From assembly GCA_041651575.1 (NCBI GenBank), contig JBAZJB010000001.1, positions 266,609-330,608 on the forward strand: 64,000 nt of DNA, written 5' to 3'. The position numbers were made by a program, and so were the translations under genes. The DNA comes from Candidatus Nanoarchaeia archaeon. Lineage in GTDB: Archaea; Nanobdellota; Nanobdellia; SCGC-AAA011-G17; JAFCDX01. This document shows positions 1-64,000 of the stretch, piece by piece. The notes beneath the pieces were generated by a model that had not been told where the DNA came from, did not search any database, and worked only from the letters and a program-made list of their open reading frames with translations. How positions within the stretch are numbered: the stretch's first letter is position 1; every line of letters begins with the position of its first letter.

Positions 1-1
1 A

Positions 2-262
2 GTTAATATAAAACATTTAGAACAAAAAATGAACAAAAAACTAAAAATTGTTGAATATAATGAAGATGTTACAAAATTTGTTGGAAATTTAATAGCCCCA
101 ATAACTGCTAAAACCATTACAAATGAAGATAATACTATTACAATAAGCTTGCCTAGTACTAGAGAAAAAGGTCAAATAATAGGTAGAGATTCAAAAAACC
201 TTATAGAAATTAAAAAGATAGTTTCTATGTACTTTGATATTGTGGATATAAAAGTATCGTAG
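2..262 (+). CDS. nusA: NusA-like KH-domain protein, C-terminal part. Frame stays open to the window start, so the Met at 29 is probably internal.
   Basis: KH-like motif GQIIGRDSKNLIEI; no in-frame stop between position 2 and 29; lies directly upstream of rps12 as in the archaeal NusA-S12-S7 cluster. Confidence 0.45.
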   Translation, partial: VNIKHLEQKMNKKLKIVEYNEDVTKFVGNLIAPITAKTITNEDNTITISLPSTREKGQIIGRDSKNLIEIKKIVSMYFDIVDIKVS

Positions 263-267
263 TAAGC

Positions 268-275
268 TTTATAAA
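268..275 (+). promoter_or_regulatory. TATA box (tttataaa) about 27 bp upstream of the rps12 ATG; suggests leaderless or short-leader transcript
   Basis: Same tttataaa(t) box recurs upstream of many genes here (also at 17785, 38498). Confidence 0.4.
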
Positions 276-302
276 TCTATAATTTAAGATTTTAAATAGA
301 AA

Positions 303-740
303 ATGGCACATAAAACCAATGGATTAAACGCTGGAAAAAAGCTAAAAAATAAAAGAAGAAAATTCAGATGGTACTATCCTTGGTATAAAAGAAGAGTTTT
401 AAGATTAAAAGAAAAATCAGATCCATTAAGAGGTTCTCATCAAGCTAAAGCTATTGTATTAGAAAAAGGAGAAGTAGAAGCTAAACAACCAAACTCAGCT
501 AAGAGAAAAATAGCTAAAGTACAATTAATTAAAAATGGTAAAAAAATATCAGCATTCTTACCTGGAGATAATGCTTCCAAATTTATTGCAGAACACGATG
601 AAGTTATTATAGAATGTATGGGTGGAAAAAAAGGAAGAGCAAAAGGAGATATTCCTGGAATTAGATGGCAAGTTATAAAAGTTAATGATCAGAGTTTAGA
701 TGCTTTATTACACAAAAAGATAGAGAAGGGTAGAAGATAA
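303..740 (+). CDS. rps12: 30S ribosomal protein S12 (uS12), archaeal long form
   Basis: 145 aa; KQPNSAKRK and GDIPGIRW motifs typical of archaeal/eukaryotic uS12. Confidence 0.92.
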
Positions 741-741
741 A

Positions 742-1335
742 ATGTTAAAATTATTTGATAGATGGGATACAAGTGCAATTGCTGTAAAAGATATTGGCTT
801 GCAAAAATATGTTAATTTAAGAGAAACATTGGTTCCTAGAACTTGTGGTAGAAATACTAGAAGATTCCACAAATCAACTTATATGAATATTATTGAAAGA
901 TTAATTAATAAATTAATGGTTCCAGGACACAAAGGTAAAAAACACAAATTAACTTCTGGGCAATGTTCTGGTAAATGGCAATTTGCATACAGAACAGTAA
1001 TAAAAACATTTGAAATCGTAGAAAATCAAACCAAACAAAATCCTGTTGAAGTTTTTATAAGAGCTTTAGAAAATGCAGCTCCTAGAGAAGAAGTTACAAG
1101 TATAGAATATGGTGGAGCTAAATATCCTCAAGCAGTAGAAGTTGCTCCTCAAAGAAGAATTGATATGGTTTTAAGATTAATTACCCAAGGTGCTTATGCA
1201 AAATCTTGGAATAGTAAAAAAACAATAGAATCTTGCTTAGCTGATGAAATTCTAAAAGCATATAATATGGATCAAACAAGTGCTGCTCTTTCAAAGAAAT
1301 TAGAAATGGAAAGACAAGCTTCAAGTGCGAGATAA
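742..1335 (+). CDS. rps7: 30S ribosomal protein S7 (uS7)
   Basis: 197 aa, archaeal S7-like; start is 2 nt after the rps12 stop (operon). Confidence 0.9.
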   Translation: MLKLFDRWDTSAIAVKDIGLQKYVNLRETLVPRTCGRNTRRFHKSTYMNIIERLINKLMVPGHKGKKHKLTSGQCSGKWQFAYRTVIKTFEIVENQTKQNPVEVFIRALENAAPREEVTSIEYGGAKYPQAVEVAPQRRIDMVLRLITQGAYAKSWNSKKTIESCLADEILKAYNMDQTSAALSKKLEMERQASSAR

Positions 1336-1376
1336 TTCTATTTTTGTATAATACTTTCTTTTATTTAAAATAAAAA

Positions 1377-1631
1377 TTAAATTAAAAAAACAAGGTCGTT
1401 GGCTCTTACTTTGTCAGAGACTTTTATTCCAATTGCTTGTCCTTTTTTTGCTTCTTCTACTGGTTTTCTGTCAATCTGTATAGAATCTACTTCTTGGGTA
1501 ATATTTGTAGTTGCTCCTTCAATAGAAATTTTATCTCCTACTTTTAAAGTTCCTTTTAACTGTATTACTGCTACGCCTATGTTACTAAAATAATGTTCTA
1601 TAACACCAATTTCTTTCTTTTTTGCAGGCAT
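1377..1631 (-). CDS. small beta-barrel protein resembling EF-Tu domain 2
   Basis: 84 aa; pattern GVIEHYFSNIGVAVIQL...VGDKISI resembles standalone EF-Tu-D2-like barrels; family weakly recognised. Confidence 0.35.
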   Translation of the reverse strand: MPAKKKEIGVIEHYFSNIGVAVIQLKGTLKVGDKISIEGATTNITQEVDSIQIDRKPVEEAKKGQAIGIKVSDKVRANDLVFLI

Positions 1632-1720
1632 AAAACACCCCCTTGTAATTATATTACTTTAGAATTTAAAAAGTTTATGAAAATACAAAGATTTATAAAG
1701 CATATTCTAGAATATATAGT

Positions 1721-2530
1721 ATGGAAACTATAAATGATATTACTTTAAGATTAGATAAAGAAATTGAACCTTATCTAGGTGAATTGAATTATGGTAATTT
1801 AAGAAAATCAAAATCTTGGCCAGGAATACATGAAAATGAAGCTATTTTTATGATAGCTTATGAAAGCCAATTATTATCTACAAATTGTTCAGGTTTATAT
1901 ATTACTAGAGATGAATCTGGAGAAATTAAAGCCGAAATGGATTCTGAAAAAAATCTTCCTTTAGAAAAAGCAGTTGATTTATTCGTTTCAAAAATTAAAA
2001 AGATTCCAAACGAAAGAATTGAAAAGACAATAGAATACTTTAAAACTAAAAGATTATTTGAAAAAAATTTAGCTGAACTCTGTAAAAATAGAGAAGAAAT
2101 AGAAATTTACACCGAACAAGAATTAAAAACTTTAAGAGAACATTATTCTAAATTTAAAAGAATAGCTGTTGCAGAAGATAATAAAAATATATTGGTAGCT
2201 TATGAGCATATATTTGGTATGATAAGTAAAGAGTTAGGTTTAAAATTAACTACAGATTATGCTGAAAATGGAAAAGGTTTGGTGATCTTACTTAAAAAGT
2301 ATAAAAATTGTTATGATTTAATAATCACAGATCATAATATGCCAGAATTAACAGGTTTAGAAGCAATTAAACAAATAAGAGGATTAGATAAAGAAATACC
2401 AATCTGCATTTTAAGTGGAGATAAATTAAAAGATGAAGCTTTAGAAGCAGGTGCTAATGAATTTCTTGAAAAACCTCCAACAATAAAAGATTTTGAAGAT
2501 TTATTCAAAAAATACTTTATTTTTCAATAA
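1721..2530 (+). CDS. response-regulator receiver (CheY-like REC) protein with unknown N-terminal domain
   Basis: C-terminal LIITDHNMPELTGLEAIKQIR...ICILSGD...GANEFLEKP is a REC domain; N-terminal ~150 aa uncharacterised. Confidence 0.6.
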   Translation: METINDITLRLDKEIEPYLGELNYGNLRKSKSWPGIHENEAIFMIAYESQLLSTNCSGLYITRDESGEIKAEMDSEKNLPLEKAVDLFVSKIKKIPNERIEKTIEYFKTKRLFEKNLAELCKNREEIEIYTEQELKTLREHYSKFKRIAVAEDNKNILVAYEHIFGMISKELGLKLTTDYAENGKGLVILLKKYKNCYDLIITDHNMPELTGLEAIKQIRGLDKEIPICILSGDKLKDEALEAGANEFLEKPPTIKDFEDLFKKYFIFQ

Positions 2531-2576
2531 ATTTTTATATAAGTTTATATAGTTATTTTCCTTCTATTATACAAAA

Positions 2577-5156
2577 ATGATAACTTTTAAGGAAAAACCA
2601 GATAAAGAAGAGGAGCTTTTTGATAGTTTACACCCCATTGTTAAAAAATGGTTTGAATCTAAATTCAAGAATTTTGCTTTATCTCAGTTGTATTCTATAA
2701 AAGAAATTAATGCTCAAAAAAACATACTAGTTTCTGCTCCTACAGGTTCTGGTAAGACTTTAACAGCTTTTTTATCAATTTTAAATGAATTAATCATACT
2801 ATCCGAAAATAATTTACTTGAAAATAAAGTATATGCGGTTTATATTTCTCCATTAAAAGCACTAAATTCTGATGTACAAATAAATTTAATAGAACCATTA
2901 AAAGAAATGGAAAAAATTGCAGGAAAAGAATTTGGAATTAAGGTTTTAGTAAGAACAGGAGATACAACTGCTTCAGAGAAAGCTAAAATGTTAAAAAAAT
3001 CTCCACATATATTAATAACTACACCAGAAACATTATCCATAGTAATATCTACAATAAAATTCAAAGAAAACCTAAAAAATGTAAGATATTTGGTTATAGA
3101 TGAATTACATTCCATTGCAGAGTCTAAAAGAGGAACAAACTTATCAATAAGTATAGAAAGATTACAACATTATTGTGAAAATGAAATTACAAGAATTGGA
3201 TTAAGTGCTACTTGTGAACCAATAGAAGAAATTGCTAAGTTTTTAGTGGGTTCCTCAAGAGATTGTATAATTTCTAGAATAGATCTTTCTAAAAAAATGG
3301 ATATTAAAGTTTTATCTCCTGTACCTGACTTAATTAATATAACTTATGAGAAAAAACATGATGAATTATATAATTTGCTAGATAAATTAATCCAAGAACA
3401 TAAAACAACTTTGATCTTTACTAATACAAGAAGTGCAACTGAAAAAGTAGTACATCATTTAAAAGAAAGATTTCCAAAAAATTACACTGAAAATATTGGA
3501 GCACATCATGGTTCTCTATCAAAAGAACACAGACAAAATATAGAACAACAATTAAGAGAAGGAAAATTAAAATGTATTGTTTGCTCTACTTCTTTAGAAT
3601 TAGGTATAGATATTGGTTATATTGATTTAGTTATTTTATTGGGAAGTCCTAAGTCAATTGCAAGAGCAATACAAAGAATTGGAAGAAGCGGACACTCATT
3701 ACATGAAACTATCAAAGGAAGATTTGTTGTAATGGATAGAGATGATTTAGTTGAATGTTCTGTAATGTTAAAGAATGTTATTGAAAGAAAAGTTGATAAA
3801 ATACATATTCCCAAAGATTGTTTAGATGTTTTAGCACAGCAAATTTATGGTATTGCTATAACAGAAATGATTCATATTGATTCTTTATTTAAAATGATTA
3901 AAAAAGCATATCCTTATTCTGATTTAGAAAGAAAAGATTTTCAAGAAGTCATTGATTATCTAGCTGGAAAGTATTCTAGTTTAGAAGATAGACATATTTA
4001 TGCAAAAATTTGGTATGATGAAGAATCAAAAATGATTGGTAAAAGAGGAAAATTAGCAAGGGTTATTTATATGTCAAATATTGGAACTATACCAGAACAA
4101 TCTTTTATAACAATTAAAATAGGAGAACAAGCTATTGGTCATGTAGATGAAGGTTTTCTTGAAAAATTAAAAAGGAATGATATCTTTTTATTAGGAGGAA
4201 ACACTTACAAATTTTTATTCGCTAGAGGAATGGTAGCACAAGTATTAGCTTCTGAAAGAAAACAACCAACAGTTCCTTCTTGGTTTTCAGAAATGTTACC
4301 TATGAATTTTGATTTAGCACTAGAAATAAATAGATTTAGAGGTTTAATGAAAGAAAAATTTGATTCTAAAAAATCTGAAGAAGATATTTTAAAATTCATT
4401 AATGAATATTTATATGTAGATTCTAACGCAGGAAAAGCAATTTATGAATATTTCAAAGAACAATATTATTATACTAATAAAAATATTCCAAATCCAAAAG
4501 AATTAATCATAGAATTTTTAAAAGAAGACGAAAAAAATTATGTTATTTTCCATTCTTTATATGGAAGAAGAGTAAATGATGTTTTATCAAGAGCAATTGC
4601 TTTTGCAATATCAAGAATACAACATAAAGATGTAGAAATAGGTATAAGTGATAATGGTTTCTATATTGCTTCTCCTGAAGATAGAAAAATTCAAGTTCTT
4701 AGAGCATTTAAATATATAAAATCAAGTGAATTAAGAAAAGTTCTTGAATTAGCCATAGAAAACTCTGAAGTTCTTAAAAGAAGGTTCAGACATTGTGCAG
4801 CAAGATCATTAATGATATTAAGAAATTATAAGGGTAGAGAAAAAAGAGTTGGAAGGCAACAAGTAAGTTCTATGATATTAATGAATGCAGTTAAAATGGT
4901 TTCTAAAGATTTTTGTATTTTAAGAGAAGCTAAAAGAGAAGTACTTGAAGATTTAATGGATATTGACAATGCAACTAAAATATTAAAAGACATTGAAGAT
5001 GGGAAGATAAAAATTAAAGAAATTTCAACTAGTATTCCTAGTCCTTTTGCTTTTAATTTGGTTCTAGCAGGGCATTTAGATTTCTTAAAATTAGAAGAAA
5101 AAGCAGAATTCATAAAAAGAATGCATTCTTATATATTAGCTAAGATAAATAAATAA
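2577..5156 (+). CDS. lhr: Lhr-family large ATP-dependent helicase (DEAD/DEAH box)
   Basis: 859 aa; Walker A SAPTGSGKT, DExH (VIDELH), helicase C motifs; C-terminal DEAD/H-associated-like region. Confidence 0.75.
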   Translation: MITFKEKPDKEEELFDSLHPIVKKWFESKFKNFALSQLYSIKEINAQKNILVSAPTGSGKTLTAFLSILNELIILSENNLLENKVYAVYISPLKALNSDVQINLIEPLKEMEKIAGKEFGIKVLVRTGDTTASEKAKMLKKSPHILITTPETLSIVISTIKFKENLKNVRYLVIDELHSIAESKRGTNLSISIERLQHYCENEITRIGLSATCEPIEEIAKFLVGSSRDCIISRIDLSKKMDIKVLSPVPDLINITYEKKHDELYNLLDKLIQEHKTTLIFTNTRSATEKVVHHLKERFPKNYTENIGAHHGSLSKEHRQNIEQQLREGKLKCIVCSTSLELGIDIGYIDLVILLGSPKSIARAIQRIGRSGHSLHETIKGRFVVMDRDDLVECSVMLKNVIERKVDKIHIPKDCLDVLAQQIYGIAITEMIHIDSLFKMIKKAYPYSDLERKDFQEVIDYLAGKYSSLEDRHIYAKIWYDEESKMIGKRGKLARVIYMSNIGTIPEQSFITIKIGEQAIGHVDEGFLEKLKRNDIFLLGGNTYKFLFARGMVAQVLASERKQPTVPSWFSEMLPMNFDLALEINRFRGLMKEKFDSKKSEEDILKFINEYLYVDSNAGKAIYEYFKEQYYYTNKNIPNPKELIIEFLKEDEKNYVIFHSLYGRRVNDVLSRAIAFAISRIQHKDVEIGISDNGFYIASPEDRKIQVLRAFKYIKSSELRKVLELAIENSEVLKRRFRHCAARSLMILRNYKGREKRVGRQQVSSMILMNAVKMVSKDFCILREAKREVLEDLMDIDNATKILKDIEDGKIKIKEISTSIPSPFAFNLVLAGHLDFLKLEEKAEFIKRMHSYILAKINK

Positions 5157-5209
5157 TTATACCTTGCCCCCATGTTAGAGTGGTTACAAATAGAAAGATT
5201 TATAAGTAG

Positions 5210-5620
5210 TTGGTAAATATTAATAATATGAATATTTTATATTTAACACGAAATCTTGAAGTAATGAAAGAACTACAGAAAGAAATGGATAGATTTCTAG
5301 ATGTTTATGATATTTCTGGAAAAGGAGATATTTTAGTATGTAAAGTAAAATTAGGAGAAATTAATACAAAATATAAACACATTATAGGTAATATTACCAC
5401 AAGTATAAATATTGATCCTTATAACTATCCCGCTTCGTATATTGATGAAATATTAGTAAAAAGTGGAGATGATTCAGATGCTCAGTTTATAAAAGTTGAC
5501 CCCCTAGGAATTGTATTAAAATTAGATAACCTCCTTTATGGAATTAAAATAAATAAAATGCCAAAAGAAGATGCAACCATTGGAAATGAAAATTTTCCTC
5601 CAGGTCCAATACTTGAATAG
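5210..5620 (+). CDS. hypothetical protein
   Basis: 136 aa ORF, no recognisable motif. Confidence 0.3.
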   Translation: MVNINNMNILYLTRNLEVMKELQKEMDRFLDVYDISGKGDILVCKVKLGEINTKYKHIIGNITTSINIDPYNYPASYIDEILVKSGDDSDAQFIKVDPLGIVLKLDNLLYGIKINKMPKEDATIGNENFPPGPILE

Positions 5621-5788
5621 ATATTTTACTAATCTTTTTCTCGTGGGTGTGAATATCTTCGAATTTCTAAAAAAATTTAAAAATAACTATTCTATTTTTA
5701 CTTTAATCACTTTTCTAAAGAAGTTATGGGCACAATAAAAAGAAATAATTACTTAATATTTGCATATATGTTGCCTAGGAAGCAAAAA

Positions 5789-6316
5789 TTATATTTTTAT
5801 TATTTTTTCTTCTATTGCTTCTTCTAAAGATATTCTTGCTAAATAAGGTAAAAATTCTGGACCGTATTTATCATAAATCTTTTCACGTTCTCCATCAGAA
5901 TACTTTTTATCTTCATCTGTTCTTAGATTTAAAATAAAATTTCCATATTCTGCAACTAATTCTGTTAGTTTATCATATCCTTCTGGTAATTTACCTGTTT
6001 TTAAATAAATATTAACTCCCTCAATCATACCAGGATTTACAAAATTATGTATAAAATGTCCAGATTCATGATATATCACCGCTTTAGAAAAAACACCCTT
6101 AATAAATTTTGGTTCCTTTAATGGAAAATAAATAAAATTATCTATCGAACTATAAGCAGGTACGTTTCTACTATGATCAGGATATTCGTCTGGTTTTAAA
6201 AAACGCCTAATAGTTGGTTTTCTGAATCTTTTTAATTCATCGCAACTAACTTTAAAATAAGGCATAAGATTATTTATTGCTTTTTCTATTTCCGCTTTTA
6301 ATAATTTTAGCTTCAT
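5789..6316 (-). CDS. putative HExxH zinc-metallopeptidase-like protein
   Basis: 175 aa; HESGH motif; shares one base with the upstream L,D-transpeptidase gene (translational coupling). Confidence 0.35.
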   Translation of the reverse strand: MKLKLLKAEIEKAINNLMPYFKVSCDELKRFRKPTIRRFLKPDEYPDHSRNVPAYSSIDNFIYFPLKEPKFIKGVFSKAVIYHESGHFIHNFVNPGMIEGVNIYLKTGKLPEGYDKLTELVAEYGNFILNLRTDEDKKYSDGEREKIYDKYGPEFLPYLARISLEEAIEEKIIKI

Positions 6317-7203
6317 TATCCTATTTTAACTTCAATTACTTTTTCTAAAGGATAAATTGTTCCTCTACTAGTAGTTTTTGGTTCTTTATGTAAAATATAA
6401 TGTAAAAATGCAGGATATAATTCTTCAATAACGTCTGGAATTCCTCTTACACAACCATGAGAAGGTCCAAGAGGTTTATTTGTAGAATGTAATCTTATTC
6501 CATCATCTCCAGCTAATCTAAATTCATAACCTATTAAATTAGGATTTGAATATAATTCTGCCATCCAAATTCCAAAAGGATTATTTTTTCCTGGTCCTAT
6601 AGGTCCTTTAGCACTTGCCCATTCTGGAGGATACCACCAAGGATTTTTTACTAATCTTTTAATATAAAATATTCCTGAAGGAGTACTAAAATCTCTTTCT
6701 TTAGTTTTTCCCATTCCTAAACCAACAGGTTTTTCAAGTAATAATATATTTTTAGAATTAAAACGTTGATAAACTTTTAATAAGGATTTCTTTTTATCTA
6801 TTTCTATAGAAAGGCCCATTTCGTCTACTAAAAAATTATTAGGTATTACCAAGGAATAATTTAAATTCCAACTCTGAAGGGGTTCATAACAACTAGATTT
6901 AATCTGAGAATATAATCCATTAAAATGAATTTTGAACTCAGAAACAATGTCATCCATATACTTTCCAAACAAATAAGAATTATTATTTTCTGTTATTTTT
7001 TCTCTTAAAAAATCTCTTAAATTAATATCTTTAATAATATGTTTATCTTTGTTATTAAATTCTCTGTTATAATCCTTTTTTATTAGTTCTTCTAATTCTA
7101 ATGCAGAAAAAGATATATCAGCTATACCTTCTTCTTTTTGGAATAAACAAATAGGTAAAGCTAAACTACAACTTTTGATGAAATCTCTTCTGTCAATCTT
7201 CAT
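6316..7203 (-). CDS. L,D-transpeptidase (YkuD-domain) with twin-arginine signal peptide
   Basis: 295 aa; N-terminal DRRDFIK Tat motif followed by a hydrophobic stretch; C-terminal TPSGIFYI...NPWWYPPEW...HST...SHGCVRG matches the YkuD catalytic region. Confidence 0.65.
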   Translation of the reverse strand: MKIDRRDFIKSCSLALPICLFQKEEGIADISFSALELEELIKKDYNREFNNKDKHIIKDINLRDFLREKITENNNSYLFGKYMDDIVSEFKIHFNGLYSQIKSSCYEPLQSWNLNYSLVIPNNFLVDEMGLSIEIDKKKSLLKVYQRFNSKNILLLEKPVGLGMGKTKERDFSTPSGIFYIKRLVKNPWWYPPEWASAKGPIGPGKNNPFGIWMAELYSNPNLIGYEFRLAGDDGIRLHSTNKPLGPSHGCVRGIPDVIEELYPAFLHYILHKEPKTTSRGTIYPLEKVIEVKIG

Positions 7204-7296
7204 AACTTGGTTTTTTGTAGTTTATTTATAAAGCTTTCTTTTATAGAGTGTTATCTCCTTAGTAAGTGAAAAATTTACAAAATATTTATATAGGGT

Positions 7297-8595
7297 ATGC
7301 TAAACTTTTTTATTATGTATGTCCACCAAAAAGAAAAATTAGATATTGCTCTTGCTGAAAAATTTAGAGATGTAAATAAAGTTAGGGCCATTATAGAATC
7401 ATATAATGAAAATTTTAATATAAGAAAAACTGCTGATAAAGTAGGGGTATCTACTGATAATGTTTGTTATTATTTAAGAAGATGTGGAATAACAAAACAT
7501 ACAAAAAGGGTGAAGCTTATAACGCCCCCTTTATCTGATAATAACTCTTCAAATTCTAGATTATTGAGAGAAAAAGAACATCTAACCCAATTAAGTCAAA
7601 ACAGTGTAAAAGAATTATACTCTAATGAAAAAATAACTTCAGAATTTAAAGAATATGATTTATTATATTCAAATTTATATAACAAATTAAAAGAAACTAT
7701 CCCTCTGGCTAAACTAGAAGAAATAGCTAAAGATTTAGACATCTCTAAAGAGGTTATATCTAAAAAAGATAGAATAGAAAGTATAGTAATTTATTTATTA
7801 AACAATGGAAATTTAGAAAATAAAAAAGAGATTAAAAAAGAATTTGAAAAATGTACTGAACAAAGAAATAAGATTTCTTTTAGGCATATGGGTTTATTAA
7901 AAAAGTATGCAGGATATTTTGCTAGATGTAATCCAGATGAAACCTTTGAAAATTTATATATGGAAGGCTACTTAGGATTATTAAAAGCAATTAATGGTTT
8001 TGATATTAAAAAAGGGTTTAGATTTTCTACATATAGTACTTGGTGGATTAAAGAAACTATTTTAAGACATTTACAAAATTCTGGAAAGATTAGAGTCCCA
8101 GTATATATTCAAGAAAGTGTTAATCTATTAAATAAAGTTCAAGAAAAATTCTTTGAAAAGCATGGAAGAGCTCCAACCTATCAAGAAATATCATCTATTA
8201 CTAGATGGAATTTAGATAAAATAAAAAAAATATGTGAAATAATAAAACCAAAGGTTGTTTCTTTAGATGAAGAACTAAATGATGAATATACAAAAAATTT
8301 AATGGAAATTGTAACAGATAATGAACAAAAAGGTCCTGATGAAATTATAGAAAAAGAAAGTATAAAAGAAACTATTGAAAAAGCATTATTAAATCTAACC
8401 CCAAAAGAAGAAAATATACTAAGAGCGAGACATGGAATTACGCATGATACAGAAAATAAACATTATAATAATAAAAGGGCACTTGAAGAAGTAGGAGAAG
8501 ATTATGGCCTGTCAAGACAAAGAATTGAACAAATAGAAAAAATAGCACTAAACAAATTAAAACATGATCCTGAGATATTAAAATTACGCTCTTAA
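7297..8595 (+). CDS. bacterial-type sigma-70 family RNA polymerase sigma factor (regions 2, 3, 4 plus N-terminal HTH extension)
   Basis: 432 aa; region 2 YMEGYLGLLKAINGFDIKKGFRFSTYSTWWIKETILRHL; region 2.4/3 IRVPVYIQESVNLLNK; region 4 LTPKEENILRARHGI...LEEVGEDYGLSRQRIEQIEKIALNKLKH; near-collinear with RpoD. Confidence 0.75.
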   Translation: MLNFFIMYVHQKEKLDIALAEKFRDVNKVRAIIESYNENFNIRKTADKVGVSTDNVCYYLRRCGITKHTKRVKLITPPLSDNNSSNSRLLREKEHLTQLSQNSVKELYSNEKITSEFKEYDLLYSNLYNKLKETIPLAKLEEIAKDLDISKEVISKKDRIESIVIYLLNNGNLENKKEIKKEFEKCTEQRNKISFRHMGLLKKYAGYFARCNPDETFENLYMEGYLGLLKAINGFDIKKGFRFSTYSTWWIKETILRHLQNSGKIRVPVYIQESVNLLNKVQEKFFEKHGRAPTYQEISSITRWNLDKIKKICEIIKPKVVSLDEELNDEYTKNLMEIVTDNEQKGPDEIIEKESIKETIEKALLNLTPKEENILRARHGITHDTENKHYNNKRALEEVGEDYGLSRQRIEQIEKIALNKLKHDPEILKLRS

Positions 8596-8636
8596 ATATT
8601 AAAAAATCAACCATAGTAAAATTTATAAACGAATAT

Positions 8637-8657
8637 TTTCGCGAAAGCTATAAATAT
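8637..8657 (+). promoter_or_regulatory. BRE/TATA promoter (cgaaag + ctataaat) for the archaemetzincin gene
   Basis: Same cgaaag-TATA architecture recurs at 38973 (rRNA operon), 53497 and 44770. Confidence 0.4.
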
Positions 8658-8678
8658 CTTTCGTTTTATTCTATTTAT

Positions 8679-9332
8679 ATGAATAATATTAAACCATTAT
8701 ATCTAATGAATGAAAAAGGATTGTCTGATTTAGAACTAAAAGCTGTTCAAGATGGAATTATTGAATTAATGGATTGTGCTAATATAAAATTAGATATAAA
8801 AAATTTTGGAGTTTGGAGAGCTAATATTTCAAAACCTTGGTGGAGCATTGATTGGTATCTAGAACAAGGTAAAAGGACTAGCACACAAAATAATCAAATT
8901 AATGCAGGTTATATGCTTGATTTAATTATACAAGAACCTTGGAGAAAAAATGAAGATCATTACGATGTTATGGTATTACATTCAGATATATATTCTAGAG
9001 ATACGAGATTTGTTATAGGATTGGCTAGCGAAGGTATAGGTACAATAATCTCTGTTAAAAGATTCAAACACTCCGAACTAGGCAATGAGATGAAATATGA
9101 GTGTATAAAAACAGAAACTATGCATGAACTTGGACATGTATTTGGTTTAGTACCTAATAAAAGAAAAATTAATGTTGAAGAAAGTCTAGGTAAACATTGT
9201 ACAAATAGATGTGTAATGAGACAAGGATTAACAGTTCCACGAGATTGGATTAATATAACTAAAGACAGATTAAAGTATAAACCTTTATGTGAAATTTGTG
9301 AAACTGATTTAAAGGCTTATTTTAGAAAATAA
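8679..9332 (+). CDS. amzA: archaemetzincin (zinc metalloprotease)
   Basis: 217 aa; HELGHVFGL followed by CTNRC...CEIC, the HExxHxxGx3Cx4C...CxxC archaemetzincin signature. Confidence 0.7.
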   Translation: MNNIKPLYLMNEKGLSDLELKAVQDGIIELMDCANIKLDIKNFGVWRANISKPWWSIDWYLEQGKRTSTQNNQINAGYMLDLIIQEPWRKNEDHYDVMVLHSDIYSRDTRFVIGLASEGIGTIISVKRFKHSELGNEMKYECIKTETMHELGHVFGLVPNKRKINVEESLGKHCTNRCVMRQGLTVPRDWINITKDRLKYKPLCEICETDLKAYFRK

Positions 9333-9366
9333 TAAAATTTATAAATAAACCTTTTATCTTAATAAT

Positions 9367-9525
9367 ATGGGAAAATACAGATGCAAGAGATGTTCTTACA
9401 GTTTTGCTCCAAAAGGTACAATAACACCAAAAGTATGCCCTGCATGTGGTGCACCTGCTTCTAATTTATACAAAGATTATGATGCAGCAAGCCTTTTAGA
9501 AGACTGCGACAAAGACGGCTTTTAA
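9367..9525 (+). CDS. small zinc-ribbon protein (two CxxC pairs), unannotated short ORF
   Basis: 52 aa read codon by codon: MGKYRCKRCSYSF...CPACGAP...; CxxC x17 CxxC. Confidence 0.35.
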   Translation: MGKYRCKRCSYSFAPKGTITPKVCPACGAPASNLYKDYDAASLLEDCDKDGF

Positions 9526-9531
9526 GAAAAT

Positions 9532-10242
9532 ATGTATTTATACAAAAATAAAGAAAGAGTTCTAGCAAAAGATTTATTTTTATATTTAGAAAAGGAAAAA
9601 ATACTAATTTTATCCGATTTACATATTGGTTTGGAAGAGGCAATGAACAAACAAGGAATATTATTGCCTAGATTTCAATTTCAAGAACTAGTTAAAAGGA
9701 TAGAAAAAGTGTTTAAAGATTTAGAAATTAAAAAAATCATTGTAAATGGAGATTTGAAACATGAATTTGGAACTATTTCTAACCAAGAATGGAGTCAGAC
9801 ATTAAAAATAATTAACATTCTAAGCACTAAAGCAGAGCTTATACTAGTAAAAGGTAATCATGATACTATCTTAGGACCTATTGCAGAAAAAAAGGATATA
9901 AAGGTCTTAGAATACTATAAGGTAAATGATATTTATATTTGTCATGGACATAAAATACCAGAAAATAAAGACTTTAAAAATTCTAAATTAGTTATAATAG
10001 GACATGAACATCCTGCAATTAGTTTTAAAGAGAGACCCACTGAGAAATTTAAATGTTTTTTAGTAGGAAAATACAAAAATAAAACCTTAATTGTACAACC
10101 TTCACTAAATTTAGTTTCTGAAGGCACAAACGTAACTAAAGAAAAATTATTAAGCCCTTTTTTAAAAGATTTAAAAGACTTTGAAGTTTTTGTAGTAGAA
10201 GACAAAATTTATAAATTTGGTAAATTAAAGAATATTAACTAA
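9532..10242 (+). CDS. calcineurin-like metallophosphoesterase
   Basis: 236 aa; LILSDLHIG, VNGDL, GNHD, GHEH motifs in canonical order. Confidence 0.7.
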   Translation: MYLYKNKERVLAKDLFLYLEKEKILILSDLHIGLEEAMNKQGILLPRFQFQELVKRIEKVFKDLEIKKIIVNGDLKHEFGTISNQEWSQTLKIINILSTKAELILVKGNHDTILGPIAEKKDIKVLEYYKVNDIYICHGHKIPENKDFKNSKLVIIGHEHPAISFKERPTEKFKCFLVGKYKNKTLIVQPSLNLVSEGTNVTKEKLLSPFLKDLKDFEVFVVEDKIYKFGKLKNIN

Positions 10243-10503
10243 AGAAATAATTACTTTTCCTTCTAATCCATTTATTTTTGATTCAGTAATTTTATTCATA
10301 GACTCTAATCTTCCCAAAACAACATTCCAATTAGCATCACCATTACAACTTAATCCAGACGATTCTAATTGTTTAATAACATAATCTACTGGGGCAAAAG
10401 GCAGAAGAGCTTTTATTTTATTCTCTTTTAAATAATTCTTACAAGCTATTTGTATTGCTTTATAGGCATCTTCATAAGGTCCAAAATCTTGAGATGTTGA
10501 CAT
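10225..10503 (-). CDS. hypothetical protein
   Basis: 92 aa ORF. Confidence 0.3.
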   Translation of the reverse strand: MSTSQDFGPYEDAYKAIQIACKNYLKENKIKALLPFAPVDYVIKQLESSGLSCNGDANWNVVLGRLESMNKITESKINGLEGKVIISLVNIL

Positions 10504-10557
10504 AACAAATCTAAGAACCTTCTTAATATAAACATTTATTCAATTCAATATATATTT

Positions 10558-11046
10558 TTATAAGGTATGTAATTCATGAACTGTTTTATAAGAATGTAAT
10601 TCATCTTTAGTAAACCATAAATCTATTTCTTTTTTAGCATCATCTTTGTTAGCAGAAGCATGTACTAAGTTTCTTGTAGCATCATTCTTTTTATCTGCTT
10701 GGGCATAAGAAACATGAGCATAATCTCCTCTTATTGTTCCTGGAGCAGAAGCTCTTGGTTCTGTACTACCAATCATTTTTCTAACAATTTCAATAGCACT
10801 AACGCCTTCAAGGCATGCTGCTATTATTGGTCCTTCTGATAAATATTTTACACTATTATCAAATATTTTTTTACCATTTCTTTTTTCTACATCGAAATAA
10901 TGTTTTCCTGCAAATTCTTTAGTAGCATAAACCATCTTCATTCCAACTATTTTTAAACCAACTTTTTCAAATCTAGTAATTATCTCTCCAATAAATCCTC
11001 TTTGTACACAGTCTGGTTTTAATAATATCAATGTTCTTTCTATCAT
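10558..11046 (-). CDS. ndk: nucleoside diphosphate kinase
   Basis: 162 aa; ERTLILLKPDCVQRGFIGEIITRFE... and NLVHASAN active-site His region. Confidence 0.85.
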   Translation of the reverse strand: MIERTLILLKPDCVQRGFIGEIITRFEKVGLKIVGMKMVYATKEFAGKHYFDVEKRNGKKIFDNSVKYLSEGPIIAACLEGVSAIEIVRKMIGSTEPRASAPGTIRGDYAHVSYAQADKKNDATRNLVHASANKDDAKKEIDLWFTKDELHSYKTVHELHTL

Positions 11047-11363
11047 TTTCTTGTACTTCCTAAAAGAGTTTTTAAATGAAATTCTCTTCTACTTTTTATA
11101 AAAGCAACTCTATTGCTACCTTCAATCAAAACAAAAACGTCTCCTTTTTTATTATAATCTTGTTTTGCCAATTTATCTGCTTGTTCCCAAGCTTTATAAT
11201 AAAATTGTGGAGTAACATGTTTTATAACCATGAGATCAAGATGTTTAAATTTTCTTTCTTTTGTAAATTCTCTATTAAAAGTCAGATTATCTTCAATTGC
11301 TTCTCTTTTTGCTATTTCTTCAGCAACTCTTTCTGCTGTTGATTGTTCATTCACACTAGACAT
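11043..11363 (-). CDS. hypothetical protein in operon with ndk (sits where L24e is found in the archaeal L7Ae-S28e-L24e-ndk cluster, but has no Zn finger)
   Basis: 106 aa; stop overlaps the ndk start. Confidence 0.3.
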   Translation of the reverse strand: MSSVNEQSTAERVAEEIAKREAIEDNLTFNREFTKERKFKHLDLMVIKHVTPQFYYKAWEQADKLAKQDYNKKGDVFVLIEGSNRVAFIKSRREFHLKTLLGSTRK

Positions 11364-11476
11364 ATTAAATTTAGAAAATTAAAAGTATTTAAATCTTACC
11401 TGTCATATCTTATCCTACCTTTTATAAAATAGATTGTACAGAATAATAATATTTATTAATAAAATATAAATATAGT

Positions 11477-12490
11477 ATGAGTATGGATAGAGGTAAAATA
11501 ACAATTCTAGCATGTGATTCTGGAAAACCTTTTGCAGAAAAAATAATACGCCATCTAAATAAATTAGAAAATAATAATTTACAATCAATTAATGTTACAG
11601 AAAAACATTTTTCAAATTCAGAAATTAAAACAGAAATTAGCGAAAGTGTAAGAGGTACAGATGTATATATTATACAAGGATTTGAAAATTCAGTTACAAA
11701 TCGTTCTGTAGATGAAGATTTAAGAGCATTAAAAGCGACAATAGACGCAGCATATAGAGCAGATGCAAGCTATGTTACTGCAGTTGTTCCTGTTTTTCCA
11801 TATGCTAGACAAGAAAAATCTCTAAGCAGAGAAGGTATAACTGCTGCAATGGTAGCAAGAGAAATAGAAGATTGTGGAGCATACAGAGTAATTACTTTAG
11901 ATATACATGCTGAAGCAAATGCAGGATTTTTTAGAAAAGCTAGATTTGAAAATCTTAAAGCTTCAAATATGATTATACCTTATATCAAAGAAAATATTGG
12001 ATTAGATAATCTGGTTATTTCATCAGCAGATACAGGTGGAGCATCTAGAGCAAACTATTATGCAAACAATTTAGGAGTAAATAGAAATATTGTATTTAAA
12101 GTTAAAGATTATAAAAAAGCAGCAGGAGAACAAGTAGAAAAAGTAGAATTACTTGGAGAGGTTAATAATAAAAAAGTTTTTGTTATAGATGATATGATAG
12201 ATACAGGTTCAACTGCAAGACCCGTTATAGAATTATTAAGAAATAGAGGAGCAACAGAAGTTTATTTTGGATGTAGTTTGCCTTTATTTAATGGTCCTGC
12301 AAAAGAAAGATTATCTCAATTATATAAAGAAGGATTATTAACTAAAGTTATTGGAACTGATGCAGTATATCATGGAGGAGAAAAATTCCTTCAAGAAAAT
12401 CCTTGGTATAATGAAGTAAGTGTAGCTGGCCATTTTGCTCAAGTTATTCATAATATTAATAAAAAAGAATCTATAACTAAATTATTATAA
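11477..12490 (+). CDS. prs: ribose-phosphate pyrophosphokinase (PRPP synthetase)
   Basis: 337 aa; PRPP-binding loop VFVIDDMIDTGSTA; N-terminal ITILACDSG. Confidence 0.8.
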   Translation: MSMDRGKITILACDSGKPFAEKIIRHLNKLENNNLQSINVTEKHFSNSEIKTEISESVRGTDVYIIQGFENSVTNRSVDEDLRALKATIDAAYRADASYVTAVVPVFPYARQEKSLSREGITAAMVAREIEDCGAYRVITLDIHAEANAGFFRKARFENLKASNMIIPYIKENIGLDNLVISSADTGGASRANYYANNLGVNRNIVFKVKDYKKAAGEQVEKVELLGEVNNKKVFVIDDMIDTGSTARPVIELLRNRGATEVYFGCSLPLFNGPAKERLSQLYKEGLLTKVIGTDAVYHGGEKFLQENPWYNEVSVAGHFAQVIHNINKKESITKLL

Positions 12491-12825
12491 TGATAACTTG
12501 TGAAAATTGTGGAGAAGAAGCACATTACAACTTATTATTTTTTGGCGGAAGATGGGAAATAGATAGTTATGATGGAATTGAAAAACCAATTCAAAGAGGG
12601 TATGATTCTTGTTGCAATCCAATTTGTTTAATTGAAACTGTAAAAACACCTAAAACAAAAAATATAGGTGACCTTATGGAAATTTTTGATTTTGATGGAG
12701 AAGAAAAACCACGATTAGTAGAATTAATTAAAAAAGCTTTAAGAGATGAATTAGAAATTGATACAATAAAAAATTTAGCTTGGATAGCAGATCCACCAAA
12801 AAAACAATTAAAATTTCCTTTTTAA
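12490..12825 (+). CDS. hypothetical small Cys-containing protein
   Basis: 111 aa; CENCGEE ... CCNPIC. Confidence 0.3.
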   Translation: MITCENCGEEAHYNLLFFGGRWEIDSYDGIEKPIQRGYDSCCNPICLIETVKTPKTKNIGDLMEIFDFDGEEKPRLVELIKKALRDELEIDTIKNLAWIADPPKKQLKFPF

Positions 12826-12828
12826 AAT

Positions 12829-13383
12829 TTATTCTTGAACTATTCCAGCCAAGTATCCTTCTGTAGATATAGGATAAGTAGTATATGGAGTTAAAACATT
12901 TCCTCTCATTCTTGATTTTTCATAAACTTTAGCTTCTAAAAGTATTGGAGTATCTACAAAATCACCCATATCTGGGCAAGATACTACAATTATTTTTTCT
13001 TGATTGAAATCAATTCCATCTTCTACTAAACCATTTGTAACTTGTTTACAACCATTATCTCCTACATTAGGCAATTCTATTTTTGTTATAGAAGCAATTC
13101 CAGATCTATCGTGTCTTATTTTTAATTCAATTGCATTACTTGTTATTTTTTTACCTAAGCAAGTAAATTCTCTATCAAATTTACAATCTTCTGCTCCTGT
13201 AAAAGATCTTACTTCTGCTGTATCTTTATCACATATTTTATCTTGATTTTTATCTAAACAACAATCTCCACCCATATAAGTATAAGGAGCATTACAACTA
13301 TCCATAACAACATTACCAGTAATACAACCCGATATAAAAAATACAGTTAATAGAATTAATATGATTGAAAGCCCTTTTTTCAT
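12829..13383 (-). CDS. secreted lipoprotein (lipobox-like ISGC), paralog of element gene 35517..36260
   Basis: Signal peptide plus SGC; shares CN.PY....G.(D/E)CCLD.N....CDKD with ORF 35517. Confidence 0.45.
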   Translation of the reverse strand: MKKGLSIILILLTVFFISGCITGNVVMDSCNAPYTYMGGDCCLDKNQDKICDKDTAEVRSFTGAEDCKFDREFTCLGKKITSNAIELKIRHDRSGIASITKIELPNVGDNGCKQVTNGLVEDGIDFNQEKIIVVSCPDMGDFVDTPILLEAKVYEKSRMRGNVLTPYTTYPISTEGYLAGIVQE

Positions 13384-13463
13384 ACGCGGTATCTGCTAGA
13401 TGTAGTTTATATACATTTATGTATAGAAAATATATGTTTGTTATTAATATATTGTAGAATATA

Positions 13464-14183
13464 CTATTTTTTCTTTCTTTTTGATCTAAAATAAAAGAAT
13501 GCCATTCCAACCAATACAAAAACGACTCCTAGTAAAAATACAGGCCAATTATAATTTTGAGGAACATAATTATTTACAATTTGCATAAATTGTTCGTTAT
13601 TTGTTAATGTAAAAAAGTCCTTTGCATATCCACTAAAAATTATTTTTCCATAATCATATAACCAAGTATATAATACAAGAACAACTCCTATAATCATTAA
13701 ACTCCATTCTTTAACATTTATTTTTACTTTTATCCCTTTATCTTCAAAATTTAGTATAATAAAAGTCATAGCTATAAAAAGCACACAACATATTAGTGGG
13801 GCTAAAACTGGTCCAACCCAAACCCAAGGAATAAGGAAAAGCATATCCCAAGTCAATAAAGAAGAGGGCCAATCTAAAACTAATTTAAGGAAAACATAAT
13901 AAAATACATCCCAAATAGCAAAAGCATATAGAAAATAAGCAAACCTTTCATATAATTTTTTTGCTGCAAGCATAGAAATAGTTACTAACATAACAATTGT
14001 TGCAAATTCTCTTATCCATTCAACACTTAATATAGAAGGATCTAAAAAACCTTTTAAAGGAAAATCAAAACCATTTGGATAAAGTAATTTTCTTAAATAT
14101 ATTACAACAGCTGCTTCAAGAAAACCCATAGCTATTGCAAAAATTGTAATAATTAAAAGTTTATTTCTACTCTCTTTTTTCAT
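13464..14183 (-). CDS. multi-pass membrane protein, hypothetical
   Basis: 239 aa, multiple hydrophobic helices. Confidence 0.4.
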   Translation of the reverse strand: MKKESRNKLLIITIFAIAMGFLEAAVVIYLRKLLYPNGFDFPLKGFLDPSILSVEWIREFATIVMLVTISMLAAKKLYERFAYFLYAFAIWDVFYYVFLKLVLDWPSSLLTWDMLFLIPWVWVGPVLAPLICCVLFIAMTFIILNFEDKGIKVKINVKEWSLMIIGVVLVLYTWLYDYGKIIFSGYAKDFFTLTNNEQFMQIVNNYVPQNYNWPVFLLGVVFVLVGMAFFYFRSKRKKK

Positions 14184-14239
14184 AATTAATTAAATAAATT
14201 ATTCTTTTTAAATCTTTCTTATACCAAAAATTAAAAAAA

Positions 14240-14581
14240 TTAAAGTTTAAGGCGCTTAGCCTCTTTCTGTAGAAGTTTAAAATCTCTTTTAGTATCAAGA
14301 TACCATTGTTTTTCGCTTCTATCACTAAAAGCTTTGTTTCCTTTTTTTGAAACTTCTTTATTCCACTTCTTTACCGTTTTACTAAAAAAGTTCAAGGATT
14401 TTAAAACTCTGTCTTTGTAGATTGCTGATTTCTTAAATTTTTCAAGGAGATTAGATTTCTGTTTAAGCTCTTTTTCAAGAGATAATAGAGAGGAAATTGC
14501 ATAAACATCTCTACCTCCCTTTTTTTTAGCATTTCTAATCTCTTTCTGTATTTCTTCAAGTAGATTATAAGTCATTTTCAT
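14240..14581 (-). CDS. Lys-rich hypothetical protein
   Basis: 113 aa. Confidence 0.3.
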   Translation of the reverse strand: MKMTYNLLEEIQKEIRNAKKKGGRDVYAISSLLSLEKELKQKSNLLEKFKKSAIYKDRVLKSLNFFSKTVKKWNKEVSKKGNKAFSDRSEKQWYLDTKRDFKLLQKEAKRLKL

Positions 14582-14583
14582 AT

Positions 14584-15183
14584 TTATCTAATTCTTTTCC
14601 AATTTCCTCTGCTTACTTCTTTGTTAACATCAGATCTACTCTTAGGGAAGCAAGTAATAATATCTTTCCCATTTTTATCTCCAATAGTCAACATTCTTGT
14701 TGAAGGATTGTAAGCTACACTTCTTCCATCCCTAACTTGAATATATCTTTCAACAGACTTGCTATTCATATTTTTTTTACATTCATTTTTAAATTGTGTC
14801 TTTGTTGGAGGACTCGAACTCCAAATATTTGGAAAGTCATTAATGTGTTTATACTCAATTAAATTAGAATAAGAATAAGCTTGATAATAAATCCAAGTAC
14901 TATACCCTATTCTATATACAACATAACCACCTACAATTACTGCAGCAGCAACTGCTATGGCTGTAACAAAAGGCGAAATAATAGCAACTATTACTGCGGA
15001 TAAACCTGGAAATAGGTTTACAAAGGAATTCGCTTGTCGTTGAGGACTTGCACTCTTAGCGGAGTTACTATCTTTTAATATAACTCCATCTGTAGTCTTA
15101 ATTTCTTCTGCTAAACAAATTGGCAACATAATAATTAATGCTGCAAGAAAAAAACTTATTGATACTAGTTTGTAATTTTTCAT
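14584..15183 (-). CDS. membrane-anchored hypothetical protein
   Basis: 199 aa; N-terminal TM plus internal hydrophobic helix. Confidence 0.35.
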   Translation of the reverse strand: MKNYKLVSISFFLAALIIMLPICLAEEIKTTDGVILKDSNSAKSASPQRQANSFVNLFPGLSAVIVAIISPFVTAIAVAAAVIVGGYVVYRIGYSTWIYYQAYSYSNLIEYKHINDFPNIWSSSPPTKTQFKNECKKNMNSKSVERYIQVRDGRSVAYNPSTRMLTIGDKNGKDIITCFPKSRSDVNKEVSRGNWKRIR

Positions 15184-15304
15184 AATATACCCCCTAAATA
15201 TCTTATATTTAGATATATAAACTTCTATATATAGTTTTCGTAAAATTATCTTTACTAATCAGTTACCAAAAACATTAAAAGCAAATACAATTCTCTAATT
15301 TGTA

Positions 15305-15658
15305 ATGGTACAATATATAGAAGCACCAGAATTAAAAGAAAGAGCGATTGAAATAGCTAAAAGATTTAATTTAAATTATATAGATTTTGAAAGAGTTCAC
15401 TTTTACAGATATTCTTGTGATACAAGAACTTGTGCAAAAATTACTGGTTTCTTTAGAACTTTACAATTGATTTATCCGCATATAAAACCTTTTTATGTTA
15501 TAACTTTTAATAATCATAATTTTGAAAGAGTTTCTAAAAGAGATCAAGATGTTACCATATTGCATGAATTATTACATATTCCTAAAAACTTTTCAGGAGA
15601 ATTTGGAAAAATAGCACATTCAGAAATAAGACGTTTGTCTAAAGATTGGATTAACTAG
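15305..15658 (+). CDS. putative metal-dependent hydrolase (DUF45/YgjP/SprT-like HExxH)
   Basis: 117 aa; C-terminal ILHELLHIPKNFSGEF resembles the DUF45 HELxHL..NHS motif. Confidence 0.4.
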   Translation: MVQYIEAPELKERAIEIAKRFNLNYIDFERVHFYRYSCDTRTCAKITGFFRTLQLIYPHIKPFYVITFNNHNFERVSKRDQDVTILHELLHIPKNFSGEFGKIAHSEIRRLSKDWIN

Positions 15659-16797
15659 AATTTTCTATGATCATAACAAACTCTCTTTATGATTTTAGCA
15701 ATTTCTTTGTAACTCCCACCATAAGTATTAAGCAATTCTATCCCACTCTCTACTGTATGTGGAGCTCTTGAGTCAGGATAACCCTCCAACATAAAATGAG
15801 AAGGTAACATCCAAGCAGCAACTATAGACCCTGCTTCTATTAGATTTGCACGTTTATCTTCTGATAATTGATCATCATTCGGATTATCATTAATATAAGG
15901 AAGCAATTTATTTAAATCTTCTAAAAAAGGAGTATATCTTTTATCCAATTCTATTCTACTATCCTTTCCAGATTTAGATCCCCATGGAGCAGCGTAATAA
16001 ACAACTTCTTGTTTATCATTATTTTTTACTGAACTTCTTAAAAAATGAACAGGAATTATTACTTTATCATTGATGTCTTTAATTCCTTGGAAAAATAATT
16101 TATGTAATTTCCCGAATATTTTTAGATTACTTTGTTCTTTTTCAAGATGAGGGAAATATAATTGTCCTTCTTTTGTTTTTATTCTCTTAGGTAATAAAGA
16201 ATATCTTGCTGCAAATGCGTGTGATAATGCTTTTCCTTCTCCAAGACCGCTTGCAAGAGCGACTAAATAATTTAATGAAGCTTGATATTTTGTTAGAGCT
16301 TGATCTTGTCCTGATCTATTATAATACATATCTACTGAAGGAAGTTCAAATGTATTTGCTAAATGTTCTAATTTATTAAATAATTCTTCTTCTCCTAATA
16401 CTCCGCCTTTTTTATCTTTTAAAAGACCTGCTTTAAAATCTGCAAAAATAGTATTTGGTCTATATCCTATTCCAGGGACATCTTCATCTTCTATTTCTTT
16501 ATCTTTTTCAGAATCTAATTTTCCAGGCGAAGTAAGCATTTCTTCTCCAGGTAATTTTCCTGTCCCATCTCCAAGTTCAACATAATGCCCAGGAGTTTCT
16601 ACTTCTTCTAGTTCTTGTTCTAATTCTATTTCTTCAATAGGAGTAATTACTTCTTCTATTTTTAATAAATCTTCTAGATCTCCTTGTTCACCAAAATGTT
16701 TTGCAAACATAGGTAATTGTTCTTTAGATAAAGGAATATATATTACAAGTTGTGATTCATTTCCATCTTTTTCTAGACTATATTTATTAATTTTCAT
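15655..16797 (-). CDS. hypothetical acidic protein
   Basis: 380 aa; overlaps the next gene by 4 nt. Confidence 0.35.
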   Translation of the reverse strand: MKINKYSLEKDGNESQLVIYIPLSKEQLPMFAKHFGEQGDLEDLLKIEEVITPIEEIELEQELEEVETPGHYVELGDGTGKLPGEEMLTSPGKLDSEKDKEIEDEDVPGIGYRPNTIFADFKAGLLKDKKGGVLGEEELFNKLEHLANTFELPSVDMYYNRSGQDQALTKYQASLNYLVALASGLGEGKALSHAFAARYSLLPKRIKTKEGQLYFPHLEKEQSNLKIFGKLHKLFFQGIKDINDKVIIPVHFLRSSVKNNDKQEVVYYAAPWGSKSGKDSRIELDKRYTPFLEDLNKLLPYINDNPNDDQLSEDKRANLIEAGSIVAAWMLPSHFMLEGYPDSRAPHTVESGIELLNTYGGSYKEIAKIIKRVCYDHRKF

Positions 16798-17663
16798 TTT
16801 TGAACTCCATTACCCATTTTTTTAAAATAATAATTTCTATAAGATTGAAGTATCATTTCTATAAGAGCAGGTATTGTTGCACCAGTATGTAGCATAGCAT
16901 CGGCATTCCAATCTTGAGGTTTATCCTTTTTATCAGCATATATAACTATCTTAGGTAAATTATATCCTAAAAGTTTTAAATTTTTAAATGTTTGTTTAAT
17001 CTTTTCTTGATGTTCTTTTGGTAAAGTTCTTGGAGCAGCAACTATCATATTTAATCTACCCTGCGAATTTTGATCTTGTGGATTCCATATTCCTTTATTT
17101 AAATCTTTTAATGATAATGTTGCAGTATGTATACCTGCTTTTTGTAATGAAGTAGTATAATAATCTATAGCTTCTTGTGTACCTTGCATTATTAACATTA
17201 CTTTTTTGTCTTGATTATAAGGCCTTACTAAATCAAATACTTTGTCTAAATTCTTTGGTGTTGCTAATCCCTCTAAATCTAATTTAACTTCATTTATTTT
17301 AAACTCTTCTGGTTCTAATCTCATATTATCTTCGTAAGATTTACGTAAATCTTCTGCTACTCTTTCAAAGGTATAAGGTTTTAATGCTAGATAATGTTTA
17401 AATAAAAGCAAAGTTTCATCAGACCAATGAGTTAAATCTTTTAACTCTTCTGGAGAAGCTTTAGAGATTACATTTTCTAATCTTATAATTCTTGAATCAT
17501 CCATTCCTTTAAAAGATAAATAAGGTTTTATATTTTGAAATTCAGAAGGGGTTATTTCAGAATAGAATTCTCTAGCTTCATCCTCTTTACGAGCAGTACA
17601 AAGTAATTTTACTCCAGCTGCTTCCACAGCCAAGTCATATAGATATTGTTCCATTTTATTCAC
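16794..17663 (-). CDS. hypothetical protein
   Basis: 289 aa. Confidence 0.35.
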   Translation of the reverse strand: MNKMEQYLYDLAVEAAGVKLLCTARKEDEAREFYSEITPSEFQNIKPYLSFKGMDDSRIIRLENVISKASPEELKDLTHWSDETLLLFKHYLALKPYTFERVAEDLRKSYEDNMRLEPEEFKINEVKLDLEGLATPKNLDKVFDLVRPYNQDKKVMLIMQGTQEAIDYYTTSLQKAGIHTATLSLKDLNKGIWNPQDQNSQGRLNMIVAAPRTLPKEHQEKIKQTFKNLKLLGYNLPKIVIYADKKDKPQDWNADAMLHTGATIPALIEMILQSYRNYYFKKMGNGVQK

Positions 17664-17824
17664 CTATTAGTAGTTACTATATAGTAACAACCTTATTTAT
17701 AAATCTTTCTATAATCTATTTTAGCTTATACTCTCTATTTTTAAACCTTCTTTTATGGGTTTATAGGCTTTAAAACAAACAAAAAAGCAAAACTTTTATA
17801 AATAAAATACGTACCCAAAATGTT

Positions 17825-20008
17825 ATGGCATCAGTAGCATCAGATAAACTTGTAGAACAAGTTATAGGTTTAATGAAAAAACCTGAACATATTAGAAATA
17901 TTTGTACTTGTGCTCATATTGATCATGGTAAAACTACATTCTCAGATAATTTATTACTTGGAGCTGGAATGATTTCAGAAGAATTAGCTGGAAAACAATT
18001 ATCTTTAGATTTTCACGAAGATGAACAACAAAGAGGAATTACTATTGATGCAGCTAACGTTTCTATGGTTCACCATTATAATAATGATCCTTATTTAATT
18101 AATTTAATTGATACTCCAGGACATGTAGATTTTGGTGGAGATGTAACAAGAGCAATGAGAGCTATCGACGGCGCTATTGTATTAGTATGTGCTGTTGAAG
18201 GAATCATGCCACAAACTGAAACTGTTTTAAGACAAGCTTTAAGAGAAAGAGTAAAGCCAGTATTATTCATTAACAAAGTTGATAGATTAATAAGAGAAGT
18301 TAAATTAACACCTGAAAAAATGCAGGAAAAATTCGTAAAAATTATTTCTGAAGTTAATAAAATTATATCTGGAATAGCACCAGAAGAATACAAAAAAGAA
18401 TGGCAAGTTTCTGTTGAAGAAGGTTCTGTTGCATTTGGTTCTGCTTTCCATAACTGGGCTTTATCTTTACCATATATGAAAACAACTAAATTAAGTTTCA
18501 AAGATGTTATTGATGCTTATGAAAAAGGAGAAGAAGCTTACAAAGAACTAGCAAAAAAAGCTCCATTACATGCAGTAGTATTAGATATGTCAATAAGACA
18601 TCATCCAAATCCAAAACAAGCTCAAGTTTATAGAATTCCAAAAATATGGAGAGGAGATTTAGATTCAGAAACAGGAAAATCCTTAATGAATTGTGATCCA
18701 AATGGTCCTGTTGCTTTTGTTTGTACAAAAATTGTTGTTGAAAAATTCGTAGGAGAAGTTGCAGCAGGAAGATTATTTTCAGGTACAGTTAGACAAGGAC
18801 AAGATGTTTGGTTAAATCTAGCTAAAAAACCAATTAGACTTCAACAAGTTTCAATTTACAAAGGATCTCAAAGATTACAAGTTGATGAAGCTGTTGCAGG
18901 AAATATTGTTGGATTAGTTGGATTAAAAGATACTTTTGCAGGAGAAACTGTTTCATCCATACCAATACAACCTTTCGAAGAAATAAAACATATTTTTGAT
19001 CCTGTAATTACTAAAAGTATTGAAGCTACAAAATCTGCTGACTTACCAAAATTAATTGAAGTATTAAGACAAGTTGGAAAAGAAGATCCTTCTATTGTTA
19101 TTCAAATCAATGAAGAGACAGGAGAAAATTTAATGTCGGGTATGGGAGAATTACATTTAGAAATCATAGAAAATAGAATTAAAACAGAAAAAGGACTTGC
19201 TGTAAAAACAAGTAATCCAATTGTATCTTACAGAGAAGCAATTACAAAAGAATCTCAAGAAGTCGAAGGAAAATCTCCAAATAAACACAATAAATTTTAT
19301 ATTAAAGTTAGTCCTTTAGATCCAAAAATTTATGATGCTATTAAAGCAGGAGAAATTCCAGAAGGAGAAGTTAAGAAAAAAGACGAAGGTACAATTAAAA
19401 AATTATTAGAATTAGGATTAGAAAATAAAGAAGCAAGATCTGTTGTTGATTTTTTCAAAGGAAATATGTTAGTTGATTCTACAAAAGGTATTGTTCACAT
19501 TGGAGAAGTTATTGAATTAGTAAAAGAATCATTCCATCAAGTTGTTACTGGAGGACCTTTAGCAAGAGAAACGGCAGTAAAAATGAGAGTTGATTTGATG
19601 GATTGTAAATTACACGAAGATACTATTCATAGAGGACCAGCACAAGTATTACCTGCAGTAAGAGATGCTATAAAAGATGCTATGAGAAATGCAGGAGCAG
19701 TTTTATTCGAACCATTACAAATATTACAAATGGAAGCTCCAATGCAATTCATGGGAGAAATAACAAAATTAATCCAAAATAAAAGAGGACAATTATTAGA
19801 AATGAGTCAAGAAGGAGAACATATTACTGTTAAAGCAAAATTACCTATTGCAGAATCATTTGGATTAGCTTCAGATTTAAGAAGTTGTACTGAAGGAAGA
19901 GGAGTTTTCTATTTAATAAACCAAGTATATGAAAAATTACCTGGCGATTTACAATTAAAAGTTATTAAACAAATCAGAGAAAGAAAAGGTCTTAGTGAAA
20001 ATCAGTAA
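17825..20008 (+). CDS. fusA: translation elongation factor 2 (aEF-2)
   Basis: 727 aa; NICTCAHIDHGKTTFSDNLL G1 motif, archaeal EF-2 architecture. Confidence 0.95.
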   Translation: MASVASDKLVEQVIGLMKKPEHIRNICTCAHIDHGKTTFSDNLLLGAGMISEELAGKQLSLDFHEDEQQRGITIDAANVSMVHHYNNDPYLINLIDTPGHVDFGGDVTRAMRAIDGAIVLVCAVEGIMPQTETVLRQALRERVKPVLFINKVDRLIREVKLTPEKMQEKFVKIISEVNKIISGIAPEEYKKEWQVSVEEGSVAFGSAFHNWALSLPYMKTTKLSFKDVIDAYEKGEEAYKELAKKAPLHAVVLDMSIRHHPNPKQAQVYRIPKIWRGDLDSETGKSLMNCDPNGPVAFVCTKIVVEKFVGEVAAGRLFSGTVRQGQDVWLNLAKKPIRLQQVSIYKGSQRLQVDEAVAGNIVGLVGLKDTFAGETVSSIPIQPFEEIKHIFDPVITKSIEATKSADLPKLIEVLRQVGKEDPSIVIQINEETGENLMSGMGELHLEIIENRIKTEKGLAVKTSNPIVSYREAITKESQEVEGKSPNKHNKFYIKVSPLDPKIYDAIKAGEIPEGEVKKKDEGTIKKLLELGLENKEARSVVDFFKGNMLVDSTKGIVHIGEVIELVKESFHQVVTGGPLARETAVKMRVDLMDCKLHEDTIHRGPAQVLPAVRDAIKDAMRNAGAVLFEPLQILQMEAPMQFMGEITKLIQNKRGQLLEMSQEGEHITVKAKLPIAESFGLASDLRSCTEGRGVFYLINQVYEKLPGDLQLKVIKQIRERKGLSENQ

Positions 20009-20038
20009 ATTTAAATAAGATTATTATATTAATAAGAT

Positions 20039-20455
20039 ATGGGGATTAAAGATTTTTTTAAACCAACAAAAACGAGGATTATTTATTCTACTATCTTTCT
20101 TATTATGATTTATTATATCTTATTTATCCTTAATGATTTTACACAACACTGTGAAATGATTGGAGATGTGGGATTTTGTCATTTTAGTCTACTTTTTACT
20201 TTAATATCCATTATAATTCCTGCACTATTAACCTATTTAATTATTGCCTTAATGATAAATAATAATTCTAAATTAAAAATAATTCGTTGGTTATTTAAAA
20301 TAACAATTCTTTTTTTTGGTTTATTCTCACTACATTCTGAAATAGTAAGATTTACAAGAGTGAATAAGATATATTATTTTAGTATTATTATAGGTATTTT
20401 TTGCGTAATCATTTCAACTCTATTAATTTACTTAGAATACAAAAAGAAAGATTAA
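20039..20455 (+). CDS. small membrane protein inserted between fusA and tuf
   Basis: 138 aa, four predicted TM helices. Confidence 0.35.
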   Translation: MGIKDFFKPTKTRIIYSTIFLIMIYYILFILNDFTQHCEMIGDVGFCHFSLLFTLISIIIPALLTYLIIALMINNNSKLKIIRWLFKITILFFGLFSLHSEIVRFTRVNKIYYFSIIIGIFCVIISTLLIYLEYKKKD

Positions 20456-20514
20456 TTGCATAATTACCCACCAAAACCTTTATAAATAAGTTTTAAATCA
20501 ATATTTTATTCAAA

Positions 20515-21795
20515 ATGGCAAGAACAAAACCACATATGAACATTGTATTTGTAGGTCATGTAGACCATGGTAAATCAACTACAGTTGGTAGACTATTATA
20601 TGATGCAGGTGGTATACCAGAAACAGAAATGAAAAAGCTTAAAGAAAAAGCTCAAGAATTAGGAAAAGCTGGTTTTGAATTCGCATTCGTTATGGATAAC
20701 TTAAAAGAAGAACAAGAAAGAGGAGTTACCATAGATTTATCACATAAAAAATTTATAACAAACAAATATGAATATACAATTATAGATGCTCCTGGTCACA
20801 GAGATTTCATTAAAAATATGATTACTGGAGCAAGCCAAGCAGATGTTGGTGTTGTTGTAGTAGCAGCTTCCGATGGAATTATGGAACAAACTAAAGAACA
20901 TATTTTCTTATGTAAAACTCTTGGTGTAAATCAATTAGCAATCTTAGTTAATAAAATGGATGTTGTTAATTTTGATGAAACTAAATTCAATGCAGTTAAA
21001 ACCAATGTTACAACTTTATTAAAATCAGTAGGATATAAAACAGAAGAAATTAATTTCATACCAGCAAGTTCATATTTAGGAGAAAATATTGTTAATAGAT
21101 CAACAAAAACTCCTTGGTATAAAGGACCAACATTAAGAGAACAATTAGATTTATTCAAAGAACCAGAAAAACCAACAAACTTACCATTAAGATTACCAAT
21201 TCAAGATGTATATAGTATTCAAGGTATTGGAGTAGTTCCAGTTGGAAGAGTTGAAACAGGAATTATGAAAATAGGAGATAAAGTTACTGTATGCCCAGGA
21301 AGAGAAGGTAAAGGTGTAAATGGAGAAGTAAAATCTATTGAAATGCATCATGAACAAATGACTGAAGCATTACCTGGAGATAATGTAGGATTTAACGTTA
21401 GAGGTATTGAAAAGAAAGATATAGCAAGAGGAGATGTTTTAGGACCTACAAGTAATCCTCCAAGTGTTGTTACAGAATTTACTGCTCAAGTTGTAATATT
21501 AAATCATCCAACAGTATTAACGGTAGGATACACACCAGTATTCCACATTCACACTTCACAAACAGCATGTAAATTTATAGAATTAGTTAAACAAATTAAT
21601 CCTGCAACAGGTGAAACAATAAAAGAACATCCTGATATGTTAAAAAATGGAGACGTAGCAATTGTTAAAATACAACCTACAAAACCTTTGGTAATTGAAA
21701 GACAAAAAGAAATACCACATATGGCAAGATTTGCAATCAGAGATGCAGGTACAACTGTAGCAGCAGGTATGTGCATTGATTTAGTGAAAAAGTGA
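20515..21795 (+). CDS. tuf: translation elongation factor 1-alpha (aEF-1A)
   Basis: 426 aa; [26 protein letters not shown] motifs. Confidence 0.95.
21761..21791 (+). repeat. attL-like direct repeat: last 31 nt of tuf (cagcaggtatgtgcattgatttagtgaaaaa)
   Basis: Identical apart from one transition to 37448..37478. Confidence 0.7.
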
Positions 21796-22069
21796 AATCA
21801 TGGCTTATAAGCCTTAATTCTTTATTATTTTTACATTTTATGTTTTGAAAACTAATGTATCTTGACTGCATGAATGCACTTTTTGAGTTGCTAACATACA
21901 CTTTTATGTTTCTATCAAATTGATTGTTATTGATGTCTATAAGTCTTTTATTGATAAATCTTAATTTTTTCTTTGGAATTAAGAGCATTTCTGCATCTTC
22001 ATATGTTTTGTTTACCTTTCTACACAAAGGTACATTCATTTGGTTAAAATTCATATATTTCATTTTGGA

Positions 22070-22798
22070 TTAAGGCAACGTAAAACTTACGTTTAATTTT
22101 AATTTATTATATATTTCATTTGCTAATTCTAATTTAACCTTTTCAGGATTATGATAATAATCAAATAAAAATGCTATTATAAAATCCATAAAAAATATTC
22201 TTTTAGTATATTCATCAGATTCTTGTTCTATAACTACTTTATTATCTGATAAAATTTTAATTAAAATTTTAAATGAGGAGGGGAATTGAGTTATTTTAAA
22301 AAGTAAATCATAATCTTTTTTTTCAAGTTTAAGAGTAGAATTTAAATTTTTGAATTTAAATTGATTATCTTTAATTTCAATTTTAATATCCCCGACAGAA
22401 TCAGAAATTGCTGAAAGTATTTCTTTATTATTAAAACAATCTTTAAAATAAACGCTATTAACAAAAATTAGAATGTCATCATTTTCTTTAAATTTTTCTG
22501 CTATCTTTATAAAAGGTTCTTTCCCTTCCATAATTATATATTTCCTTGATTTTCCCCTGCCATATTTATCTTCTTTAACTATTCCTATTTTAATAAAGTT
22601 TCTTAAATGATTTTCAATAGGAGTCCTTGATTTATAACTAAAGTTATATTTTTCCGTAAAATATTCTAAAATACCTCCTATTGTAGAAGATTTTTTATTT
22701 ATCAAATGTTCAAGAATAATAAGATTAGATTTTTTCGGAGGTTTTCCTTTTTGTATACTACCATCCCAGTTACAATTTTTTTTATTATTTAATCCCAT
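22070..22798 (-). CDS. hypothetical protein in the element (possible wHTH regulator)
   Basis: 242 aa. Confidence 0.35.
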   Translation of the reverse strand: MGLNNKKNCNWDGSIQKGKPPKKSNLIILEHLINKKSSTIGGILEYFTEKYNFSYKSRTPIENHLRNFIKIGIVKEDKYGRGKSRKYIIMEGKEPFIKIAEKFKENDDILIFVNSVYFKDCFNNKEILSAISDSVGDIKIEIKDNQFKFKNLNSTLKLEKKDYDLLFKITQFPSSFKILIKILSDNKVVIEQESDEYTKRIFFMDFIIAFLFDYYHNPEKVKLELANEIYNKLKLNVSFTLP

Positions 22799-22970
22799 AC
22801 ATATAATCTAACATTAACTAGTATATAAAGTTTACCTTTAATAGGTTACCTATCAAGAGTAATAAATATGATATTTTTTATAAAAAAATGAAGTAACCTT
22901 TTTTATTATAATAAAGATTACTTTTAATAAAAAAATAATTTTATTATATGTGAAATTATAATTTAAACTT

Positions 22971-23147
22971 ATGACCTATATAAAATTAGGAACGCGGAAG
23001 ATTGTGGGAATTAAGAATTCCAGACTAATCACTTTGCCTCAAATTTGGATTCTTGCAAAAGATGTAAAGAAAGGCGATTCTCTTAATATTGAAATGGAAG
23101 AAGGCACCGATAAATTAATTCTGAGCAAAATAAAGGTGATTTCTTAA
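22971..23147 (+). CDS. AbrB/SpoVT/MazE-type swapped-hairpin DNA-binding protein, unannotated short ORF
   Basis: 58 aa read codon by codon: MTYIKLGTRKIVGIKNSRLITLPQIWILAKDVKKGDSLNIEMEEGTDKLILSKIKVIS; typical AbrB pattern. Confidence 0.5.
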   Translation: MTYIKLGTRKIVGIKNSRLITLPQIWILAKDVKKGDSLNIEMEEGTDKLILSKIKVIS

Positions 23148-23151
23148 TAAA

Positions 23152-23418
23152 ATGAATAATATTACCTCAGAAGAACAAACTAATCAATATCTAGTAAAGA
23201 AAGGTATAATATTAGATTCTGGTAAACGGCTTTTGGTACTTTTACAAAGAAAAAATTTAAAACAGTCAGACCTTAGTGCAAAAATTGGTTATTCAAGGCA
23301 ATATATTAATGGGATTATACATAATAGAATAATTCCTTCTACTATTATTAAGAAAAAAATAGTTACTATACTTGAATGTGATACAATTGATATATGGGGT
23401 AATAAAAATGAAGAGTAA
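23152..23418 (+). CDS. XRE-family helix-turn-helix regulator (repressor-like)
   Basis: 88 aa; LKQSDLSAKIGYSRQYINGIIHNR HTH. Confidence 0.6.
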   Translation: MNNITSEEQTNQYLVKKGIILDSGKRLLVLLQRKNLKQSDLSAKIGYSRQYINGIIHNRIIPSTIIKKKIVTILECDTIDIWGNKNEE

Positions 23419-23435
23419 AATAAAACTCTTATTTA

Positions 23436-23487
23436 TTTATATCTATTTATTGATATTTAAATATTTATATCTATTTATTGATATTTA
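23436..23487 (+). repeat. two 24-nt direct repeats (tttatatctatttattgatattta) with 28-nt period, within an AT-rich repeat tract at 23430..23600
   Basis: Read directly; followed by aaataaata x2 and cat/att repeats; candidate operator, iteron or origin of the element. Confidence 0.5.
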
Positions 23488-23603
23488 TTATTCTAATATA
23501 TGTATATTATTTTCTTATTTAAATAAATATTTAAATAAATACCTCTTTAACTTCCTTTTTTTTATTTTATTTATTCATATTCATATTTTGGAATAAATCA
23601 AAA

Positions 23604-23945
23604 ATGGTAAAAAATTCAAGCAAGATTACGAGAACATTTAGTTTAAGTATCGAAGTAGTTAATTTATTAGAAGAAAGTGTAAATGCTGGTTACATTAAAA
23701 ATATGTCTAAATTTATTGAAGATTTAATATTTTCTAATTTGGGGAGCAGAGATTTTATCAAAAGAAAATTAGTTCAAGAAGCAGAATCAATTCGGGAACG
23801 TTTTGAGAGTATTAATTATGAATTCGAATTTAATTTTAATTTAAAAGAAAAAGAACCTAAAACCCTATACGCTCAAAGTTCTAATGTCGAGGACTTAAAA
23901 GAAGAAGTAAAAATTGTGGAGGTAGAAGAAAATGAAAGAAAATGA
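23604..23945 (+). CDS. putative ribbon-helix-helix (CopG/Arc-like) DNA-binding protein
   Basis: 113 aa; N-terminal KITRTFSLSIEVVNLLEE fits a beta-strand-helix RHH fold. Confidence 0.35.
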   Translation: MVKNSSKITRTFSLSIEVVNLLEESVNAGYIKNMSKFIEDLIFSNLGSRDFIKRKLVQEAESIRERFESINYEFEFNFNLKEKEPKTLYAQSSNVEDLKEEVKIVEVEENERK

Positions 23946-24315
23946 AAAAGAAGCACAAAAATTGCTTAATTATTTTATTAACCAATTAAAATTAAACAGT
24001 TGGAATGTGGAATTAAAATTAAAAAAATTAGAAAAAAGTACAACGGGGGAGATTAAATATGATGTAGAAACAAAAGAAGCAACAATAAATATAGATTTTA
24101 CAAATATGAATGAAAAATATAATTTAAGATATACAATTATTCATGAATTATTACATTTAGTTATTAGTGAAGAAATGTTTTCTGCTTCAACAATATTCCA
24201 AGAAGATTTTAAAAGAATGCATAGTAATTTAAGAAATTTTTTAGGTGATAGAACTGAGCAATTGACTCATCGATTTACAAAATTATTATATTCAAAAGAT
24301 AAAGGAGGTGAATAA
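23932..24315 (+). CDS. HExxH metallopeptidase-like protein (ImmA/IrrE-like or SprT-like)
   Basis: 127 aa; IIHELLHLVISEE; partnered with the XRE HTH gene upstream as in ImmR/ImmA modules. Confidence 0.4.
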   Translation: MKENEKEAQKLLNYFINQLKLNSWNVELKLKKLEKSTTGEIKYDVETKEATINIDFTNMNEKYNLRYTIIHELLHLVISEEMFSASTIFQEDFKRMHSNLRNFLGDRTEQLTHRFTKLLYSKDKGGE

Positions 24316-24317
24316 AA

Positions 24318-24488
24318 ATGCAAAAAGAAGAAGCTAAAGCACCAGATTTTGTTGGAAAGGTTCCTATTGCAATATGGAAAAATAAAGACAAAAATGGAAA
24401 AGATTATGTTACACTTAAATTGTTTGGTACAACTTTTAATCTTTGGAAGAATGAACCAAAAATAACAGAAGAAAAAATAGAGGGTTAA
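24318..24488 (+). CDS. small hypothetical protein, unannotated short ORF
   Basis: 56 aa read codon by codon; aggaggtg 8 nt upstream; followed by a gagggtt...aaccctc hairpin. Confidence 0.25.
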   Translation: MQKEEAKAPDFVGKVPIAIWKNKDKNGKDYVTLKLFGTTFNLWKNEPKITEEKIEG

Positions 24489-24549
24489 TAACTAAAAACC
24501 CTCTAAAATATATAAAAATGTAAATGCCACTATATAGTGCCATATTAAA

Positions 24550-24807
24550 ATGGGGAAAAAACATATATACAAAAAATTGATTCAAGAGATATATCTCTTA
24601 TTTAGGGGAGGAGAATTTAGATATTCGGGATTATTGCATTCTTTACCTAGAAGAGGGGTAAATTGGGAGAAAGGTAATGTTCATACTATATTAAACAGAC
24701 TTGTAGATTATGGTATTGTTAAAAAGGTAAAACGTGGAGTATACAAATTAAAAGAAAATAAAATAAGATGGATTATGAATGGATTAAAAAAAGAGGGAAA
24801 ATTATGA
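24550..24807 (+). CDS. small winged-helix-like hypothetical protein
   Basis: 85 aa. Confidence 0.3.
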   Translation: MGKKHIYKKLIQEIYLLFRGGEFRYSGLLHSLPRRGVNWEKGNVHTILNRLVDYGIVKKVKRGVYKLKENKIRWIMNGLKKEGKL

Positions 24808-25502
24808 GATATTATAATATCTATTGGTCTGAGATTTATACAAAGGCGCCAATTGATTTATATAATGTTTGTAGTATTGCAAGGAAAGTAGAAAGAAAAA
24901 TAAAATTTAAAATAAGCAAAGAAGATTTTAAACTTAATCAAAGTTTAGAGTGGGAAATAATAGGGATAGGAGCAGACATCGATATTCTTTTAGGAATAAT
25001 TATTAGCCTCATTCCAGAATTAATAGAAATTCAAAAAGATAATGAAACTAAAGATGAACTTGAAACAAAAAGAGTTATAGAAAAAACAATTGAATTTTAT
25101 ATAGGGCTGATTAAAAGAAGGGTAAATGAGCTTAATGAAGTTAATTCAAAACAAATGGGAGGACTTGCATCTATGTACCATTTAAGGACTTATTTAAACG
25201 AAATGAGTAATATACTTTACAACTTAATTTATTATCCTTTATGTAATGCATCTAAAAAATGTAATATGGATAAGAAAAAATTCTTATATTATTTTTGGAG
25301 TGAGTTGAAAATAAAATTACTTGCATTTGGTTCACCCTATAGTTTTGTATCTAAAAAAGATTCTTTAAAAATATTTGATGATATTTCTTTTGATAATCTT
25401 TATGAACCAAAACTTCAGAAAACAATTTCTGAAAATTCTTCATTAATAAAAAAAGACTTAGATGAATTAAATTCTATGGATATAAAGGATTTATTTAAAT
25501 AA
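24768..25502 (+). CDS. hypothetical protein
   Basis: 244 aa. Confidence 0.35.
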   Translation: MDYEWIKKRGKIMRYYNIYWSEIYTKAPIDLYNVCSIARKVERKIKFKISKEDFKLNQSLEWEIIGIGADIDILLGIIISLIPELIEIQKDNETKDELETKRVIEKTIEFYIGLIKRRVNELNEVNSKQMGGLASMYHLRTYLNEMSNILYNLIYYPLCNASKKCNMDKKKFLYYFWSELKIKLLAFGSPYSFVSKKDSLKIFDDISFDNLYEPKLQKTISENSSLIKKDLDELNSMDIKDLFK

Positions 25503-25547
25503 AATGATTTTAGAAACAATTATAAATAAGAAATTATTTAATAGAAT

Positions 25548-25832
25548 ATGAATAAAACCATAAAATATGCTATTTTTATATCTATGGGAATATTAGTTCT
25601 TTTAGGAGTATTCTTTTTATTCTTTTCAGGTAGAATGTCAAGAGTGTCTTGTAATATTTATGATTATGGTTCCGATAGTAGCTATACTAAAAATATTGTA
25701 TATGAAGATTTAGAAAATATGGATTGTGCTAATTGTAAAGTTTATTGTGAAAACAGATATACTATCTATGGATATCAACAAATTGGTGCAGAAATAGAAA
25801 ATAATAAATGTATATGTTATGTTAAGTATTAA
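25548..25832 (+). CDS. small secreted/membrane Cys-rich protein
   Basis: 94 aa; N-terminal TM; CANCKVYC...CICY. Confidence 0.3.
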   Translation: MNKTIKYAIFISMGILVLLGVFFLFFSGRMSRVSCNIYDYGSDSSYTKNIVYEDLENMDCANCKVYCENRYTIYGYQQIGAEIENNKCICYVKY

Positions 25833-25835
25833 AAA

Positions 25836-26033
25836 ATGAAAAGAAGTACATGTAAATTATTAATAGGTATAGGCATTATTCTTCCAATAATATCGTTGCC
25901 TTTATTTGTAATATCCTTATTTCTTTTTGTGATTGCTATAGCAAAATGGAACTCAGAAACAGAATTTAAGAGTTTAAAACAAAGAGCTAAAGTTCATATT
26001 CATACAAAAGCAAAATATAAAGATTTAGAATGA
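25836..26033 (+). CDS. small membrane protein
   Basis: 65 aa; hydrophobic core. Confidence 0.3.
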   Translation: MKRSTCKLLIGIGIILPIISLPLFVISLFLFVIAIAKWNSETEFKSLKQRAKVHIHTKAKYKDLE

Positions 26034-26305
26034 AAAAAATTAAAGTTGTTAATTTTAGTTTAGGTAAGAATAAAGTTTCTATAGAAAGATTAACAAAATT
26101 ATTTAGTGAAAATTTAGTAATAAAAGTAAATAATAAACAAATTATAAAAGAACCTACACATCGAACAGGAACAAAAAAATTTAATTTTGAAGCAGGTGAA
26201 GATAAAGTTATGATAGATATTGTATTACCTTATTTTCCTGCTAAAAATCAATATGAATGTAAAGTTTGGGTTAATGGAAAAATAAAAGATATTTATTATT
26301 TATAA
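26030..26305 (+). CDS. hypothetical protein
   Basis: 91 aa; start overlaps the previous stop. Confidence 0.3.
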   Translation: MKKIKVVNFSLGKNKVSIERLTKLFSENLVIKVNNKQIIKEPTHRTGTKKFNFEAGEDKVMIDIVLPYFPAKNQYECKVWVNGKIKDIYYL

Positions 26306-26306
26306 A

Positions 26307-26648
26307 ATGGTTTCAAGAGATATTACAATATTAAATCAAAAGATATTAATAATTTCTATAGTAGTATCTGTTTTATTATCTCAATTCGCAAATTTATTAG
26401 CTTCGCAGATGTTTTTAGATTTTTATACTAAAACTACCTTCGCTAAATTGTTTTTAATTCTTATTTATATTTTAAGTATGTTATTTCTTTGTGTTTTTTT
26501 TATAGCCGGTTTATTTTGGATATTTAATATTAAATTTAAATATATGGAATTTAAAAGATTAAAAAAAGGTTTATTTTATTGTGGTTTAATCCTATTGATA
26601 TTAATTATGGTTGGTATAATTAAATGGATATTTCTTTTAACTCATTAA
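26307..26648 (+). CDS. small multi-pass membrane protein
   Basis: 113 aa. Confidence 0.3.
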   Translation: MVSRDITILNQKILIISIVVSVLLSQFANLLASQMFLDFYTKTTFAKLFLILIYILSMLFLCVFFIAGLFWIFNIKFKYMEFKRLKKGLFYCGLILLILIMVGIIKWIFLLTH

Positions 26649-26686
26649 CTCTTCTTATTATAGTAACGGAAGAAGTATTAAATTCC

Positions 26687-27040
26687 TTAGTTTAAATATT
26701 CTTTCTTTATAAATTTCATTAAATCCGGTCTAATTCTAACAATTAGCACCTTTTCTTTGATAAGATTATAAGCTTCATCAAAATTCATTCCATTTTTAAT
26801 TAAATAAACTAATGCAACAGCATTACTTCTGCTCATCCCCCCAATGCAAATAATAACAGCTTTCTTCTTTTTCTTGATTATATTTTCAACATGCCTAACT
26901 TTAGATTGGAATTGCCCTTTATTAATTTGTTTTCCATCTATCAAATCTCTAACTATCTCAATCTCTACATTCTTCAATTTCTTTATTTTCTCAAATTCCC
27001 TTAATGGAGCTGTTCCTAGATTTTTTGTTATCCAATACAT
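26687..27040 (-). CDS. dual-specificity / protein-tyrosine phosphatase (CX5R)
   Basis: 117 aa; VIICIGGMSRSNAVALVYL is the HCxxGxxRS P-loop. Confidence 0.6.
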   Translation of the reverse strand: MYWITKNLGTAPLREFEKIKKLKNVEIEIVRDLIDGKQINKGQFQSKVRHVENIIKKKKKAVIICIGGMSRSNAVALVYLIKNGMNFDEAYNLIKEKVLIVRIRPDLMKFIKKEYLN

Positions 27041-27399
27041 TTTAGCCTACCTCGCTGTTTAACTATATTTAAATGTTTTTAATATTAAATTTTAGTATAT
27101 GAATCTTTATATAGCTTAAAAATACAATTTATAAGTGATTTAAGATGAAAGATATTAAAAATTATGAAAATATGAGCAAGTTTAAGAAAGACCTTACAGA
27201 ATTGATACTTAGAGCAGATAAAGAAAACCTTGAAAAATTAAGAGAAGCATATCCTGAACTTGTAAAAGAATTGAGAAATTAAATTATAAGTAATATTTAA
27301 TTAAAGCAACAATAGAACATAAAATTAGGAAAATTGAACCTACTATAACAAACCATCTATCTGTAAACCTTTCTGGAATTGAATATCCTTTAAAGAATT

Positions 27400-27633
27400 T
27401 CATTTTTTATCTTCTATTTTTAATTTTATATAAAAGGCAAGTAATAAAATGATTATGACTATAAGGGCATCTTCTAGTAAACTTTTTATAAATGGACTTA
27501 TTATTTTTAGAAACATAGCATTTTCTCCATTCATCCAAAAATCTATTTTAGAAATAATTAAGATTACCCCCAAGATTATTATAAAATCTATTAAATGTTC
27601 CTTAAACCAATTCCAATCTACTTCTAATTCCAT
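27400..27633 (-). CDS. small membrane protein
   Basis: 77 aa; two hydrophobic helices. Confidence 0.25.
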   Translation of the reverse strand: MELEVDWNWFKEHLIDFIIILGVILIISKIDFWMNGENAMFLKIISPFIKSLLEDALIVIIILLLAFYIKLKIEDKK

Positions 27634-27638
27634 TTTAT

Positions 27639-28493
27639 TTAAATATTAAAAATAACATCTTTAAATGTTTTTGCCTTATCTTCTTTTTGTTCTTGACAAA
27701 AAAATATATTAAATGGTTTATTTCTACTCTCATTTTTAGATTCTCTAAAATTGCTTATGAATATATTCATTAAATCCATTAAGTCTAAACATAAATTATA
27801 AAGTTCATTAAAATTATAATCTGAAAAATTTTCATAAACTATAAGACTCATGATATGGGGGTCTTTTTTTAATGATTTTGAATTATAATAAAATAGAATT
27901 TTAGAATTTTTATATACTTTATTTCCTACCTCAAAGTCTCCAGCATCTTCAAATCTTATTCTAAATCCATGTTTATAGGAATTATAAGCTTCCCTATGTT
28001 TTGTATATTCTTCTTTAATTCTTTCTAAACTTTCTTTTAAATTCATATAAGATAATTCTAATACTCCTTTAGCTTTATCGCATTGTTTATTATGGGCTGG
28101 GTAACATAAAAGTTTATTTAAACTATTATCATCTAAAGATAAGGTATCATAAAAAGATAAAACATCGTCTACTTTAAATGTATTATAATTTTGTGCAAAT
28201 TTAAACATATCATCATCTTTACTTGATACAAGTCCACCAAAATCTTCGGCTAATTTACAAAATTTTATTAGTATCTCTATAAATAATTGTCTTTTAATTA
28301 TTGACGGGTCATCATTTGGAAATATATCTTTTGTATTATCAAAACTTTTTTTTATTACCATTAAAGGAATTATAAGTTTACATGGATTTTGATGGTCCCA
28401 GAATACCTCAGAAAATACTTTGTTTAATTCACTTTCTTTTAAATTAAGTTTATCAAGTAATTCTTTTTTATATTTTGTAAGTTCTTTGCTCAT
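27639..28493 (-). CDS. hypothetical protein
   Basis: 284 aa. Confidence 0.35.
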   Translation of the reverse strand: MSKELTKYKKELLDKLNLKESELNKVFSEVFWDHQNPCKLIIPLMVIKKSFDNTKDIFPNDDPSIIKRQLFIEILIKFCKLAEDFGGLVSSKDDDMFKFAQNYNTFKVDDVLSFYDTLSLDDNSLNKLLCYPAHNKQCDKAKGVLELSYMNLKESLERIKEEYTKHREAYNSYKHGFRIRFEDAGDFEVGNKVYKNSKILFYYNSKSLKKDPHIMSLIVYENFSDYNFNELYNLCLDLMDLMNIFISNFRESKNESRNKPFNIFFCQEQKEDKAKTFKDVIFNI

Positions 28494-28682
28494 TTCTTTT
28501 TAACCAGTTTTTCCTTTTAAAGAATTTCTAATATAAAAAGGTTCGTTTTTAGTCTATTAAAAAATAGGTCTTTTCTTTATAAATAAGTAAGATACTCCTT
28601 TTTAACAAACTAAATAAATAGGAAGATTTATAAAAAGGTAAATATATACCCCAATATATAGGTTGATGGGGTTAGTTAATTA

Positions 28683-29282
28683 ATGAATAAAAACTTAATA
28701 ATTTTGGTAGGGATATTTTTAATTCTCCCAATATTTGTATCTGCTGGAATACCTCATTCAGTTTATGGATTTTTACCTAGTTCTGATGGAACAACAATAA
28801 CAGCTTATGTAGAAAGTAGACCATCGGAGATTCTTACAGATAATATTGGTATAGGTGGAAATTCGAAAGTTAATGAAGGATGGTTAATTGATATAGGAAA
28901 TTTTAATACCCCCTGGAAAATTGGTGATATTTTAATTATAGAATTTCCTAATAAAAATATAAATTTAATTTTAAATGACGCTGGAGCTCAAGAAGTAAAA
29001 TATACAAGTTCAACAAAAGCTTCTATCACTACCATAACTAATGATTCGGATAAAGAAAGTATAAGTAACATAAATCCTATTGTAGGAAATAAAACTATAA
29101 CCGAACCAAAGAAAACATTACAACAAAAAACCATAAATTCTTCAAATAAAACAGAACTTAATAGTACTTTATCTGAGAATGAAAATAACAATAAAACAAA
29201 AAACTTTATAAAGTGGGGAATCTTTTTATTTCTAATAATTATAGTAGTGGGGGTTATATTTATAAGAAAGTTTAGAAAATGA
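28683..29282 (+). CDS. secreted surface protein with shared N-domain and C-terminal TM anchor
   Basis: 199 aa; signal peptide; AGIPHSVYGF...AYVESRPSEILTD domain shared with ORFs 31483 and 32142; C-terminal hydrophobic anchor plus KFRK. Confidence 0.45.
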   Translation: MNKNLIILVGIFLILPIFVSAGIPHSVYGFLPSSDGTTITAYVESRPSEILTDNIGIGGNSKVNEGWLIDIGNFNTPWKIGDILIIEFPNKNINLILNDAGAQEVKYTSSTKASITTITNDSDKESISNINPIVGNKTITEPKKTLQQKTINSSNKTELNSTLSENENNNKTKNFIKWGIFLFLIIIVVGVIFIRKFRK

Positions 29283-31498
29283 AATTATATAATTATTTAA
29301 TATTAATATTTTTATCTTTATTTATAATATCTACTTTTGTATATGCCTTATCTGAATCTTTTTTAATAGAACAAAGCGGGGATAAATTTAATTTAGGTCA
29401 AACTATTTATGGTTTAACGGGTGGAATTAGTGATACTTACCTTCCAATTTTACTTGCAAATCAAGTTTGGGTAGATAGTCAAGGAATAAATACTGGAACT
29501 TATAATTATCAACAATTTTTAGATTTCTATGCGGTAACTAATGTTAGTACAGGAAAAGGTACTGCTGGTTATGTATATCAACAAGACTCAAATAGAGATA
29601 ATAAACCTGTAGATGATTACCTATTTTTTGATAACATCGATACTTATCAAAAATGGGTGTCCTATTGGAATGGGACTGCTGTGGTATCTGGTTATATAAA
29701 TTATACTTCTTACGCATTTGCATGGAATTATACCTTAGATATACTTGGTTCTGAAGTAAAGGTAAAAGATGCATCCGATATTGAAGGTACGGTTTTAACT
29801 ATTTTAGGAACAAATTATACCATTGCAGATGCTACTGTCAGTAATACATCATATGGTATGCTTGATAAGTTAATTTTACTTGGAGGAAATGAAATCATCA
29901 TCTTTGAGGGAGAAACTAAAAATGGAGTTACTGTTACAGGCGTTGATGTTGCTGAAACAAAATGTATAATTCAATATGATAGTACACCTTATATTATAAA
30001 TTTAGGGGAAATTCAAACAATGCCAGACGGTTTAATGATTGGGGTTTTAGACGTGACGTATATGGGAGCAGGTTTAGATATTTGTGAATTAGCTCTCGGA
30101 GCAAAGAAAATTATATTAGAACAAAATAAAGAAGTAGAAGTTAATGGAATTAGAATAGTTAATACTACTGTTAGTTTGAATGATGGAACAACAGGATTTA
30201 ATCAATTATCTATAGTTTATATTCCTACTAACAAAACATATTTGAAAGCAGGAGAATCTTTGAAAGACCCAGTTTTTAATGCATTTGCAATAACTTTAGA
30301 TAAAATTGTTGAATCCACAGAAGAAATTAAAATAGACCCACAAGGAGATAAAGTAAAATTAACTGTTAAAAATAAATTGGGAAATCCACTTAATAATTTT
30401 ACCATATGTCATTTAAATGGAACAAAAGTTTCAGGTGCAAGAAGTTTTGTATGGGGGGATGTTAATAATCCGTTTATTGCTTGGGAAGGTGCCGGGGTAA
30501 ATATTACTAATAATACTATGAATGTAGCAAGATTAGACCAAATGACGGGAATTAGATTCTTAGCAGAAGGGAATAAAGAATCACATATTTATGAAATTAT
30601 AAACATAGATACTTCCGCAAACGAAACAGATATTAAAGAACTTGATACAGGATACATTTATTATAATCTTCCTTATTATGAAGGGCGAGTTACAACTTTT
30701 AGTGATATAAACTATAATATACAATTAGCTTTTGACCAAGATACAAGTACCAAAATGCAATGGATTAATTTTACACATCTTTCAGATGCATATGGTATGA
30801 ACTATTGGACAAAGAATGGTGGAAATATTACTTTTGGTAATACTTCTTCTATGTTAAATCAAAATGCAAATGCTGTTGATAATTGTTCAATTAAATTTGG
30901 TGAAGTTGATGTATCCAAAGAATCAGGAATTCATTTAAAACTTTTGAACTTTACTTTCTTATGGGATTCAACAGACGATGAAATTGAATTTGCAAAATAT
31001 TCTGTTGATGGTTCAGCACAAAGTAAAATTGGCTCAGGTTATTTTGTTCAAAAATATAATAATGATAGTTACACAAAAACCACAAGAACCGAATATGGTA
31101 CTAAAGTTGATATAAATCTAAAGAACGATGGTGAAGCAATAATCTACTATCCAGATGAAGCTACATATGCAGAAGTTAAAATATATGCTTTAGAAAATCC
31201 TCTAACTCCAATTGGCGGTAGCGGGGGGGGCGGTGGTGGTTCGGGTGTAGTTGAATTAATAAAATCTACAAATAAAACTGGAGTTAATGCAATTTCTCTT
31301 CCTCCAAATACAGGATTAGTAAATGCTGAAGATATTTGTGATAGTATAACTTATTCAGATGCTGTAACAAAATGGGACCCTTATACTCAAATGTATAGTG
31401 GACATCCTTGTGGAACACCTGTTAATAATTTTAATTTAGAATATGCTGTTGGGTATTTTGTAAGTATTACTCAAAATTCAACATGGAGTTTACAATGA
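29279..31498 (+). CDS. large secreted surface (glyco)protein with poly-Gly linker and shared C-terminal domain
   Basis: 739 aa; signal peptide; many N-x-S/T sequons; GGSGGGGGGSG linker; C-terminal domain shared with ORF 31483. Confidence 0.5.
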   Translation: MKLYNYLILIFLSLFIISTFVYALSESFLIEQSGDKFNLGQTIYGLTGGISDTYLPILLANQVWVDSQGINTGTYNYQQFLDFYAVTNVSTGKGTAGYVYQQDSNRDNKPVDDYLFFDNIDTYQKWVSYWNGTAVVSGYINYTSYAFAWNYTLDILGSEVKVKDASDIEGTVLTILGTNYTIADATVSNTSYGMLDKLILLGGNEIIIFEGETKNGVTVTGVDVAETKCIIQYDSTPYIINLGEIQTMPDGLMIGVLDVTYMGAGLDICELALGAKKIILEQNKEVEVNGIRIVNTTVSLNDGTTGFNQLSIVYIPTNKTYLKAGESLKDPVFNAFAITLDKIVESTEEIKIDPQGDKVKLTVKNKLGNPLNNFTICHLNGTKVSGARSFVWGDVNNPFIAWEGAGVNITNNTMNVARLDQMTGIRFLAEGNKESHIYEIINIDTSANETDIKELDTGYIYYNLPYYEGRVTTFSDINYNIQLAFDQDTSTKMQWINFTHLSDAYGMNYWTKNGGNITFGNTSSMLNQNANAVDNCSIKFGEVDVSKESGIHLKLLNFTFLWDSTDDEIEFAKYSVDGSAQSKIGSGYFVQKYNNDSYTKTTRTEYGTKVDINLKNDGEAIIYYPDEATYAEVKIYALENPLTPIGGSGGGGGGSGVVELIKSTNKTGVNAISLPPNTGLVNAEDICDSITYSDAVTKWDPYTQMYSGHPCGTPVNNFNLEYAVGYFVSITQNSTWSLQ
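31223..31230 (+). repeat. G8 homopolymer within the Gly-linker coding region of ORF 29279..31498
   Basis: gcggggggggcgg read directly; genome is about 30% GC, so this run is conspicuous. Confidence 0.8.
31364..31435 (+). repeat. 72-bp perfect direct repeat (copy A) shared by surface-protein genes 29279 and 31483
   Basis: Identical to 31987..32058 (gtaacaaaatgggaccc...aataattttaat). Confidence 0.85.
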
Positions 31499-32121
31499 AA
31501 AATAAAATAAAAATCATTCAAATTTTTTGTTTGTTAATGTTATTAAGTTTACCTCTTATATCAGCAGGTACGCCTCACATTAATTGGGGTTATGTAAATG
31601 ATGCTGTAGATGGAACATTAGCAAATGGGGCTAATGTTACGGCTTATATAGAAACAAGACCTACAGAAATATTAACAGATATTGTAGGAGTTACTGGTAA
31701 TTCTGGAATATCAAATGCTTGGTTAATTGATACTGGTAATTTTCCAACTGCTTGGTCAGCAGGGAATAACTTAATAATACAAATTGATAAAAATGGTTAC
31801 AAATCAAACACAAATATAATATTAGATAACTCTGGCTCTCAACAAAGTGTTAATATGACTCTTTCAAAAATTTTAATATTAGTTAAACCTATCAATAAAA
31901 CTGGAGTTAATGCTATATCTTTATTATGGAATAGCCAATTAATTACTGCCCAGGATATTTGTAATGATGTTCAATATTCAGATGCAGTAACAAAATGGGA
32001 CCCTTATACTCAAATGTATAGTGGACATCCTTGTGGAACACCTGTTAATAATTTTAATATAGAAAAGGGAGTAGCTTATTTTGTAAGTGTTACTCAAAAT
32101 TCAACTTGGGTGATGAAATAA
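31483..32121 (+). CDS. secreted protein made of the shared N-domain plus the shared C-domain (minimal family member)
   Basis: 212 aa; N-domain AGTPHINWGY...AYIETRPTEILTD...NFPTAWSAGNNLII; C-domain NKTGVNAISL...TKWDPYTQMYSGHPCGTPVNNFN. Confidence 0.5.
   Translation: MEFTMKNKIKIIQIFCLLMLLSLPLISAGTPHINWGYVNDAVDGTLANGANVTAYIETRPTEILTDIVGVTGNSGISNAWLIDTGNFPTAWSAGNNLIIQIDKNGYKSNTNIILDNSGSQQSVNMTLSKILILVKPINKTGVNAISLLWNSQLITAQDICNDVQYSDAVTKWDPYTQMYSGHPCGTPVNNFNIEKGVAYFVSVTQNSTWVMK
31987..32058 (+). repeat. 72-bp perfect direct repeat (copy B)
   Basis: See copy A. Confidence 0.85.
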
Positions 32122-32141
32122 AAAGAGTTATATATTATTAA

Positions 32142-34832
32142 ATGGACAATATAAAAATGAAAAATAAATTTAAAATAGGATTTTTATCAATTCTCTTAGT
32201 TTTATCTTTAATCTCGGTTAGTAATTTGGTTTCAGCAGGAACACCACATACAGTGTATGGATATGTATTTGATGCTACTGACGGAACATTAGCAAATGGA
32301 GCTACTATTACAGCGTATATTGAATCAAGACCTTCTGAGACATTAACTGGTACAGTGGATGCAACAAATTGGTGGGATATTGATGTAGGTAATTTTCCAA
32401 CTGCTTGGTCAGCAGGAAATAATTTAATAATTAAAGTTGATAAAAGTGGGCATAAAGATACTACAAATATAATTCTTGATACAAGCGGTGCACAACAAGC
32501 TTATGATATGACTTTACTTCCACAATACGATTTAGATTTATCACCAACTACTCAAACGATTAATACGGTTCCAGGAGTAAATTATTATGAATATTATATT
32601 AATATAACTAATATGGGATATGCAAATGATACTTTTCTTGTATATTTGAATGGAGAATATCAGTATACAACTGATGTACTTCCTTCTTATTGGTATACAG
32701 AAGATATGTGGTATTCTAATACTACAGACACTTTAGCAGGTACATATATAGATAATATAACGGTAGTATCTCAACATGATTCAACTAAAAGAAAAACTTT
32801 TTTACTTACAATAATTGTTAATCCAATATATGGCATAGATTTATCTCCAAAAACACAAAGTATTAGTGTATATCAAGGAACAGATTTTGAAGTTAGTTAT
32901 AATGTTACTAATATTGGGAATATAAATGATACTTATTTAGTTTACTTAAATGGAAAATATAATTATAGTATTGATGAACTTCCTTCTTATTGGTCTTCAG
33001 AAGAGTTTTGGGATTATACTGCAGATGAACCTATAGGAACAGTATATACAGACCTATTTTTTGTAATATCAGAACATAATCCAAATGTAAATGATACTTT
33101 TGCATTAACTGTAACAGTTATTGCTCCTCCCTGTGTTCCTAATTGGATTTTAAATTCTACTTGGACAACCTGTAATCTACTTGATTCACAATCTAAAAAT
33201 TATTATGATTCAAATAGTTGTGGAAATGAAACAGGAAAGCCTACAGATATAACACAATCATGTGATTTTTGTACTCCTAATATAATTGCTATAGCACCCG
33301 GAAGCTGTTCAATAAATGATACAGCTACCACAATTTTTGATGACTCAAATAATTGTTATGCTCAAACTGGATTGGAAAGCGACCAAGTTCCAAATCCAAT
33401 TGTAAATTCTTGTGACTATTGTACTCCTTCCATAAGTTCAAGTAATTCAACTTGTGGAACAAATGATTTATTCACAGAAACATTTACAGATTCAAATGGT
33501 TGTTATGCTCAAACAGGACTTATTTTAGATAATGTTCCTTTATCACTACAATATACTTGTGATTATTGTACTCCAAATATCCAAACCACAACAGAAAACT
33601 GTACTACAAGTGATACTTACACTACCACATTCACAGATTTAAATGGTTGTTTTGGTGTAACTGGATTAGTTTTAGACGCTGTTTCTGTACCAACAATAAA
33701 TTCATGTGATTATTGTACTCCATTAATAACCTCCACTAATTCAACATGTCAACCAAATAATACTTCAACAGAAACATTTACAGATTCAAATGGTTGTTAT
33801 GGTTTAACAAATTTAAACGCGGATAAAATTCCAAATCCAATAATATATGGTTGTGTTTATGTAGCCCCTTCTTGTTCTCCCGATAATTGGACATTAAATA
33901 CCACTTGGTCAAGTTGTAATGCAAATGATTTACAATACCAAGTTTATTATGACCCAGATAATTGTAATAATAACACAGGAAAACCTACCGATGTAAGTCA
34001 AGCTTGTGATTTTTGTACTCCAAGTATATTTGATACAAATTCTACTTGTCAATTAAATGATTTATTTACACAATCATTCTCCGATAATAATAATTGTTTT
34101 GCTCAAACAAGTCTTGTAGCAGACAAAGTTCCAAATAGTAATAGTTATTCTTGTGATTATTGTACTCCTTTAGTTGTATTAACAAATTCAAGTTGTAGTA
34201 TTAATGATACCTTTACAGAAAGTTTTACAGATTCAAATGGTTGTTATGCTCAAACAAATTTGGCTTCAGATATAGTAATACCTGCTCCAACATTATATGC
34301 TTGTGATTTCTGTAATCCCTCATTAACATCCACTAATTCAACATGTCAACCAACCAATACTTTAACAGAAATCTTTGCAGATTCAAATGGGTGTTTTGCA
34401 TTAACTAATTTAGTTTCTGATGATATCTTTATTCCTAATCAAATAGTATATAATTGTACTTATGTTGCTCCAGTAACTTCTTCTGGTGGCGGAGGAGGCG
34501 GTGGTGGAGGCGGAGGTTCAGGTAAACCAACCTGTGTTGAAAAAGATTATAATTTCACAGATTGGTCAGAATGTTTAGTAGATGGAAAATCAACAAGAAC
34601 TTATATTTTGAATAATAAAAAATGTATTAAAAATACAAAAACATATGATGTAACTTTATACTTAGAAAAAGATTGTTATTATAAGGAAGAAAAACCAGTA
34701 CAAGAATCAATAGAAGAAGATAGTGGTATGACTGGAATTACTGGTGGGGCAGTTGTAGATGGAAATGGTTTATTTAGTTCAATAGGAGATTTCTTCTCAG
34801 GTATTTGGAATTGGTTTAAAAATTTATTTTAA
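32142..34832 (+). CDS. giant secreted surface protein: shared N-domain, duplicated ~100-aa domain, about 12 tandem Cys-rich ~45-aa repeats (CDYCTP...), poly-Gly linker
   Basis: 896 aa; repeat units SCDYCTP(S/N)I...NSTC...FTDSNGCYAQT(G/N)L; linker SSGGGGGGGGGGGSG. Confidence 0.5.
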   Translation: MDNIKMKNKFKIGFLSILLVLSLISVSNLVSAGTPHTVYGYVFDATDGTLANGATITAYIESRPSETLTGTVDATNWWDIDVGNFPTAWSAGNNLIIKVDKSGHKDTTNIILDTSGAQQAYDMTLLPQYDLDLSPTTQTINTVPGVNYYEYYINITNMGYANDTFLVYLNGEYQYTTDVLPSYWYTEDMWYSNTTDTLAGTYIDNITVVSQHDSTKRKTFLLTIIVNPIYGIDLSPKTQSISVYQGTDFEVSYNVTNIGNINDTYLVYLNGKYNYSIDELPSYWSSEEFWDYTADEPIGTVYTDLFFVISEHNPNVNDTFALTVTVIAPPCVPNWILNSTWTTCNLLDSQSKNYYDSNSCGNETGKPTDITQSCDFCTPNIIAIAPGSCSINDTATTIFDDSNNCYAQTGLESDQVPNPIVNSCDYCTPSISSSNSTCGTNDLFTETFTDSNGCYAQTGLILDNVPLSLQYTCDYCTPNIQTTTENCTTSDTYTTTFTDLNGCFGVTGLVLDAVSVPTINSCDYCTPLITSTNSTCQPNNTSTETFTDSNGCYGLTNLNADKIPNPIIYGCVYVAPSCSPDNWTLNTTWSSCNANDLQYQVYYDPDNCNNNTGKPTDVSQACDFCTPSIFDTNSTCQLNDLFTQSFSDNNNCFAQTSLVADKVPNSNSYSCDYCTPLVVLTNSSCSINDTFTESFTDSNGCYAQTNLASDIVIPAPTLYACDFCNPSLTSTNSTCQPTNTLTEIFADSNGCFALTNLVSDDIFIPNQIVYNCTYVAPVTSSGGGGGGGGGGGSGKPTCVEKDYNFTDWSECLVDGKSTRTYILNNKKCIKNTKTYDVTLYLEKDCYYKEEKPVQESIEEDSGMTGITGGAVVDGNGLFSSIGDFFSGIWNWFKNLF

Positions 34833-35157
34833 AAATACTAATTAAATTATTTGTAATTTCTTTAATAAGTTTATTTAATTGTATTCATTCTTCATATCTT
34901 TATTATAATAGGATTCAGAAAAAACAATAAAATAACCTATTTATTTTCTCTATCAATCTTTTCTCTTATAGCTCCTAAAACAAATTCTGCTCTTGACCTA
35001 TATCCTTTCTTACTCTTTTTCCAGGTTTTATCAATTTCATTGATTAACTCTGAAGGAACACTAACATTTACATAATTTTTTCTCATACTGTATATGTACC
35101 AAAACATTTATATAGCCCTTTTTGTTACCCATACCGTATAGAAAAAGAGGTTAGAAA

Positions 35158-35520
35158 ATGAAAATTAAATTAATAATCGGATTACTTATAATTTCTATAT
35201 TTTTAATAAGTGGATGTAATCAAGAAAATATTAATCCTGCTCCCTTGAATTGGCAAGAATTATTAGATAATTGTCAAAAAAATTTAGATGAATGTAAAAT
35301 GCTTGGAATTCCAAAAATAACAGAATTTACTATTAATACTGAAGATTTAATAGGAAAAAAAATTGACTTTGATATATGTAAAATAGAATGGGTGAAACAA
35401 AACCCAGATTTACCTTTACCTAGTCAATGTTCTATTCAAGTTTGGGGGAACCAATTTCAAAAAAATCCAGATAAATTAATAAATTTAAAAGTTTTTTGTG
35501 ATTGTTGGTATAAAGAATGA
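35158..35520 (+). CDS. small lipoprotein (LISGC lipobox-like)
   Basis: 120 aa. Confidence 0.4.
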   Translation: MKIKLIIGLLIISIFLISGCNQENINPAPLNWQELLDNCQKNLDECKMLGIPKITEFTINTEDLIGKKIDFDICKIEWVKQNPDLPLPSQCSIQVWGNQFQKNPDKLINLKVFCDCWYKE

Positions 35521-36260
35521 AAATGAAAATAATATTGGGGACATTAGTACTTTGTTTATTTCTTATAAGTGGATGTAATAATGGAATAATTTGTAACAAA
35601 CCTTATATTCAAGTAGGAACTGAGTGTTGTTTAGACCAAAATAGTAATTCTATTTGTGATAAAGATGAACCAGAAAAAAATGAAGAAAAGAATTATTCTA
35701 CAATAAATTCTGGTATAATATTACCAGAAGGAAAATGTATTATTAAAGGTTCAGTTGCTCCTACTGTTATAGATGTAACCTGCACCCAAAATAGTGATTG
35801 TTACGAATCTGCTCGAGGTATAGGCACTACTGATATGAGTTTAGTTTATTGTTCTGGAGCCACACAATCAGAAGGAATACAAACTTTTAAAGAATGTAAA
35901 GAGTATGATAAAGAAAAAGGTTTATGGACAGGAACAGTGTTATGTAAAGATAAACAAGATTGTTATGATTTCTATCAAAAAGTGAACCAATATTATAGTG
36001 ATGTTCCAATTCCAGAAACAATGGATTGTAAAGAGACATCATTTAAAAAACTTCCTGATACAAACAATAATTTTATAAGTTGTAATACTAACATAGATTG
36101 TATTGAAAAAATTATGCCTGGAATTAATTCACCAGAAATACCCTCAGAATTACGTTCTTTATATTTAGAATATTATGGTATAAGATGTAATAATAATTTT
36201 TGTGAAGTAAATGAAGGACTCTTTACTCAGTGGGGAAGTAGTTTTGTTAGTAAAATATAA
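35517..36260 (+). CDS. Cys-rich lipoprotein, paralog of chromosomal 12829..13383
   Basis: 247 aa; LISGCNNGIICNKPYIQVGTECCLDQNSNSICDKD. Confidence 0.45.
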   Translation: MKMKIILGTLVLCLFLISGCNNGIICNKPYIQVGTECCLDQNSNSICDKDEPEKNEEKNYSTINSGIILPEGKCIIKGSVAPTVIDVTCTQNSDCYESARGIGTTDMSLVYCSGATQSEGIQTFKECKEYDKEKGLWTGTVLCKDKQDCYDFYQKVNQYYSDVPIPETMDCKETSFKKLPDTNNNFISCNTNIDCIEKIMPGINSPEIPSELRSLYLEYYGIRCNNNFCEVNEGLFTQWGSSFVSKI

Positions 36261-36285
36261 TCTTTCCATTTTTATAATTTAAAGA

Positions 36286-36936
36286 TTAAATAAAAATTTT
36301 ATCTAACTCCACTTTTTCTTTTTCTATACCAATATGCGTATAAATTTGTGTAGCCCTGTTATCTGTATGCCCAAGCATTTTTCCAATAGCCAATAAGTCC
36401 ATACCTTTATTATAAAGATATGTTGCATACGTATGTCTTAATGTATGGAACCTATAATTGAATACTTTTCTGCCCTTACTATCAAATCCGATTGAGGTTC
36501 TTATACCTGCCTTTTCTAAATGACTATTAAATTTTTTTCTCATCACAGAAATGTTATATTGTTTATCTAATCTCAAACGCATAGGGAATAGATATTTACT
36601 ACCTCCTATATACTGCAACCATTTATCCAAAAGTGGAATTAATGGTTTTGGTATTGCTACATTTCTATCTTTACCATATCCTTGAACAGACCTATTTGGA
36701 TTTTTAGAATCTTTTATAGATAAAACTCGATTATATATATCGATGTCTTCTACTTTTAATTTACATAATTCTCCAATTCTTAATCCACAAAAAAACCCTA
36801 ATAAATAAGCCATCATATAAAGAGGTTCATTTACCACCCCAAATAATCTTTTTAATTCTCTTATTTCAAATACTTTTGGTAGTTTATATGGTGATTTCGC
36901 TTTGTCTCCTCTAAACATTTTCGTCAAGCCTCCCAA
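36286..36936 (-). CDS. int: tyrosine recombinase/integrase, catalytic domain
   Basis: 216 aa; GLRIGEL (Arg), HTLRHTYAT (HxxR), TQIYTH (Tyr nucleophile). Confidence 0.7.
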   Translation of the reverse strand: MGGLTKMFRGDKAKSPYKLPKVFEIRELKRLFGVVNEPLYMMAYLLGFFCGLRIGELCKLKVEDIDIYNRVLSIKDSKNPNRSVQGYGKDRNVAIPKPLIPLLDKWLQYIGGSKYLFPMRLRLDKQYNISVMRKKFNSHLEKAGIRTSIGFDSKGRKVFNYRFHTLRHTYATYLYNKGMDLLAIGKMLGHTDNRATQIYTHIGIEKEKVELDKIFI

Positions 36937-37327
36937 TTAATTTTCTTCCCATTTCAAGAATTTCTAAACCCAAACAAGCTTTTTCTCTTTTGAGAACATT
37001 AGCATTTAACATTTTAGCCCGTTTTGGACTTAGCATTTTGTTCTTTATTTTTTCTTTATAATGCTCTGGAATTAATGTAGTATCCAAATAGTTGAATGCT
37101 GTTATTGGACTTATTCCAAATTTTTCCATACCTTCTTTGATTTTCTTCTCTATTTCTGCTAGTTCATATTTGTAATATTTCTGGTTCCTTATCCTCGATA
37201 AATGATACATTATGGTCTTAGTAGATAGCTCTAATTGCGTTATTGTCCTAACCACCAACCTAACGTATTCCGCCTTGAAAAAGACGTCTGTATTCTTCTC
37301 TAATGCCATTTTTCCTATTATATCCAT
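36911..37327 (-). CDS. int: integrase N-terminal (SAM-like/core-binding) domain in a different frame from the catalytic part (frameshifted or split integrase)
   Basis: 138 aa; 26-nt overlap with the catalytic ORF; one indel would fuse them into a ~345-aa integrase. Confidence 0.4.
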   Translation of the reverse strand: MDIIGKMALEKNTDVFFKAEYVRLVVRTITQLELSTKTIMYHLSRIRNQKYYKYELAEIEKKIKEGMEKFGISPITAFNYLDTTLIPEHYKEKIKNKMLSPKRAKMLNANVLKREKACLGLEILEMGRKLIGRLDENV

Positions 37328-37447
37328 CTTAAGTACCTCCTATATTTTAATTTAGATGTCAGAAAAAGGGTTACCCCAAAACTGAAAAAAATAGGTAAAA
37401 AGTACCCAAATAATATAAATTTGGATTTAAATTTTGGTAGTGAGCTC

Positions 37448-37478
37448 AGCAGGTATGTGCATTGATCTAGTGAAAAAA
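37448..37478 (+). repeat. attR-like direct repeat: duplicated tuf 3' end, still encoding ...[11 protein letters not shown]-stop
   Basis: 30/31 identity to 21761..21791; reading frame conserved with synonymous substitutions (tta->cta, aag->aaa) and its own stop. Confidence 0.7.
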
Positions 37479-37504
37479 TAAATTCTTAAAAAATTTGGTG
37501 ATTA

Positions 37505-37906
37505 GTGTACAAAATGAAGTATTATACAGAAAAAGCATTAGGACAACTAATTTGTGAAGAATGTGAAATTGAAGAAGATGCAACTTTTGGTATACAAAAT
37601 GAAACAAGTGCATTAGTTGAAGTTAATATACCAAATCCATTCAAACGTGAAAAAGGTATATTTAAAGATGTCACTCAAAATAATGGTATAAGTGTTATTC
37701 AAGCCATAAGAAAATTTTATCTTGGAAATCAGTTTGAGTTAATAGGAAATGAGCTACAAACAAAAGATTGTGCTGAAAAGGAAATAATTTTTTATACTGC
37801 AGAAGCAAGAAGAAATAAAATAATTCATAAAATTGAAGTATCCATAAGAGATTTAGAATATTTAGATACTTTTTTAATTTATATTCAAGGAAATAGACCA
37901 TTATAA
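37505..37906 (+). CDS. hypothetical protein
   Basis: 133 aa. Confidence 0.3.
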   Translation: MYKMKYYTEKALGQLICEECEIEEDATFGIQNETSALVEVNIPNPFKREKGIFKDVTQNNGISVIQAIRKFYLGNQFELIGNELQTKDCAEKEIIFYTAEARRNKIIHKIEVSIRDLEYLDTFLIYIQGNRPL

Positions 37907-37948
37907 AAAAACTTAAAGGTCTAATTTCCATAAAACAAAATTCTTTTT

Positions 37949-38443
37949 TTAAAATATTTTAGAAAATAATTTACTTAGTGATTCATCGTCGGCAATTTGC
38001 ACAAATTCTTTTGGAGGCACAGCAAAAAAATCCATTTGTGATTTACTAGAAATATGTTTTTCTACTCCAGATTCTAAAACCTTTGAAACAGGAATCCATA
38101 ACCAAGTTTTAAAGTCAGAACTTTCATTAGATAATACATACCAGATATGTAAATTAAATTTTCTTTGTAAAGAAGAATAAATTTTTGTTTCTTGACTATC
38201 TAAAGGATAAGTTTTGTATTCTGGATGAATATTTTTGTATTTAACATCAATAAATATAAAACCAAAATTTGGAATAAGTATCATAAAATCTGGTCTTTTG
38301 CCTTGAACATTCTTAAATACATTAGAAAAAGTTTCTTGATCTTGCTTAATATAAAAATATGGAATATTATGTTTATCTAACCAAAATTTAAATCTCCTCT
38401 CAGTTTCCTCTCCTTTTTCTCTACTTTCATTATCATAATTCAT
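37949..38443 (-). CDS. NERD-like / PD-(D/E)xK nuclease-fold protein
   Basis: 164 aa; N-terminal GEETERRF..., RPDFMILIPNFGFIFIDVKY (D...D/E-x-K). Confidence 0.35.
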   Translation of the reverse strand: MNYDNESREKGEETERRFKFWLDKHNIPYFYIKQDQETFSNVFKNVQGKRPDFMILIPNFGFIFIDVKYKNIHPEYKTYPLDSQETKIYSSLQRKFNLHIWYVLSNESSDFKTWLWIPVSKVLESGVEKHISSKSQMDFFAVPPKEFVQIADDESLSKLFSKIF

Positions 38444-38530
38444 AATATGTGAGGATTATAATTATATTTAACTTTTTTGGAAAACAAAAATCTTTATAAA
38501 TCCCTTATTTTATTAAATCTTAAAGAAAAA

Positions 38531-38839
38531 ATGGAAAAAGCGAGAATAAACATATCAAGTTCAGATATCAACAAAATAAATGAATTATGTAATTCTATTA
38601 AAGATATTGCTGAAAAAACTGGAACAAAAATCAGAGGACCTATACCTTTACCAATGAAAAAATTAAAAATGACTACAAGAAAAAGTCCTTGTGGAAATGG
38701 AAAAGCTTCCTTTGATAACTTTGAAATGAGAATTCATAAAAGATTAATTGATCTTGGCGTAGATGAAAGAGCACTAAGATTAATTATGAGAGTAAAAATA
38801 CCAGAAGATGTTCAAATTGCAATTGAGATGTTAGAATGA
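38531..38839 (+). CDS. rps10: 30S ribosomal protein S10 (uS10). Start placed at the internal Met downstream of the TATA box; the ORF-track start 38477 is probably too far upstream.
   Basis: KIRGPIPLPMKKLKMTTRKSPCGNGKASFDNFEMRIHKRLIDL matches the uS10 core; TATA tctttataaat about 25 bp upstream of 38531. Confidence 0.75.
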   Translation: MEKARINISSSDINKINELCNSIKDIAEKTGTKIRGPIPLPMKKLKMTTRKSPCGNGKASFDNFEMRIHKRLIDLGVDERALRLIMRVKIPEDVQIAIEMLE

Positions 38840-38940
38840 AAAGAAGTTCAAGACGTTGGAAAAAAAAAGGGCAAATGCGTTGGAAGTGGCAACGTAAAAA
38901 AATAAAGAGAAAAAAGAGAAGATTAAGAGCACTTAAATAA
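38836..38940 (+). CDS. 34-aa ultra-basic micropeptide, eL41-like ribosomal protein candidate, translationally coupled to rps10 (ATGA overlap)
   Basis: MKRSSRRWKKKGQMRWKWQRKKIKRKKRRLRALK read codon by codon; resembles eL41 (KWRKKRMRRLKRKRRK). Confidence 0.35.
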   Translation: MKRSSRRWKKKGQMRWKWQRKKIKRKKRRLRALK

Positions 38941-38972
38941 ATAATTTCTCGAATATATTTTTTAAAATTTAA

Positions 38973-38990
38973 CGAAAGGTTTATATATAT
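38973..38990 (+). promoter_or_regulatory. rRNA operon promoter: BRE cgaaagg plus TATA tttatatat
   Basis: About 170 nt upstream of the 16S 5' end, before the processing-stem strand at 39091..39117. Confidence 0.5.
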
Positions 38991-39160
38991 CTTTTTAAAT
39001 TAAAATTCTCTATTAATGAAGAAAATATTACATTTTCTGAGATTTTAGTTCCGTTTAAGGAACATCATGAGTACTTAAATGAACATTTGAGTATGAGGCA
39101 GCAAAATTTAGTGAGACTCTAAATTTATTTAAGTTACAATCTTGTAGCCTTGCATTTTTG

Positions 39161-40628
39161 ATTCCTGTTGATCCTGCAGGAGAATGCTGCTATTGGGATT
39201 CGATTAAGCCATGCAAGTCAGGGGTAGCAATACACCGGCATAAGGCTCAGTAACACGTCGATAATCTAACCTTAAGTCTAGGATAACCTTGGGAAACTGA
39301 GACTAAAACTGGATAAAAGAAAGATACTGGAATGTTTTTTCTTTGAAAGGTAACGCTTAAGGATGAGTTGGCGGCTGATTAGGCTGTTGGTGAAGTAAAG
39401 GCTCACCAAACCAAAGATCAGTAGGGGCCCTGAGAGGGGTAGCCCCGAGAAGGGTACTGAGATACTGACCCTAGCCCTAAGGGGTGCAGCAGGCGCGAAA
39501 ACTTTACAATGCGCGAAAGCGTGATAAGGGAATCCCAAGTGCTTATCCATTGGATAGGCTTTTGCCAAGTGTAAAAAGCTTGGAGAATAAGTGGTGGGCA
39601 AGACTGGTGCCAGCCGCCGCGGTAACACCAGCGTCCACGAGTGGCATTCACTATTATTGGGTCTAAAGCATTCGTAGTTGGTTTGTCAAGTCTTTTGTGA
39701 AATTGTTGGACTTAATTCAACAGCGTGCAAGAGATACTAACAAGCTCGAGACCGGGAGGGGACAAGAGTATTTCAGGGGGAGCGGTAAAATGTTATAATC
39801 CTTGAAAGACTTCCAGTGGCGAAGGCGCTTGTCCAGAACGGTTCTGACAATGAGGAATGAAAGCTAGGGGCGCAAAGCGGATTAGATACCCGCGTAGTCC
39901 TAGCCGTAAACGCTGCGAGCTATGTGTTGCATATTCCTAGAGAATGTGCAGTGCCTAAGTGAAGACGTTAAGCTCGCTACCTGGGAATTACGGTCGCAAG
40001 GCTGAAACTTAAAGGAATAGGCGGGGGCTCACACAAGGAGTGGAGTGTGCGGTTCAATTGGATTCCACCCCGGAAATCTTACCAAGATCGACGGCAGAAT
40101 GAAGGTCAGATTAAAGGTTTTACCTAACAAGCCGAGAGGTATTGCATGGCCGTCGTCAGCTCGTGCCGTAAGGTGTCCAGTTAAGTCTGGCAACGAGCAA
40201 GACCCACATGTATATTTGCTAACATTTCAGTAATGAAGAATGAGCACAATATATGGACTGCCTGTGAAAACAGGAGGAAGGCGTGGGCAACGATAGGTCC
40301 GTATGATCTGAATATCTTGGGCTACACGCGCGCAACAATGGTAGGGACAATGGGTCACAACTCCGAGAGGAGAAGTTAATCCTCAAAACCCTATCTTAGT
40401 CTAGATCGAGCATTGAAACTCATGCTCGTGACAACGGAATTCCTAGTAATCGTTCATCACTATTGAACGGTGAATATGTCCCTGAGCCTTGCACTCACCG
40501 CCCGTCAAACCATTCGAGTAGGGTTCAAATGAGGTCTGTTTTTTAGAATAGAACAAATTTGGATTCAATAAGAAGGGTTAAGTCGTCACAAGGTATCTGT
40601 AGGGGAACCTGCAGATGGATCACCTCCT
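39161..40628 (+). rRNA. rrs: 16S rRNA (archaeal)
   Basis: 5' attcctgttgatcctgcagg; internal gtgccagccgccgcggtaa; 3' ggatcacctcct; flanked by a complementary processing stem (39091..39117 with 40665..40688). Confidence 0.9.
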
Positions 40629-40688
40629 ATATTTTTTTAAAATATAATATAATAAATAATAGAACTCACTAAATGCTTTTGCTCATAC

Positions 40689-40824
40689 TTGATTAACTGG
40701 GCCTGTAGTTCAGCGGTAGAATACCTCCCTTGCACATAAATTTTTGATAAAATTTTATCGAAGAAAGGAGGGGGTCTCGGGTTCGAAATAGTTTTTTCAG
40801 AAATTGAATAACTTTGAAAATCCC
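40689..40824 (+). tRNA. tRNA-Ala(TGC) with two introns: canonical anticodon-loop intron (40725..40755) and a 33-nt T-loop intron (40778..40810, between positions 59 and 60)
   Basis: Exons fold into acceptor GGGCCTG/CGGGTCC, D arm GTTC/GAAT, anticodon arm CCTCC-CTTGCA-GGAGG, T arm TCGGG-TTCGAAT-CCCGA, discriminator A. Confidence 0.65.
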
Positions 40825-40920
40825 GACGGGTCCACATTTAAGTATTTATTTATGAGGATCCATAACATAATTGTTTGGGTTTGATAGTTAATATATCATA
40901 TTAACTGTGCATAGGATTTG

Positions 40921-43806
40921 GAATACACTATTAGGTGGAAGACTAGGTTCAAAGTTCGAAGAAGGACGTGGCAAGCTACGATATGCTCTAGGGAGACGCA
41001 TGCAGTCTTAGAACTAGAGATTTCCTAATTAGATTCTATCTCTTCGGAGAAATCAGAAATGATAGGTTACGCGGAGAATTGAAGCGTCTTAGTATCCGCA
41101 GGAAAAGAAATCAATTCGAGATGCTGTTAGTATCAGCGAGAGAAAACAGCAGAGAGCAAACTGAATCCTACTGGAAACAGCAAGGAAATGTGGTGTTGAA
41201 GACTCATTTTTAGTCTTAACTGAGAATACAAAGTTTTCTGGAAAGAAACACTGTAAAGGGTGATAGTCCCGTAGTATTTAATCAGAAGATGTATGAGTAT
41301 CTTGAGTAAGGTCTATCGGAATTTAGGCCTGAATTTGGGAGACATTTACTTCCAACTCTAAATATTGCTTTGAAACCGATAGCGAATAGTACCGTGAGGG
41401 AACGTTGAAAAGAACTCGTAATAGAGAGTGAAAAGAATCTGAAACCTAATAGTTATAGCATGATGCTGCTCTTAGGAGTTGCATCGTACGTTTCGAATAA
41501 CGGGCCAGGGAGTTTACTTAAGTAGCAAGGTTAATTTGAAAAAAGAAACCGAAGCGAAAGCGAGATCCCGCAGTTCACGAGGGGAAAAGTATGAAAATGC
41601 TTTAAGTTACTTAGGTATGACCCGAAACCGATCGATCTAATCCAGGGCAAGGCGAAGTTTCTGTAAAAGGAAATGGAGGCCTGAAGAGGTTCTGTGAGAA
41701 AGCGTTCTTCTGACTCTGGATTAGGAGTGAAATGCCAATCGAGACCGGTAATAGCTGGTTCCTGTCGAATTTGATCTGAGTCAAGTCTCAACAGAGGAAG
41801 CTTAAATGGTAAAGATCCTGATTTGAGGTTTTGGCTAGGAAACTAGTCGGCCTCTTGTCAAACTAAGAACGTTTAAGTTCTGTAGAAGTTGGGAAACGGG
41901 GTTGTGGGGTAAGCTCGCAATCCAACAGGGGAACAACCCAAGCCAACAGTTAAGGTCCCAAAATATCAATTAAGTGTTAACGGGTGAAAGGTGTATACTA
42001 TCTCAGACAGAAGGGAGGTAGGCTTAGAAGCAGCCATCCTTTAAAGAAAGCGTAATAGCTCACCTTTCAAGATAGTGTGCCCTGAAAATGGACGGGGCTA
42101 AATTGATTACCGATACTGTTGAAATCTGAAAAGATATTGGTAGACAGGCGTTTTTCTTGGATAGAAGTATTTTCGTAAGAAGATATGGACCAAGTAAAAT
42201 TGCGAATCCTGGCGGTAGTACGGAGCAACACAATGTTAGAATCATTGGTATCGTAAGGGTAAGGGTTTCTCAGCAATGCAGTTCAGCTGAGAGTTAGTTG
42301 ATCCTAATCACTACATAATTTGAAGAGTGAAAAAGGGAAAAAGGTTAAAATTCCTTTACTATCTAAGTACATTCGGCAACGAAATTTTAATTTTTGACAC
42401 TTTGGGATAGACCAACATTTTTAATCTGAAATGTCAATCAAAATAAATTGCAGGAGTATCGTAATGATGAGAATGCAATTAAATTTGAGATGAGTGGACA
42501 TTTGTTCATTTGGTTAATTTCTAGAGTCCATGAAAAGGAAATTAAAAGGATCTTAGATAATCATACCCAGAACCAGCACAGGTACCCTAGGTGAGAAACC
42601 TAAGATATGAGGGAAGAATCGAGTTAAGGGAACTCGGCAAATTAGTCCCATGCCTTCGGTATAAGGGATTCCTGCGATTGTATTTGTACGAATGCAATTA
42701 CAGGATGCAATAACAAGGGCGGTCCGACTGTTTAACAAAAACATAGCTTTCCGCTACTCTGTAAAGATTAGTATGGAAGGTGAAGTCTGCCCAGTGCGAG
42801 TATCCGAACATTCCTTCCAAGGAAACTAAGGACTCGTAAACGGCGGGAATAACTATAATTCTCTTAAGGTAGCGTAATACCTTGTCGTTTCAATGACGAC
42901 TTGCATGAATGGCGTAACGAGATTGTCACTGTCCCTAACTCGAATCCCCCGAACACTATATTCAGGTGCAAAGTCCTGAGACCTCCAGTGGGAAGCAAAG
43001 ACCCCGTGAAGCTTCACTATAGTCTGTTATTGTAGTGTGAAATTTTATGTGCAGTGTAGGTGGTAGCTGCTAAGACTCAGACGCTAGTTTGAGTATAGGC
43101 GAAATATGAGACACCACTCTTAAAATTTTATATTGCTAACTTCTGAAAGGAAGGACAGTAGCTGATGGATAGTTTGGCTGGGGCGGCATGCTCTTGAAAC
43201 GGTATCAAGAGCACCCAAAGGTCAGCTCATTTGGTTTAGAAATCCAAAGTAGAGTGTAAATGCAAAAGCTGGCTTAACTGTACTCTGAACAATAAAGGGT
43301 GCAGGAAGGAAACTTTGGTTTAGTGAACCCCTATGCTTCGTTTATGGGAGCTAGGGCTAATAGAAAAGCTACTCCGGGGATAACTGAGTTGTCGCGCCTG
43401 AGAGCTCATATCGACGGCGCGGTTTGCTACGACGATGTCGGCTCGCCTTATCCTGGCTGTGCAGAAGCAGCCAAGGGTGGGGGTGTTCACCCATTAAAAA
43501 GGCTCGTGAGCTGGGTTCAATACGTTGCGAAACAGTATGTTCGATATCTAGTGGAGGTGTTCGTGTCTGAGTGGAAAGATCATTTAGTACGAGAGGAACG
43601 GTGGTCTGGGGCCTCTGGTGTATCTGTTATCTGATAAGGTAGGCAGAGCAGCTACGCCCCTTGGGATAAGAACTGAAAGCATCTAAGTTCGAAGCCCTCC
43701 GCGAAAAGAGACACACATAAAATGCTCATAGAAGATGAGCTTGATAGGATCGAGGTGTAAGCATCAAGGTAACGAGATGTTCAGCCTGCGGTTACTAACA
43801 TTTTTT
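40921..43806 (+). rRNA. rrl: 23S rRNA (ends approximate)
   Basis: gaagaaggacgtggcaagctacgata near the 5' end; conserved 23S blocks throughout (e.g. gacccgaaacc-like, GTPase-centre and sarcin-ricin regions); flanking processing stem 40906..40919 with 43812..43825. Confidence 0.85.
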
Positions 43807-43916
43807 TCCAAAAATCCTATGCACATTTATTTTTTATTTCTATAAATTTTTCCAAATCCTAAATTTTAATTTCTTAAAACATTAAATTTATATATAGCTA
43901 TTGCAGTATACATTAT

Positions 43917-44247
43917 GTAGGTAAGATAGCTAACTATCGCTTGCAAAAGTGAGGAAAGTCCGTCCACTAAACTTTTGATAAAAATCAAAAGATAATATCG
44001 GTTGCTTGTCTTGACACAAGTTCCAGAAATGGAAGGCAACTGCTCAGAAACGGAATGTCCTTTAGCTGTTATAAAAATGTGGCTGTGAAATTTCTCGTGA
44101 GAGAGATGAGTTAACCAGCTGAATAGGTTAAAGGGAACATTGAAACGACAGACCCTATCAGTGCAAGTCTGTAAAGACGCTTAGTAGAATGTTAGCACAA
44201 TCTTTCCAAATGGAGATTGACAAAAGACGGCTTATTTCTTACCTACA
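43917..44247 (+). ncRNA. rnpB: RNase P RNA (archaeal type A-like)
   Basis: P1 stem gtaggtaaga/tcttacctac; CR-I gaggaaagtccg; CR-V acaaaagacggcttat; about 331 nt. Confidence 0.7.
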
Positions 44248-44265
44248 TTTTATTTTTAAAAAAAA

Positions 44266-44643
44266 TTAGGAATCAAAATAAATTGAATAATTTGTTTTTC
44301 CTATTTTTAAATAAATAATTTTCTTTTCAGAAGAAATCTCTCTCTCAAGTCCTATATAATTTGCATTTGGTTCTTTTCCTTCTCTTAGACACATGTCTTC
44401 TAATTTAGAGTTCTTAGCACTATAAAATTTATCTGATCTTATAGCAATATGTAAATCAGATCCGGGTGGGTGAATTTTAATATTTCCAGCAACCCCTGCA
44501 ATAGCATTTCCACTTCCCTTTAGTTCATAATTTTCTAAAAGGGCGTGCACTCCATCTATAAGTTTACTAAACTTTCCAGGGCAGTTATCTCTTGCGATAT
44601 ACATAACTTCTACTTCATCTTTCTTTTCTTGGTTTTCTTCCAT
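44266..44643 (-). CDS. hypothetical protein
   Basis: 125 aa. Confidence 0.3.
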   Translation of the reverse strand: MEENQEKKDEVEVMYIARDNCPGKFSKLIDGVHALLENYELKGSGNAIAGVAGNIKIHPPGSDLHIAIRSDKFYSAKNSKLEDMCLREGKEPNANYIGLEREISSEKKIIYLKIGKTNYSIYFDS

Positions 44644-44796
44644 TTTTTATCTCCTCTCTTTTTTATTTAAGGACAGTAGAGAAACTGTCTCATTTATTTT
44701 GTTATTATTTTATAGTAGTATTATATATATTAAAGTTCTTATTAGATTTTGACCGAAAAACGTTAAATTTAAATAGAATAAACAATTAAAGGTTAT

Positions 44797-45771
44797 ATGG
44801 AAACTACAAAGCTAGATTTAATAGATAAAAAGATTTTAACAGAATTAGATAAAAATTGCAGAATTCCTAACTCAATATTAGCTAAAAAAGTAGGAAGATC
44901 AAGAGAAGCAGTAAAATATAGAATAGAACAATTAGTAGAGAAAGGGATAATTACTAATTTCATTACTTCAATAAACCCTAATAAAATGGGTTATTATATG
45001 TTTAAAGTTTATTTACAATTAGAAAACATTCCTGAAGAAAGAGAAAAATTCTATGAATACCTTAAAACTCAAAAAAGTGTTTATTGGATGGGAATTTCTG
45101 ATGGAGCATTTGATTGTGTTTTCGCTATTCTAGCAAAAGATATTGTAGAATATTATAAACTGATAAATAAAATTTTACATCAATTTAAGGAATTAATTGT
45201 TAGAAAAGTTCTAGGAACTATGGTTGATACTCATCAATATAATAAAAAGTTCTTTATTAACGATAAAAACGGAAATTATGTTATATTTGGTGGAGAAAAA
45301 GTAGATAATAAATTAGACAGCGTAGATAAAAAATTATTAGATATATTGGCTAATGATGCAAGAATACCTATAACAGAATTAGCAAAAAAAGCAGAATCTA
45401 CTGTTGAAATTATAAGAAGAAAAATAAAAAATCTTGAAGAAAAAGGGATAATCTTGGGGTATAGAATATCTATAGATTTAAATAAATTAGGTTATGAATT
45501 TTTTAAAGCAATTATTTACTTCAAATCATTATCTTCCGAAAACGAAAAAGCACTTTTTGAATGGATGAGAACAAATCCCAGCTCTGTTTATTATATTAGA
45601 AGTTTAACTAGTTGGGAAGCAGAATTTGAATTTGTCGTAGAAAATTATCTGCAATTTAATAGCATAATAAATAATCTTAGAAAAACTTTTCCAACAGTAA
45701 TAAGCCATTGTGAACATTTAATAATGATATATGAAGTATGGATGCCTGCATACAAAGAACTATTCAAATAG
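44797..45771 (+). CDS. tandem-duplicated Lrp/AsnC-family transcriptional regulator (two HTH+RAM units)
   Basis: 324 aa; unit 1 LIDKKILTELDKNCRIPNSILAKKVGRSREAVKYRIEQLVEKGIIT; unit 2 VDKKLLDILANDARIPITELAKKAES...LEEKGII. Confidence 0.55.
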   Translation: METTKLDLIDKKILTELDKNCRIPNSILAKKVGRSREAVKYRIEQLVEKGIITNFITSINPNKMGYYMFKVYLQLENIPEEREKFYEYLKTQKSVYWMGISDGAFDCVFAILAKDIVEYYKLINKILHQFKELIVRKVLGTMVDTHQYNKKFFINDKNGNYVIFGGEKVDNKLDSVDKKLLDILANDARIPITELAKKAESTVEIIRRKIKNLEEKGIILGYRISIDLNKLGYEFFKAIIYFKSLSSENEKALFEWMRTNPSSVYYIRSLTSWEAEFEFVVENYLQFNSIINNLRKTFPTVISHCEHLIMIYEVWMPAYKELFK

Positions 45772-45812
45772 TTAACCAAAACCTTTTTATATACTTTAAT
45801 TTTAAGAAATTC

Positions 45813-45977
45813 ATGGCAGATGATAAAATACAACTACCAAGTTCTGGTGGAGGATTAGTAAGATATTTTGATGAATATAAAAGTAGATTATCTATCCCCC
45901 CTGTATATATAATTGCCTTTATAATATTAATAATAATTCTTGAAATTTGGTTACATAAAAGTAAGGTGTTTGGATAA
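45813..45977 (+). CDS. secG: preprotein translocase Sec61beta subunit (start at internal Met of ORF 45738)
   Basis: MADDKIQLPSSGGGLVRYFDE... plus C-terminal TM; archaeal Sec61beta signature SSG(A/G)GL(I/V)RYFDE. Confidence 0.6.
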   Translation: MADDKIQLPSSGGGLVRYFDEYKSRLSIPPVYIIAFIILIIILEIWLHKSKVFG

Positions 45978-45979
45978 AA

Positions 45980-46303
45980 ATGTTTGACGCAATGGATCCA
46001 AGATTAGTAAAAGCTGCAATGAAAAAGTTAGGTATTAAACAAGAAGAAGTTGCTGCAAACAAAGTTATAATAGAAAAACAGGATAATTCTAAAATAATAA
46101 TAAATAATCCTCAAGTTACAAAAGTAGATATGCAAGGAAATGTTTCTTTTCAAATTTCTGGAAATATTTCTGAAGAAGAATTCGATGAAAGTGATTTAGA
46201 TATGATAATTGAGCAAACAAAAGTCTCTAAATCTAAAGCTCTTGAAACGCTAAAAAAGAATAATGGGGACATAGCAAAAACGATCCTAGATCTAAAGAAA
46301 TAA
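45980..46303 (+). CDS. nac: nascent polypeptide-associated complex alpha subunit
   Basis: 107 aa; NAC domain (IINNPQVTKVDMQGNVSFQISG) plus C-terminal UBA-like SKSKALETLKKNNGDIAKTILDL. Confidence 0.75.
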   Translation: MFDAMDPRLVKAAMKKLGIKQEEVAANKVIIEKQDNSKIIINNPQVTKVDMQGNVSFQISGNISEEEFDESDLDMIIEQTKVSKSKALETLKKNNGDIAKTILDLKK

Positions 46304-46331
46304 GCCTTTATAACCCAAAACCTATATAAAT

Positions 46332-46847
46332 TTGTTCTACCTTCTAAATAGTATGGAAGATTACTATAAACACTTGGCTCTGGCAAAACAAACCTTAATG
46401 AGGGCAGACCACATGACTTATATGACATATCCTCTAGTTAAAGATCTAAAAATGTTTACTTATATTTTAGAAAATATTTACTCTTCAATTTTAAATACAA
46501 TGGAAGCAGTTTTACAATATGATAGATTATACAAAAGAATTTCTCCTTTACCAGAAAATTTTGATTCAAGATTTCAAATATTTAAAAGTAAATCATCTAA
46601 ATTTCATAATTTATCTATAGAGCATATGGAATTCATTCAAGAATTAAAAATGATGGTAGAATCTCATAAACAAAGTAATATGGAATTCATAAGACAAGAT
46701 AAATTAATAATTTGTTCACCTACTTTTAAAACAAAAACTTTAAATGTAGATGTGATTAAAAGTTATTTAGTTAAAACAAGAAAATTTTTAATAGAAGTCG
46801 AGTCTATGCTAAAAAAAGAGGAGTATCTTGTAAAAAGAGAAGATTAA
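46332..46847 (+). CDS. hypothetical protein, paralog of the next ORF
   Basis: 171 aa; shares L..AK..L.RADH..Y.T with ORF 46855. Confidence 0.3.
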   Translation: MFYLLNSMEDYYKHLALAKQTLMRADHMTYMTYPLVKDLKMFTYILENIYSSILNTMEAVLQYDRLYKRISPLPENFDSRFQIFKSKSSKFHNLSIEHMEFIQELKMMVESHKQSNMEFIRQDKLIICSPTFKTKTLNVDVIKSYLVKTRKFLIEVESMLKKEEYLVKRED

Positions 46848-46854
46848 TTCTAAA

Positions 46855-47295
46855 ATGAAAAATACTTTAGAAGAAGCAAAGGAAGAATTGAAACGAGCAG
46901 ATCACTCTATTTATATTACTTTAAAATATGTGAGAACTTGTGATATTATTCTTAATACTATTAAAAGATTGATAAATGCTTTTGATTTGGGTATATTAGC
47001 TTTATTAAAAAAACTACATGAAAATAAAAAAATAAAACAAATACCAATTTCTGTTGTAGAAAGGTCGGACCTAATAGAAAAAATGTTGCCAAAAACAAAA
47101 CCTTTTTTAAAATATTATAAAACTTTTAAAAAATTAACAAAATGTGAATATTCCACCAAAGAAGAATTTAGAAAGCATATTACGCTGATTAGCAAAGATA
47201 AAAAACCAATAGAAGTAAACGTAGATACTCTAATTGAATATTTTGAAAAAACCATAGAATTTATAAGGTTCGTAGAACAAAAAATTAATGAGTAA
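46855..47295 (+). CDS. hypothetical protein, paralog of the previous ORF; overlaps the minD-like start
   Basis: 146 aa. Confidence 0.3.
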   Translation: MKNTLEEAKEELKRADHSIYITLKYVRTCDIILNTIKRLINAFDLGILALLKKLHENKKIKQIPISVVERSDLIEKMLPKTKPFLKYYKTFKKLTKCEYSTKEEFRKHITLISKDKKPIEVNVDTLIEYFEKTIEFIRFVEQKINE

Positions 47296-48076
47296 AATGA
47301 CACACCATATAGCAATTTGCTCAGGCAAAGGAGGAACAGGAAAAACAAGCACTGCTATTAATTTAGCTGCTGCATTTAAACATTTTGATAAAGATACTAC
47401 AATTATTGATGCTTCTTTAACAACTCCCAATTTAGGTGTTTACATGGGATTTCCTAAAACTTCTATAAGTATACATGATGTATTGAAAGGAAAAAACCAT
47501 GCAACAGAAGCAGTATATGTTCATCCTTCTGGATTAAAATTATTATTAGGGAGTATTAATGTAAAAGAATTAGTTAATTTATATCCTGAACATTTAAAAC
47601 AAGCTATTAAAGATTTGAAAGGTACTTCTGAATTAATTATTATAGATAATGCAGCAGGAATTGGTCGTGAAGTAATTGCTGGAATGAAAAATTCTGATGA
47701 AATATTAATTGTTACAAATCCAGATTTAGTTTCTGTTACAGATGCTTTGAGAACAATAAAAATTGCTGAAAGTCTTGGAAAACCAATAAGAGGAATTGTT
47801 GTTACAAAAGTAAAAAATACCAGTCATGAATTAAGTATTAAAAATATAGAAGAACTTCTTGAAAAAGATGTTATTTCAATTGTACCTTATGATGATTTAA
47901 TTAAAAGTTCTATAACTCATAAAGATGCTCTTGTTAATTTACATCCAAATTCTAAAGCGTCTTTAGCTTACAAGGAATTAGCTGCTAAAATTCTAGGAAT
48001 GCCTTACAAAGAAGAAAAACTTGTAAAAGAACATAAATTATCAAGAATGTTTAGGTTCTTTGGCATTAGAAAGTAG
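47288..48076 (+). CDS. minD: MinD/ParA-family P-loop ATPase
   Basis: 262 aa; deviant Walker A ICSGKGGTGKTSTAINLA; Walker B IIIDNAAG. Confidence 0.7.
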   Translation: MSKMTHHIAICSGKGGTGKTSTAINLAAAFKHFDKDTTIIDASLTTPNLGVYMGFPKTSISIHDVLKGKNHATEAVYVHPSGLKLLLGSINVKELVNLYPEHLKQAIKDLKGTSELIIIDNAAGIGREVIAGMKNSDEILIVTNPDLVSVTDALRTIKIAESLGKPIRGIVVTKVKNTSHELSIKNIEELLEKDVISIVPYDDLIKSSITHKDALVNLHPNSKASLAYKELAAKILGMPYKEEKLVKEHKLSRMFRFFGIRK

Positions 48077-48195
48077 AAATATTTATATACTAGAGTATAT
48101 ACTTCTTTATTATCGAGCCATGAAAAGTGATTTGATTCATCCAGGTTGTTGAAAGAGAAGATTTATTTAGTTCTTATTATATTGAAATTTTAGAT

Positions 48196-48268
48196 GACCG
48201 ATGTAGTATAACGGTTATTATATGCGGCTGTGGCCCGCATGAAGAGGGTTCAACTCCCTCCTTCGGTC
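48196..48268 (+). tRNA. tRNA-His(GTG) with encoded G-1, directly upstream of hisS
   Basis: Anticodon arm TGCGG-CTGTGGC-CCGCA; T arm GAGGG-TTCAACT-CCCTC; G-1/C73 pair; one acceptor mismatch and a weak D stem. Confidence 0.55.
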
Positions 48269-48290
48269 CTTTTACCTCAGAGGTGAAAAA

Positions 48291-49436
48291 ATGGAAACTA
48301 TAAAAGGGTTTAGAGATATTATTGGAATTGATGCAATTAAAAGAGAAAGAATTAAAGAGATTCTTATAAAAAACTTTAAACTTTATGGTTTTGAACCTGC
48401 AGAAACACCTATAATTGAAGCAGAAGAGTTTGTTAAAGCAGATAATACAAGTGAAGTTATCTCTGATATTTATAGATTACAAGATAAAGGACAAAGAAAA
48501 TTAGCTTTGAGATATGAATTTACTTTTCAATTAAAAAGACTTGCTCAAAACAAAAAATTACCTTTTAAAAGATATCAACTTGGAGAAGTTTTTAGAGATG
48601 AACCTGTAAGTTCTAATAGATTCAGGCAATTTACTCAATGTGATGTTGATATTGTTGGTTCTAGTATAAAAGATGAAGCAGAAATATTATCTCTGACTAA
48701 AAAAATCTTTGAAGATTTAAAAATTGATTGTGTAATTTATATGAATAATAGAAAATTACTAAATGAAATACTTGATAAAAATAATATTTTTAATAAAATA
48801 GAAGTTATAAAAGAAATTGATAAATTGGATAAATTAGATGAGAAAGAGATAAAAGAAAACTTAAAAAAGTATAAAGCAGAAAAAATACTTGATATATTTA
48901 AAAAACCAGAATCTTATTTTAAAACCTTTGATTCTTATAAAGAAATTGAAGAACTTAAAAAATATTGTGAATATTATAATGTTGAAATTAAGTTTTTACC
49001 TTCTTTAGCTAGAGGTTTAAGTTATTATAACGGAACTATTTTTGAAATAAAAACAAAAGAGATGAAAGAAACTATTTGTGCAGGAGGAAGTTATTTAATT
49101 AATAATATTCAATCTAGTGGAATTTCTTTTGGATTGGATAGAATTGGTTCTATTGCTCAAGTTGATGTTGATGAAAAAAAGGTTTTGATAATTTCTCTAG
49201 AACAAGATAAAAATTCAATAGAACTAGTTAAAAAATTAAGAAAAAACTTTGTTTCTGTAGATATAATGTTCGGAAAAGTTTCTAAAGCTTTGGAATTTGC
49301 AAATTCTTATAATATTCCTTATGTTGTGTTCATTGGAGCTGAAGAAATTAAAAAGAAAAAATATAAATTAAGAGACATGAAAACAGGCAAAGAAACTTAT
49401 TTATCTGAAAAAGATTTAATTAAGAAGTTACTATAA
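48291..49436 (+). CDS. hisS: histidyl-tRNA synthetase (short form)
   Basis: 381 aa; class II motifs KRYQLGEVFRDE, RFRQFTQCDVDIVG; N-terminal GFRD. Confidence 0.7.
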   Translation: METIKGFRDIIGIDAIKRERIKEILIKNFKLYGFEPAETPIIEAEEFVKADNTSEVISDIYRLQDKGQRKLALRYEFTFQLKRLAQNKKLPFKRYQLGEVFRDEPVSSNRFRQFTQCDVDIVGSSIKDEAEILSLTKKIFEDLKIDCVIYMNNRKLLNEILDKNNIFNKIEVIKEIDKLDKLDEKEIKENLKKYKAEKILDIFKKPESYFKTFDSYKEIEELKKYCEYYNVEIKFLPSLARGLSYYNGTIFEIKTKEMKETICAGGSYLINNIQSSGISFGLDRIGSIAQVDVDEKKVLIISLEQDKNSIELVKKLRKNFVSVDIMFGKVSKALEFANSYNIPYVVFIGAEEIKKKKYKLRDMKTGKETYLSEKDLIKKLL

Positions 49437-49446
49437 AATTATTGTT

Positions 49447-49974
49447 TTAAAAATTTCTTTTTTTCTTATAAGCTAAAAGACCATACAAATCCTGCAAAGC
49501 TGAAAAACCAGCCAAGATACCAAGCCCCATACTCCCCAAAAACCCTAAAACCATATAGTCTTTAATCTTTTCATTTCTTTTAAAATTTGGAATAGATTGT
49601 TCTATTGCTAATTTTTCTTTATTTGCAATCTCTAATTTATTAGTTATATCAGAAGAATCTTTTTGAAGTTGTTCAGTATTCAAATAAGGAGTTAAAAATT
49701 TGTAATCTAATCCTTTTTTAACTTCAGAAATTTTCCAAGATTTATATTGTAAATCATCAATTGTATTGACTAAAACTCCATATTGTTGTTTAGTTTGATT
49801 ATCCATTCCATTTAGATGATTATATCTATCAAACATTTTTTTTGAAATATAACTTGAAGATGTTGAAAGAGAAAGTATAGCTAAACTAATTAATAAAGAT
49901 TTTTTAGTCCTTTTTCTAATTAATTCAAGTGTCTGAGATTGTATATCGACTTGGTTTTGTGATTTTTGTACCAT
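49447..49974 (-). CDS. hypothetical protein with C-terminal TM anchor
   Basis: 175 aa. Confidence 0.3.
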   Translation of the reverse strand: MVQKSQNQVDIQSQTLELIRKRTKKSLLISLAILSLSTSSSYISKKMFDRYNHLNGMDNQTKQQYGVLVNTIDDLQYKSWKISEVKKGLDYKFLTPYLNTEQLQKDSSDITNKLEIANKEKLAIEQSIPNFKRNEKIKDYMVLGFLGSMGLGILAGFSALQDLYGLLAYKKKRNF

Positions 49975-49996
49975 ACTTTTTTAGTATAATTTAACA

Positions 49997-50073
49997 TTTA
50001 TAAATCTTTCTATATGTAACTACTTTAGAGTAATATTATAACCTTTAAAACTAACCTTTTTAAACTAATAATT
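49997..50073. repeat. ~77-bp intergenic repeat copy 1 (divergent promoter region)
   Basis: About 93% identical to 51047..51122: tttataaatctttctat(a/t)tgtaactactttagagtaatattataacc...tttttaaactaataat. Confidence 0.7.
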
Positions 50074-50085
50074 CTTTAGAAATAT

Positions 50086-50739
50086 ATGGTTTGGGATTTA
50101 AAAAGAGAGCTTGGAAGAAAAGCAATTCACTTACTATCTTTATCTTTCTTAATAATTTATATTTTAGTTTCTTCCACATTTAATCATAAAATCGCTTTAT
50201 TGATTCTTTCATTTATATTAATTATTTTAATAGAATTAGAATATCTTAGAATTGAAATAGGAGCAAAAATACCTATTCTTCATGAATTATGGCAAAAATT
50301 TCGTAGAAAAAAAGAAAAACATTCTTTAGGTGGAGAAGTATTTTTCTTGATAGGTTCTATAATCTGTCTAGCTGTATTTGATTTAAGAATTGCAGCTGCT
50401 GCTATTTTAATGACTACTTTTGGAGATATGGCTGCTGCTTTAATAGGAAAAAGATTTGGAAGAACCTGGATAACAAAGAAACTTGCTCTTGAAGGAATAT
50501 TAGCTGAATTAATTGTTGATTTAATAATTGGTTTTTTAATTGTAAGAACTTCATTATGGTTGTTAGATGGCTCTCCTTTAGGAACTCCAATATGGCCAAT
50601 AATAATTGGTATGGCAATAACTGCTACTTTAGTTGAAAGTCTTGTAAGTAAATTAGATGATAATTTGTTAATACCTTTATTTTCTGGTTTTGCTGGACAG
50701 ATTATTTTAATGGTAATAACTTTTTTAGGATGGATTTAA
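50086..50739 (+). CDS. integral membrane protein, CTP-transferase/polyprenol kinase superfamily-like (CarS/dolichol kinase-like)
   Basis: 217 aa; 6+ TM helices; family assignment tentative. Confidence 0.3.
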   Translation: MVWDLKRELGRKAIHLLSLSFLIIYILVSSTFNHKIALLILSFILIILIELEYLRIEIGAKIPILHELWQKFRRKKEKHSLGGEVFFLIGSIICLAVFDLRIAAAAILMTTFGDMAAALIGKRFGRTWITKKLALEGILAELIVDLIIGFLIVRTSLWLLDGSPLGTPIWPIIIGMAITATLVESLVSKLDDNLLIPLFSGFAGQIILMVITFLGWI

Positions 50740-50775
50740 AAAGGAAAAGATTTAATTAAGAAGTTACTATGATTT

Positions 50776-51015
50776 TTATTCTTTTTTTACTTTTACAATA
50801 TTTTCTAATTTTTTAAAGTCAAATAATCTTTTTGCTTGTTCTACTGGTAAAATTAACATATCTGAAGGTAATTTTGGAAGATCTTCTTTATGCCTTGTTG
50901 TATAAATCCCCCAAACGTAAGGTGGTTGTGCTTCTGTTTGTATTGCAACAAATTTCACGCCCAGACTATTTGGGTCTAAAGCATCATACATAACTGGCGT
51001 TTTTGAATAATCCAT
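50776..51015 (-). CDS. hypothetical protein
   Basis: 79 aa. Confidence 0.25.
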   Translation of the reverse strand: MDYSKTPVMYDALDPNSLGVKFVAIQTEAQPPYVWGIYTTRHKEDLPKLPSDMLILPVEQAKRLFDFKKLENIVKVKKE

Positions 51016-51046
51016 TTTAATCTCCTTACAAACGAAAATTATCTAA

Positions 51047-51122
51047 TTTATAAATCTTTCTATTTGTAACTACTTTAGAGTAATATTATAACCCTTAAAA
51101 TAAGCTTTTTAAACTAATAATC
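51047..51122. repeat. ~77-bp intergenic repeat copy 2
   Basis: See copy 1. Confidence 0.7.
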
Positions 51123-51134
51123 CCCTATAAACAA

Positions 51135-52052
51135 ATGAAAAAACTAGTTATAATTTTAATATTAGCAATCTTTCTAATGAGTAGTTGTTCAAAAGAAAAC
51201 ATTGAAGTTTCTAGATATTCAAAAATACCAACAACGTCAGTTAAAATAACTACAGATACAGATGCTTCTCCTGTAAAATCACTTTCAGAAGATTATCAAG
51301 ATTCTATACCTCTTCCTGGAAAAGTAAATAGTGCAGGAGCAGAAGATTCTGCATTTATTATGCCAGATGGAAATACTTTATATTTCTTTTTTACTCCAGA
51401 TGTTAAAGTTCCTATAGAAAAACAAATCTTAGATGGAGTTACTGGAATTTGGGTTTCTAAAAAAATAAATAATGAATTTCAAGAACCAACAAGAGTATTT
51501 TTACAAGATTCAGGAAAAGTTGCTGGAGATGGTTGTGAATTTGTCCAAGATAATACAATGTTATTTTGTTCTGTAAGAGAAGGTTATACAGGAATAAATT
51601 GGTTTAGTGCAGAATTTAAAGATGGGATCTGGAAGAACTGGAAACTTGTTGATTTTGATTCTAATTATAAAGTTGGAGAATTACATATAATAAAAGACGA
51701 ATTATATTTTCATTCAGACAGGTCTAGTGGAAAAGGGGGTTTAGATATTTGGATGTCTAAAAAAGCAAATGATAAATGGACTGAACCTGTAAATGTTGAA
51801 GAAGTAAATACTGCAGGAGATGAAGGATGGCCTTTTATTAACCAAGATGAAACTGAATTATGGATTACCAAAGATTATGGATTGTGGAGATCAAAAAAAG
51901 TAGGTGAAAAATGGACAAAACCAGAATTAATGTTTTCTCCATTAGCAGGAGAAGCTTCTTTAGATAATAATGGAAATGTTTATTTCACACATCATTTTTT
52001 AAATGGAGATAAAATAATAGAAGCAGATATTTATGTTGCTTATAAAAAATAA
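51135..52052 (+). CDS. TolB-like beta-propeller (PD40-repeat) lipoprotein
   Basis: 305 aa; lipobox-like LMSSCS; repeated ...SDRSSGKGGLDIWMS.../...GDEGWPFI... PD40-like units. Confidence 0.45.
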   Translation: MKKLVIILILAIFLMSSCSKENIEVSRYSKIPTTSVKITTDTDASPVKSLSEDYQDSIPLPGKVNSAGAEDSAFIMPDGNTLYFFFTPDVKVPIEKQILDGVTGIWVSKKINNEFQEPTRVFLQDSGKVAGDGCEFVQDNTMLFCSVREGYTGINWFSAEFKDGIWKNWKLVDFDSNYKVGELHIIKDELYFHSDRSSGKGGLDIWMSKKANDKWTEPVNVEEVNTAGDEGWPFINQDETELWITKDYGLWRSKKVGEKWTKPELMFSPLAGEASLDNNGNVYFTHHFLNGDKIIEADIYVAYKK

Positions 52053-52066
52053 TTAATTAAGAAATT

Positions 52067-52618
52067 TTATTCTTTTTTTGCAGATTCAATAAATTCTTTA
52101 ATTTCTTTTCTCTTTTTAGCAGTAAAATTTCTTAAATCAGGTCTAGGTTTAATATTTTTTATTTTCTTCAAGGATCCATCCTCTTTATAAAAGATATCTG
52201 CTTCAATCCATGCGCCGTCTGTATATTGTGAAAGTTCTTTTTTATGTACTTCTGGAATTGAAAATATTAAGCCTGTAATTCCTTTTAAGTAAGGTTTTCC
52301 ATTTTTAGTTCTTTTTTGGAATGGTAATGAATGAGGAGTATTTTCGTTTTCTCTTCTACAAATTGCATTATAATCTACATATTCTACAATTGTCATCCAT
52401 AATTTCATGGCAGTATCATCTAAAGTTCCACGAGCTGCCTTACTACGAAAATCGTTATATTGGGATATAAGCTCTGTTTTTATTTGTTTAATAGAATATT
52501 CTTTAGGAAAAGTTGCATCAAATACAGGAACATAATAATTATCTGTATTTTTTATTGCAGTTATTGGTTTCTTTTGAAGTAAAAAATCTTTTTCATCTAA
52601 AGATATTGTCTCTTTCAT
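52067..52618 (-). CDS. hypothetical protein
   Basis: 183 aa. Confidence 0.3.
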   Translation of the reverse strand: MKETISLDEKDFLLQKKPITAIKNTDNYYVPVFDATFPKEYSIKQIKTELISQYNDFRSKAARGTLDDTAMKLWMTIVEYVDYNAICRRENENTPHSLPFQKRTKNGKPYLKGITGLIFSIPEVHKKELSQYTDGAWIEADIFYKEDGSLKKIKNIKPRPDLRNFTAKKRKEIKEFIESAKKE

Positions 52619-52673
52619 GTAGTTGTTAATTTATTATTATTTATAAACTTTTCTATTTGTAACCACTTAAAAG

Positions 52674-53390
52674 TTATAATCTAATAATTTCTATCTCACC
52701 AAAATGCTCTTTTTGATCTATGTCTATTTTTTTACTATTAACTAAATGCAATAAAGGTAAAAATGTCATAATTTTATCCTCTTTTTTATCGCTTGGAATT
52801 AATTCATTAAAAGTTAGTTTTTCTTTTTCTTTGAAAAAACCAGTAATTTTATCATAAAGATTTTTTATTAATATACTAATATCGACTTTTTTCTCAGGCA
52901 GTTTAACTTGTTTTAAATATCCTTCTTCTCTTACTCTTTTCATTGTTCTTCTTTGGTCTACTTCAAGAGCTTTTTGCAGTGCTCCCATTAAATCATTTAA
53001 ATTAACTTTTTTCTTTCTTGCCAAAGGGGTTTTTATTGTTAATTGTGGATTTCCTGCTAATAATCTTACATTTTCAGGCATTTCTCCAAATTCTTCCATA
53101 TTTTCAATTTCACCTTGAGAAAATAACTGCTGGTCAAATGCTGCAAGCTTTTCAGTTAGTAATCTTTCTGATTTTATTTTTAGTAATATTGCTGCAGCTA
53201 AAACAACTTTTCCTGATATGAAAAAATTAGCTTCTTGCAATGTTCTAATTGCATCTAAATATCTCTGAGCTAAAATAGAAATATCAATATTCCAAGGATC
53301 TAGCTTTCCTGTTCTTATCAATTCATGTAAAAGGCTCTGCCAGGTAATCTCATCCTTTTGCATAAGCATAGAATATAACTGGTCTTGCAT
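52674..53390 (-). CDS. scpA: segregation and condensation protein A (kleisin)
   Basis: 238 aa; LDPWNIDISILAQRYLDAI...KVVLAAAILLKIKSERLL typical ScpA N-terminus. Confidence 0.6.
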   Translation of the reverse strand: MQDQLYSMLMQKDEITWQSLLHELIRTGKLDPWNIDISILAQRYLDAIRTLQEANFFISGKVVLAAAILLKIKSERLLTEKLAAFDQQLFSQGEIENMEEFGEMPENVRLLAGNPQLTIKTPLARKKKVNLNDLMGALQKALEVDQRRTMKRVREEGYLKQVKLPEKKVDISILIKNLYDKITGFFKEKEKLTFNELIPSDKKEDKIMTFLPLLHLVNSKKIDIDQKEHFGEIEIIRL

Positions 53391-53578
53391 GAATTAACTA
53401 ATTAGAACTTTTTTATAAACCTATTGTTAAGGCTTTAAACACCAGAATATGACTAGCAGTATATGTACCTTTTTAGTAACCACTGTAGAATGAACACATA
53501 CCGAAAGATTTATAAATTAGTTAATATCATTAAATCTAATCACCTCTTTTTCCCGAGCAAGTCTCTTCGGAGGTTTGC

Positions 53579-53893
53579 TTGGGTTTATATTCAAAAAAAA
53601 TGGTACAACCAATAAACTTCAACAAAGATGATTTTGAAAAGAGAATAGCTAGTTATCTTACATTTGGTTCTGAACTTAAATTTATTAGTAAAATAGATGG
53701 AAAAGAGATAGAAGATCTAGGATTTCTTATAAGTGCTAGTGAAAATTATGTTTTAATTGCACAATCAAAAATAGGAGAAAATGAATTCTCAGCAATTACT
53801 TCAATTTATTTAAAAAATGTAACACAATATTATATTTATAATATTCCTGAAAAAAGACAAGATAAAGATCATAATTTATTTATGGATGTTTAA
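53579..53893 (+). CDS. hypothetical protein (real start probably ATG at 53600)
   Basis: 104 aa. Confidence 0.3.
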   Translation: MGLYSKKMVQPINFNKDDFEKRIASYLTFGSELKFISKIDGKEIEDLGFLISASENYVLIAQSKIGENEFSAITSIYLKNVTQYYIYNIPEKRQDKDHNLFMDV

Positions 53894-54073
53894 TTATTTC
53901 TTAATTATTTCAACATAACCACAAGAACCACAGTGTAATCTATCTTTATGAGTTCCTAAGAATGAATTGCATTTAGGACAAGTTTTACCACGAGAAACTA
54001 TTTTATTGTTTTCAATTTTATACTTTTTCCATTTCTGACTTGGTTTTTTATTTTTTACTTTTTTCTTTGCCAT
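53894..54073 (-). CDS. rps27ae: 30S ribosomal protein S27ae (eS31), unannotated short ORF
   Basis: 59 aa from reverse-complement reading: MAKKKVKNKK...GKTCPKCNSFLGTHKDRLHCGSCGYVEIIKK; C4 zinc ribbon; follows S24e as in archaea. Confidence 0.7.
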   Translation of the reverse strand: MAKKKVKNKKPSQKWKKYKIENNKIVSRGKTCPKCNSFLGTHKDRLHCGSCGYVEIIKK

Positions 54074-54079
54074 TTTTAT

Positions 54080-54361
54080 TTATGCAGCAGGAGCTCCTTC
54101 AACTTTTTTCTCTTTTTTCTTTTCAAATAAATCATAAGTTTTTTGATCTTTGTAAATAAAAGCAACTATTCTTGATTTTGCTAATCCATAATTTGTATAA
54201 ATATGTTTAACAGAAACTAATTCTGCAGGTGCTTTTTCTAATTCAGATATTTTATTAATTAATTCTTGATTCGAAGGAGTTTTAGCATTAATATGTTCTA
54301 TCTCAAATTCAAATTTTGTTCTTTTTAATAAAGGCATTTCTTCCTTGTATATAGCTTTCAT
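54080..54361 (-). CDS. rps24e: 30S ribosomal protein S24e
   Basis: 93 aa; KTPSNQELINKISEL...IYTNYGLAKSRIVAFIY pattern. Confidence 0.75.
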   Translation of the reverse strand: MKAIYKEEMPLLKRTKFEFEIEHINAKTPSNQELINKISELEKAPAELVSVKHIYTNYGLAKSRIVAFIYKDQKTYDLFEKKKEKKVEGAPAA

Positions 54362-54362
54362 T

Positions 54363-54545
54363 TTAAGAAGTTTTTATTGCATATTCTCCTTTAACTTTTA
54401 TCCCTACTTTTTGAGCTATTTCAGATTTTTCTACGTTGTGAATATAAATTCTTCCTTTCCATGAAGTTGTAAAACTAGTTCCTTTGCAAATAGGACATTC
54501 ATTTCCTTTTACTAAAATTTTACATTTCTTACATGCCTTTTTCAT
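54363..54545 (-). CDS. spt4: transcription elongation factor Spt4 / RNAP subunit E''
   Basis: 60 aa; CKKC...CPIC zinc ribbon followed by SWKG.IYI..VEKSEIAQK. Confidence 0.7.
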   Translation of the reverse strand: MKKACKKCKILVKGNECPICKGTSFTTSWKGRIYIHNVEKSEIAQKVGIKVKGEYAIKTS

Positions 54546-55120
54546 TTTTCTTTCTTAGCTTTTTCTGGTTTTTCTTTTGCTACTTTTTTTAAATCTTCTT
54601 CAATCCAAGCAATTGATCCTAAGTTTGGCTGTCTCATTGTCAATCCAATTTTTGGACTTGTTAAATCTTTATATGATACTGCAATTATTCTTGCTCTGCA
54701 TTTATCACCTGTTTTTAACATGTGTTTTGATTCTTTACCTTGTAATTCTCCTTGTTTTGTAAATGAAACATAATCGTCCATTGTTTGTGAAATATGAATC
54801 ATACCATCAATTGGACCGATGTTCATGAATGCACCAAAACCTGCAATTTCTGAAATCTTACCAATAACAATTTCTTGCATTTCTGGTTTTAATACTATGA
54901 TTTTAAATCTTGTTTCGTAATAAGCTGCACCATCTCCAGGTATAATAACTCCTTCTCCAACATCTAAAACTTCTGAAACATCAACTACAATACCTAAATC
55001 TTGTGAAATAAATTGCTCAAAAGTGCTTTTTAAATTCTTTAAAATAGATTCTTTAATATTTTCCTCTAATTCTCTTGGAGGTATTCTGATATGACTTTTA
55101 ACTTCTATTTCGTAAAACAT
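54542..55120 (-). CDS. rpoE: DNA-directed RNA polymerase subunit E' (Rpb7-like, S1 domain)
   Basis: 192 aa; MFYEIEVKSHIRIPPRELEE N-terminus plus S1 fold; operon with spt4-S24e-S27ae. Confidence 0.8.
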   Translation of the reverse strand: MFYEIEVKSHIRIPPRELEENIKESILKNLKSTFEQFISQDLGIVVDVSEVLDVGEGVIIPGDGAAYYETRFKIIVLKPEMQEIVIGKISEIAGFGAFMNIGPIDGMIHISQTMDDYVSFTKQGELQGKESKHMLKTGDKCRARIIAVSYKDLTSPKIGLTMRQPNLGSIAWIEEDLKKVAKEKPEKAKKEK

Positions 55121-55168
55121 CTTAATTTCTAAGTATAAAAAGGGTTTTTAAATCTTTTTGTTTATTGA

Positions 55169-55519
55169 TTATACCAGAATTAAGAAATGTTTTTGTCTTA
55201 TTGTAATAGTTTGAATATTTTTTTCTTTTAATCTTCTTTTTAATGCTTGATCTTCTGTAGCAACAACATAATTTTCATCAACTGTATCTAAAATTAAATT
55301 ATCAACGATATTATCTTTTTTTGTTTTTATTATTTCAAATTTCTCGACGAGCTTTAGTGCTAATTTAGAATTTTTCTTGTCTTTTAATTCATCCAGAGTT
55401 TGATCTATTACAGCTAGTTTATAATTAAAATTACAAATTCTTTCAAATTCTGAAATAAAATCTATCTTGAATTTAATGCAGTCAAGCAAAAAACTTGTGT
55501 CTAATATTATGGTTTTCAT
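55169..55519 (-). CDS. PIN-domain protein
   Basis: 116 aa; N-terminal ILDTSFLL...D acidic residues; conserved position upstream of rpoE in archaea. Confidence 0.5.
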   Translation of the reverse strand: MKTIILDTSFLLDCIKFKIDFISEFERICNFNYKLAVIDQTLDELKDKKNSKLALKLVEKFEIIKTKKDNIVDNLILDTVDENYVVATEDQALKRRLKEKNIQTITIRQKHFLILV

Positions 55520-55621
55520 GTAAAATGTCTTTTTTTGTAATATATAAAATTTGTTAAAAAAATTATGAAAAGGAGACTAATTTGAACTCCTTTTAGTGAA
55601 ATGAGGCAATAATCTTTATAA

Positions 55622-57586
<1,965 letters not shown>

Positions 57587-57587
57587 A

Positions 57588-58052
57588 ATGAAACTGATAA
57601 TTAAAAAATCAAAAATAGAAGGAAAAGGAATTTTTGCTCATAAATCTATAAAAAAATATGAAAAAGTATTCAAATTTGCTGATAGGGTAATAAAAATAAA
57701 TCATAAACATGGATGCCATTGTAAAATATGTAAAAGATGTATACAAATTGATAAATTTAATTGGTTGTATCCAAATCAAGAATCTTATGGATGGTATCTA
57801 AATCATAATTGCAATCCCTCTTGTGGAATAAAAGGAAAATATATAGTTGCTTTAAAAAATATAAGACCTAAAGAAGAAATTAGTATAGATTATTCTACAA
57901 CAAATAATGACGAAGTATGGGAAATGAAATGTTATTGCAATAACAGTAAATGTAGAAATAAAATAAAAAGTATTCAATTTTTACCAAAAAATTTATACAA
58001 AAAGTATAAAGGATTTATTCCAAAATATGTAGAAAAAAGTTATAAGATATAA
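57588..58052 (+). CDS. SET-domain protein (putative lysine methyltransferase) inserted between gyrB and gyrA
   Basis: 154 aa; [15 protein letters not shown] (NHSCxPN), EISIDY, post-[11 protein letters not shown]. Confidence 0.65.
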
Positions 58053-58053
58053 A

Positions 58054-60480
58054 ATGACAGAAGAAATTAAAAATAGATTAATTGAAACAGAAATGAAGGA
58101 AGCTTATCTAGATTATTCTATGTCGGTTATTGTTTCAAGAGCTCTGCCAGATATAAGAGATGGATTAAAACCAGTTCACAGAAGAATTTTATATTCAATG
58201 CATGATATGGGATTAGCTTTTAGCAAGCCTTTTGTAAAATCTGCAAGAGTAGTTGGTGAATGTTTCAAATATCATCCACATGGAGACGCTGCTATTTATG
58301 ATTCTTTAGTTAGAATGGCTCAAACTTTTTCATTAAGATATCCTTTAGTATTTGGACATGGAAATTTTGGTTCTATAGATTATCCTGATGCAGCTCAAAT
58401 GAGGTATACCGAATGTAAATTAAATAAAATTTCAGAAGAATTACTTGAAGATTTAGATAAAAACACAGTTGATTTCATAGATAATTTTGATGGATCATTA
58501 AAAGAACCTTTAGTTTTACCTGCTAAATTACCAAATTTATTAATTAATGGTTCATCTGGAATTGCAGTTGGTATGGCAACAAATATTCCTCCGCATAATT
58601 TAAAAGAAGTTTGTGAAGCAACAATTGCTTTAATTGATAAACCAGAATTAGAAATTTCAGAATTAAATAATTACATTAAAGGTCCTGATTTTCCAACAAA
58701 AGGTTTGATTTATGGAGCAAATGGAATAAAAGAAGCTTACAAAACAGGACGTGGAAAATTAGTTATTAGGGCAAGAACAGATATTGAAGGTAAAAAAATA
58801 ATTATTTCTGAAATACCTTATCAAGTTAACAAAGCAACATTGTTAGAAGACATTGCAAACTTAGTAAATGAAAAAAAGGTTCTTGGTATTACTGAAATAA
58901 GAGATGAATCTGATAAAGAAGGAATAAGAATTGTTATTGAAACCAGTTCAAGTTCAAATCCAGAATTTATTTTGAATCAATTATACAAACATACTTCCTT
59001 ACAATCAAGTTTTGGTATAATTTTACTAGCTTTAGTTAATAATGAACCTAAAATATTAAATTTAAAACAAATAATTGAAGAATATATTAAACATAGAAAG
59101 AATGTAGTAACAAGAAGAACACAATTTGAGTTAGATAAAGCAGAAAAACGGGCACATATATTACAAGGGCTGCAAATTGCTATTGAAAACATAGATAATG
59201 TTATTCCTATAATTAAAAAATCAAAATCGGTAGAAGAGGCAAAACAAAATTTAATTGTAACTTATACTTTAAGCTCTGAACAAGCAATTGCTATTTTAGA
59301 TATGAAATTACAAAGGTTAACTTCTTTAGAAAAAGAAAAAATCATTGAAGAATTTAATTATTTGGTAAAGTTAATAGTAGAATTAAAAGAAATCTTAGCT
59401 TCTGAAATTAGAATTTTAAAAATAATAAAAGATGAATTAATTTCTATTAAAGATAAATACGGCGATGAAAGAAAAACAATCATATTAACAGATACAAAAG
59501 AAATTGAAACAGAAGATTTAATCAAAGAACAAGATTTAGTTATTACAATGACAAATTCTGGATATATTAAATCAACTACTTTAGATTTATACAAACAACA
59601 AAGACGTGGAGGTAAAGGAATTATTGCTTCTACTACAAAAGAAGAAGACTTTGTTACAGAATTAGTAATTGCAAACTCTCATGATAATTTATTATTATTT
59701 ACAAATACAGGAAAAATACACTGGTTAAAAGCTTACCAAGTTCCAGAATCAGGAAGATATGCAAAAGGATCTGCTATAATTAATTTATTAAGCTTAGATA
59801 AAGATGAAAGAATTACTTCTTTAGTTTCTGTAGAGAAATTTGAAGAAAATAAATATTTATTTATGGCAACTAAACAAGGAACTGTTAAAAAAACTTCTTT
59901 AGCAGAATATTCTAATCCTAGAAAAGGAGGAATAATTGCAATTAATATAAAAGAAAACGATGAATTAGTCTCTGTAAAAATAACAGATGGAACTAAAAAA
60001 TTAATTTTAGAATCTGATCAAGGAAAAACAGTTAAATTTGATGAAACCGATGTAAATCCAATGGGTAGAAATGCTCAAGGTGTTAGAGGTATTTCATTAA
60101 GAGGTGCTAGCTTAATGGATATGGAAATTTGTGATGGAAATTATTTATTAACAATAACTGAAAATGGTTATGGTAAGAGAACTTCTATAGAAGATTATAG
60201 ATTAGTTTCTAGAGGTGCTTCTGGAGTTTTAGACATAAAAGTAAATGATAGAAATGGTAAAGTTGTTGGTGCTAAAGTTGTAAATGAAAACGATGAAATT
60301 ATGGTTATAACTAAAAATGGTTCTTTAATTAGAATGAATGTCTCTGATATTTCTGAAATTGGTAGAAATACTCAAGGAGTAAGAATAATGAAATTGGATG
60401 AAGGAGATAAGGTAATTAATATTGCTAAAATTATTAAAGAAGAAGAGATTAAAAAAGATTTTACTCTTGGTGGATTTTAG
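58054..60480 (+). CDS. gyrA: DNA gyrase subunit A
   Basis: 808 aa; [13 protein letters not shown], catalytic-Tyr region, C-terminal beta-pinwheel repeats. Confidence 0.9.
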
Positions 60481-63101
60481 TAAAAATATTTTTTCTTTTT
60501 AAAAAAGAAAATAATTCCTATTAAAAATAATACGAAACATATTACACCTATTATTATATATTTATAAGGTATTAAACGAAGATTAACTTCTTTTAAAACA
60601 ATTTCTTCAGGAGTAATTTCTGCAACAGCTTCTTTAGAATTTATGGTAAGAGTAATTGGCATTCTGTAGCCATAATTAAGTCCATTAATTATTATTATTC
60701 CTTTTACTTCTCCTGTTTTTTCTGTAGGCAATATTGTAAAGGATATTTTTTTTGTTTCTCCAGGTTTTAAAATAATTGTTGAAGCTTCTAATTTAATTAT
60801 GCCTTTTAATGAATCTGATAATTCTATTCTTATAATATCTGATTCTTTTTGTGAATTTGTTAAAGTAAAACTTGATACTTTTTCTTCTGATTGTGTTAAA
60901 TCAAAACTTAATTCGTTTTCTGAAGTTGCAAAACTTGCTGATGATTCTTCTAAAGATCTTGTATTTTCCTGTGAAACTATTGATCCTCCACTTCCACCAG
61001 AACTTCCACTAGAAGGTTGTTGTAGTTCTCCTATCTGGATGGATATATTTCTATGAGTGGCATTATAATTTGTATCAAAAGGAATTATATTTATTATATA
61101 ATTTCCTGTAGCAGGAGGACTCCAAGTGTAAGATGTAGAAGCTGTTGTTGTTAATCTTGTTCTTACATTGTTTAAGATATATTCTACAATGTAATTTATA
61201 GTTTGATATGAAGTTTGTGTTGTCCATTGAATTGTTTTAACTCCAATTTCCCCGGCAGATGCAGGAGGACTTGTAATATTTACTAATCCACATTCTCCAG
61301 AAGCTATAGCAGAAGAAGGTATTTTATAATCATAGAAATTACCTATATTATTGTAACATCCTATTCCTTTTGCTACTCCGCCACCATAAAAATTATTATA
61401 CCATATATTACTGCTAGAAGAATTTATAGCATAACCTTCATTACTTATATTATAAAAAATATTTCCAGTTATATTATTATTTAATCCTGTTCCAAGTATA
61501 GTAAAAGTAGTTTGATAAAATGCAGAATTATTTACATAATAACTGGTATTTACATAATTTAATGTTAGAGAAGAATACCCAGAAATTAATGTTGCTCCTT
61601 CTAAAGAAATGTTTGTATAATTAATACCGTAACTTAATCCATCTCCTTCTGCTAAAAATAACCAAGAAGAGTTATAATCGCAAGTTATAGCTGGAACTGC
61701 TACATGTAAAGCATCACAAGTTAAAGGATAATCATTTGCTGTATAAGCGGTTACTTTTGCTCCAGCACCACAACCGACAGCATTTCCCCCATCTGTTAAT
61801 AACCATAAAGCATAATTAACTGTTCCATCTGTATCTGTCATAGGCATATTATCATGAGTTATATGTTCATGATCTCCCGCACCATTTGCTAATATAACAC
61901 AACTATTATAATTAGTTCCTCCATATTTGAAAGAAGAATTAGAAGCATACCAAGATTGATTTAAAGTCCAAGCTTCATTTATGGTGTATAGTGTTTGTCC
62001 AGCACCATTAAAAGTATTATTAATTATATTATTATTATTTCCAATTAAAGTTATTGCAAGAGTATTATTATCAGTTATATTAACATAATTATTCATAAAT
62101 AAATTATTATCAGTTAGAGAAAATAAAGTAGAAGTTGTAAGATTACATATAAATATACTATTAGTTACATTATTATTATTCACACCAGCCCCACCAATAC
62201 AAACATTTAATCCATTAACAGCTGAGACATTATTAATATTACAACTTTCTCCAAAACTTAATTTTTTTGTTGATGAATTTATAATATTACATATATTAGA
62301 TACCCAAATACTTTCATTAGTTGTAGCATTATAAATAAAATTATTTTCTCCACCAAAACCAATATAAGTTCCATTAAAATTAGCAAGATAAGTTTGTCCC
62401 ATATATTGTGCATCTTCAAAGTGTATGGATCCTGAAGAATTAATACTTGTAAAATTAATCATACAAGCACCTATCCCAGTTTCTTTGGATAATGCCCCAG
62501 AAAAATTTATTGTTTTTAAATTATTTCCAGAATAAAAATAGGCATCTGCCTTTATATTTTCCAAAGTAACATTATGACAACCCCATTCTGTAGCATCATT
62601 TCCTCCCCCACCACAAGCATGTACAGAAACAATATTACCACTCATAAATCCATAACCTATGTTTGCAGTAAGATTAAAAGCAGTTAAATCTACATTTTTA
62701 ACTGTAAGATTAAAAGCATTATTTTTCTTATTACAATATATAGCATTATCTATGTTCCATTGTGTAGGTGTTTGATTTGCAGGAACTATTATTGTTCCAT
62801 TGAAATCAATAGTTACATTAGAAGTTTCTATACTTATTATTCCATATGTTGCTGCTCCTTCTGCAACTCCTTTTAGAATTCCAGAAATATTATACCAAGA
62901 TTTATTTATTGTATAAATACCCTGTTCCATAATGCTACATGTATCCCCTATACTATTATTTATATGAACTAAACAAGATTCTAAATCTGTATAATCTCCT
63001 CCTCCAGAAAGTTGAACACTATGATCTGCTGCATAAATAAAAGGCAAACATAATAGCATAAAAACTAATACAAATATCCTCTCTTTTTTAATAAAATACA
63101 T
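60477..63101 (-). CDS. giant secreted surface protein (right-handed beta-helix-like, Asn/Gly/Thr-rich) with Ser/Gly linker and C-terminal TM anchor
   Basis: 874 aa; signal peptide; repetitive N..N.T strands; [11 protein letters not shown] linker; C-terminal hydrophobic helix plus KKKK. Confidence 0.5.
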
Positions 63102-63126
63102 CGATAATACTAAAATTTATTGATTT

Positions 63127-64000
63127 TTAAAGTTTATGTTTTAATTTTTTAAGAGTATAATAACTAATTCCAAAAAAAATGAATATTAGCCCCACCCATA
63201 ACCAAAGCAAATATACTTTTTTTACTTGTGTTTTCTCTTCTAATTCAGAAGAAGTTGTAACAGAAACCAATCTTTCTAAAGTTAATTGAATATTGTTTAA
63301 TAAAATTTTATTTAACTTAACCTTAATATCTTTTTTTCCATCTCCATCAATATCTATCTCTTTTGAAATTCCTGATTCTATTGTAGAACTAATTTTATTA
63401 TCTAATGTAAATGATATCGTTCCTTTTTCTAGATTAATATTATCTATAATTAAAGTGTGAGTTAGCATATTATCATATTTAAAATTTCTAATTTCTTTTA
63501 TTGAAAGATCTACTATTTTTGGTTCTTGAGAAATATCTAAAGCTTCTTGTATATTCCCAAAGTTTTCTTTTATTTCTTTTTCTGTTATCTCCATTGAACT
63601 ACTTCCAGAAATTCCTGATGAACTTGTACTTGAAGAAGATCTTACAAAAATAGTGGTAGCTTGTGAAAATAATCCTCCAGCAGTATTTCTTACATAACAA
63701 ATAAGAGATAAATCCCCCAATTCATTTAATTTATAATCTACCGAACAAGAAGTTATTCCAGAACATATTGTAGTTCCTCCAAAAATTAATTCTAGGGAAC
63801 TTACATTTATTTCGTCTCCAGCAGAACAAGAAAGGGTCATAGTATCAAATAATTTTTGATTAACTTCTGTAGCAGGGTTTAAAGATATAGAAGAACCTTG
63901 AGTATTAAATGTAAATAAACTTGTTTCTTTTCCAGTATTATTAGTTATATAATTGGCCGCCACTAATTTTAATTTATATGTTGCTAAATTTGCAAGTCCA
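63127..64000 (-). CDS. secreted/anchored surface protein, N-terminus beyond window (GTG at 63963 is not a real start)
   Basis: No in-frame stop between 63963 and the window end; SSSTSSSGISGSS linker; C-terminal TM plus KKLKHKL. Confidence 0.4.
   Translation of the reverse strand, partial: GLANLATYKLKLVAANYITNNTGKETSLFTFNTQGSSISLNPATEVNQKLFDTMTLSCSAGDEINVSSLELIFGGTTICSGITSCSVDYKLNELGDLSLICYVRNTAGGLFSQATTIFVRSSSSTSSSGISGSSSMEITEKEIKENFGNIQEALDISQEPKIVDLSIKEIRNFKYDNMLTHTLIIDNINLEKGTISFTLDNKISSTIESGISKEIDIDGDGKKDIKVKLNKILLNNIQLTLERLVSVTTSSELEEKTQVKKVYLLWLWVGLIFIFFGISYYTLKKLKHKL

Follow-up and report, generated by a model that had tools for sequence, protein, structure and literature searches.

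Two uncatalogued domain families in a predicted secreted-protein gene cluster carried by an integrative element of a DPANN archaeon

In the 64-kb stretch of DNA analysed here (the window), four adjacent genes share two domains, N and C, that constitute two large families uncatalogued in Pfam and NCBIfam. The cluster is located in an integrative element of ~15.7 kb in the genome of a DPANN archaeon ('Candidatus Nanoarchaeia'). One of the genes encodes an S-layer-protein paralogue, and we tentatively propose, at slightly less than even probability, that the four products form one putative membrane-tethered cell-surface complex via the two shared, non-catalytic modules. An earlier note, made from the sequence alone, had described a modular secreted family with shared N and C modules, and this description was borne out by pairwise and HMM comparisons.

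The integrative element and its four genes

The earlier note had also placed the cluster in an integrated element, which is confirmed by a 31-bp direct att repeat and a tyrosine integrase gene:

21761..21791, + strand: attL, 31-bp direct repeat (20 exact positions, 1 mismatch, 10 exact positions)
36286..36936, - strand: tyrosine recombinase (integrase), adjoining attR (PF00589, E 7e-27)
37447..37477, + strand: attR, second 31-bp copy
38477-38839: ribosomal protein S10

attL lies inside the last codons of a gene (20515-21795) whose translation reads as EF-1alpha, and attR encodes the displaced EF-1alpha 3' end (11 residues), followed by a stop codon. Because the att repeat corresponds to the last ~31 bp of the EF-1alpha gene, the target gene stays intact. 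EF-1alpha and ribosomal protein S10, its usual neighbor in archaea, are split apart by the element. An exact look-up of the S10 protein returned the same genome only, with no empty integration site for comparison. As in tRNA-gene-type integrative elements, the integrase adjoins one att site and the last ~31 bp of the target recur as a direct repeat, but the target here is the protein-coding EF-1alpha gene, and in the usual case it is a tRNA gene. The element contains HTH regulators and the integrase, and the N/C cluster together with two downstream lipoprotein-like genes fills half of it.

As described in the earlier note, the cluster comprises four adjacent, co-directional ORFs on the + strand (28683-34832), each beginning with a signal peptide as judged by sequence reading:

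28627..28636, + strand: candidate archaeal TATA box TTTATAAAAA, ~50 nt before the operon's first gene, conjectured from sequence reading
28683..29282, + strand: ORF 28683, N-anchor protein (199 aa); signal peptide aa 1-20, N domain aa 21-105, then N/S/T-rich stalk
29214-29264: putative C-terminal transmembrane helix of ORF 28683 (aa 178-194) with basic tail RKFRK, read from the sequence without a predictor
29279..31498, + strand: ORF 29279, S-layer-body paralogue with a single C domain (739 aa, signal peptide); body aa 26-640 (nt 29354-31195), poly-Gly linker nt 31217-31248
31241-31495: C domain of ORF 29279 (aa 655-739; HMM E 1e-29)
31483..32121, + strand: ORF 31483, putative N+C adaptor protein (212 aa; 208 aa from the NCBI start at 31495); N domain nt 31564-31857, C domain nt 31870-32118
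32142..34832, + strand: ORF 32142, N domain plus large putative cargo (896 aa, signal peptide); N domain nt 32235-32516, two ~100-aa repeats (32584-32752 and 32884-33052), then 8-9 four-cysteine 49-aa repeats (147-nt period, about 33140-34470), a poly-Gly stretch (34485-34516) and a tail that contains Cys

The first three genes are joined by ATGA start/stop overlaps (at 29279 and 31495), the likely true start of ORF 31483 being the one at 31495, where it overlaps the upstream stop, and the layout suggests that the four genes form one operon. The density of N-X-S/T sequons, at 1.9-3.0 per 100 aa, is 4-6 times the window median of 0.52, and together with the signal peptides it points to products that are secreted and glycoprotein-like. 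ORF 32142 contains 40 Cys and 25 sequons and has no clear membrane anchor, and its cargo part has no relative in Pfam, NCBIfam, PHROGs or PDB sequence searches. The large central region that had been placed between N and C is present in none of the proteins. ORF 28683 has no PEF motif of the PEF-CTERM/archaeosortase sorting signal despite its transmembrane helix and RKFRK tail. Tails of the form IPEF...RKRLF were seen by eye in relatives in locus L012 and protein P0061, where no NCBIfam model scored.

Over 631 aligned positions, the body of ORF 29279 (aa 26-640) shares 58% identity with aa 78-683 of PHD81_00930 (P0166), a chromosomal Nanoarchaeia S-layer protein of the PF05124 family, and it is 39% identical to a second member (P0167). 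Both S-layer proteins score above the PF05124 cut-off of 23.9 bits (P0166, 34.7 bits; P0167, 40.4 bits), whereas ORF 29279 has no match to this family at E <= 0.1. The PF05124 match in P0166 and P0167 consists of N- and C-terminal segments (profile 16-175, aa 42-773) that are missing from ORF 29279. The latter keeps the central body of this S-layer family (Methanococcales/Thermococcales type), and in the alignment a short signal peptide and the poly-Gly stretch with the C domain stand in place of the PF05124 termini. ORF 29279 is an S-layer-protein paralogue with exchanged termini. The two genes also differ in context, as that of P0166 is surrounded by core genes on the chromosome and lacks N or C neighbors, and that of ORF 29279 is carried by the mobile element.

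The composition of the element could also be that of a provirus, in which the four proteins would serve as virion envelope or receptor-binding proteins, for example of an enveloped pleolipovirus-like particle. The cluster and the lipoprotein-like genes would then make up half of a 15.7-kb genome with HTH regulators and an integrase, and ORF 28683 resembles the spikes of archaeal viruses, which have a signal peptide and a C-terminal anchor. This origin is, however, improbable in our judgment. The ten element proteins searched against PHROGs gave a single weak match (E 0.003), and the family concerned has no known function; tblastn against 50,697 phage records found no match; and IMG/VR searches with the C motif, ORF 29279 and the integrase brought up no relatives. 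The same results leave the tail-fibre-like or receptor-binding role suggested in the earlier note without support. No capsid, packaging or replication gene was recognised among the element genes, the same gene set recurs in a related archaeal locus (L002) whose neighbors are a methyltransferase-like gene and an HTH regulator, and N/C modules are widespread in cellular proteins. Since DPANN viruses are poorly known, the absence of viral matches is weak evidence in itself.

Sequence families and folds of the N and C domains

HMM scans detected N only in ORFs 28683, 31483 and 32142, and C only in ORFs 29279 and 31483; ORF 29279 lacks the N domain, which corrects the earlier reading. The N domain of ORF 31483 is 60% identical to that of ORF 32142 over 126 aa (E 4e-41) and 41% identical to that of ORF 28683 (E 3e-26), and the N domains of ORFs 28683 and 32142 share 45% identity (E 2e-19). 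The C domains of ORFs 31483 and 29279 are 70% identical over 83 aa (E 2e-39). Word-indexed protein searches were weak, with 2 matches for ORF 31483 and 9 for a 56-sequence N/C profile, and the families emerged only from an exhaustive HMMER search, which yielded about 960 cluster representatives that carry these domains, from both archaea and bacteria. Neither domain matched Pfam, NCBIfam or PHROGs, and PDB sequence searches with the N/C profile, the S-layer alignment and ORF 32142 were equally negative. A literature search found no description of the N or C domains, nor of an element-borne S-layer gene in DPANN archaea.

N is a transthyretin-like beta-sandwich with fold similarity to solved members. 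It is like the transthyretin-like, carboxypeptidase regulatory-like (PF13620) and CnaB-type beta-sandwiches in fold but unlike them in sequence: none of the 56 N/C domain sequences scanned matched PF13620, the N domains fell below every Pfam threshold, and the sole PF13620 match among the four proteins (ORF 32142, 16 bits, aa 537-560) lies outside N. C is a small alpha/beta domain, and no solved structure matched its fold. Structure prediction of the shared domains, proposed as a check in the earlier note, gave a compact, confident AlphaFold2 model for the N+C protein ORF 31483 (pLDDT 96, pTM 0.77), and a natural N-C-C-N protein was modelled with a pLDDT of 91 and a pTM of 0.69. Independent domains could not be expected to give such pTM values, which suggests that N and C are not independent in these models.

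Both domains contain conserved motifs of polar and aromatic residues (PH..G, R.xE.LT and GNF..W in N; W(D/N)..Q.Y..H..G...NF in C). Strongly conserved motifs of this kind are frequent in binding sites, and the fold of N is common in adhesins, pilins and carbohydrate-binding modules. In bacteria, N and C serve as accessory domains of subtilases, beta-helix proteins, CotH proteins, and dockerin- or T9SS-tailed proteins. All of this would suit N and C-C acting as independent ligand-binding or spacer modules (glycan-binding, CBM-like or adhesive), with each protein working alone to attach to S-layer glycans or to the surface of the host of the DPANN cell, and with a gene neighborhood that arose by tandem duplication and domain shuffling. 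Such a function is possible, if somewhat unlikely; it leaves unexplained why the only single-C proteins are translationally coupled neighbors, and why a small anchored N protein is found beside C-bearing proteins in four of five archaeal loci.

The 72-bp repeat and recombination between paralogues

The two C domains of the cluster contain identical DNA segments:

31364..31435, + strand: first copy of the gene-conversion tract (C domain of ORF 29279, core motif VTKWDPYTQMYSGHPCGTPVNNFN)
31987..32058, + strand: second copy of the gene-conversion tract (C domain of ORF 31483)

The 72/72 identity of these segments, already reported in the earlier note, was reproduced, and no other exact direct repeat in the window is as long (the next is 34 bp). 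Identity in the DNA that flanks the repeat within the same two C domains is 67% and 73%, at which an unbroken run of 72 matches would not be expected by chance (0.78^72 ~ 2e-8, even at the identity of the best-conserved comparison). In a related locus, the two paralogues are identical at 48 of the 72 positions of the equivalent stretch. On these comparisons the repeat is a gene-conversion tract. The N domains, in turn, are closer within one genome than between orthologues, and this pattern of concerted evolution in N, together with one conversion tract in C, shows that recombination between the paralogues is real.

The window derives from a short-read metagenome-assembled genome, in which a collapsed or chimeric paralogue might produce such an identity as an artefact. 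We find this hardly credible, as a MEGAHIT k141 contig from ENA (L007), possibly assembled from the same reads, is 100% identical to positions 22157-44832 of the window (22.7 kb) and holds both copies with distinct flanks. With k = 141, single k-mers span the 72-bp repeat, which cannot tangle the assembly graph, and both reading frames are intact.

The earlier note had further proposed that gene conversion or cassette exchange is ongoing in a variable surface-antigen system. The conversion tract bears out recombination between the copies. Antigenic or phase variation, by swapping of cassettes between expressed and silent copies, would be in keeping with one clear conversion tract and with N domains that evolve in concert, but it is very improbable. 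Both copies belong to full-length, expressed-type genes in one predicted operon, no silent or promoterless cassettes were found at the element, and the two assemblies (whose reads may be the same) are identical, which speaks against ongoing cassette exchange as well. Moreover, the conversion homogenises the most conserved motif and diversifies no variable loop. An invertible segment was looked for at the element and none was found. A diversity-generating retroelement was likewise rejected: the 72/72 identity is the opposite of a template/variable pair with biased mismatches, and no reverse transcriptase could be identified among the element ORFs scanned.

Pairing of C domains and a possible surface complex

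The number of C domains per chain was compared among the best ~150 of about 960 matches, with one representative per 50%-identity cluster. In all 133 of the other C-bearing relatives listed, the C domains are even in number (CC, CCN, NCC, NCCN or CCCC), and the paired domains are joined by linkers of 1-12 aa. The only single-C proteins among the relatives listed are ORF 29279, ORF 31483 and the N-C protein of another locus, L001. L002 has an X-C-C protein and no N-C gene; the window and L001 have an X-C protein plus an N-C protein instead, and the two genes of L001 are joined by the same ATGA overlap. When C1-type and C2-type HMMs were applied, both C domains of the window proved weakly 'second-C-like', with no difference in type between them, so the fission of one C1-C2 tandem was rejected as the simple origin of the pair, and homodimers are equally possible.

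A C-bearing protein adjoins an N protein in five archaeal loci (the window, L001, L002, L011 and L012). The N protein is C-terminally anchored in four of them, and in L011 the contig ends within the N gene. Scans with the GHPCGTP(V/I)N(N/D)F pattern, the N+C protein, ORF 29279 and the integrase revealed no further loci in collections of genomes, metagenomes and viral contigs (the metagenome collection being one that does not contain the L001 contig).

The two shared domains, and the S-layer copy with its end swapped for one of them, point to a probable single membrane-tethered complex of the four products. In the first step of its proposed assembly, the single C domains of ORF 29279 and ORF 31483 would pair with each other, which would join the S-layer-like protein to the N+C adaptor and rebuild the C-C unit found in other proteins. 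In the second step, which is weaker, N and the C-C unit would be binding partners, and the anchored N protein would serve as the membrane tether of C-bearing cargo, in a manner analogous to cohesin-dockerin or SlaB-SlaA pairs. The even number of C domains in the other relatives speaks for the first step, and the frequent fusion of N with C-C, the five archaeal loci and the compact models speak for the second. Recombination between paralogous modules keeps the copies alike, and the element that carries the operon may add to or replace part of the host envelope.

Among known systems, the two-component SlaA/SlaB S-layer of Sulfolobales and the cohesin-dockerin system come near to this arrangement. 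In common with the latter, small non-catalytic modules are shared by many secreted cargos, an anchored protein bears the putative partner module, and an adaptor bears both, with N:C-C binding itself as a conjecture. In contrast to it, neither the four proteins nor the 56 N/C sequences have a Pfam cohesin or dockerin match, and there is no calcium-binding repeat. A further departure from the cellulosome is that N and C-C often share one chain (79 of the 151 best cluster representatives). A counter-point to docking is that bacterial N-C-C-N arrangements occur within proteins equipped with a type IX secretion (T9SS) sorting tail of their own, and the modules therefore need not be docking devices there.

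A broader and rather unlikely extension of the proposed complex is that N and C-C are the two halves of an undescribed protein-docking system, in which many uncultivated archaea and bacteria would hold diverse cargos (S-layer-like proteins, proteases and beta-helix proteins) on anchored N proteins. Here, a full set, including the re-fitted S-layer paralogue, would be carried by an element that remodels the envelope of its ectosymbiotic host cell. If docking is wrong, the locus is an ordinary, tidy case of domain shuffling and gene conversion in surface proteins.

Two large domain families, with about 960 cluster representatives and no entry in Pfam or NCBIfam, are defined by the locus. The locus also offers a clear natural case of a paired domain divided over two co-translated proteins, from which a specific heterodimer is predicted, and an example of a mobile element that carries an S-layer paralogue with its anchoring part exchanged. 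Surface proteins are central for DPANN archaea, whose lifestyle is one of attachment to other cells, and most of these proteins are unannotated. If docking is true, it would explain how many anchorless secreted proteins stay on archaeal cells, and mobile elements could rewrite the envelope of a symbiont, with changes that may, for example, exclude rival elements or alter what the cell attaches to.

Four putative surface genes and their shared domains

Four ORFs, named by their start coordinates, encode proteins built around two shared domains, designated N and C:

28683–29282, plus strand: ORF 28683, with a signal peptide, N, a stalk rich in N/S/T, and a C-terminal transmembrane helix followed by a basic tail (as read from the sequence)
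29279–31498, plus strand: ORF 29279, with a plain signal peptide, an S-layer-like body (aa 26–640), poly-Gly, and C
31483–32121, plus strand: ORF 31483, with N plus C
32142–34832, plus strand: ORF 32142, with N, two ~100-aa repeats, eight to nine 49-aa four-cysteine repeats, poly-Gly, and a tail

In pairwise comparison, the N domains of ORFs 28683, 31483, and 32142 are 41–60% identical (E 2e-19 to 4e-41), and the C domains of ORFs 29279 and 31483 are 70% identical over 83 aa (E 2e-39). No further N or C copies were detected within the window with HMMs built from relatives. ATGA overlaps join the first three genes and also the X-C and N-C genes (X, cargo or other part) of L001, a related 8.8-kb JGI contig with the same gene set. 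N-glycosylation sequons are abundant in all four proteins, at 1.9–3.0 per 100 aa versus a window median of 0.52. The four-cysteine repeat of ORF 32142 has a period of 147 nt (33140–34470) and the cysteine pattern CDYCTP…C…D.N.C; neither these repeats nor the rest of the cargo matched Pfam, NCBIfam, or PDB.

The body of ORF 29279 (aa 26–640) is 58% identical to aa 78–683 of P0166 (PHD81_00930), a Nanoarchaeia protein with a match to S-layer family PF05124, whose gene lies among core chromosomal genes (IF-2B, RuBisCO). The two proteins are alike in the body but differ at their termini. The PF05124 match of P0166 comes from the N- and C-terminal segments that flank the body, and in the alignment both are missing from ORF 29279, their places taken by a plain signal peptide at the N-terminal end and by poly-Gly plus C at the other. 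Outside the window, its genome encodes a second partial S-layer-body paralogue (P0169, WC413_00010), which carries a long Cys-rich region fused at its N terminus, and so does a related genome (P0168, PHD81_01005).

When an N+C profile was searched exhaustively with HMMER, 960 cluster representatives were returned at E ≤ 1e-3 (310 at E ≤ 1e-10). The sample examined includes members from DPANN (a beta-helix protein of Aenigmarchaeota) and from bacteria (a T9SS protein of candidate division KSB1). Among the cargos of the relatives are subtilases, NosD-type beta-helices, CotH, and dockerin-bearing proteins. The modules themselves had no match in Pfam, NCBIfam, or PDB sequences. Structure prediction of the shared domains, proposed in the earlier note, gave a very confident AlphaFold2 model of mature ORF 31483 (pLDDT 96, pTM 0.77), in which C is predicted to fold into six strands and one helix, with no convincing structural match. 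In a bacterial locus (L004 155–5501 and L005 200–5483), three adjacent genes all bear N, one of them also with C-C and two with T9SS sorting tails, so the clustering of N-bearing genes is not confined to archaea.

Recombination between module copies

Tracts 31364–31435 and 31987–32058 are identical at 72/72 positions; no other exact repeat in the window exceeds 34 bp. Assembly collapse was ruled out as the source of this identity, since an ENA MEGAHIT k141 contig that is 100% identical to the window across 22.7 kb contains both copies, and the repeat is shorter than the k-mer.

The C-domain coding sequences, two each from the window and L001, were aligned. In the tract flanks, identity between the window paralogues is 67% and 73%, and the best match of each N-C copy is its orthologue (76% and 85%). 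Within the tract, all 72 positions agree between the two window copies, against 48/72 between those of L001. The middle of C was thus homogenised in the window lineage, later than its split from that of L001. N shows a similar pattern, with copies more alike within than between genomes: N-C and N-cargo proteins have N domains with 70% identity in the window and 79% in L001, versus only 52% for N-cargo orthologues of the two. Recombination among the modules is therefore real, and it makes the copies more alike instead of diversifying them.

The earlier note's account of four adjacent genes that share N and C modules and a perfect 72-bp repeat was confirmed by the pairwise identities and the 72/72 match. 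Its modular secreted family (N in three ORFs, C in two) and its gene conversion are also supported, and the assembly artefact that it named as a risk was not borne out. Its antigenic-cassette reading is unsupported, as the recombination homogenises copies.

The integrated element and its setting

The DNA of the window is archaeal: it carries a 16S-23S rRNA operon and an RNase P RNA, and its G+C content is ~27%. A 'Candidatus Nanoarchaeia archaeon' MAG (766-kb contig) encodes a protein identical to ORF 31483 (NCBI WC413_01605). EF-2 and EF-1alpha genes, identified from their translations, occupy 17825–21795, and ribosomal protein S10 (38477–38839) lies 16.7 kb beyond EF-1alpha. The intervening element is bounded by a 31-bp direct repeat (20 exact bases, one mismatch, 10 exact bases):

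21761–21791: left copy, within the last codons of EF-1alpha
37447–37477: right copy, encoding the same C-terminal peptide and stop

A tyrosine integrase (PF00589, E 7e-27) is encoded just inside the right end, and the interior encodes an HTH_3 regulator, a weak SprT-like protein, and a dual-specificity phosphatase; no gene for a capsid, for packaging, or for replication was recognised there. The element is integrative, and the four genes lie inside it. The repeat and integrase bear out the location in an integrated element suggested earlier. The tail-fibre reading found no support, as no relatives were found among PHROG families, phage records, or IMG/VR contigs. The earlier interpretation was thus half right, supported on the modular family, conversion, and element and unsupported on the tail fibre and antigenic cassette.

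The element sits in the 3' end of the protein-coding EF-1alpha (tuf) gene, for which it brings a new end; the usual targets of archaeal integrases are tRNA genes. The insertion parts EF-1alpha from S10, its usual neighbour. Between the surface operon and the integrase, 35158–35520 and 35517–36260 encode two small Cys-rich proteins with lipobox-like signal peptides (…LISGC) and no family match, and their 5' ends are 73% identical in DNA (repeat D11). Between the operon and these genes, a 56-aa minus-strand ORF (34937–35107), called as a gene in the k141 contig, looks by eye like a putative ribbon-helix-helix regulator. In a coding-poor stretch of the element (about 23.4–23.6 kb), a 26-bp AT-rich sequence is repeated at a 28-bp offset (23434–23487) and may be an iteron or regulatory repeat.

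Beyond the element, ARAGORN found no tRNA in the 283-nt spacer between the 16S and 23S rRNA genes (39161–43817), and RNase P RNA lies ~100 nt past the 23S gene. A near-identical ~45-bp intergenic sequence (…TGTAACTACTTTAGAGTAATATTATAACC…) at 50005–50050 and 51055–51100 precedes plus-strand genes 50086 and 51135, and a second, 26-bp repeat (49409–49434 and 50745–50770) lies at or just past the 3' ends of the genes preceding them; a regulatory site common to both or a duplication of gene flanks could account for these repeats.

Pairing of C and its link to N

Architectures were counted in 151 proteins, a set that covers the best 150 of about 960 profile matches, with one representative per 50%-identity cluster: CC 53, CCN 47, NCC 18, NCCN 14, CCCC 1, N 13, and NN 2. 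Within this set, an odd number of C domains occurs only in ORF 29279, ORF 31483, and the L001 N-C protein; linkers inside C pairs are 1–12 aa. In L002, a related locus, an X-C-C gene is followed by N-anchor and N-cargo genes with no N-C gene, and the window and L001 have X-C plus N-C in place of X-C-C. The simplest reading of these arrangements is that C would function only as a pair, formed here between two co-translated chains. Homodimers of single C domains are a possible alternative. Plain fission of one tandem was rejected, as the two single C domains of the window are not one of each tandem type.

N is fused to C-C in 79 of the 151 proteins, and the model of a natural N-C-C-N segment is compact and confident across its four domains (pLDDT 91, pTM 0.69). 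In five archaeal loci (the window, L001, L002, L011, and L012), an N-protein gene adjoins one for a C-bearing protein, and in all but L011 the N protein is little more than N and a C-terminal anchor; the L011 N gene, which follows a NosD-C-C gene, is interrupted by the contig end. In L012, the anchor takes the form of an IPEF...RKRLF tail, similar to a PEF-CTERM signal. Five small secreted proteins encoded at 507–4478 of L012 all end in the same PEF-CTERM-like tail, IPEFPI(A/T)ALPA(V/L)LSM(L/F)SFGL(V/I)R(K/R)(K/R)LF, and the first bears N and comes after an X-C-C gene. No NCBIfam model scored on the two array proteins scanned.

Both the fusions and the conservation of the neighbourhood speak for joint action of the anchored N protein and the C-C unit. 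The main rival, that N and C are independent binding or spacer domains, seems less likely to us. In the mechanism that we propose, the anchored N protein would dock the C-C unit. The most likely function, which we hold at a little under even confidence, is that the products of the four genes form a membrane-tethered surface assembly that contains an S-layer paralogue and in which the two uncatalogued modules would hold the parts together.

Follow-up and report, generated by a model that had tools for sequence, protein, structure and literature searches.

The forward strand of the window, the whole 64-kb stretch of DNA that we analysed, carries a gene for a secreted multidomain protein of 896 amino acids, with the boundaries given in the original prediction. 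In the public annotation the gene begins at Met6 (nt 32157) and encodes an 891-aa form, deposited as NCBI MFA5175941.1, 'hypothetical protein WC413_01610, Candidatus Nanoarchaeia archaeon'. An archaeal rRNA operon and an RNase P RNA are also present within the window and mark the host as archaeal. Two genes on the same strand lie upstream and have domains in common with each other and with the 896-aa protein; judged by these domains, the three genes (29279-34832) are a mosaic trio. The features are as follows.

29279..32121, + strand: two upstream genes, 739 aa and 212 aa (domain comparison)
32142..34832, + strand: gene of the 896-aa secreted multidomain protein (ORF call)
32142..32237, + strand: N-terminal signal-like hydrophobic segment, aa 1-32, ending ...LSLISVSNLVSA before GTPH (sequence reading)
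32238..32516, + strand: N-terminal domain, aa 33-125, a paralogue of the N-terminal part of the upstream ORF 31483-32121
32517..33128, + strand: two ~100-aa repeats, aa 126-228 and 229-329 (DNA repeat D5, weak profile matches)
33129..33266, + strand: unit 1, a 'head' with Trp, aa 330-375, Cys 331, 344, 360, 374 (HMM 38.3 bits)
33267..33416, + strand: unit 2, aa 376-425 (HMM 51.7 bits)
33417..33563, + strand: unit 3, aa 426-474 (HMM 52.2 bits)
33564..33710, + strand: unit 4, aa 475-523 (HMM 39.0 bits)
33711..33857, + strand: unit 5, aa 524-572, last of block 1, then CVYVAP (HMM 45.4 bits)
33870..34010, + strand: unit 6, second 'head', aa 577-623 (HMM 20.6 bits)
34011..34157, + strand: unit 7, aa 624-672 (HMM 52.5 bits)
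34158..34307, + strand: unit 8, aa 673-722, modelled singly (HMM 62.9 bits)
34308..34460, + strand: unit 9, aa 723-773, last of block 2, then CTYVAP (HMM 45.5 bits)
34479..34523, + strand: flexible linker SS-G11-SG, aa 780-794 (sequence reading)
34530..34679, + strand: four-Cys segment, aa 797-846, Cys 798, 811, 828, 845 (Cys-register alignment)
34680..34829, + strand: C-terminal tail, an acidic linker and then GITGGAVVDGNGLFSSIGDFFSGIWNWFKNLF (sequence reading, hydropathy)

Layout of the protein and its repeat array

The N-terminal segment has Kyte-Doolittle windows above 1.6 at aa 3-12 of the 891-aa form, and a signal cleavage site may lie before GTPH. The N-terminal domain is 60% identical over 126 aa to the upstream ORF 31483-32121, and a search for relatives of the N-terminal 303 aa returned only three matches, one of which was this neighbouring gene. 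The two ~100-aa repeats that follow are 70% identical at 300-nt spacing in the DNA. They appear weakly CARDB-like or choice-of-anchor-T-like and presumably form β-sandwiches, as the region matches Pfam CARDB (PF07705) with E 0.39 and 11.4 bits, where the gathering score is 22.7, and NCBIfam choice_anch_T with E 3.8e-4 and 19.7 bits, where the cut-off is 70.

The main feature of the protein is an array of regularly spaced four-Cys units carrying the motif C[DN][YF]C[TN]P, as was first described. The original prediction had counted about twelve repeats of ~45 aa, starting at position 33240. By alignment and HMM there are nine contiguous units, laid out as a head plus four units and then a head plus three, between nt 33129 and 34460, so that the earlier start misses unit 1. 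The period is 49 aa or 147 nt, and 46 aa for the two Trp-containing 'head' variants (aa 331-374 and 578-622), whose DNA is 72-76% identical at 744-nt spacing (repeat D6). The motif occurs in exactly seven units, at aa 374, 424, 473, 522, 622, 671 and 721, and the 40 Cys of the protein make up 10 blocks of four, with none left over. A family HMM made from 350 family units, with the 896-aa protein left out, recovers nine domains, which score 20.6-62.9 bits; domains in 200 shuffles of the repeat region reached at most 8.2 bits. No other ORF of the 64-kb window was found to contain the four-Cys module.

In the best register the unit extends from the Cys of 'CTP' as far as the first Cys of the following 'CDYC', which we call Cys a to Cys d, and for this reason the CxxC straddles the unit junctions. 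In the first units of both blocks (aa 331 and 578) the upstream Cys of the CxxC is missing, and both blocks close with a lone Cys, at aa 571 (CVYVAP) and aa 772 (CTYVAP). The self-contained unit is therefore the stretch from Cys a to Cys d. The copies share 60-82% of their DNA sequence, and the duplications are therefore old and diverged. We rejected the possibility that the tandem array expanded recently or is unstable, since no copies exceed 82% identity and the only TRF array is at the Gly codons.

Beyond the array lies the poly-Gly linker that had been pointed out before, followed by the equally anticipated Cys-containing module (aa 798-845). This segment has its Cys in the same order as the units, at similar spacing, together with a W-S-x-C motif, and is a candidate for a very divergent tenth unit. 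With the family HMM it scores 2.0 bits, inside the shuffle noise (maximum 8.2), and for this reason we do not accept it as a proven unit. The C-terminal tail is moderately hydrophobic or amphipathic. A classical C-terminal TM helix was not found in it (the maximum Kyte-Doolittle 19-residue mean is 0.89), and no homologues were found for the C-terminal 103 aa. The earlier description as a surface protein thus agrees with the N-terminal signal-like segment but not with a classical membrane-spanning C-terminus, and a surface location is no more than suggested. As the protein has no recognisable membrane anchor and its last 100 aa are orphan, it could also be released.

A family of four-cysteine modules in DPANN archaea

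The claim that the unit lies outside recognised repeat families is supported. The repeats of the 896-aa protein have no match in Pfam-A or NCBIfam, and those of 10 and a further 68 homologues have none in Pfam. A profile search of PDB sequences with the unit reached only E 6.9, and Foldseek of the model against the PDB only E 0.089. Nor did we find the module described in the literature on cysteine-rich, adhesin and surface proteins of DPANN/Woesearchaeota. The family is therefore uncatalogued in Pfam, NCBIfam and the PDB. By profile similarity the module defines a family that comprises at least 459 protein clusters, this being the number found at E<=1e-3 among 1.84 billion representatives, and all members are unnamed or 'hypothetical'.

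The family profile, A1, has Cys at columns 2, 13, 29 and 49, in addition to D25, N27, L35 and D38, and its tandem copies are joined by CxxC. Nine units of the 896-aa protein fit this definition; the segment after the linker falls outside it. About 20 of the 50 columns are conserved in the family alignment, among them W6 (84%), Y/F23 (91%), D25 (91%), N27 (86%) and D38 (88%). Among species-representative genomes, the module was found only on archaeal contigs, nearly all labelled DPANN. Loci were sampled by a degenerate DNA pattern for CD[YF]CTPNW, which takes in only units with this exact motif, and the module was present at 22 of 22 archaeal and 0 of 3 bacterial loci. About four chance matches are expected from an information-content estimate, and the three bacterial loci, which lack the module, were discarded as such. 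One homologue is labelled Patescibacteria, so that 'archaea only' is not absolute.

An N-terminal hydrophobic signal is found in 125 of the 158 complete members, and 66 of them also have a C-terminal TM segment. The module is fused to Peptidase_C1, S8, GH113, CBM96, Laminin_G_3, RCC1, dockerin and DUF2334 domains, and more broadly to proteases, glycosidases, lectin-like domains and propellers. A protein carries 1 to 17 copies, usually 2-4; the 896-aa protein, with 10 copies by the A1 HMM, is among the highest in the family. These signals, partners and copy numbers point to a portable extracellular module.

Sequons were said to be numerous in this protein. There are indeed 25, but this is only marginally above the expectation from composition (18.5±3.6 in shuffles, with 96 of 2000 shuffles reaching 25), and the 16 inside the repeats are not a significant excess over 12.6±2.9. 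Enrichment was thus rejected as a strong signal in the 896-aa protein. In the family as a whole, two position-specific sequons occur, at column 10 in 48% of units and at column 44 in 53%, and the module is probably N-glycosylated. The column-44 sequon is absent from the canonical units of the 896-aa protein.

Predicted fold, proposed stalk and other readings

AlphaFold2 models the unit with a mean pLDDT of 90.5 for one unit and 87.9 for three, and every unit is built as strand, strand, short helix and strand. On this model the segments first described as Thr/Asn-rich spacers are no spacers but β-strands of the unit itself. The pTM of the three-unit model is 0.47, and the orientation between units is therefore not fixed by AlphaFold. 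Each of the four Cys columns is conserved at 98-100% among 360 distinct family units. There are four Cys in 304 units and six in 48, giving an even count in 352 of the 360, and the extra Cys are always paired, at columns 30 and 39 in 37 units and as two inserted Cys in 11. This parity, read together with the DSSP string of the model, points to two intramolecular disulfides per unit, with the probable pairing a-c and b-d.

Our preferred reading, to which we give a probability of roughly 0.55, is that this is a secreted protein of a DPANN archaeon (class Nanoarchaeia), in whose C-terminal half nine disulfide-stapled, probably N-glycosylated modules serve as a stalk. Each module would be a small three-stranded antiparallel β-meander with a short helix and two intramolecular disulfides. 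Because of the register, successive modules would be joined by two residues only. As the chain comes into a three-stranded meander and goes out of it at opposite ends, the modules would line up head to tail and form a stiff rod. Judging by the DSSP string, the rod may measure ~2.5-3 nm per unit and an estimated ~25 nm for all nine. It would act as a protease-resistant glycosylated stalk that holds the N-terminal β-sandwich domains off the cell, with the Gly11 linker and the C-terminal tail at its cell-proximal end. Against the stalk reading, the arrays of most homologues are not directly beside an anchor but sit in the middle of the protein, with ~300 aa on either side. Against a pure spacer, the module has a conserved acidic and amide set (D17, D25, N27, D38), which could form a Ca2+ or ligand site.

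In the most serious competing explanation, adhesion is the work of the units, which would form a multivalent array, either lectin-like or dependent on Ca2+, that attaches the DPANN cell to the envelope of its host or to polymers. DPANN archaea, whose genomes are tiny, are generally regarded as living attached to host cells, and the near restriction of the module to these lineages would fit such a role, as would the many conserved polar and aromatic columns, the co-occurrence with lectin-like, CBM and dockerin domains, and the high copy number in the 896-aa protein. However, in the seven canonical units of the nine an aliphatic residue (Ile, Val or Leu) takes the place of the column-6 Trp, a core-type substitution that gives the column a structural character and favours a core role over sugar stacking. 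Furthermore, the unit was found to resemble no CBM or lectin family, and the heads in the family are as different as proteases and glycosidases, as expected of a generic spacer. We consider an adhesive function of the units possible but on balance unlikely. A more specific version, in which the module is a DPANN-specific, Ca2+- or glycan-dependent host-recognition element and the arrays, through their 'head' and canonical subtypes and variable copy number, decide to which host envelope an episymbiotic archaeon can attach, is more doubtful still. If it were true, the three-gene cluster would be a shuffling cassette for surface specificity.

The Cys could also be metal ligands (Zn, Fe-S or Cu) around the CxxC of a metal-binding or redox protein, as there is a CxxC at every unit junction and some family members also carry the MopE 'putative metal-binding motif', but this is very improbable given that such a site would be incomplete at the block ends where the a-to-d units are always complete, that the single CxxC per junction is spread over two units in place of a zinc-ribbon pattern, that extra Cys come only in pairs, that the family proteins carry secretion signals and that the family has neither a conserved His column nor any other conserved ligand column.

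Most secreted and surface proteins of DPANN archaea are unannotated, and this module now has exact boundaries, a profile (A1) and a known distribution. Several hundred 'hypothetical' proteins could thereby be annotated as secreted multidomain proteins. The four-Cys module is also a small and tractable target for structural biology. Should the units prove adhesive and not structural, they would be candidates for the host-attachment machinery.

Comparison with known repeat modules

The module represents an undescribed domain family of a familiar, ordinary kind rather than a novel mechanism. One of the closest likenesses is to the thrombospondin type-1 repeat (TSR, PF00090) and the TSR-like domains of pleiotrophin and midkine. 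These also have ~50-60 residues and occur in tandem in secreted and surface proteins, with a small, elongated, three-stranded antiparallel layout, disulfide stapling and glycosylation, as proposed for the unit, and a Trp near the N-terminus, which in the unit's family is conserved in most members. TSR structures recur among the weak structural matches of the unit model, and longer variants in homologues contain motifs like W-x-x-W ... Q-x-R. One might therefore regard the unit as a very divergent TSR, including the pleiotrophin-like form, or as a divergent EGF-like domain, but we think this highly unlikely. TSRs have six Cys in three disulfides and a layered WxxW(xxW)/RxR core, whereas the unit has four Cys, its canonical copies lack any Trp and the family has no conserved Arg column. 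The short helix of the unit model is missing from TSRs. TSP_1 gave no match, whether in the 896-aa protein (E<=1), the 10 homologues (E<=0.01) or the 68 (E<=1e-5), and hhalign gave a probability of 0.55% when the unit profile was compared with a TSR profile of six sequences.

EGF and cbEGF domains are likewise small disulfide-rich extracellular modules that form rod-like arrays with very short linkers, and the conserved D-x-N-x-C-[YF] of the module may loosely resemble the cbEGF Ca2+ consensus. EGF domains, however, have six Cys, paired 1-3, 2-4 and 5-6, and the four-Cys unit differs in its predicted secondary structure. No EGF-family Pfam match to the 896-aa protein was found at E<=1, nor any to the 78 homologues at E<=0.01 or 1e-5. 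The MopE-type repeat PF11617 is another short Cys-rich repeat of secreted proteins, found in some members in the same proteins as the module. It has its own pattern of the C-D-x-x-D-N-D-C-D-G type, does not match the 896-aa protein and matches a few homologues, only outside the module. In its proposed role the unit comes close to the Ig-like and CARDB-type stalk repeats of prokaryotic surface proteins, which are tandem, portable spacers between functional heads and the cell. Those domains are ~100-residue sandwiches of 7-9 strands, usually without Cys, whereas the unit is half that size and dependent on disulfides.

Gene, neighbourhood and protein layout

The array lies in an 896-aa protein that is identical, from Met6 on, to NCBI MFA5175941.1, 'hypothetical protein WC413_01610 [Candidatus Nanoarchaeia archaeon]', encoded on a contig of 766 kb, and by this label the source organism is a DPANN archaeon. 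The contig is archaeal, with a GC content of ~27% in the window, and the opposite strand around the gene lacks ORFs of at least 80 aa.

Features of the window and layout of the protein
32142-34832, +, ORF of 896 aa with the array
39161-40628, +, archaeal 16S rRNA
40912-43817, +, archaeal 23S rRNA
43920-44243, +, RNase P RNA
aa 1-32, signal-like N-terminus
after the signal, ~93-aa domain, 60% identical to the upstream 212-aa ORF
next, two ~100-aa repeats, weakly CARDB-like
next, nine Cys modules, a Gly11 linker and a four-Cys segment
C-terminus, acidic linker and moderately hydrophobic tail, not a classical TM helix

The first 303 and the last 103 residues of the protein are nearly orphan. The gene is the third of three consecutive genes on the same strand (29279-34832, +) that form a domain mosaic: in the 212-aa ORF2 (31483-32121), signal and N-domain match those of the array protein (60% identity over 126 aa), and the C-terminal domain, of ~85 aa with two Cys, matches that of the 739-aa ORF1 (69% identity over 85 aa), where this domain follows a GGSGGGGGGSG linker. 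No other ORF of the window has the four-Cys module.

Two small overlapping ORFs (35158-35520 and 35517-36260, +) carry a lipobox-like 'LISGCN' at the N-terminus; of the 247 residues of the second ORF, 18 are Cys, and neither ORF matched Pfam significantly or the four-Cys module. A short (215-aa) tyrosine recombinase of the phage-integrase family (36286-36936, -; E 7e-27) sits between the secreted-protein cluster and the rRNA operon (39161-44243, +), in which 16S precedes 23S, the RNase P RNA gene follows 23S at a distance of only ~100 nt, and ARAGORN and Rfam found no spacer tRNA or 5S rRNA. Upstream of the cluster is a small dual-specificity phosphatase-like (DSPc) ORF (26687-27040, -; E 3.8e-10).

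Register and history of the array

The original prediction of about twelve repeats of ~45 aa was right about the array, but count and period become nine units of 49 aa, with heads of 46 aa. The motif C[DN][YF]C[TN]P occurs exactly seven times (aa 374, 424, 473, 522, 622, 671 and 721) at 49-aa spacing, in runs of four and three. Each run has a Trp-containing variant, the head, in front of it (aa 331-374 and 578-622) and C[VT]YVAP at its end. All 40 Cys of the protein are accounted for when Cys a is that of 'CTP', b of 'NSTC', c of 'NGC' and d the opening Cys of the following 'CDYC'. This register gives nine contiguous units (aa 330-773, nt 33129-34460), and the residues formerly taken for spacers belong to the folded unit. 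The predicted poly-Gly linker (SS-G11-SG) does follow, and so does the C-terminal Cys module, a tenth four-Cys segment (aa 798-845); the Cys align in register across all ten. A family HMM of 350 units, all from other proteins, detects nine domains in this protein (20.6-62.9 bits), whereas in 200 shuffles of the region no score went above 8.2 bits. With 2.0 bits, the tenth segment is only a candidate unit. The many N-x-S/T sequons previously noted are present, but their number is scarcely higher than expected from a composition rich in N, S and T (25 against 18.5±3.6 in the whole protein, 16 against 12.6±2.9 in the repeats).

In the DNA, copies recur every 147 nt with 60-82% identity, and units 1 and 6 match at 744-nt spacing. 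Units 1 and 6, 3 and 8, and 5 and 9 pair in the pairwise matrix, which indicates an old duplication of a block of head plus about four units. Tandem-repeat detection (TRF) sees nothing except the Gly codons, so we reject a recent or unstable expansion.

The segment after the linker (aa 797-846, window 34530-34679; 'FTDWSECLVDGKSTRTY') resembles a six-Cys 'C-x-P-x-W-x-C-x-x-W-S-x-C...Q-x-R-x-C' module of the homologue P0001 (aa 636-680), which likewise comes after a linker (Gly/Ser) and lies before the C-terminal anchor; the segment may represent a distinct membrane-proximal module. A short motif, [ILMF]-T-G-x(1,2)-[AV]-[VI], adjoins hydrophobic segments in the array protein ('GITGGAVVDG' at its C-terminus, window 34737-34760, aa 866-873), in ORF 12829-13383 (-; 'CITGNVVMD') and in homologues P0001, P0004, P0007 and P0017. 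Many family members have it immediately after an N-terminal TM helix ('ITGFVVYE', 'GITGHAIV'), and it could serve as a signal for processing or sorting.

The module family

Searching with the repeat region returned 28 proteins, from Woesearchaeota, one MAG labelled Patescibacteria and unlabelled metagenomes. A 42-unit profile detected 459 proteins at E<=1e-3 among 1.84 billion cluster representatives (173 at <=1e-10, 48 at <=1e-30). The 172 members retrieved mostly have 2-4 copies, with a maximum of 17, and their periods cluster at 46 and 49-51 residues; our protein, with 9-10 copies, ranks among the top few percent. A search of one-genome-per-species contigs with a degenerate DNA pattern for CD[YF]CTPNW hit 25 loci. 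The module, in 2-17 units, was present at all 22 archaeal loci (labelled Woese-, Nano-, Micr-, Aenigmat- and Nanohaloarchaeota, 'archaeon' and one 'Methanosarcinales') and at none of the three bacterial ones, in agreement with the ~4 chance matches estimated from the information content of the pattern. The 'uncultured Methanosarcinales archaeon' contig (CAYMBN010000001.1, 268,758 bp) encodes a giant of 5427 aa with at least 17 units (P0031) in an 8-kb locus (L022) of 33% GC; this could be an error of binning or taxonomy, or the module could occur outside DPANN as well.

Conserved columns of the unit (360 distinct units)
2, 13, 29, 49: Cys, 98-100%
6: Trp, 84%
23: Tyr/Phe, 91%
25: Asp, 91%
27: Asn, 86%
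35: Leu, 81%
38: Asp, 88%

Family sequons are position-specific (column 10 in 48% of units, column 44 in 53%). Four Cys are found in 304 units and six in 48, and the extra Cys always come in pairs, the hallmark expected of disulfide bonding. Three sub-types occur in P0029, P0033 and P0037: a six-Cys form with the extra pair at columns 30 and 39, a form with a pair of inserted Cys, and a ~60-70-aa long form with W-x-x-W...Q-x-R motifs. Sub-types alternate inside single arrays, and RCC1 propellers interrupt some arrays.

The unit was originally held to match no recognised repeat family, and this stands. Pfam-A and NCBIfam did not match the repeats, nor did Pfam match those of 10 homologues at E<=0.01; no Pfam family at E<=1e-5 was common to 68 members, and the profile found no PDB sequence better than E 6.9. 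AlphaFold2 models the unit with confidence, at a mean pLDDT of 87.9 for three units (aa 619-778) and 90.5 for a single unit. Every modelled unit has β-strands of 5 and 8 residues, a short helix from Cys c, a 3-10 turn at 'SD' and a 4-residue β-strand right before Cys d. Foldseek, one of the checks suggested at the outset, gave nothing significant against PDB (best match properdin, E 0.089), and the weak matches include many unrelated β-proteins.

A proposed stalk

An N-terminal hydrophobic signal is found in 125 of 158 complete members, 66 of which also have a C-terminal TM helix, and the array is usually mid-protein. It is combined with a wide range of extracellular domains: papain-like and subtilisin proteases, GH113, CBM96, ConA-like lectin, RCC1 and other propellers, dockerin, DUF2334 and TSP type-3. 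The strand geometry would bring Cys a near c and b near d, so a-c and b-d pairing is likely. The three-stranded meander would place entry and exit at opposite poles, and units joined by two-residue junctions should therefore concatenate as a rod, at an estimated 2.5-3 nm per unit or ~25 nm for all nine. The seven canonical units of our protein have Ile, Val or Leu in place of the family Trp6, from which we infer a core rather than a ligand-stacking role for this column. Together with the confident model of a self-contained unit, the even number of Cys per unit, the secretion signal and the promiscuous fusions, these considerations favour a rigid, disulfide-stapled, probably N-glycosylated stalk displaying the N-terminal domains (probability roughly 0.55).

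The conserved acidic and amide columns and the restriction to DPANN speak for a multivalent adhesin or lectin-like array, which we consider a possible, if doubtful, alternative to the stalk; a DPANN-specific host-recognition repeat seems less probable still. A metal-binding CxxC protein is very unlikely, as CxxC is incomplete at the block ends and the extra Cys are paired, and a very divergent thrombospondin type-1 (TSR) or EGF module is equally improbable given the profile (hhalign against TSR, probability 0.55%) and Cys-pattern tests.

Literature searches brought up no description of the module, and all members bearing names are 'hypothetical protein'. Present evidence holds no mechanistic surprise. 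Several hundred DPANN proteins could be annotated with the module, which is also small and well suited to structural work. It forms an undescribed domain family of a well-known type, that of small disulfide-rich tandem extracellular modules.

Follow-up and report, generated by a model that had tools for sequence, protein, structure and literature searches.

In archaeal tRNA introns, the motif called bulge-helix-bulge (BHB) consists of a 4-bp helix between two 3-nt bulges, and for introns at the canonical position 37/38 the first two anticodon bases lie in this helix (PMC4090602). The helix of a 37/38 intron thus comprises positions 32-35, and its 5′ bulge consists of positions 36 and 37 plus the first intron base; by analogy, a 59/60 intron would place positions 54-57 in the helix and positions 58 and 59 plus the first intron base in the bulge. 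Position 59/60 is a published non-canonical archaeal intron site (PMC4090602), interrupted in pre-tRNA-Cys(GCA) and pre-tRNA-Pro(GGG) of Candidatus Micrarchaeum acidiphilum ARMAN-2 and also in Thermoproteales tRNAs, and in vitro the splicing endonuclease (EndA) of ARMAN-2 cuts an intron at this site (PMC3239211). As many as three introns per tRNA gene are established in Archaea (PMC8450103, PMC4090602): such genes of Thermoproteales, Thaumarchaeota and Korarchaeum can combine two independent BHB introns, one canonical and one non-canonical, in a co-linear gene that default finders miss. Among DPANN archaea, disrupted tRNA genes have been reported in Pacearchaeota and Woesearchaeota, and EndAs with an L3 loop are widespread and associated with increased tRNA gene disruption (PMC5829648). 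EndA also cuts BHB motifs in archaeal pre-rRNA (PMC7714728, PMC10515664), where the cuts release and circularize the rRNAs and splice no tRNA. Finally, an uninterrupted tRNA-Ala(UGC), for which splicing is unneeded, occupies the rRNA operon spacer in Euryarchaeota and other DPANN (for example, the Pacearchaeota loci L014 and L005, and Halobellus).

The window analysed here (the whole 64,000-nt stretch of DNA, part of a 315-kb contig) derives from a DPANN archaeon of class Nanoarchaeia that is close to the metagenome-assembled genome (MAG) STD1_207: archaeal SSU, LSU and RNase P models match its sequence, and the nearest genome is that Nanoarchaeia MAG. At 40699-40834 it carries what is, with high probability, a two-intron, EndA-spliced tRNA-Ala(UGC) gene. 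The gene and its surroundings are laid out as follows.

39161-40628, plus strand: 16S rRNA (RF01959, 1386 bits, archaeal model)
40650-40693, plus strand: 3′ strand of the 16S processing stem, which pairs with 39086-39130 (duplex −31.8 kcal/mol)
40699-40834, plus strand: complete pre-tRNA-Ala(UGC) gene, 136 nt, positions 1-73 (exon strings located in the window, spliced product called by ARAGORN)
40699-40734, plus strand: exon 1, 36 nt, positions 1-37 (acceptor 5′ strand, D arm, anticodon stem 5′ strand, CTTGCA)
40735-40765, plus strand: intron 1, 31 nt, canonical position 37/38, relaxed BHB
40766-40787, plus strand: exon 2, 22 nt, positions 38-59 (anticodon stem 3′ strand, variable loop GGGTC, T stem 5′ strand, TTCGAA)
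40788-40820, plus strand: intron 2, 33 nt, T-loop position 59/60, hBHBh′ motif
40821-40834, plus strand: exon 3, 14 nt, positions 60-73 (T60, T stem 3′ strand, acceptor 3′ strand, discriminator A)
40912-43817, plus strand: 23S rRNA (RF02540, 2429 bits, archaeal model)

These positions were set by locating the exon strings in the window, where GGGCCTG begins at 40699, CCTCCCTTGCA at 40724, TCGGGTTCGAA at 40777, TCCCGA at 40821 and CGGGTCC at 40827. All sequence elements quoted in the original prediction are present and its lengths are exact (a 136-nt gene with inserts of 31 and 33 nt), yet its coordinates were all exactly 10 nt too low. GGGCCTG had been placed at 40689, the 37/38 insert at 40725-40755 in place of 40735-40765, and the insert that splits the T-loop at 40778-40810 in place of 40788-40820; taken literally, those coordinates yield the ‘introns' CTCCCTTGCACATAAATTTTTGATAAAATTT and CGGGTTCGAAATAGTTTTTTCAGAAATTGAATA, both of which include exon sequence. 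With both inserts removed, 72 nt remain, in which ARAGORN recognizes tRNA-Ala(tgc) folded into a complete cloverleaf, in agreement with the earlier claim that the exon segments rebuild a complete tRNA-Ala(TGC). The alanine identity features are present in the spliced product (G3·U70, the A73 discriminator and the anticodon UGC), which has a 7-nt anticodon loop (CTTGCAA), the T-loop TTCGAAT and a short D-loop; CCA is not encoded.

The gene sits in the 16S-23S spacer, flanked by the RF01959 and RF02540 matches, and hence inside the rRNA operon as had been proposed. The 16S processing stem ends 6 nt before the tRNA 5′ end, and the region of its 5′ strand (39086-39160) is invariant between the window and the closest relative, the MAG STD1_207 (locus L011). 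The same enzyme and motif as in the described pre-rRNA BHB stems are expected on the same transcript here, with the stem adjoining the tRNA; however, a strict BHB was sought in this stem and not found, its internal loop and bulge fitting a relaxed BHB only. An archaeal RNase P RNA (43920-44243, plus strand, 126.9 bits) lies about 100 nt past the 23S 3′ end, as if it were a member of the operon; it was absent after 23S in all six metagenome relatives whose sequence extends far enough downstream. Over the whole window, no 5S rRNA was detected.

The T-loop intron has the structure of a splice site. Its outer helix is the T stem (40777-40781 with 40822-40826, 5 bp), as in the ARMAN-2 introns, which are likewise short and hosted by a DPANN archaeon. 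The central helix of 4 bp is formed by 40782-40785 (TTCG) and 40815-40818 (TGAA), through the pairs U54-A, U55-A, C56-G and G57·U, and is bordered by bulges at 40786-40788 (AA/A, the slash marking the cut) and 40819-40821 (AA/T), so that the cuts between 40787 and 40788 and between 40820 and 40821 fall exactly at 59/60. After a T·T mismatch (40789/40814), an inner helix of 4 bp follows (40790-40793, AGTT, with 40810-40813, AACT). The motif is thus a near-textbook, nearly strict hBHBh′, whereas the ARMAN-2 tRNA-Cys intron is 13 nt long and of the relaxed hBH form; the worry attached to the original prediction, that the second insert might show no BHB motif, is dispelled by this hBHBh′ at 59/60. 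Among 200,000 composition-preserving shuffles of intron 2, 221 (0.11%) offered the full central helix together with an inner helix of at least 4 bp. Moreover, the spliced sequence aligns without gaps to intron-less orthologues (66 of 72 positions identical to both L014 and L005; 60-66 of 72 across the intron-less spacer tRNA-Ala compared). The interrupted tRNA gene is therefore not a product of chance. The strict 4-bp register has a folding energy of −9.1 kcal/mol and a 5-bp register with an extra A58-U pair −11.4 kcal/mol, making the latter 2.3 kcal/mol more stable; cutting in the 5-bp register would give an 8-nt T-loop, and the fixed spacing of the enzyme presumably selects the 4-bp register.

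Intron 1 departs further from the strict motif. Its bulges are C36 A37/C (40733-40735) and A A/A38 (40764-40766), and its central helix consists of G35-C (40732/40759), U34·G (40731/40760), U33-A (40730/40761) and C32-G (40729/40763), with an extra A (40762) or, alternatively, a G·G mismatch; a 5-bp inner helix (40736-40740 with 40754-40758) follows. This arrangement fits the published ‘relaxed' BHB class and the strict motif is absent. The check for BHB motifs attached to the original prediction thus came out near-strict for the second insert but relaxed alone for the first. The BHB conformer of intron 1, at −30.6 kcal/mol, is 5.6 kcal/mol less stable than the best cloverleaf-constrained fold (−36.2 kcal/mol), the competing fold being dominated by a 10-bp hairpin within the intron. 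The ending of the window's intron 1, C[A/G]AAG-AA before A38, recurs in L011 and in the Woesearchaeota locus L007. The anticodon-loop introns of the listed relatives are for the most part relaxed too: 14 of 47 have a strict central helix, and the count rises to 26 of 47 if an extra nucleotide is admitted.

Other kinds of interrupted gene were considered and rejected. Self-splicing group I or group II introns have a catalytic core of hundreds of nucleotides, against inserts of only 31 and 33 nt; the only match to an intron family that Rfam gave at a permissive threshold (Plastid-atpF, group II, minus strand; 21.7 bits, gathering score 52.5, E=1.3) is spurious. A split or permuted tRNA gene does not agree with three exons that are co-linear inside 136 nt. 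For a C/D-box guide RNA, both introns are too short, and by eye they lack the C (RUGAUGA) and D (CUGA) boxes.

Standard gene finding does not recover the locus. ARAGORN found no tRNA-Ala in the window or in the unspliced locus, by default or with -i, and over the whole window, intron mode included, it reported tRNA-His alone. When intron 2 was deleted by hand it detected the gene, yet misplaced intron 1 and miscalled the product as Ser(tga). The best Rfam tRNA alignment (21.5 bits, E=0.039, against a gathering score of 29) covers 40699-40785 and holds a single 33-nt insertion. It is this alignment that would speak for a gene with the anticodon-loop insert alone and an aberrant or missing T arm. 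However, besides falling below threshold, it omits the T arm and lets the acceptor pair, with mismatches, to CGGGUUCG, while the true CGGGTCC, CCCGA and A73 stand downstream, exactly after the BHB-flanked 33-nt insert, and intron-less orthologues have a full T arm. A one-intron gene has next to no probability left and is effectively refuted; a covariance model that prefers a single insertion, the other outcome that the original prediction had named against itself, is represented here by a sub-threshold, mispaired alignment. ARAGORN misses the two-intron gene, which also stays below threshold with the Rfam tRNA model. After annotation with these tools, a genome would therefore appear to be without tRNA-Ala(UGC), or its rRNA spacer would appear ‘empty'. 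Cases of tRNAs missing without explanation have already been noted in surveys of DPANN genomes (PMC5829648; bioRxiv 10.64898/2026.05.13.725050).

To place the gene among its relatives, species-representative genomes were scanned with a degenerate 5′ exon, which gave 26 loci. Candidatus Nanoarchaeia MAG STD1_207 (L011) carries the same two-intron gene, and the Woesearchaeota locus L007 shares both intron sites with the window, its introns being 13 and 27 nt long. A Micrarchaeota locus (L017) has the T-loop insert alone (about 80 nt by sequence reading), and two Pacearchaeota loci (L023 and L024) have the 37/38 intron alone. No introns are found in the loci L002 (Woesearchaeota), L005 and L014 (Pacearchaeota) and L018 (labelled as a Bathyarchaeota MAG), L014 being placed between SSU and LSU with a tRNA score of 74.4 bits. 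The tRNA-Ala of L018 (JAIMAA010000069.1), typical of DPANN, does not differ at all from the gene of the Woesearchaeota MAG L002, which suggests that the L018 contig is mis-binned.

A metagenome scan with the T-arm and acceptor of the window and a 15-45 nt insert matched at least 120 stretches. Parsing of the matches listed, together with the loci from the genome scan, yielded at least 101 non-redundant genes with a T-loop insert. Among the matches listed, 97 of the 101 distinct genes have the anticodon TGC (tRNA-Ala(UGC)), and for 91 a 16S 3′ end lies at most 700 nt upstream; Rfam placed tRNA-Ala between archaeal SSU and LSU in all six metagenome loci that were checked. By layout, 47 of the 101 listed genes have the T-loop insert only, 37 have anticodon-loop and T-loop inserts, 6 have D-loop and T-loop inserts and 11 have all three, so that an anticodon-loop intron is also present in 48 and a D-loop insert in 17. 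The two-intron layout of the original prediction is therefore real but far more ordinary in this clade than its wording implies, because the window's layout is common in the clade (37 of the 101 listed). The third insert, in the D-loop, is about 13-107 nt long, stands beside the 37/38 and 59/60 introns and gives genes of up to 261 nt; such genes include those of the loci L034, L062, L087, L109, L118, L122, L123, L127, L132 and L138, all on metagenome contigs. Intron-less, one-, two- and three-insert versions of tRNA-Ala thus exist across other DPANN genomes and, like the comparison with L011 below, lend the two-intron reading independent support.

The relatives also bear on the position of the cuts. 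Among the matches listed, which contain 100 distinct intron-2 sequences next to a T-arm fixed by the search pattern, the central helix in the 59/60 register forms all its pairs in 71 of 101 genes and at least three of four in 95, while full pairing is reached in at most 17 genes in any shifted register and in a mean of 2.5 (maximum 8) with shuffled introns. The h′ helix, counted column by column in the listed matches, shows a modest register preference only, since its start shifts between sequences. In minimum-energy folds of the listed genes, the central helix with the 3′ bulge appears in 38 of 101 and the strict motif in 9 of 101; minimum-energy folding is a weak BHB classifier, and the argument for the BHB accordingly rests on the register-specific counts with their controls. 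These counts weigh on the reading in which both introns are real but are cut elsewhere (at 36/37, and at 57/58 or 58/59), or in which cutting follows the 5-bp register of intron 2, with repair or trimming of the product afterwards. Such a reading draws on both exon-intron junctions lying within A-runs, so that the mature sequence cannot fix the cut, on the greater stability of the 5-bp register of intron 2 and on the relaxed motif of intron 1. Yet only 37/38 and 59/60 put both cuts alike in 3-nt bulges 4 bp apart, the spacing to which the enzyme responds (PMC4090602), and the full pairing in 71 of 101 listed matches belongs to the 59/60 register. In 45 of 101 listed relatives the intron does not start with A, and there no 5′ cut later than 59/60 fits a TTCRAAT loop. 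We consider this reading quite improbable.

Comparison with L011, which is 98.6% identical to the window over the operon, shows which parts of the gene are held constant. The exons have no changes in 72 positions, 16S differs by 0.1% and 23S (part) by 1.1%, whereas the spacers differ by 16.7% before the tRNA and by 5.2% after it, and intron 1 differs at 9 of the 31 columns of its alignment, or at 6 once a single indel shift is granted. Fixed exons beside diverged spacers and a diverged intron 1 are what would be expected if the gene is functional, with purifying selection on its exons and drift in loosely constrained intron interiors. By one of the changes in intron 1, CGAAG to CAAAG, a G·U in the central helix proposed for it becomes A-U. 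Intron 2 differs at 1 of 33 positions, in the hairpin loop. The two introns of one gene thus diverge from L011 at very different rates (operon average 1.3-1.4%), and intron 1 may have been exchanged, or its AT runs may make it a hot spot of mutation or slippage.

The same comparison weighs on the possibility that the locus is a dead tRNA gene, with two insertions that are not removed and another copy in the genome supplying tRNA-Ala(UGC). The failure of ARAGORN, the sub-threshold Rfam score and the lack of a strict BHB in intron 1 would all agree with a dead gene. A decaying pseudogene, however, would gather exon changes, and here the exons are unchanged against L011 while spacers and intron 1 have diverged by 5-29%. 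In both inserts, furthermore, the splice-site bulges are still placed exactly where cutting brings back 7-nt loops, and the same architecture with intact exons recurs in at least about 100 distinct sequences. Loss of function is thus very improbable, and the 40699-40834 locus is best read as the two-intron gene described above.

Several other features of the window were noted. A block of about 15.7 kb (21761-37485) is bounded by a 39-nt direct repeat, 90% identical between its copies (21761-21799 and 37447-37485), the left one forming the 3′ end of the gene for EF-1alpha (20515-21795). Just inside the right repeat lies a gene for a tyrosine recombinase of the Phage_integrase family (36289-36936, minus strand), with an overlapping ORF at 36911-37327, and the other scanned ORFs of the block had no Pfam matches. 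L011 joins window position ~21798 directly to ~37938, the block being absent there, and 450 nt separate the right repeat from the resumption of homology to L011. The block is probably an integrated mobile element or provirus. Inside this putative element, an 896-aa ORF without Pfam match (32142-34832, plus strand) contains, at 33167-34412, at least eight tandem copies of a 147-nt (49-codon) repeat, at 60-80% identity and with recurring TGT (cysteine) codons.

On a contig that is otherwise archaeal, a 432-aa ORF (7297-8595, plus strand) matches bacterial Sigma-70 regions 2, 3 and 4; its neighbours are a YkuD L,D-transpeptidase and a response-regulator protein (1721-2530 and 6316-7203). Ribosomal proteins S12/S7 (303-1335) and EF-2 (17825-20008), neighbours in the cluster that archaea usually have, are here separated by the ~16 kb that contain this group; bacterial gene transfer, or another inserted block, is a possible origin. 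In addition, tRNA-His(GTG) (48197-48269) lies 22 nt upstream of the histidyl-tRNA synthetase gene (48291-49436), both on the plus strand.

Set against the described systems, the window gene changes no concept: its type of intron, the 59/60 site and multi-intron tRNAs are all established, and the statement of the original prediction that multi-intron and non-canonically interrupted tRNAs are known in Thermoproteales and some DPANN agrees with the literature (PMC4090602, PMC8450103, PMC5829648). It resembles the multi-intron tRNAs of Thermoproteales, Thaumarchaeota and Korarchaeum in all the traits listed for them above, and differs in belonging to DPANN Nanoarchaeia and in that three sites (D-loop, 37/38 and 59/60) recur in the spacer tRNA-Ala across many lineages, whereas the Thermoproteales introns are scattered over many tRNAs. 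From the ARMAN-2 tRNAs it differs in its isoacceptor, Ala(UGC), and in its location within the rRNA operon spacer. Unlike the intron-less spacer tRNA-Ala, which share its operon position, it would need splicing to yield its mature form. In the open-access papers and preprints searched, no description was found of the DPANN spacer tRNA-Ala as a recurrent one-to-three-intron gene.

Starting from the observed gene anatomy, motif geometry, exon and intron conservation and wide distribution, we infer splicing, the enzymes involved and the order of the steps in maturation of the tRNA-Ala. The tRNA would be transcribed within the precursor of the rRNA operon, in which positions 54-57 of the T-loop would pair with the 3′ part of intron 2 and positions 32-35 of the anticodon loop with the corresponding part of intron 1. 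The splice sites would then lie in 3-nt bulges, one on each side of a 4-bp helix, and the archaeal splicing endonuclease EndA would cut both bulges of each motif. A ligase of the RtcB type would join the three exons, and RNase P, RNase Z and a CCA-adding enzyme would finish the tRNA ends. EndA, RtcB and archease were not found by Pfam among the 49 scanned ORFs of the window, which covers 64 kb of the 315-kb contig.

The combination of a relaxed 37/38 site with a non-canonical 59/60 site implies an EndA of broad specificity, which accords with the spread of L3-loop EndAs in DPANN (PMC5829648) and with the 59/60 cleavage by the ARMAN-2 enzyme in vitro (PMC3239211). For the translation of its GCN codons, this reduced genome probably relies on EndA cutting both sites. 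As EndA is known to cut pre-rRNA BHB motifs, one precursor would here carry several EndA sites, and the four extra cuts would fall on a precursor that bears both rRNAs.

RNase P and RNase Z recognize the elbow that the T-loop and D-loop form in tRNA. A T-loop intron disrupts this elbow and could thereby act as a timing device. If so, the tRNA would not be excised from the pre-rRNA until EndA acts on the whole transcript, and release of the tRNA would be coupled to BHB processing and circularization of 16S and 23S. That the DPANN spacer tRNA-Ala(UGC) is a conserved, position-specific host of introns (D-loop, 37/38 and 59/60) with the T-loop intron as such a timing device is nevertheless unlikely, though not negligible. 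The recurrence of intron-bearing spacer tRNA-Ala speaks to distribution, not to function, and it could also reflect neutral persistence of introns in an irreplaceable single-copy gene. With at least about 100 distinct T-loop introns in one gene, in one- to three-insert forms, the family offers a comparative set for the substrate range of DPANN EndAs.

Follow-up and report, generated by a model that had tools for sequence, protein, structure and literature searches.

A stand-alone SET plus post-SET protein encoded between gyrB and gyrA in a DPANN archaeon: a further member of a large prokaryotic family in a variable operon slot

In archaea the two gyrase genes usually lie on the same strand in the order gyrB-gyrA, and most Micrarchaeota, Woesearchaeota and Pacearchaeota are reported to have gyrase (Villain et al. 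2022, PMC9348778); a search of that survey for inserts between the two genes found no mention of them. The locus described here differs from that operon in having a third, unrelated gene inserted between the two subunit genes, which encodes a small SET-domain protein. The closest described SET domains are those of the MLL/SET1 type (KMT2; MLL1, PDB 2W5Y and 7W6A), with which the GxG, NHxC, ExxxDY and CxCx4C motifs of the present protein align column for column. The one archaeal SET protein to have been studied biochemically, to our knowledge, is Go1-SET, and we know of no report that places it in a gyrase operon. In vitro, this Methanosarcina mazei protein (AAM32541) transfers methyl groups to a lysine of MC1-alpha, a chromatin protein (PMC3980110); an earlier note on this DNA had rightly stated that one archaeal SET protein acts on MC1. 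A further described relative, BurB of Burkholderia thailandensis (PDB 9L4T, 9L4V), is a SET-domain methionine S-methyltransferase that acts on the free amino acid and binds it through main-chain atoms, so that the SET fold can evidently methylate a small molecule, while the substrate residues of BurB are not comparable with those of the protein described here (PMC12542666).

The stretch of DNA analysed, here called the window, is 64 kb long and archaeal, since its 16S and 23S rRNA genes and its RNase P RNA match archaeal models. These three RNA genes lie head to tail (39161-44243), the RNase P RNA beginning about 100 nt past the 23S rRNA, and no 5S rRNA was found at the Rfam threshold anywhere in the 64-kb window. 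The 154-aa reading frame that the earlier note had placed between the gyrase genes is present as described when the sequence is read directly, and it forms the middle gene of a three-gene unit. Coordinates of all features, together with those of the loci used for comparison, are collected in Table 1.

Table 1. Features of the window and of comparison loci (coordinates refer to the window or to the named locus)
Feature	Locus	Coordinates	Strand	Remarks
16S rRNA	Window	39161-40628	+	Matches archaeal model
23S rRNA	Window	40912-43817	+	Matches archaeal model
RNase P RNA	Window	43920-44243	+	Matches archaeal model
ScpA (kleisin), ribosomal protein S24e, Spt4, Rpo7 (RpoE'), PIN-domain protein	Window	52674-55519	-	Upstream of the gyrase unit
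gyrB (DNA gyrase subunit B, 633 aa)	Window	55685..57586	+	First gene of the three-gene unit
gyrB-SET junction	Window	57584..57590	+	Reads TAA-A-ATG, 1-nt spacer; from the sequence itself
SET plus post-SET methyltransferase gene (154 aa)	Window	57588..58052	+	ATG to TAA
C43-H-C45-K-I-C48-K-R-C51 codons	Window	57714..57740	+	Putative second zinc site, SET-I insert region
SET-gyrA junction	Window	58050..58056	+	Reads TAA-A-ATG, 1-nt spacer; from the sequence itself
gyrA (DNA gyrase subunit A, 808 aa)	Window	58054..60480	+	Third and last gene of the unit
874-aa ORF converging on gyrA	Window	60477-63101	-	N-terminal hydrophobic segment, many N-x-S/T sites, C-terminal transmembrane segment
Pyrophosphatase in gyrB|gyrA slot	L110	5723-8072		
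Pyrophosphatase in gyrB|gyrA slot	L114	5744-6609		
Pyrophosphatase in gyrB|gyrA slot	L117	2073-3120		
Pyrophosphatase in gyrB|gyrA slot	L118	4853-5987		
Pyrophosphatase in gyrB|gyrA slot	L119	5075-5645		
Pyrophosphatase in gyrB|gyrA slot	L120	5705-6224		
Pyrophosphatase in gyrB|gyrA slot	L121	5798-6562		
Near-clade SET gene	L001			ProRS or ThrRS
Near-clade SET gene	L007			M50 peptidase upstream, SDR (short-chain dehydrogenase) downstream; 2- and 1-nt spacers
Near-clade SET gene	P0008			GAPDH
Near-clade SET gene	L010			Gene of no assigned family, convergent RadA
Near-clade SET gene	L012			Divergent aminoacyl-tRNA synthetase gene
Near-clade SET gene	L013			Glycosyltransferase, Rad50
Near-clade SET gene	L014			MetRS-TatD-SET-LeuRS
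Near-clade SET gene	L173, L016 (two related contigs)			RPA-like gene
Near-clade SET gene	L017			S1-domain protein, ribosomal protein S27e
Near-clade SET gene	L174			Homospermidine-synthase-like gene
Near-clade SET gene	L176			Membrane protein, 4-nt overlap
Near-clade SET gene	L177			2-oxoacid:ferredoxin oxidoreductase operon, 6-nt spacer
DHS-flanked SET gene, DPANN	L061, L065, L073, L083	about 4950-6490		DHS above NCBIfam cut-off, 40-60 nt upstream
DHS/DHS-like-flanked SET gene, Desulfobacterales	L044, L067, L074, L075			
DHS/DHS-like-flanked SET gene, Leptospirales	L033, L034			

Profile scores assign both flanking genes to gyrase at the NCBIfam equivalog level rather than to topoisomerase IV. 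Specifically, gyrB reaches 925.5 on TIGR01059 (cut-off 882.4) and its product carries the Pfam domains HATPase_c, DNA_gyraseB, Toprim and DNA_gyraseB_C, while gyrA reaches 1133 on TIGR01063 (cut-off 877), with GyrA showing a DNA_topoisoIV domain, six DNA_gyraseA_C repeats corresponding to six C-terminal blades, and a QRRGGKG GyrA box in the translation. Exactly one nucleotide intervenes at each junction (57587 and 58053). The tight spacing reported earlier thus stands, whereas the figure of 2 nt does not, being the coordinate difference rather than the 1-nt gap found on each side. As gyrB, the SET gene and gyrA occupy three different reading frames, fusion or read-through is not involved.

The unit is bordered upstream by the divergent PIN-domain gene, across 165 nt of intergenic DNA, and downstream by the convergent 874-aa gene, whose stop overlaps that of gyrA by 4 nt; the latter product is without a Pfam match and is probably a DPANN surface protein. 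A scan of the unit returned no terminator-like site on the + strand and one on the opposite strand. A scan for sigma-70-type promoters returned 39 sites against 37 expected, with a consensus that is not applicable to archaea, and archaeal promoters are not callable in DNA of 25% GC. Given the 1-nt spacers, the + strand free of terminator-like sites and the divergent and convergent genes that delimit the unit, the SET gene is almost certainly co-transcribed with gyrase, as the earlier note had supposed, and is probably translationally coupled to it.

Analysis of the protein bears out its assignment to the SET domain with post-SET cysteine motifs. Pfam SET (PF00856) matches with 44 bits (E=3.3e-11, cut-off 22.4) over profile positions 1-105 of 105, and every motif that had been named is found: G12-K-G14-I-F-A, N72-H-N-C75-N-P-S-C-G, E97-I-S-I-D-Y102 and the post-SET C115-x-C117-x4-C122. 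A profile built from 20 homologues matches the MLL1 SET domain at E=1.2e-21, and a phmmer search of PDB sequences returns the SET domains of MLL4, MLL1 and MLL2 together with BurB. The AF2 model, computed from a 20-sequence alignment, has a mean pLDDT of 91.1 and a pTM of 0.86, and Foldseek matches MLL1 and MLL4 at E about 1e-9; the 154-aa protein has the SET beta-fold with pseudoknot-like C-terminal threading. NCBIfam holds no model for this prokaryotic SET family.

Conservation across the family follows these motifs closely. In an alignment of 88 members, N72, H73, C75, E97, D101, Y102 and S103 are invariant, C115, C117, C122 and R123 are near-invariant, and G12 and G14 occur in nearly all sequences having a residue at those columns. 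C75 together with C115, C117 and C122 is kept in 82-88 of the 88 members and falls, in HMMER alignments, on the MLL1 cysteines of the NHSC and post-SET motifs, which are the zinc ligands of MLL1. By its motifs the protein thus belongs to the post-SET zinc-cluster class (CxCx4C plus the NHxC cysteine), with putative metal binding. Within the SET motif, I100 aligns with MLL1 Y3942, the Phe/Tyr-switch residue (numbered by counting back from the MLL1 C-terminus). Where MLL1 has Tyr, the window protein has Ile, and this column holds Phe in 59 and Ile in 28 of the 88 family members but never Tyr, from which, by analogy, an enzyme capable of more than one methyl transfer would be predicted.

Two further elements set the protein apart from MLL, beside which it is a stand-alone chain of 154 aa from a DPANN host with no histone seen in the window. 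We know of no partners of the WDR5/RbBP5/ASH2L type for it. The first element is a CxCxxCxxC insert at residues 43-51, present in the 13-16 closest relatives only and absent from the rest of the family, which is probably a second zinc-binding site in the SET-I insert; the model is less confident locally, with a pLDDT of 75 for residues 41-50. The second is a conserved C-terminal helical extension of some 30 residues (126-154) with I126, L132 and P133 and two short helices, which is common to the whole prokaryotic SET family and to BurB. BurB accordingly resembles the window protein in size and in its post-SET CxCx4C followed by the I-x5-LP extension typical of the prokaryotic family, but differs in having L-H where the family has its N-H, and the family profile scores lower on BurB than on MLL. 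Go1-SET, compared by description only, is likewise a small archaeal SET-domain protein, and differs in that no homologue of its substrate MC1 is present in the window. The window protein is therefore a further member of the known SET plus post-SET class, within a subfamily marked by a distinctive cysteine insert.

The reading that we consider likely is that the gene encodes an active, zinc-dependent and SAM-dependent SET methyltransferase acting on a primary amine, most probably that of a protein lysine, and that its place in the gyrase operon is incidental. Judged from the conserved motifs, SAM-dependent methyl transfer by the 154-aa protein is probable. The GxG loop (G12-G14), N72-H73 and the post-SET zinc cluster (C75, C115, C117, C122) would together bind SAM. 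Methyl transfer would take place in a narrow channel, lined by the invariant Y102, into which the substrate amine would pass. The clade-specific CxCxxCxxC insert would probably bind a second zinc ion and shape the substrate groove. By analogy, the substrate would most likely be the epsilon-amine of lysine in a cellular protein. In this lineage alone, the gene would have been inserted exactly at the gyrB|gyrA junction, becoming a passenger in the gyrase operon that is co-transcribed by accident of insertion.

The spacing and composition of the gene are those of its surroundings. On a rough gene map of the window, genes that are neighbours on the same strand form 49 pairs; in 24 of these the two members lie at most 5 nt apart (median over all pairs 7 nt), and the 1-nt spacers around the SET gene are therefore the normal state of this genome. 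The gene has a GC content of 0.219 against a window mean of 0.268 +/- 0.029, and a GC3 of 0.116 against 0.134 +/- 0.043; its composition thus lies within about 1.7 SD of the window means, and its codon usage falls inside the spread of the other small genes of the window. Nothing points to recent acquisition from elsewhere, and an origin as mobile-element cargo was rejected: the gene is no compositional outlier, has no bracketing repeats around it, no mobile-element genes beside it and no phage match for its product, and searches of viral collections returned only five distant SET matches in 2.9 million viral contigs.

It is extremely improbable that the gene is a decaying or non-catalytic passenger, either a recent selfish or neutral insert without function for the cell or a dead SET-like binding protein. 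Such a reading would agree with the unique location, with a GC content slightly below the 0.27-0.28 of the neighbours, and with the existence of inactive SET proteins in eukaryotes (PMC12886896). It is opposed by an intact reading frame in which all invariant family residues are kept, by the ordinary codon usage and the lack of repeats and mobile-element genes noted above, and by precise 1-nt junctions preserved on insertion, which keep gyrA expression intact.

The junctions themselves may carry a trace of how the gene arrived. The right-hand junction, AAGATATAAAATGA (58036-58058), resembles the left-hand one, AGATACTTAAAATGA (57570-57592), and both resemble the uninterrupted gyrB|gyrA junction of L093, AGATATATAAAATGG (5738-5760). 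This likeness may reflect insertion by recombination at microhomology, or else chance in AT-rich DNA.

In other genomes the same junction holds varying contents. Eighty metagenomic loci were fetched with the C-terminus of GyrB; gyrA follows gyrB in 24 of them, and a SET gene lies between the two in none of the 80. The closest gyrB relative, L093 (GyrB 66% and GyrA 60% identical), has gyrB TAA-A-ATG gyrA with no insert. In L125 (2535-6315) the slot is occupied by a HAD-family hydrolase gene overlapping both neighbours, and because the S24e-Spt4-Rpo7-PIN block upstream of gyrB is common to this locus and the window, L125 qualifies as a genuine syntenic relative. An intein in the Toprim domain lengthens the L125 gyrB to 1041 aa. 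Another gene separates gyrB from gyrA in about 9-10 of the 24 loci. With relatives that are empty (L093), carry a HAD hydrolase (L125) or carry other genes, the gyrB|gyrA junction is a variable slot. An inorganic pyrophosphatase gene fills it in seven of the 24 loci and is of three unrelated types, namely soluble family I (PF00719, five loci), DHH plus DHHA2 (one locus) and membrane H+-PPase (PF03030, one locus), which looks like repeated or displaced capture of one function at this junction.

The neighbourhoods of SET homologues were surveyed from the other side, using the encoding contigs of 12 homologues and 80 species-representative loci retrieved with the family profile, about 99 places in all, the first 96 loci yielding 88 different SET sequences. 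No gyrase gene lies within 6 kb of any of these homologue places. Searches by tblastn with the GyrB and GyrA of the window found nothing in any SET locus searched, L177 and L178 being covered instead by their gene tables, in which no gyrase is listed. The order gyrB-SET-gyrA, on whose conservation the earlier note had suggested a check, is accordingly neither conserved nor universal and is unique to this one genome among those surveyed; it was also not found in the literature searched.

The closest homologues form a near clade in an NJ tree (50-67% identity, CxCxxCxxC insert, 15 distinct genomes), in which the context of the SET gene differs from genome to genome (Table 1), several members being packed equally tightly into unrelated operons. 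DNA-metabolism genes (gyrase, RPA-like twice, Rad50, RadA, PolB) lie near 5-6 of about 15 near-clade members. These neighbours are a weak hint of coupling for which no excess over chance was shown, and in compact, information-gene-rich genomes neither they nor co-expression stand above chance.

These surveys bear directly on the earlier suggestion that tight coupling to gyrase points to a function in chromatin or topology, which they do not uphold: the synteny is unique, the slot is variable and near-zero spacers are the default. A functional coupling, in which the SET gene is retained within gyrBA because its product methylates gyrase or a nucleoid or chromatin protein, thereby linking lysine methylation to topology, is very unlikely. 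It would be consistent with the spacers on both sides, which impose obligatory co-expression, with the in vitro action of Go1-SET on MC1-alpha (PMC3980110), with the RPA-like, Rad50, RadA or PolB genes near some near-clade homologues, and with the basic character of the protein (pI 9.7). However, of the about 99 places and the 15 near-clade genomes surveyed, a single genome shows the synteny; the nearest gyrase operons have no SET gene at this position or hold HAD hydrolase or pyrophosphatase genes in the slot, and tight spacing is the background of this genome. A literature search found no paper tying gyrase to lysine methylation by a SET enzyme, and nothing relevant on SET proteins in DPANN or Nanoarchaeota. 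The window (64 kb, not the whole genome) contains no histone, Alba, MC1, HU, Cren7 or Sul7d homologue, tblastn of the window with approximate query sequences for Alba, HMfB, MC1, HU, Cren7 and Sso7d giving nothing below E=0.08.

Neither the conserved linkage that would mark a class of chromatin-protein methyltransferases nor a conserved gyrB-X-gyrA operon was found: linkage to gyrase is confined to a single place out of about 99, and to one genome of the 15 in the near clade, and in relatives the inserted gene differs or is absent. The stronger proposal that the SET enzyme was recruited as a third, subunit-like partner of gyrase, methylating a lysine of gyrase or of a nucleoid protein and so tuning supercoiling, is very improbable indeed. 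Co-transcription in fixed ratio with an essential DNA enzyme could nonetheless be exploited functionally in this lineage. As the insertion is unique to the lineage and the slot is variable, position says little about the substrate of the SET enzyme.

The family to which the protein belongs is large. A profile search of 1.84 billion representatives returned 278 clusters (50% identity) at E<=1e-30, most covering the full 160-position profile, and 5,331 clusters at E<=1e-10, while a word-indexed search returned at least 1,687 clusters at 90% identity and E<=1e-10, whose source annotation reads at most 'SET domain-containing protein(-lysine N-methyltransferase)'. DPANN archaea (Micr-, Nano-, Woese-, Pace- and Aenigmatarchaeota) account for 24 of the best 80 species-representative loci and CPR/Patescibacteria for about 15, the remainder coming from Leptospirales, other Spirochaetota, Desulfobacterota, Gemmatimonadota and Proteobacteria. 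Small stand-alone SET proteins are thus common in DPANN archaea and CPR bacteria. Given the DPANN share of the best loci (24 of 80) and the 278 clusters at E<=1e-30, the rarity that the earlier note ascribed to archaeal SET proteins is not borne out.

The architectures of the family are varied. Tandem SET-SET proteins of 320-380 aa are frequent (for example P0021, P0022 and P0023). Among other members, some are extended at the N-terminus by a long segment, P0130 carries a Kdo-transferase domain, and P0024 and P0025 contain up to eight SET-like stretches. In one mostly-CPR clade (L005, L006, L008, L009, L021-L025, L035, L037, L039, L057, L076) the neighbours of the SET gene are consistently a gene for a histidine-kinase-like membrane protein (about 555-600 aa, HisKA plus HATPase_c) and one for a multi-pass membrane protein of about 240 aa without a Pfam match, a conserved neighbourhood unlike any other in the family.

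Other neighbourhoods in the family raise the question of a different kind of substrate. The reactions of deoxyhypusine synthase (DHS) and of bacterial homospermidine synthase are both transfers of a 4-aminobutyl group. Each product terminates in four carbons bearing a primary amine, the chemical equivalent of a lysine side chain. The enzyme might accordingly act on a non-protein or hypusine-type substrate, either the terminal amine of a 4-aminobutyl group, as in a homospermidine-like polyamine or the deoxyhypusine of aIF5A, or another small molecule in the manner of BurB. The window enzyme would then perform the same chemistry, and the gyrase genes beside it would have no bearing on its function. 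DHS genes, or DHS-like genes of the homospermidine-biosynthesis type, flank SET genes in three separate clades of the family (Table 1), an agmatinase gene being also present in six of the DHS/DHS-like loci, all bacterial, and the DPANN loci having the order DHH/DHHA1 protein, DHS, SET, membrane protein. Closer to the window protein, the near-clade homologue P0005 (58% identical) is encoded 17 nt downstream of a homospermidine-synthase-like gene (Sacchrp_dh_C; L174 3-584), and P0038 (735 aa) fuses a saccharopine-dehydrogenase C-terminal domain of the homospermidine-synthase type to two following SET domains of the family.

We nevertheless regard an aminobutyl or other small-molecule substrate for the window enzyme as unlikely. 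The DHS-linked SET proteins are more distant family members outside its near clade, in which the link is seen in 1 of 15 genomes only, and the window has no DHS, homospermidine-synthase-like or agmatinase gene. Moreover, the family profile scores 80 bits against MLL-type lysine methyltransferases and 52 bits against BurB, and so lies nearer to the former, and N72-H73 is invariant in the family, against L-H in BurB. The neighbourhoods are correlative, and no such activity was found in the literature, nor was any paper tying SET proteins to homospermidine synthase or deoxyhypusine synthase.

Genes in compact DPANN genomes lie by default in operons with spacers of 0-5 nt, and 'guilt by association' from a single genome is therefore weak evidence. 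The gyrB|gyrA junction is a recurrent landing site for small housekeeping genes. Were the SET enzyme truly a gyrase partner, control of a type II topoisomerase by lysine methylation would be seen in a prokaryote for the first time. On the preferred reading of a lysine-directed enzyme at an incidental location, the gene extends by one member a large group of small enzymes of the SET plus post-SET type that occur in ultra-small archaea and bacteria, for which the DHS and homospermidine-synthase-like neighbours and fusions are the more useful lead to function.
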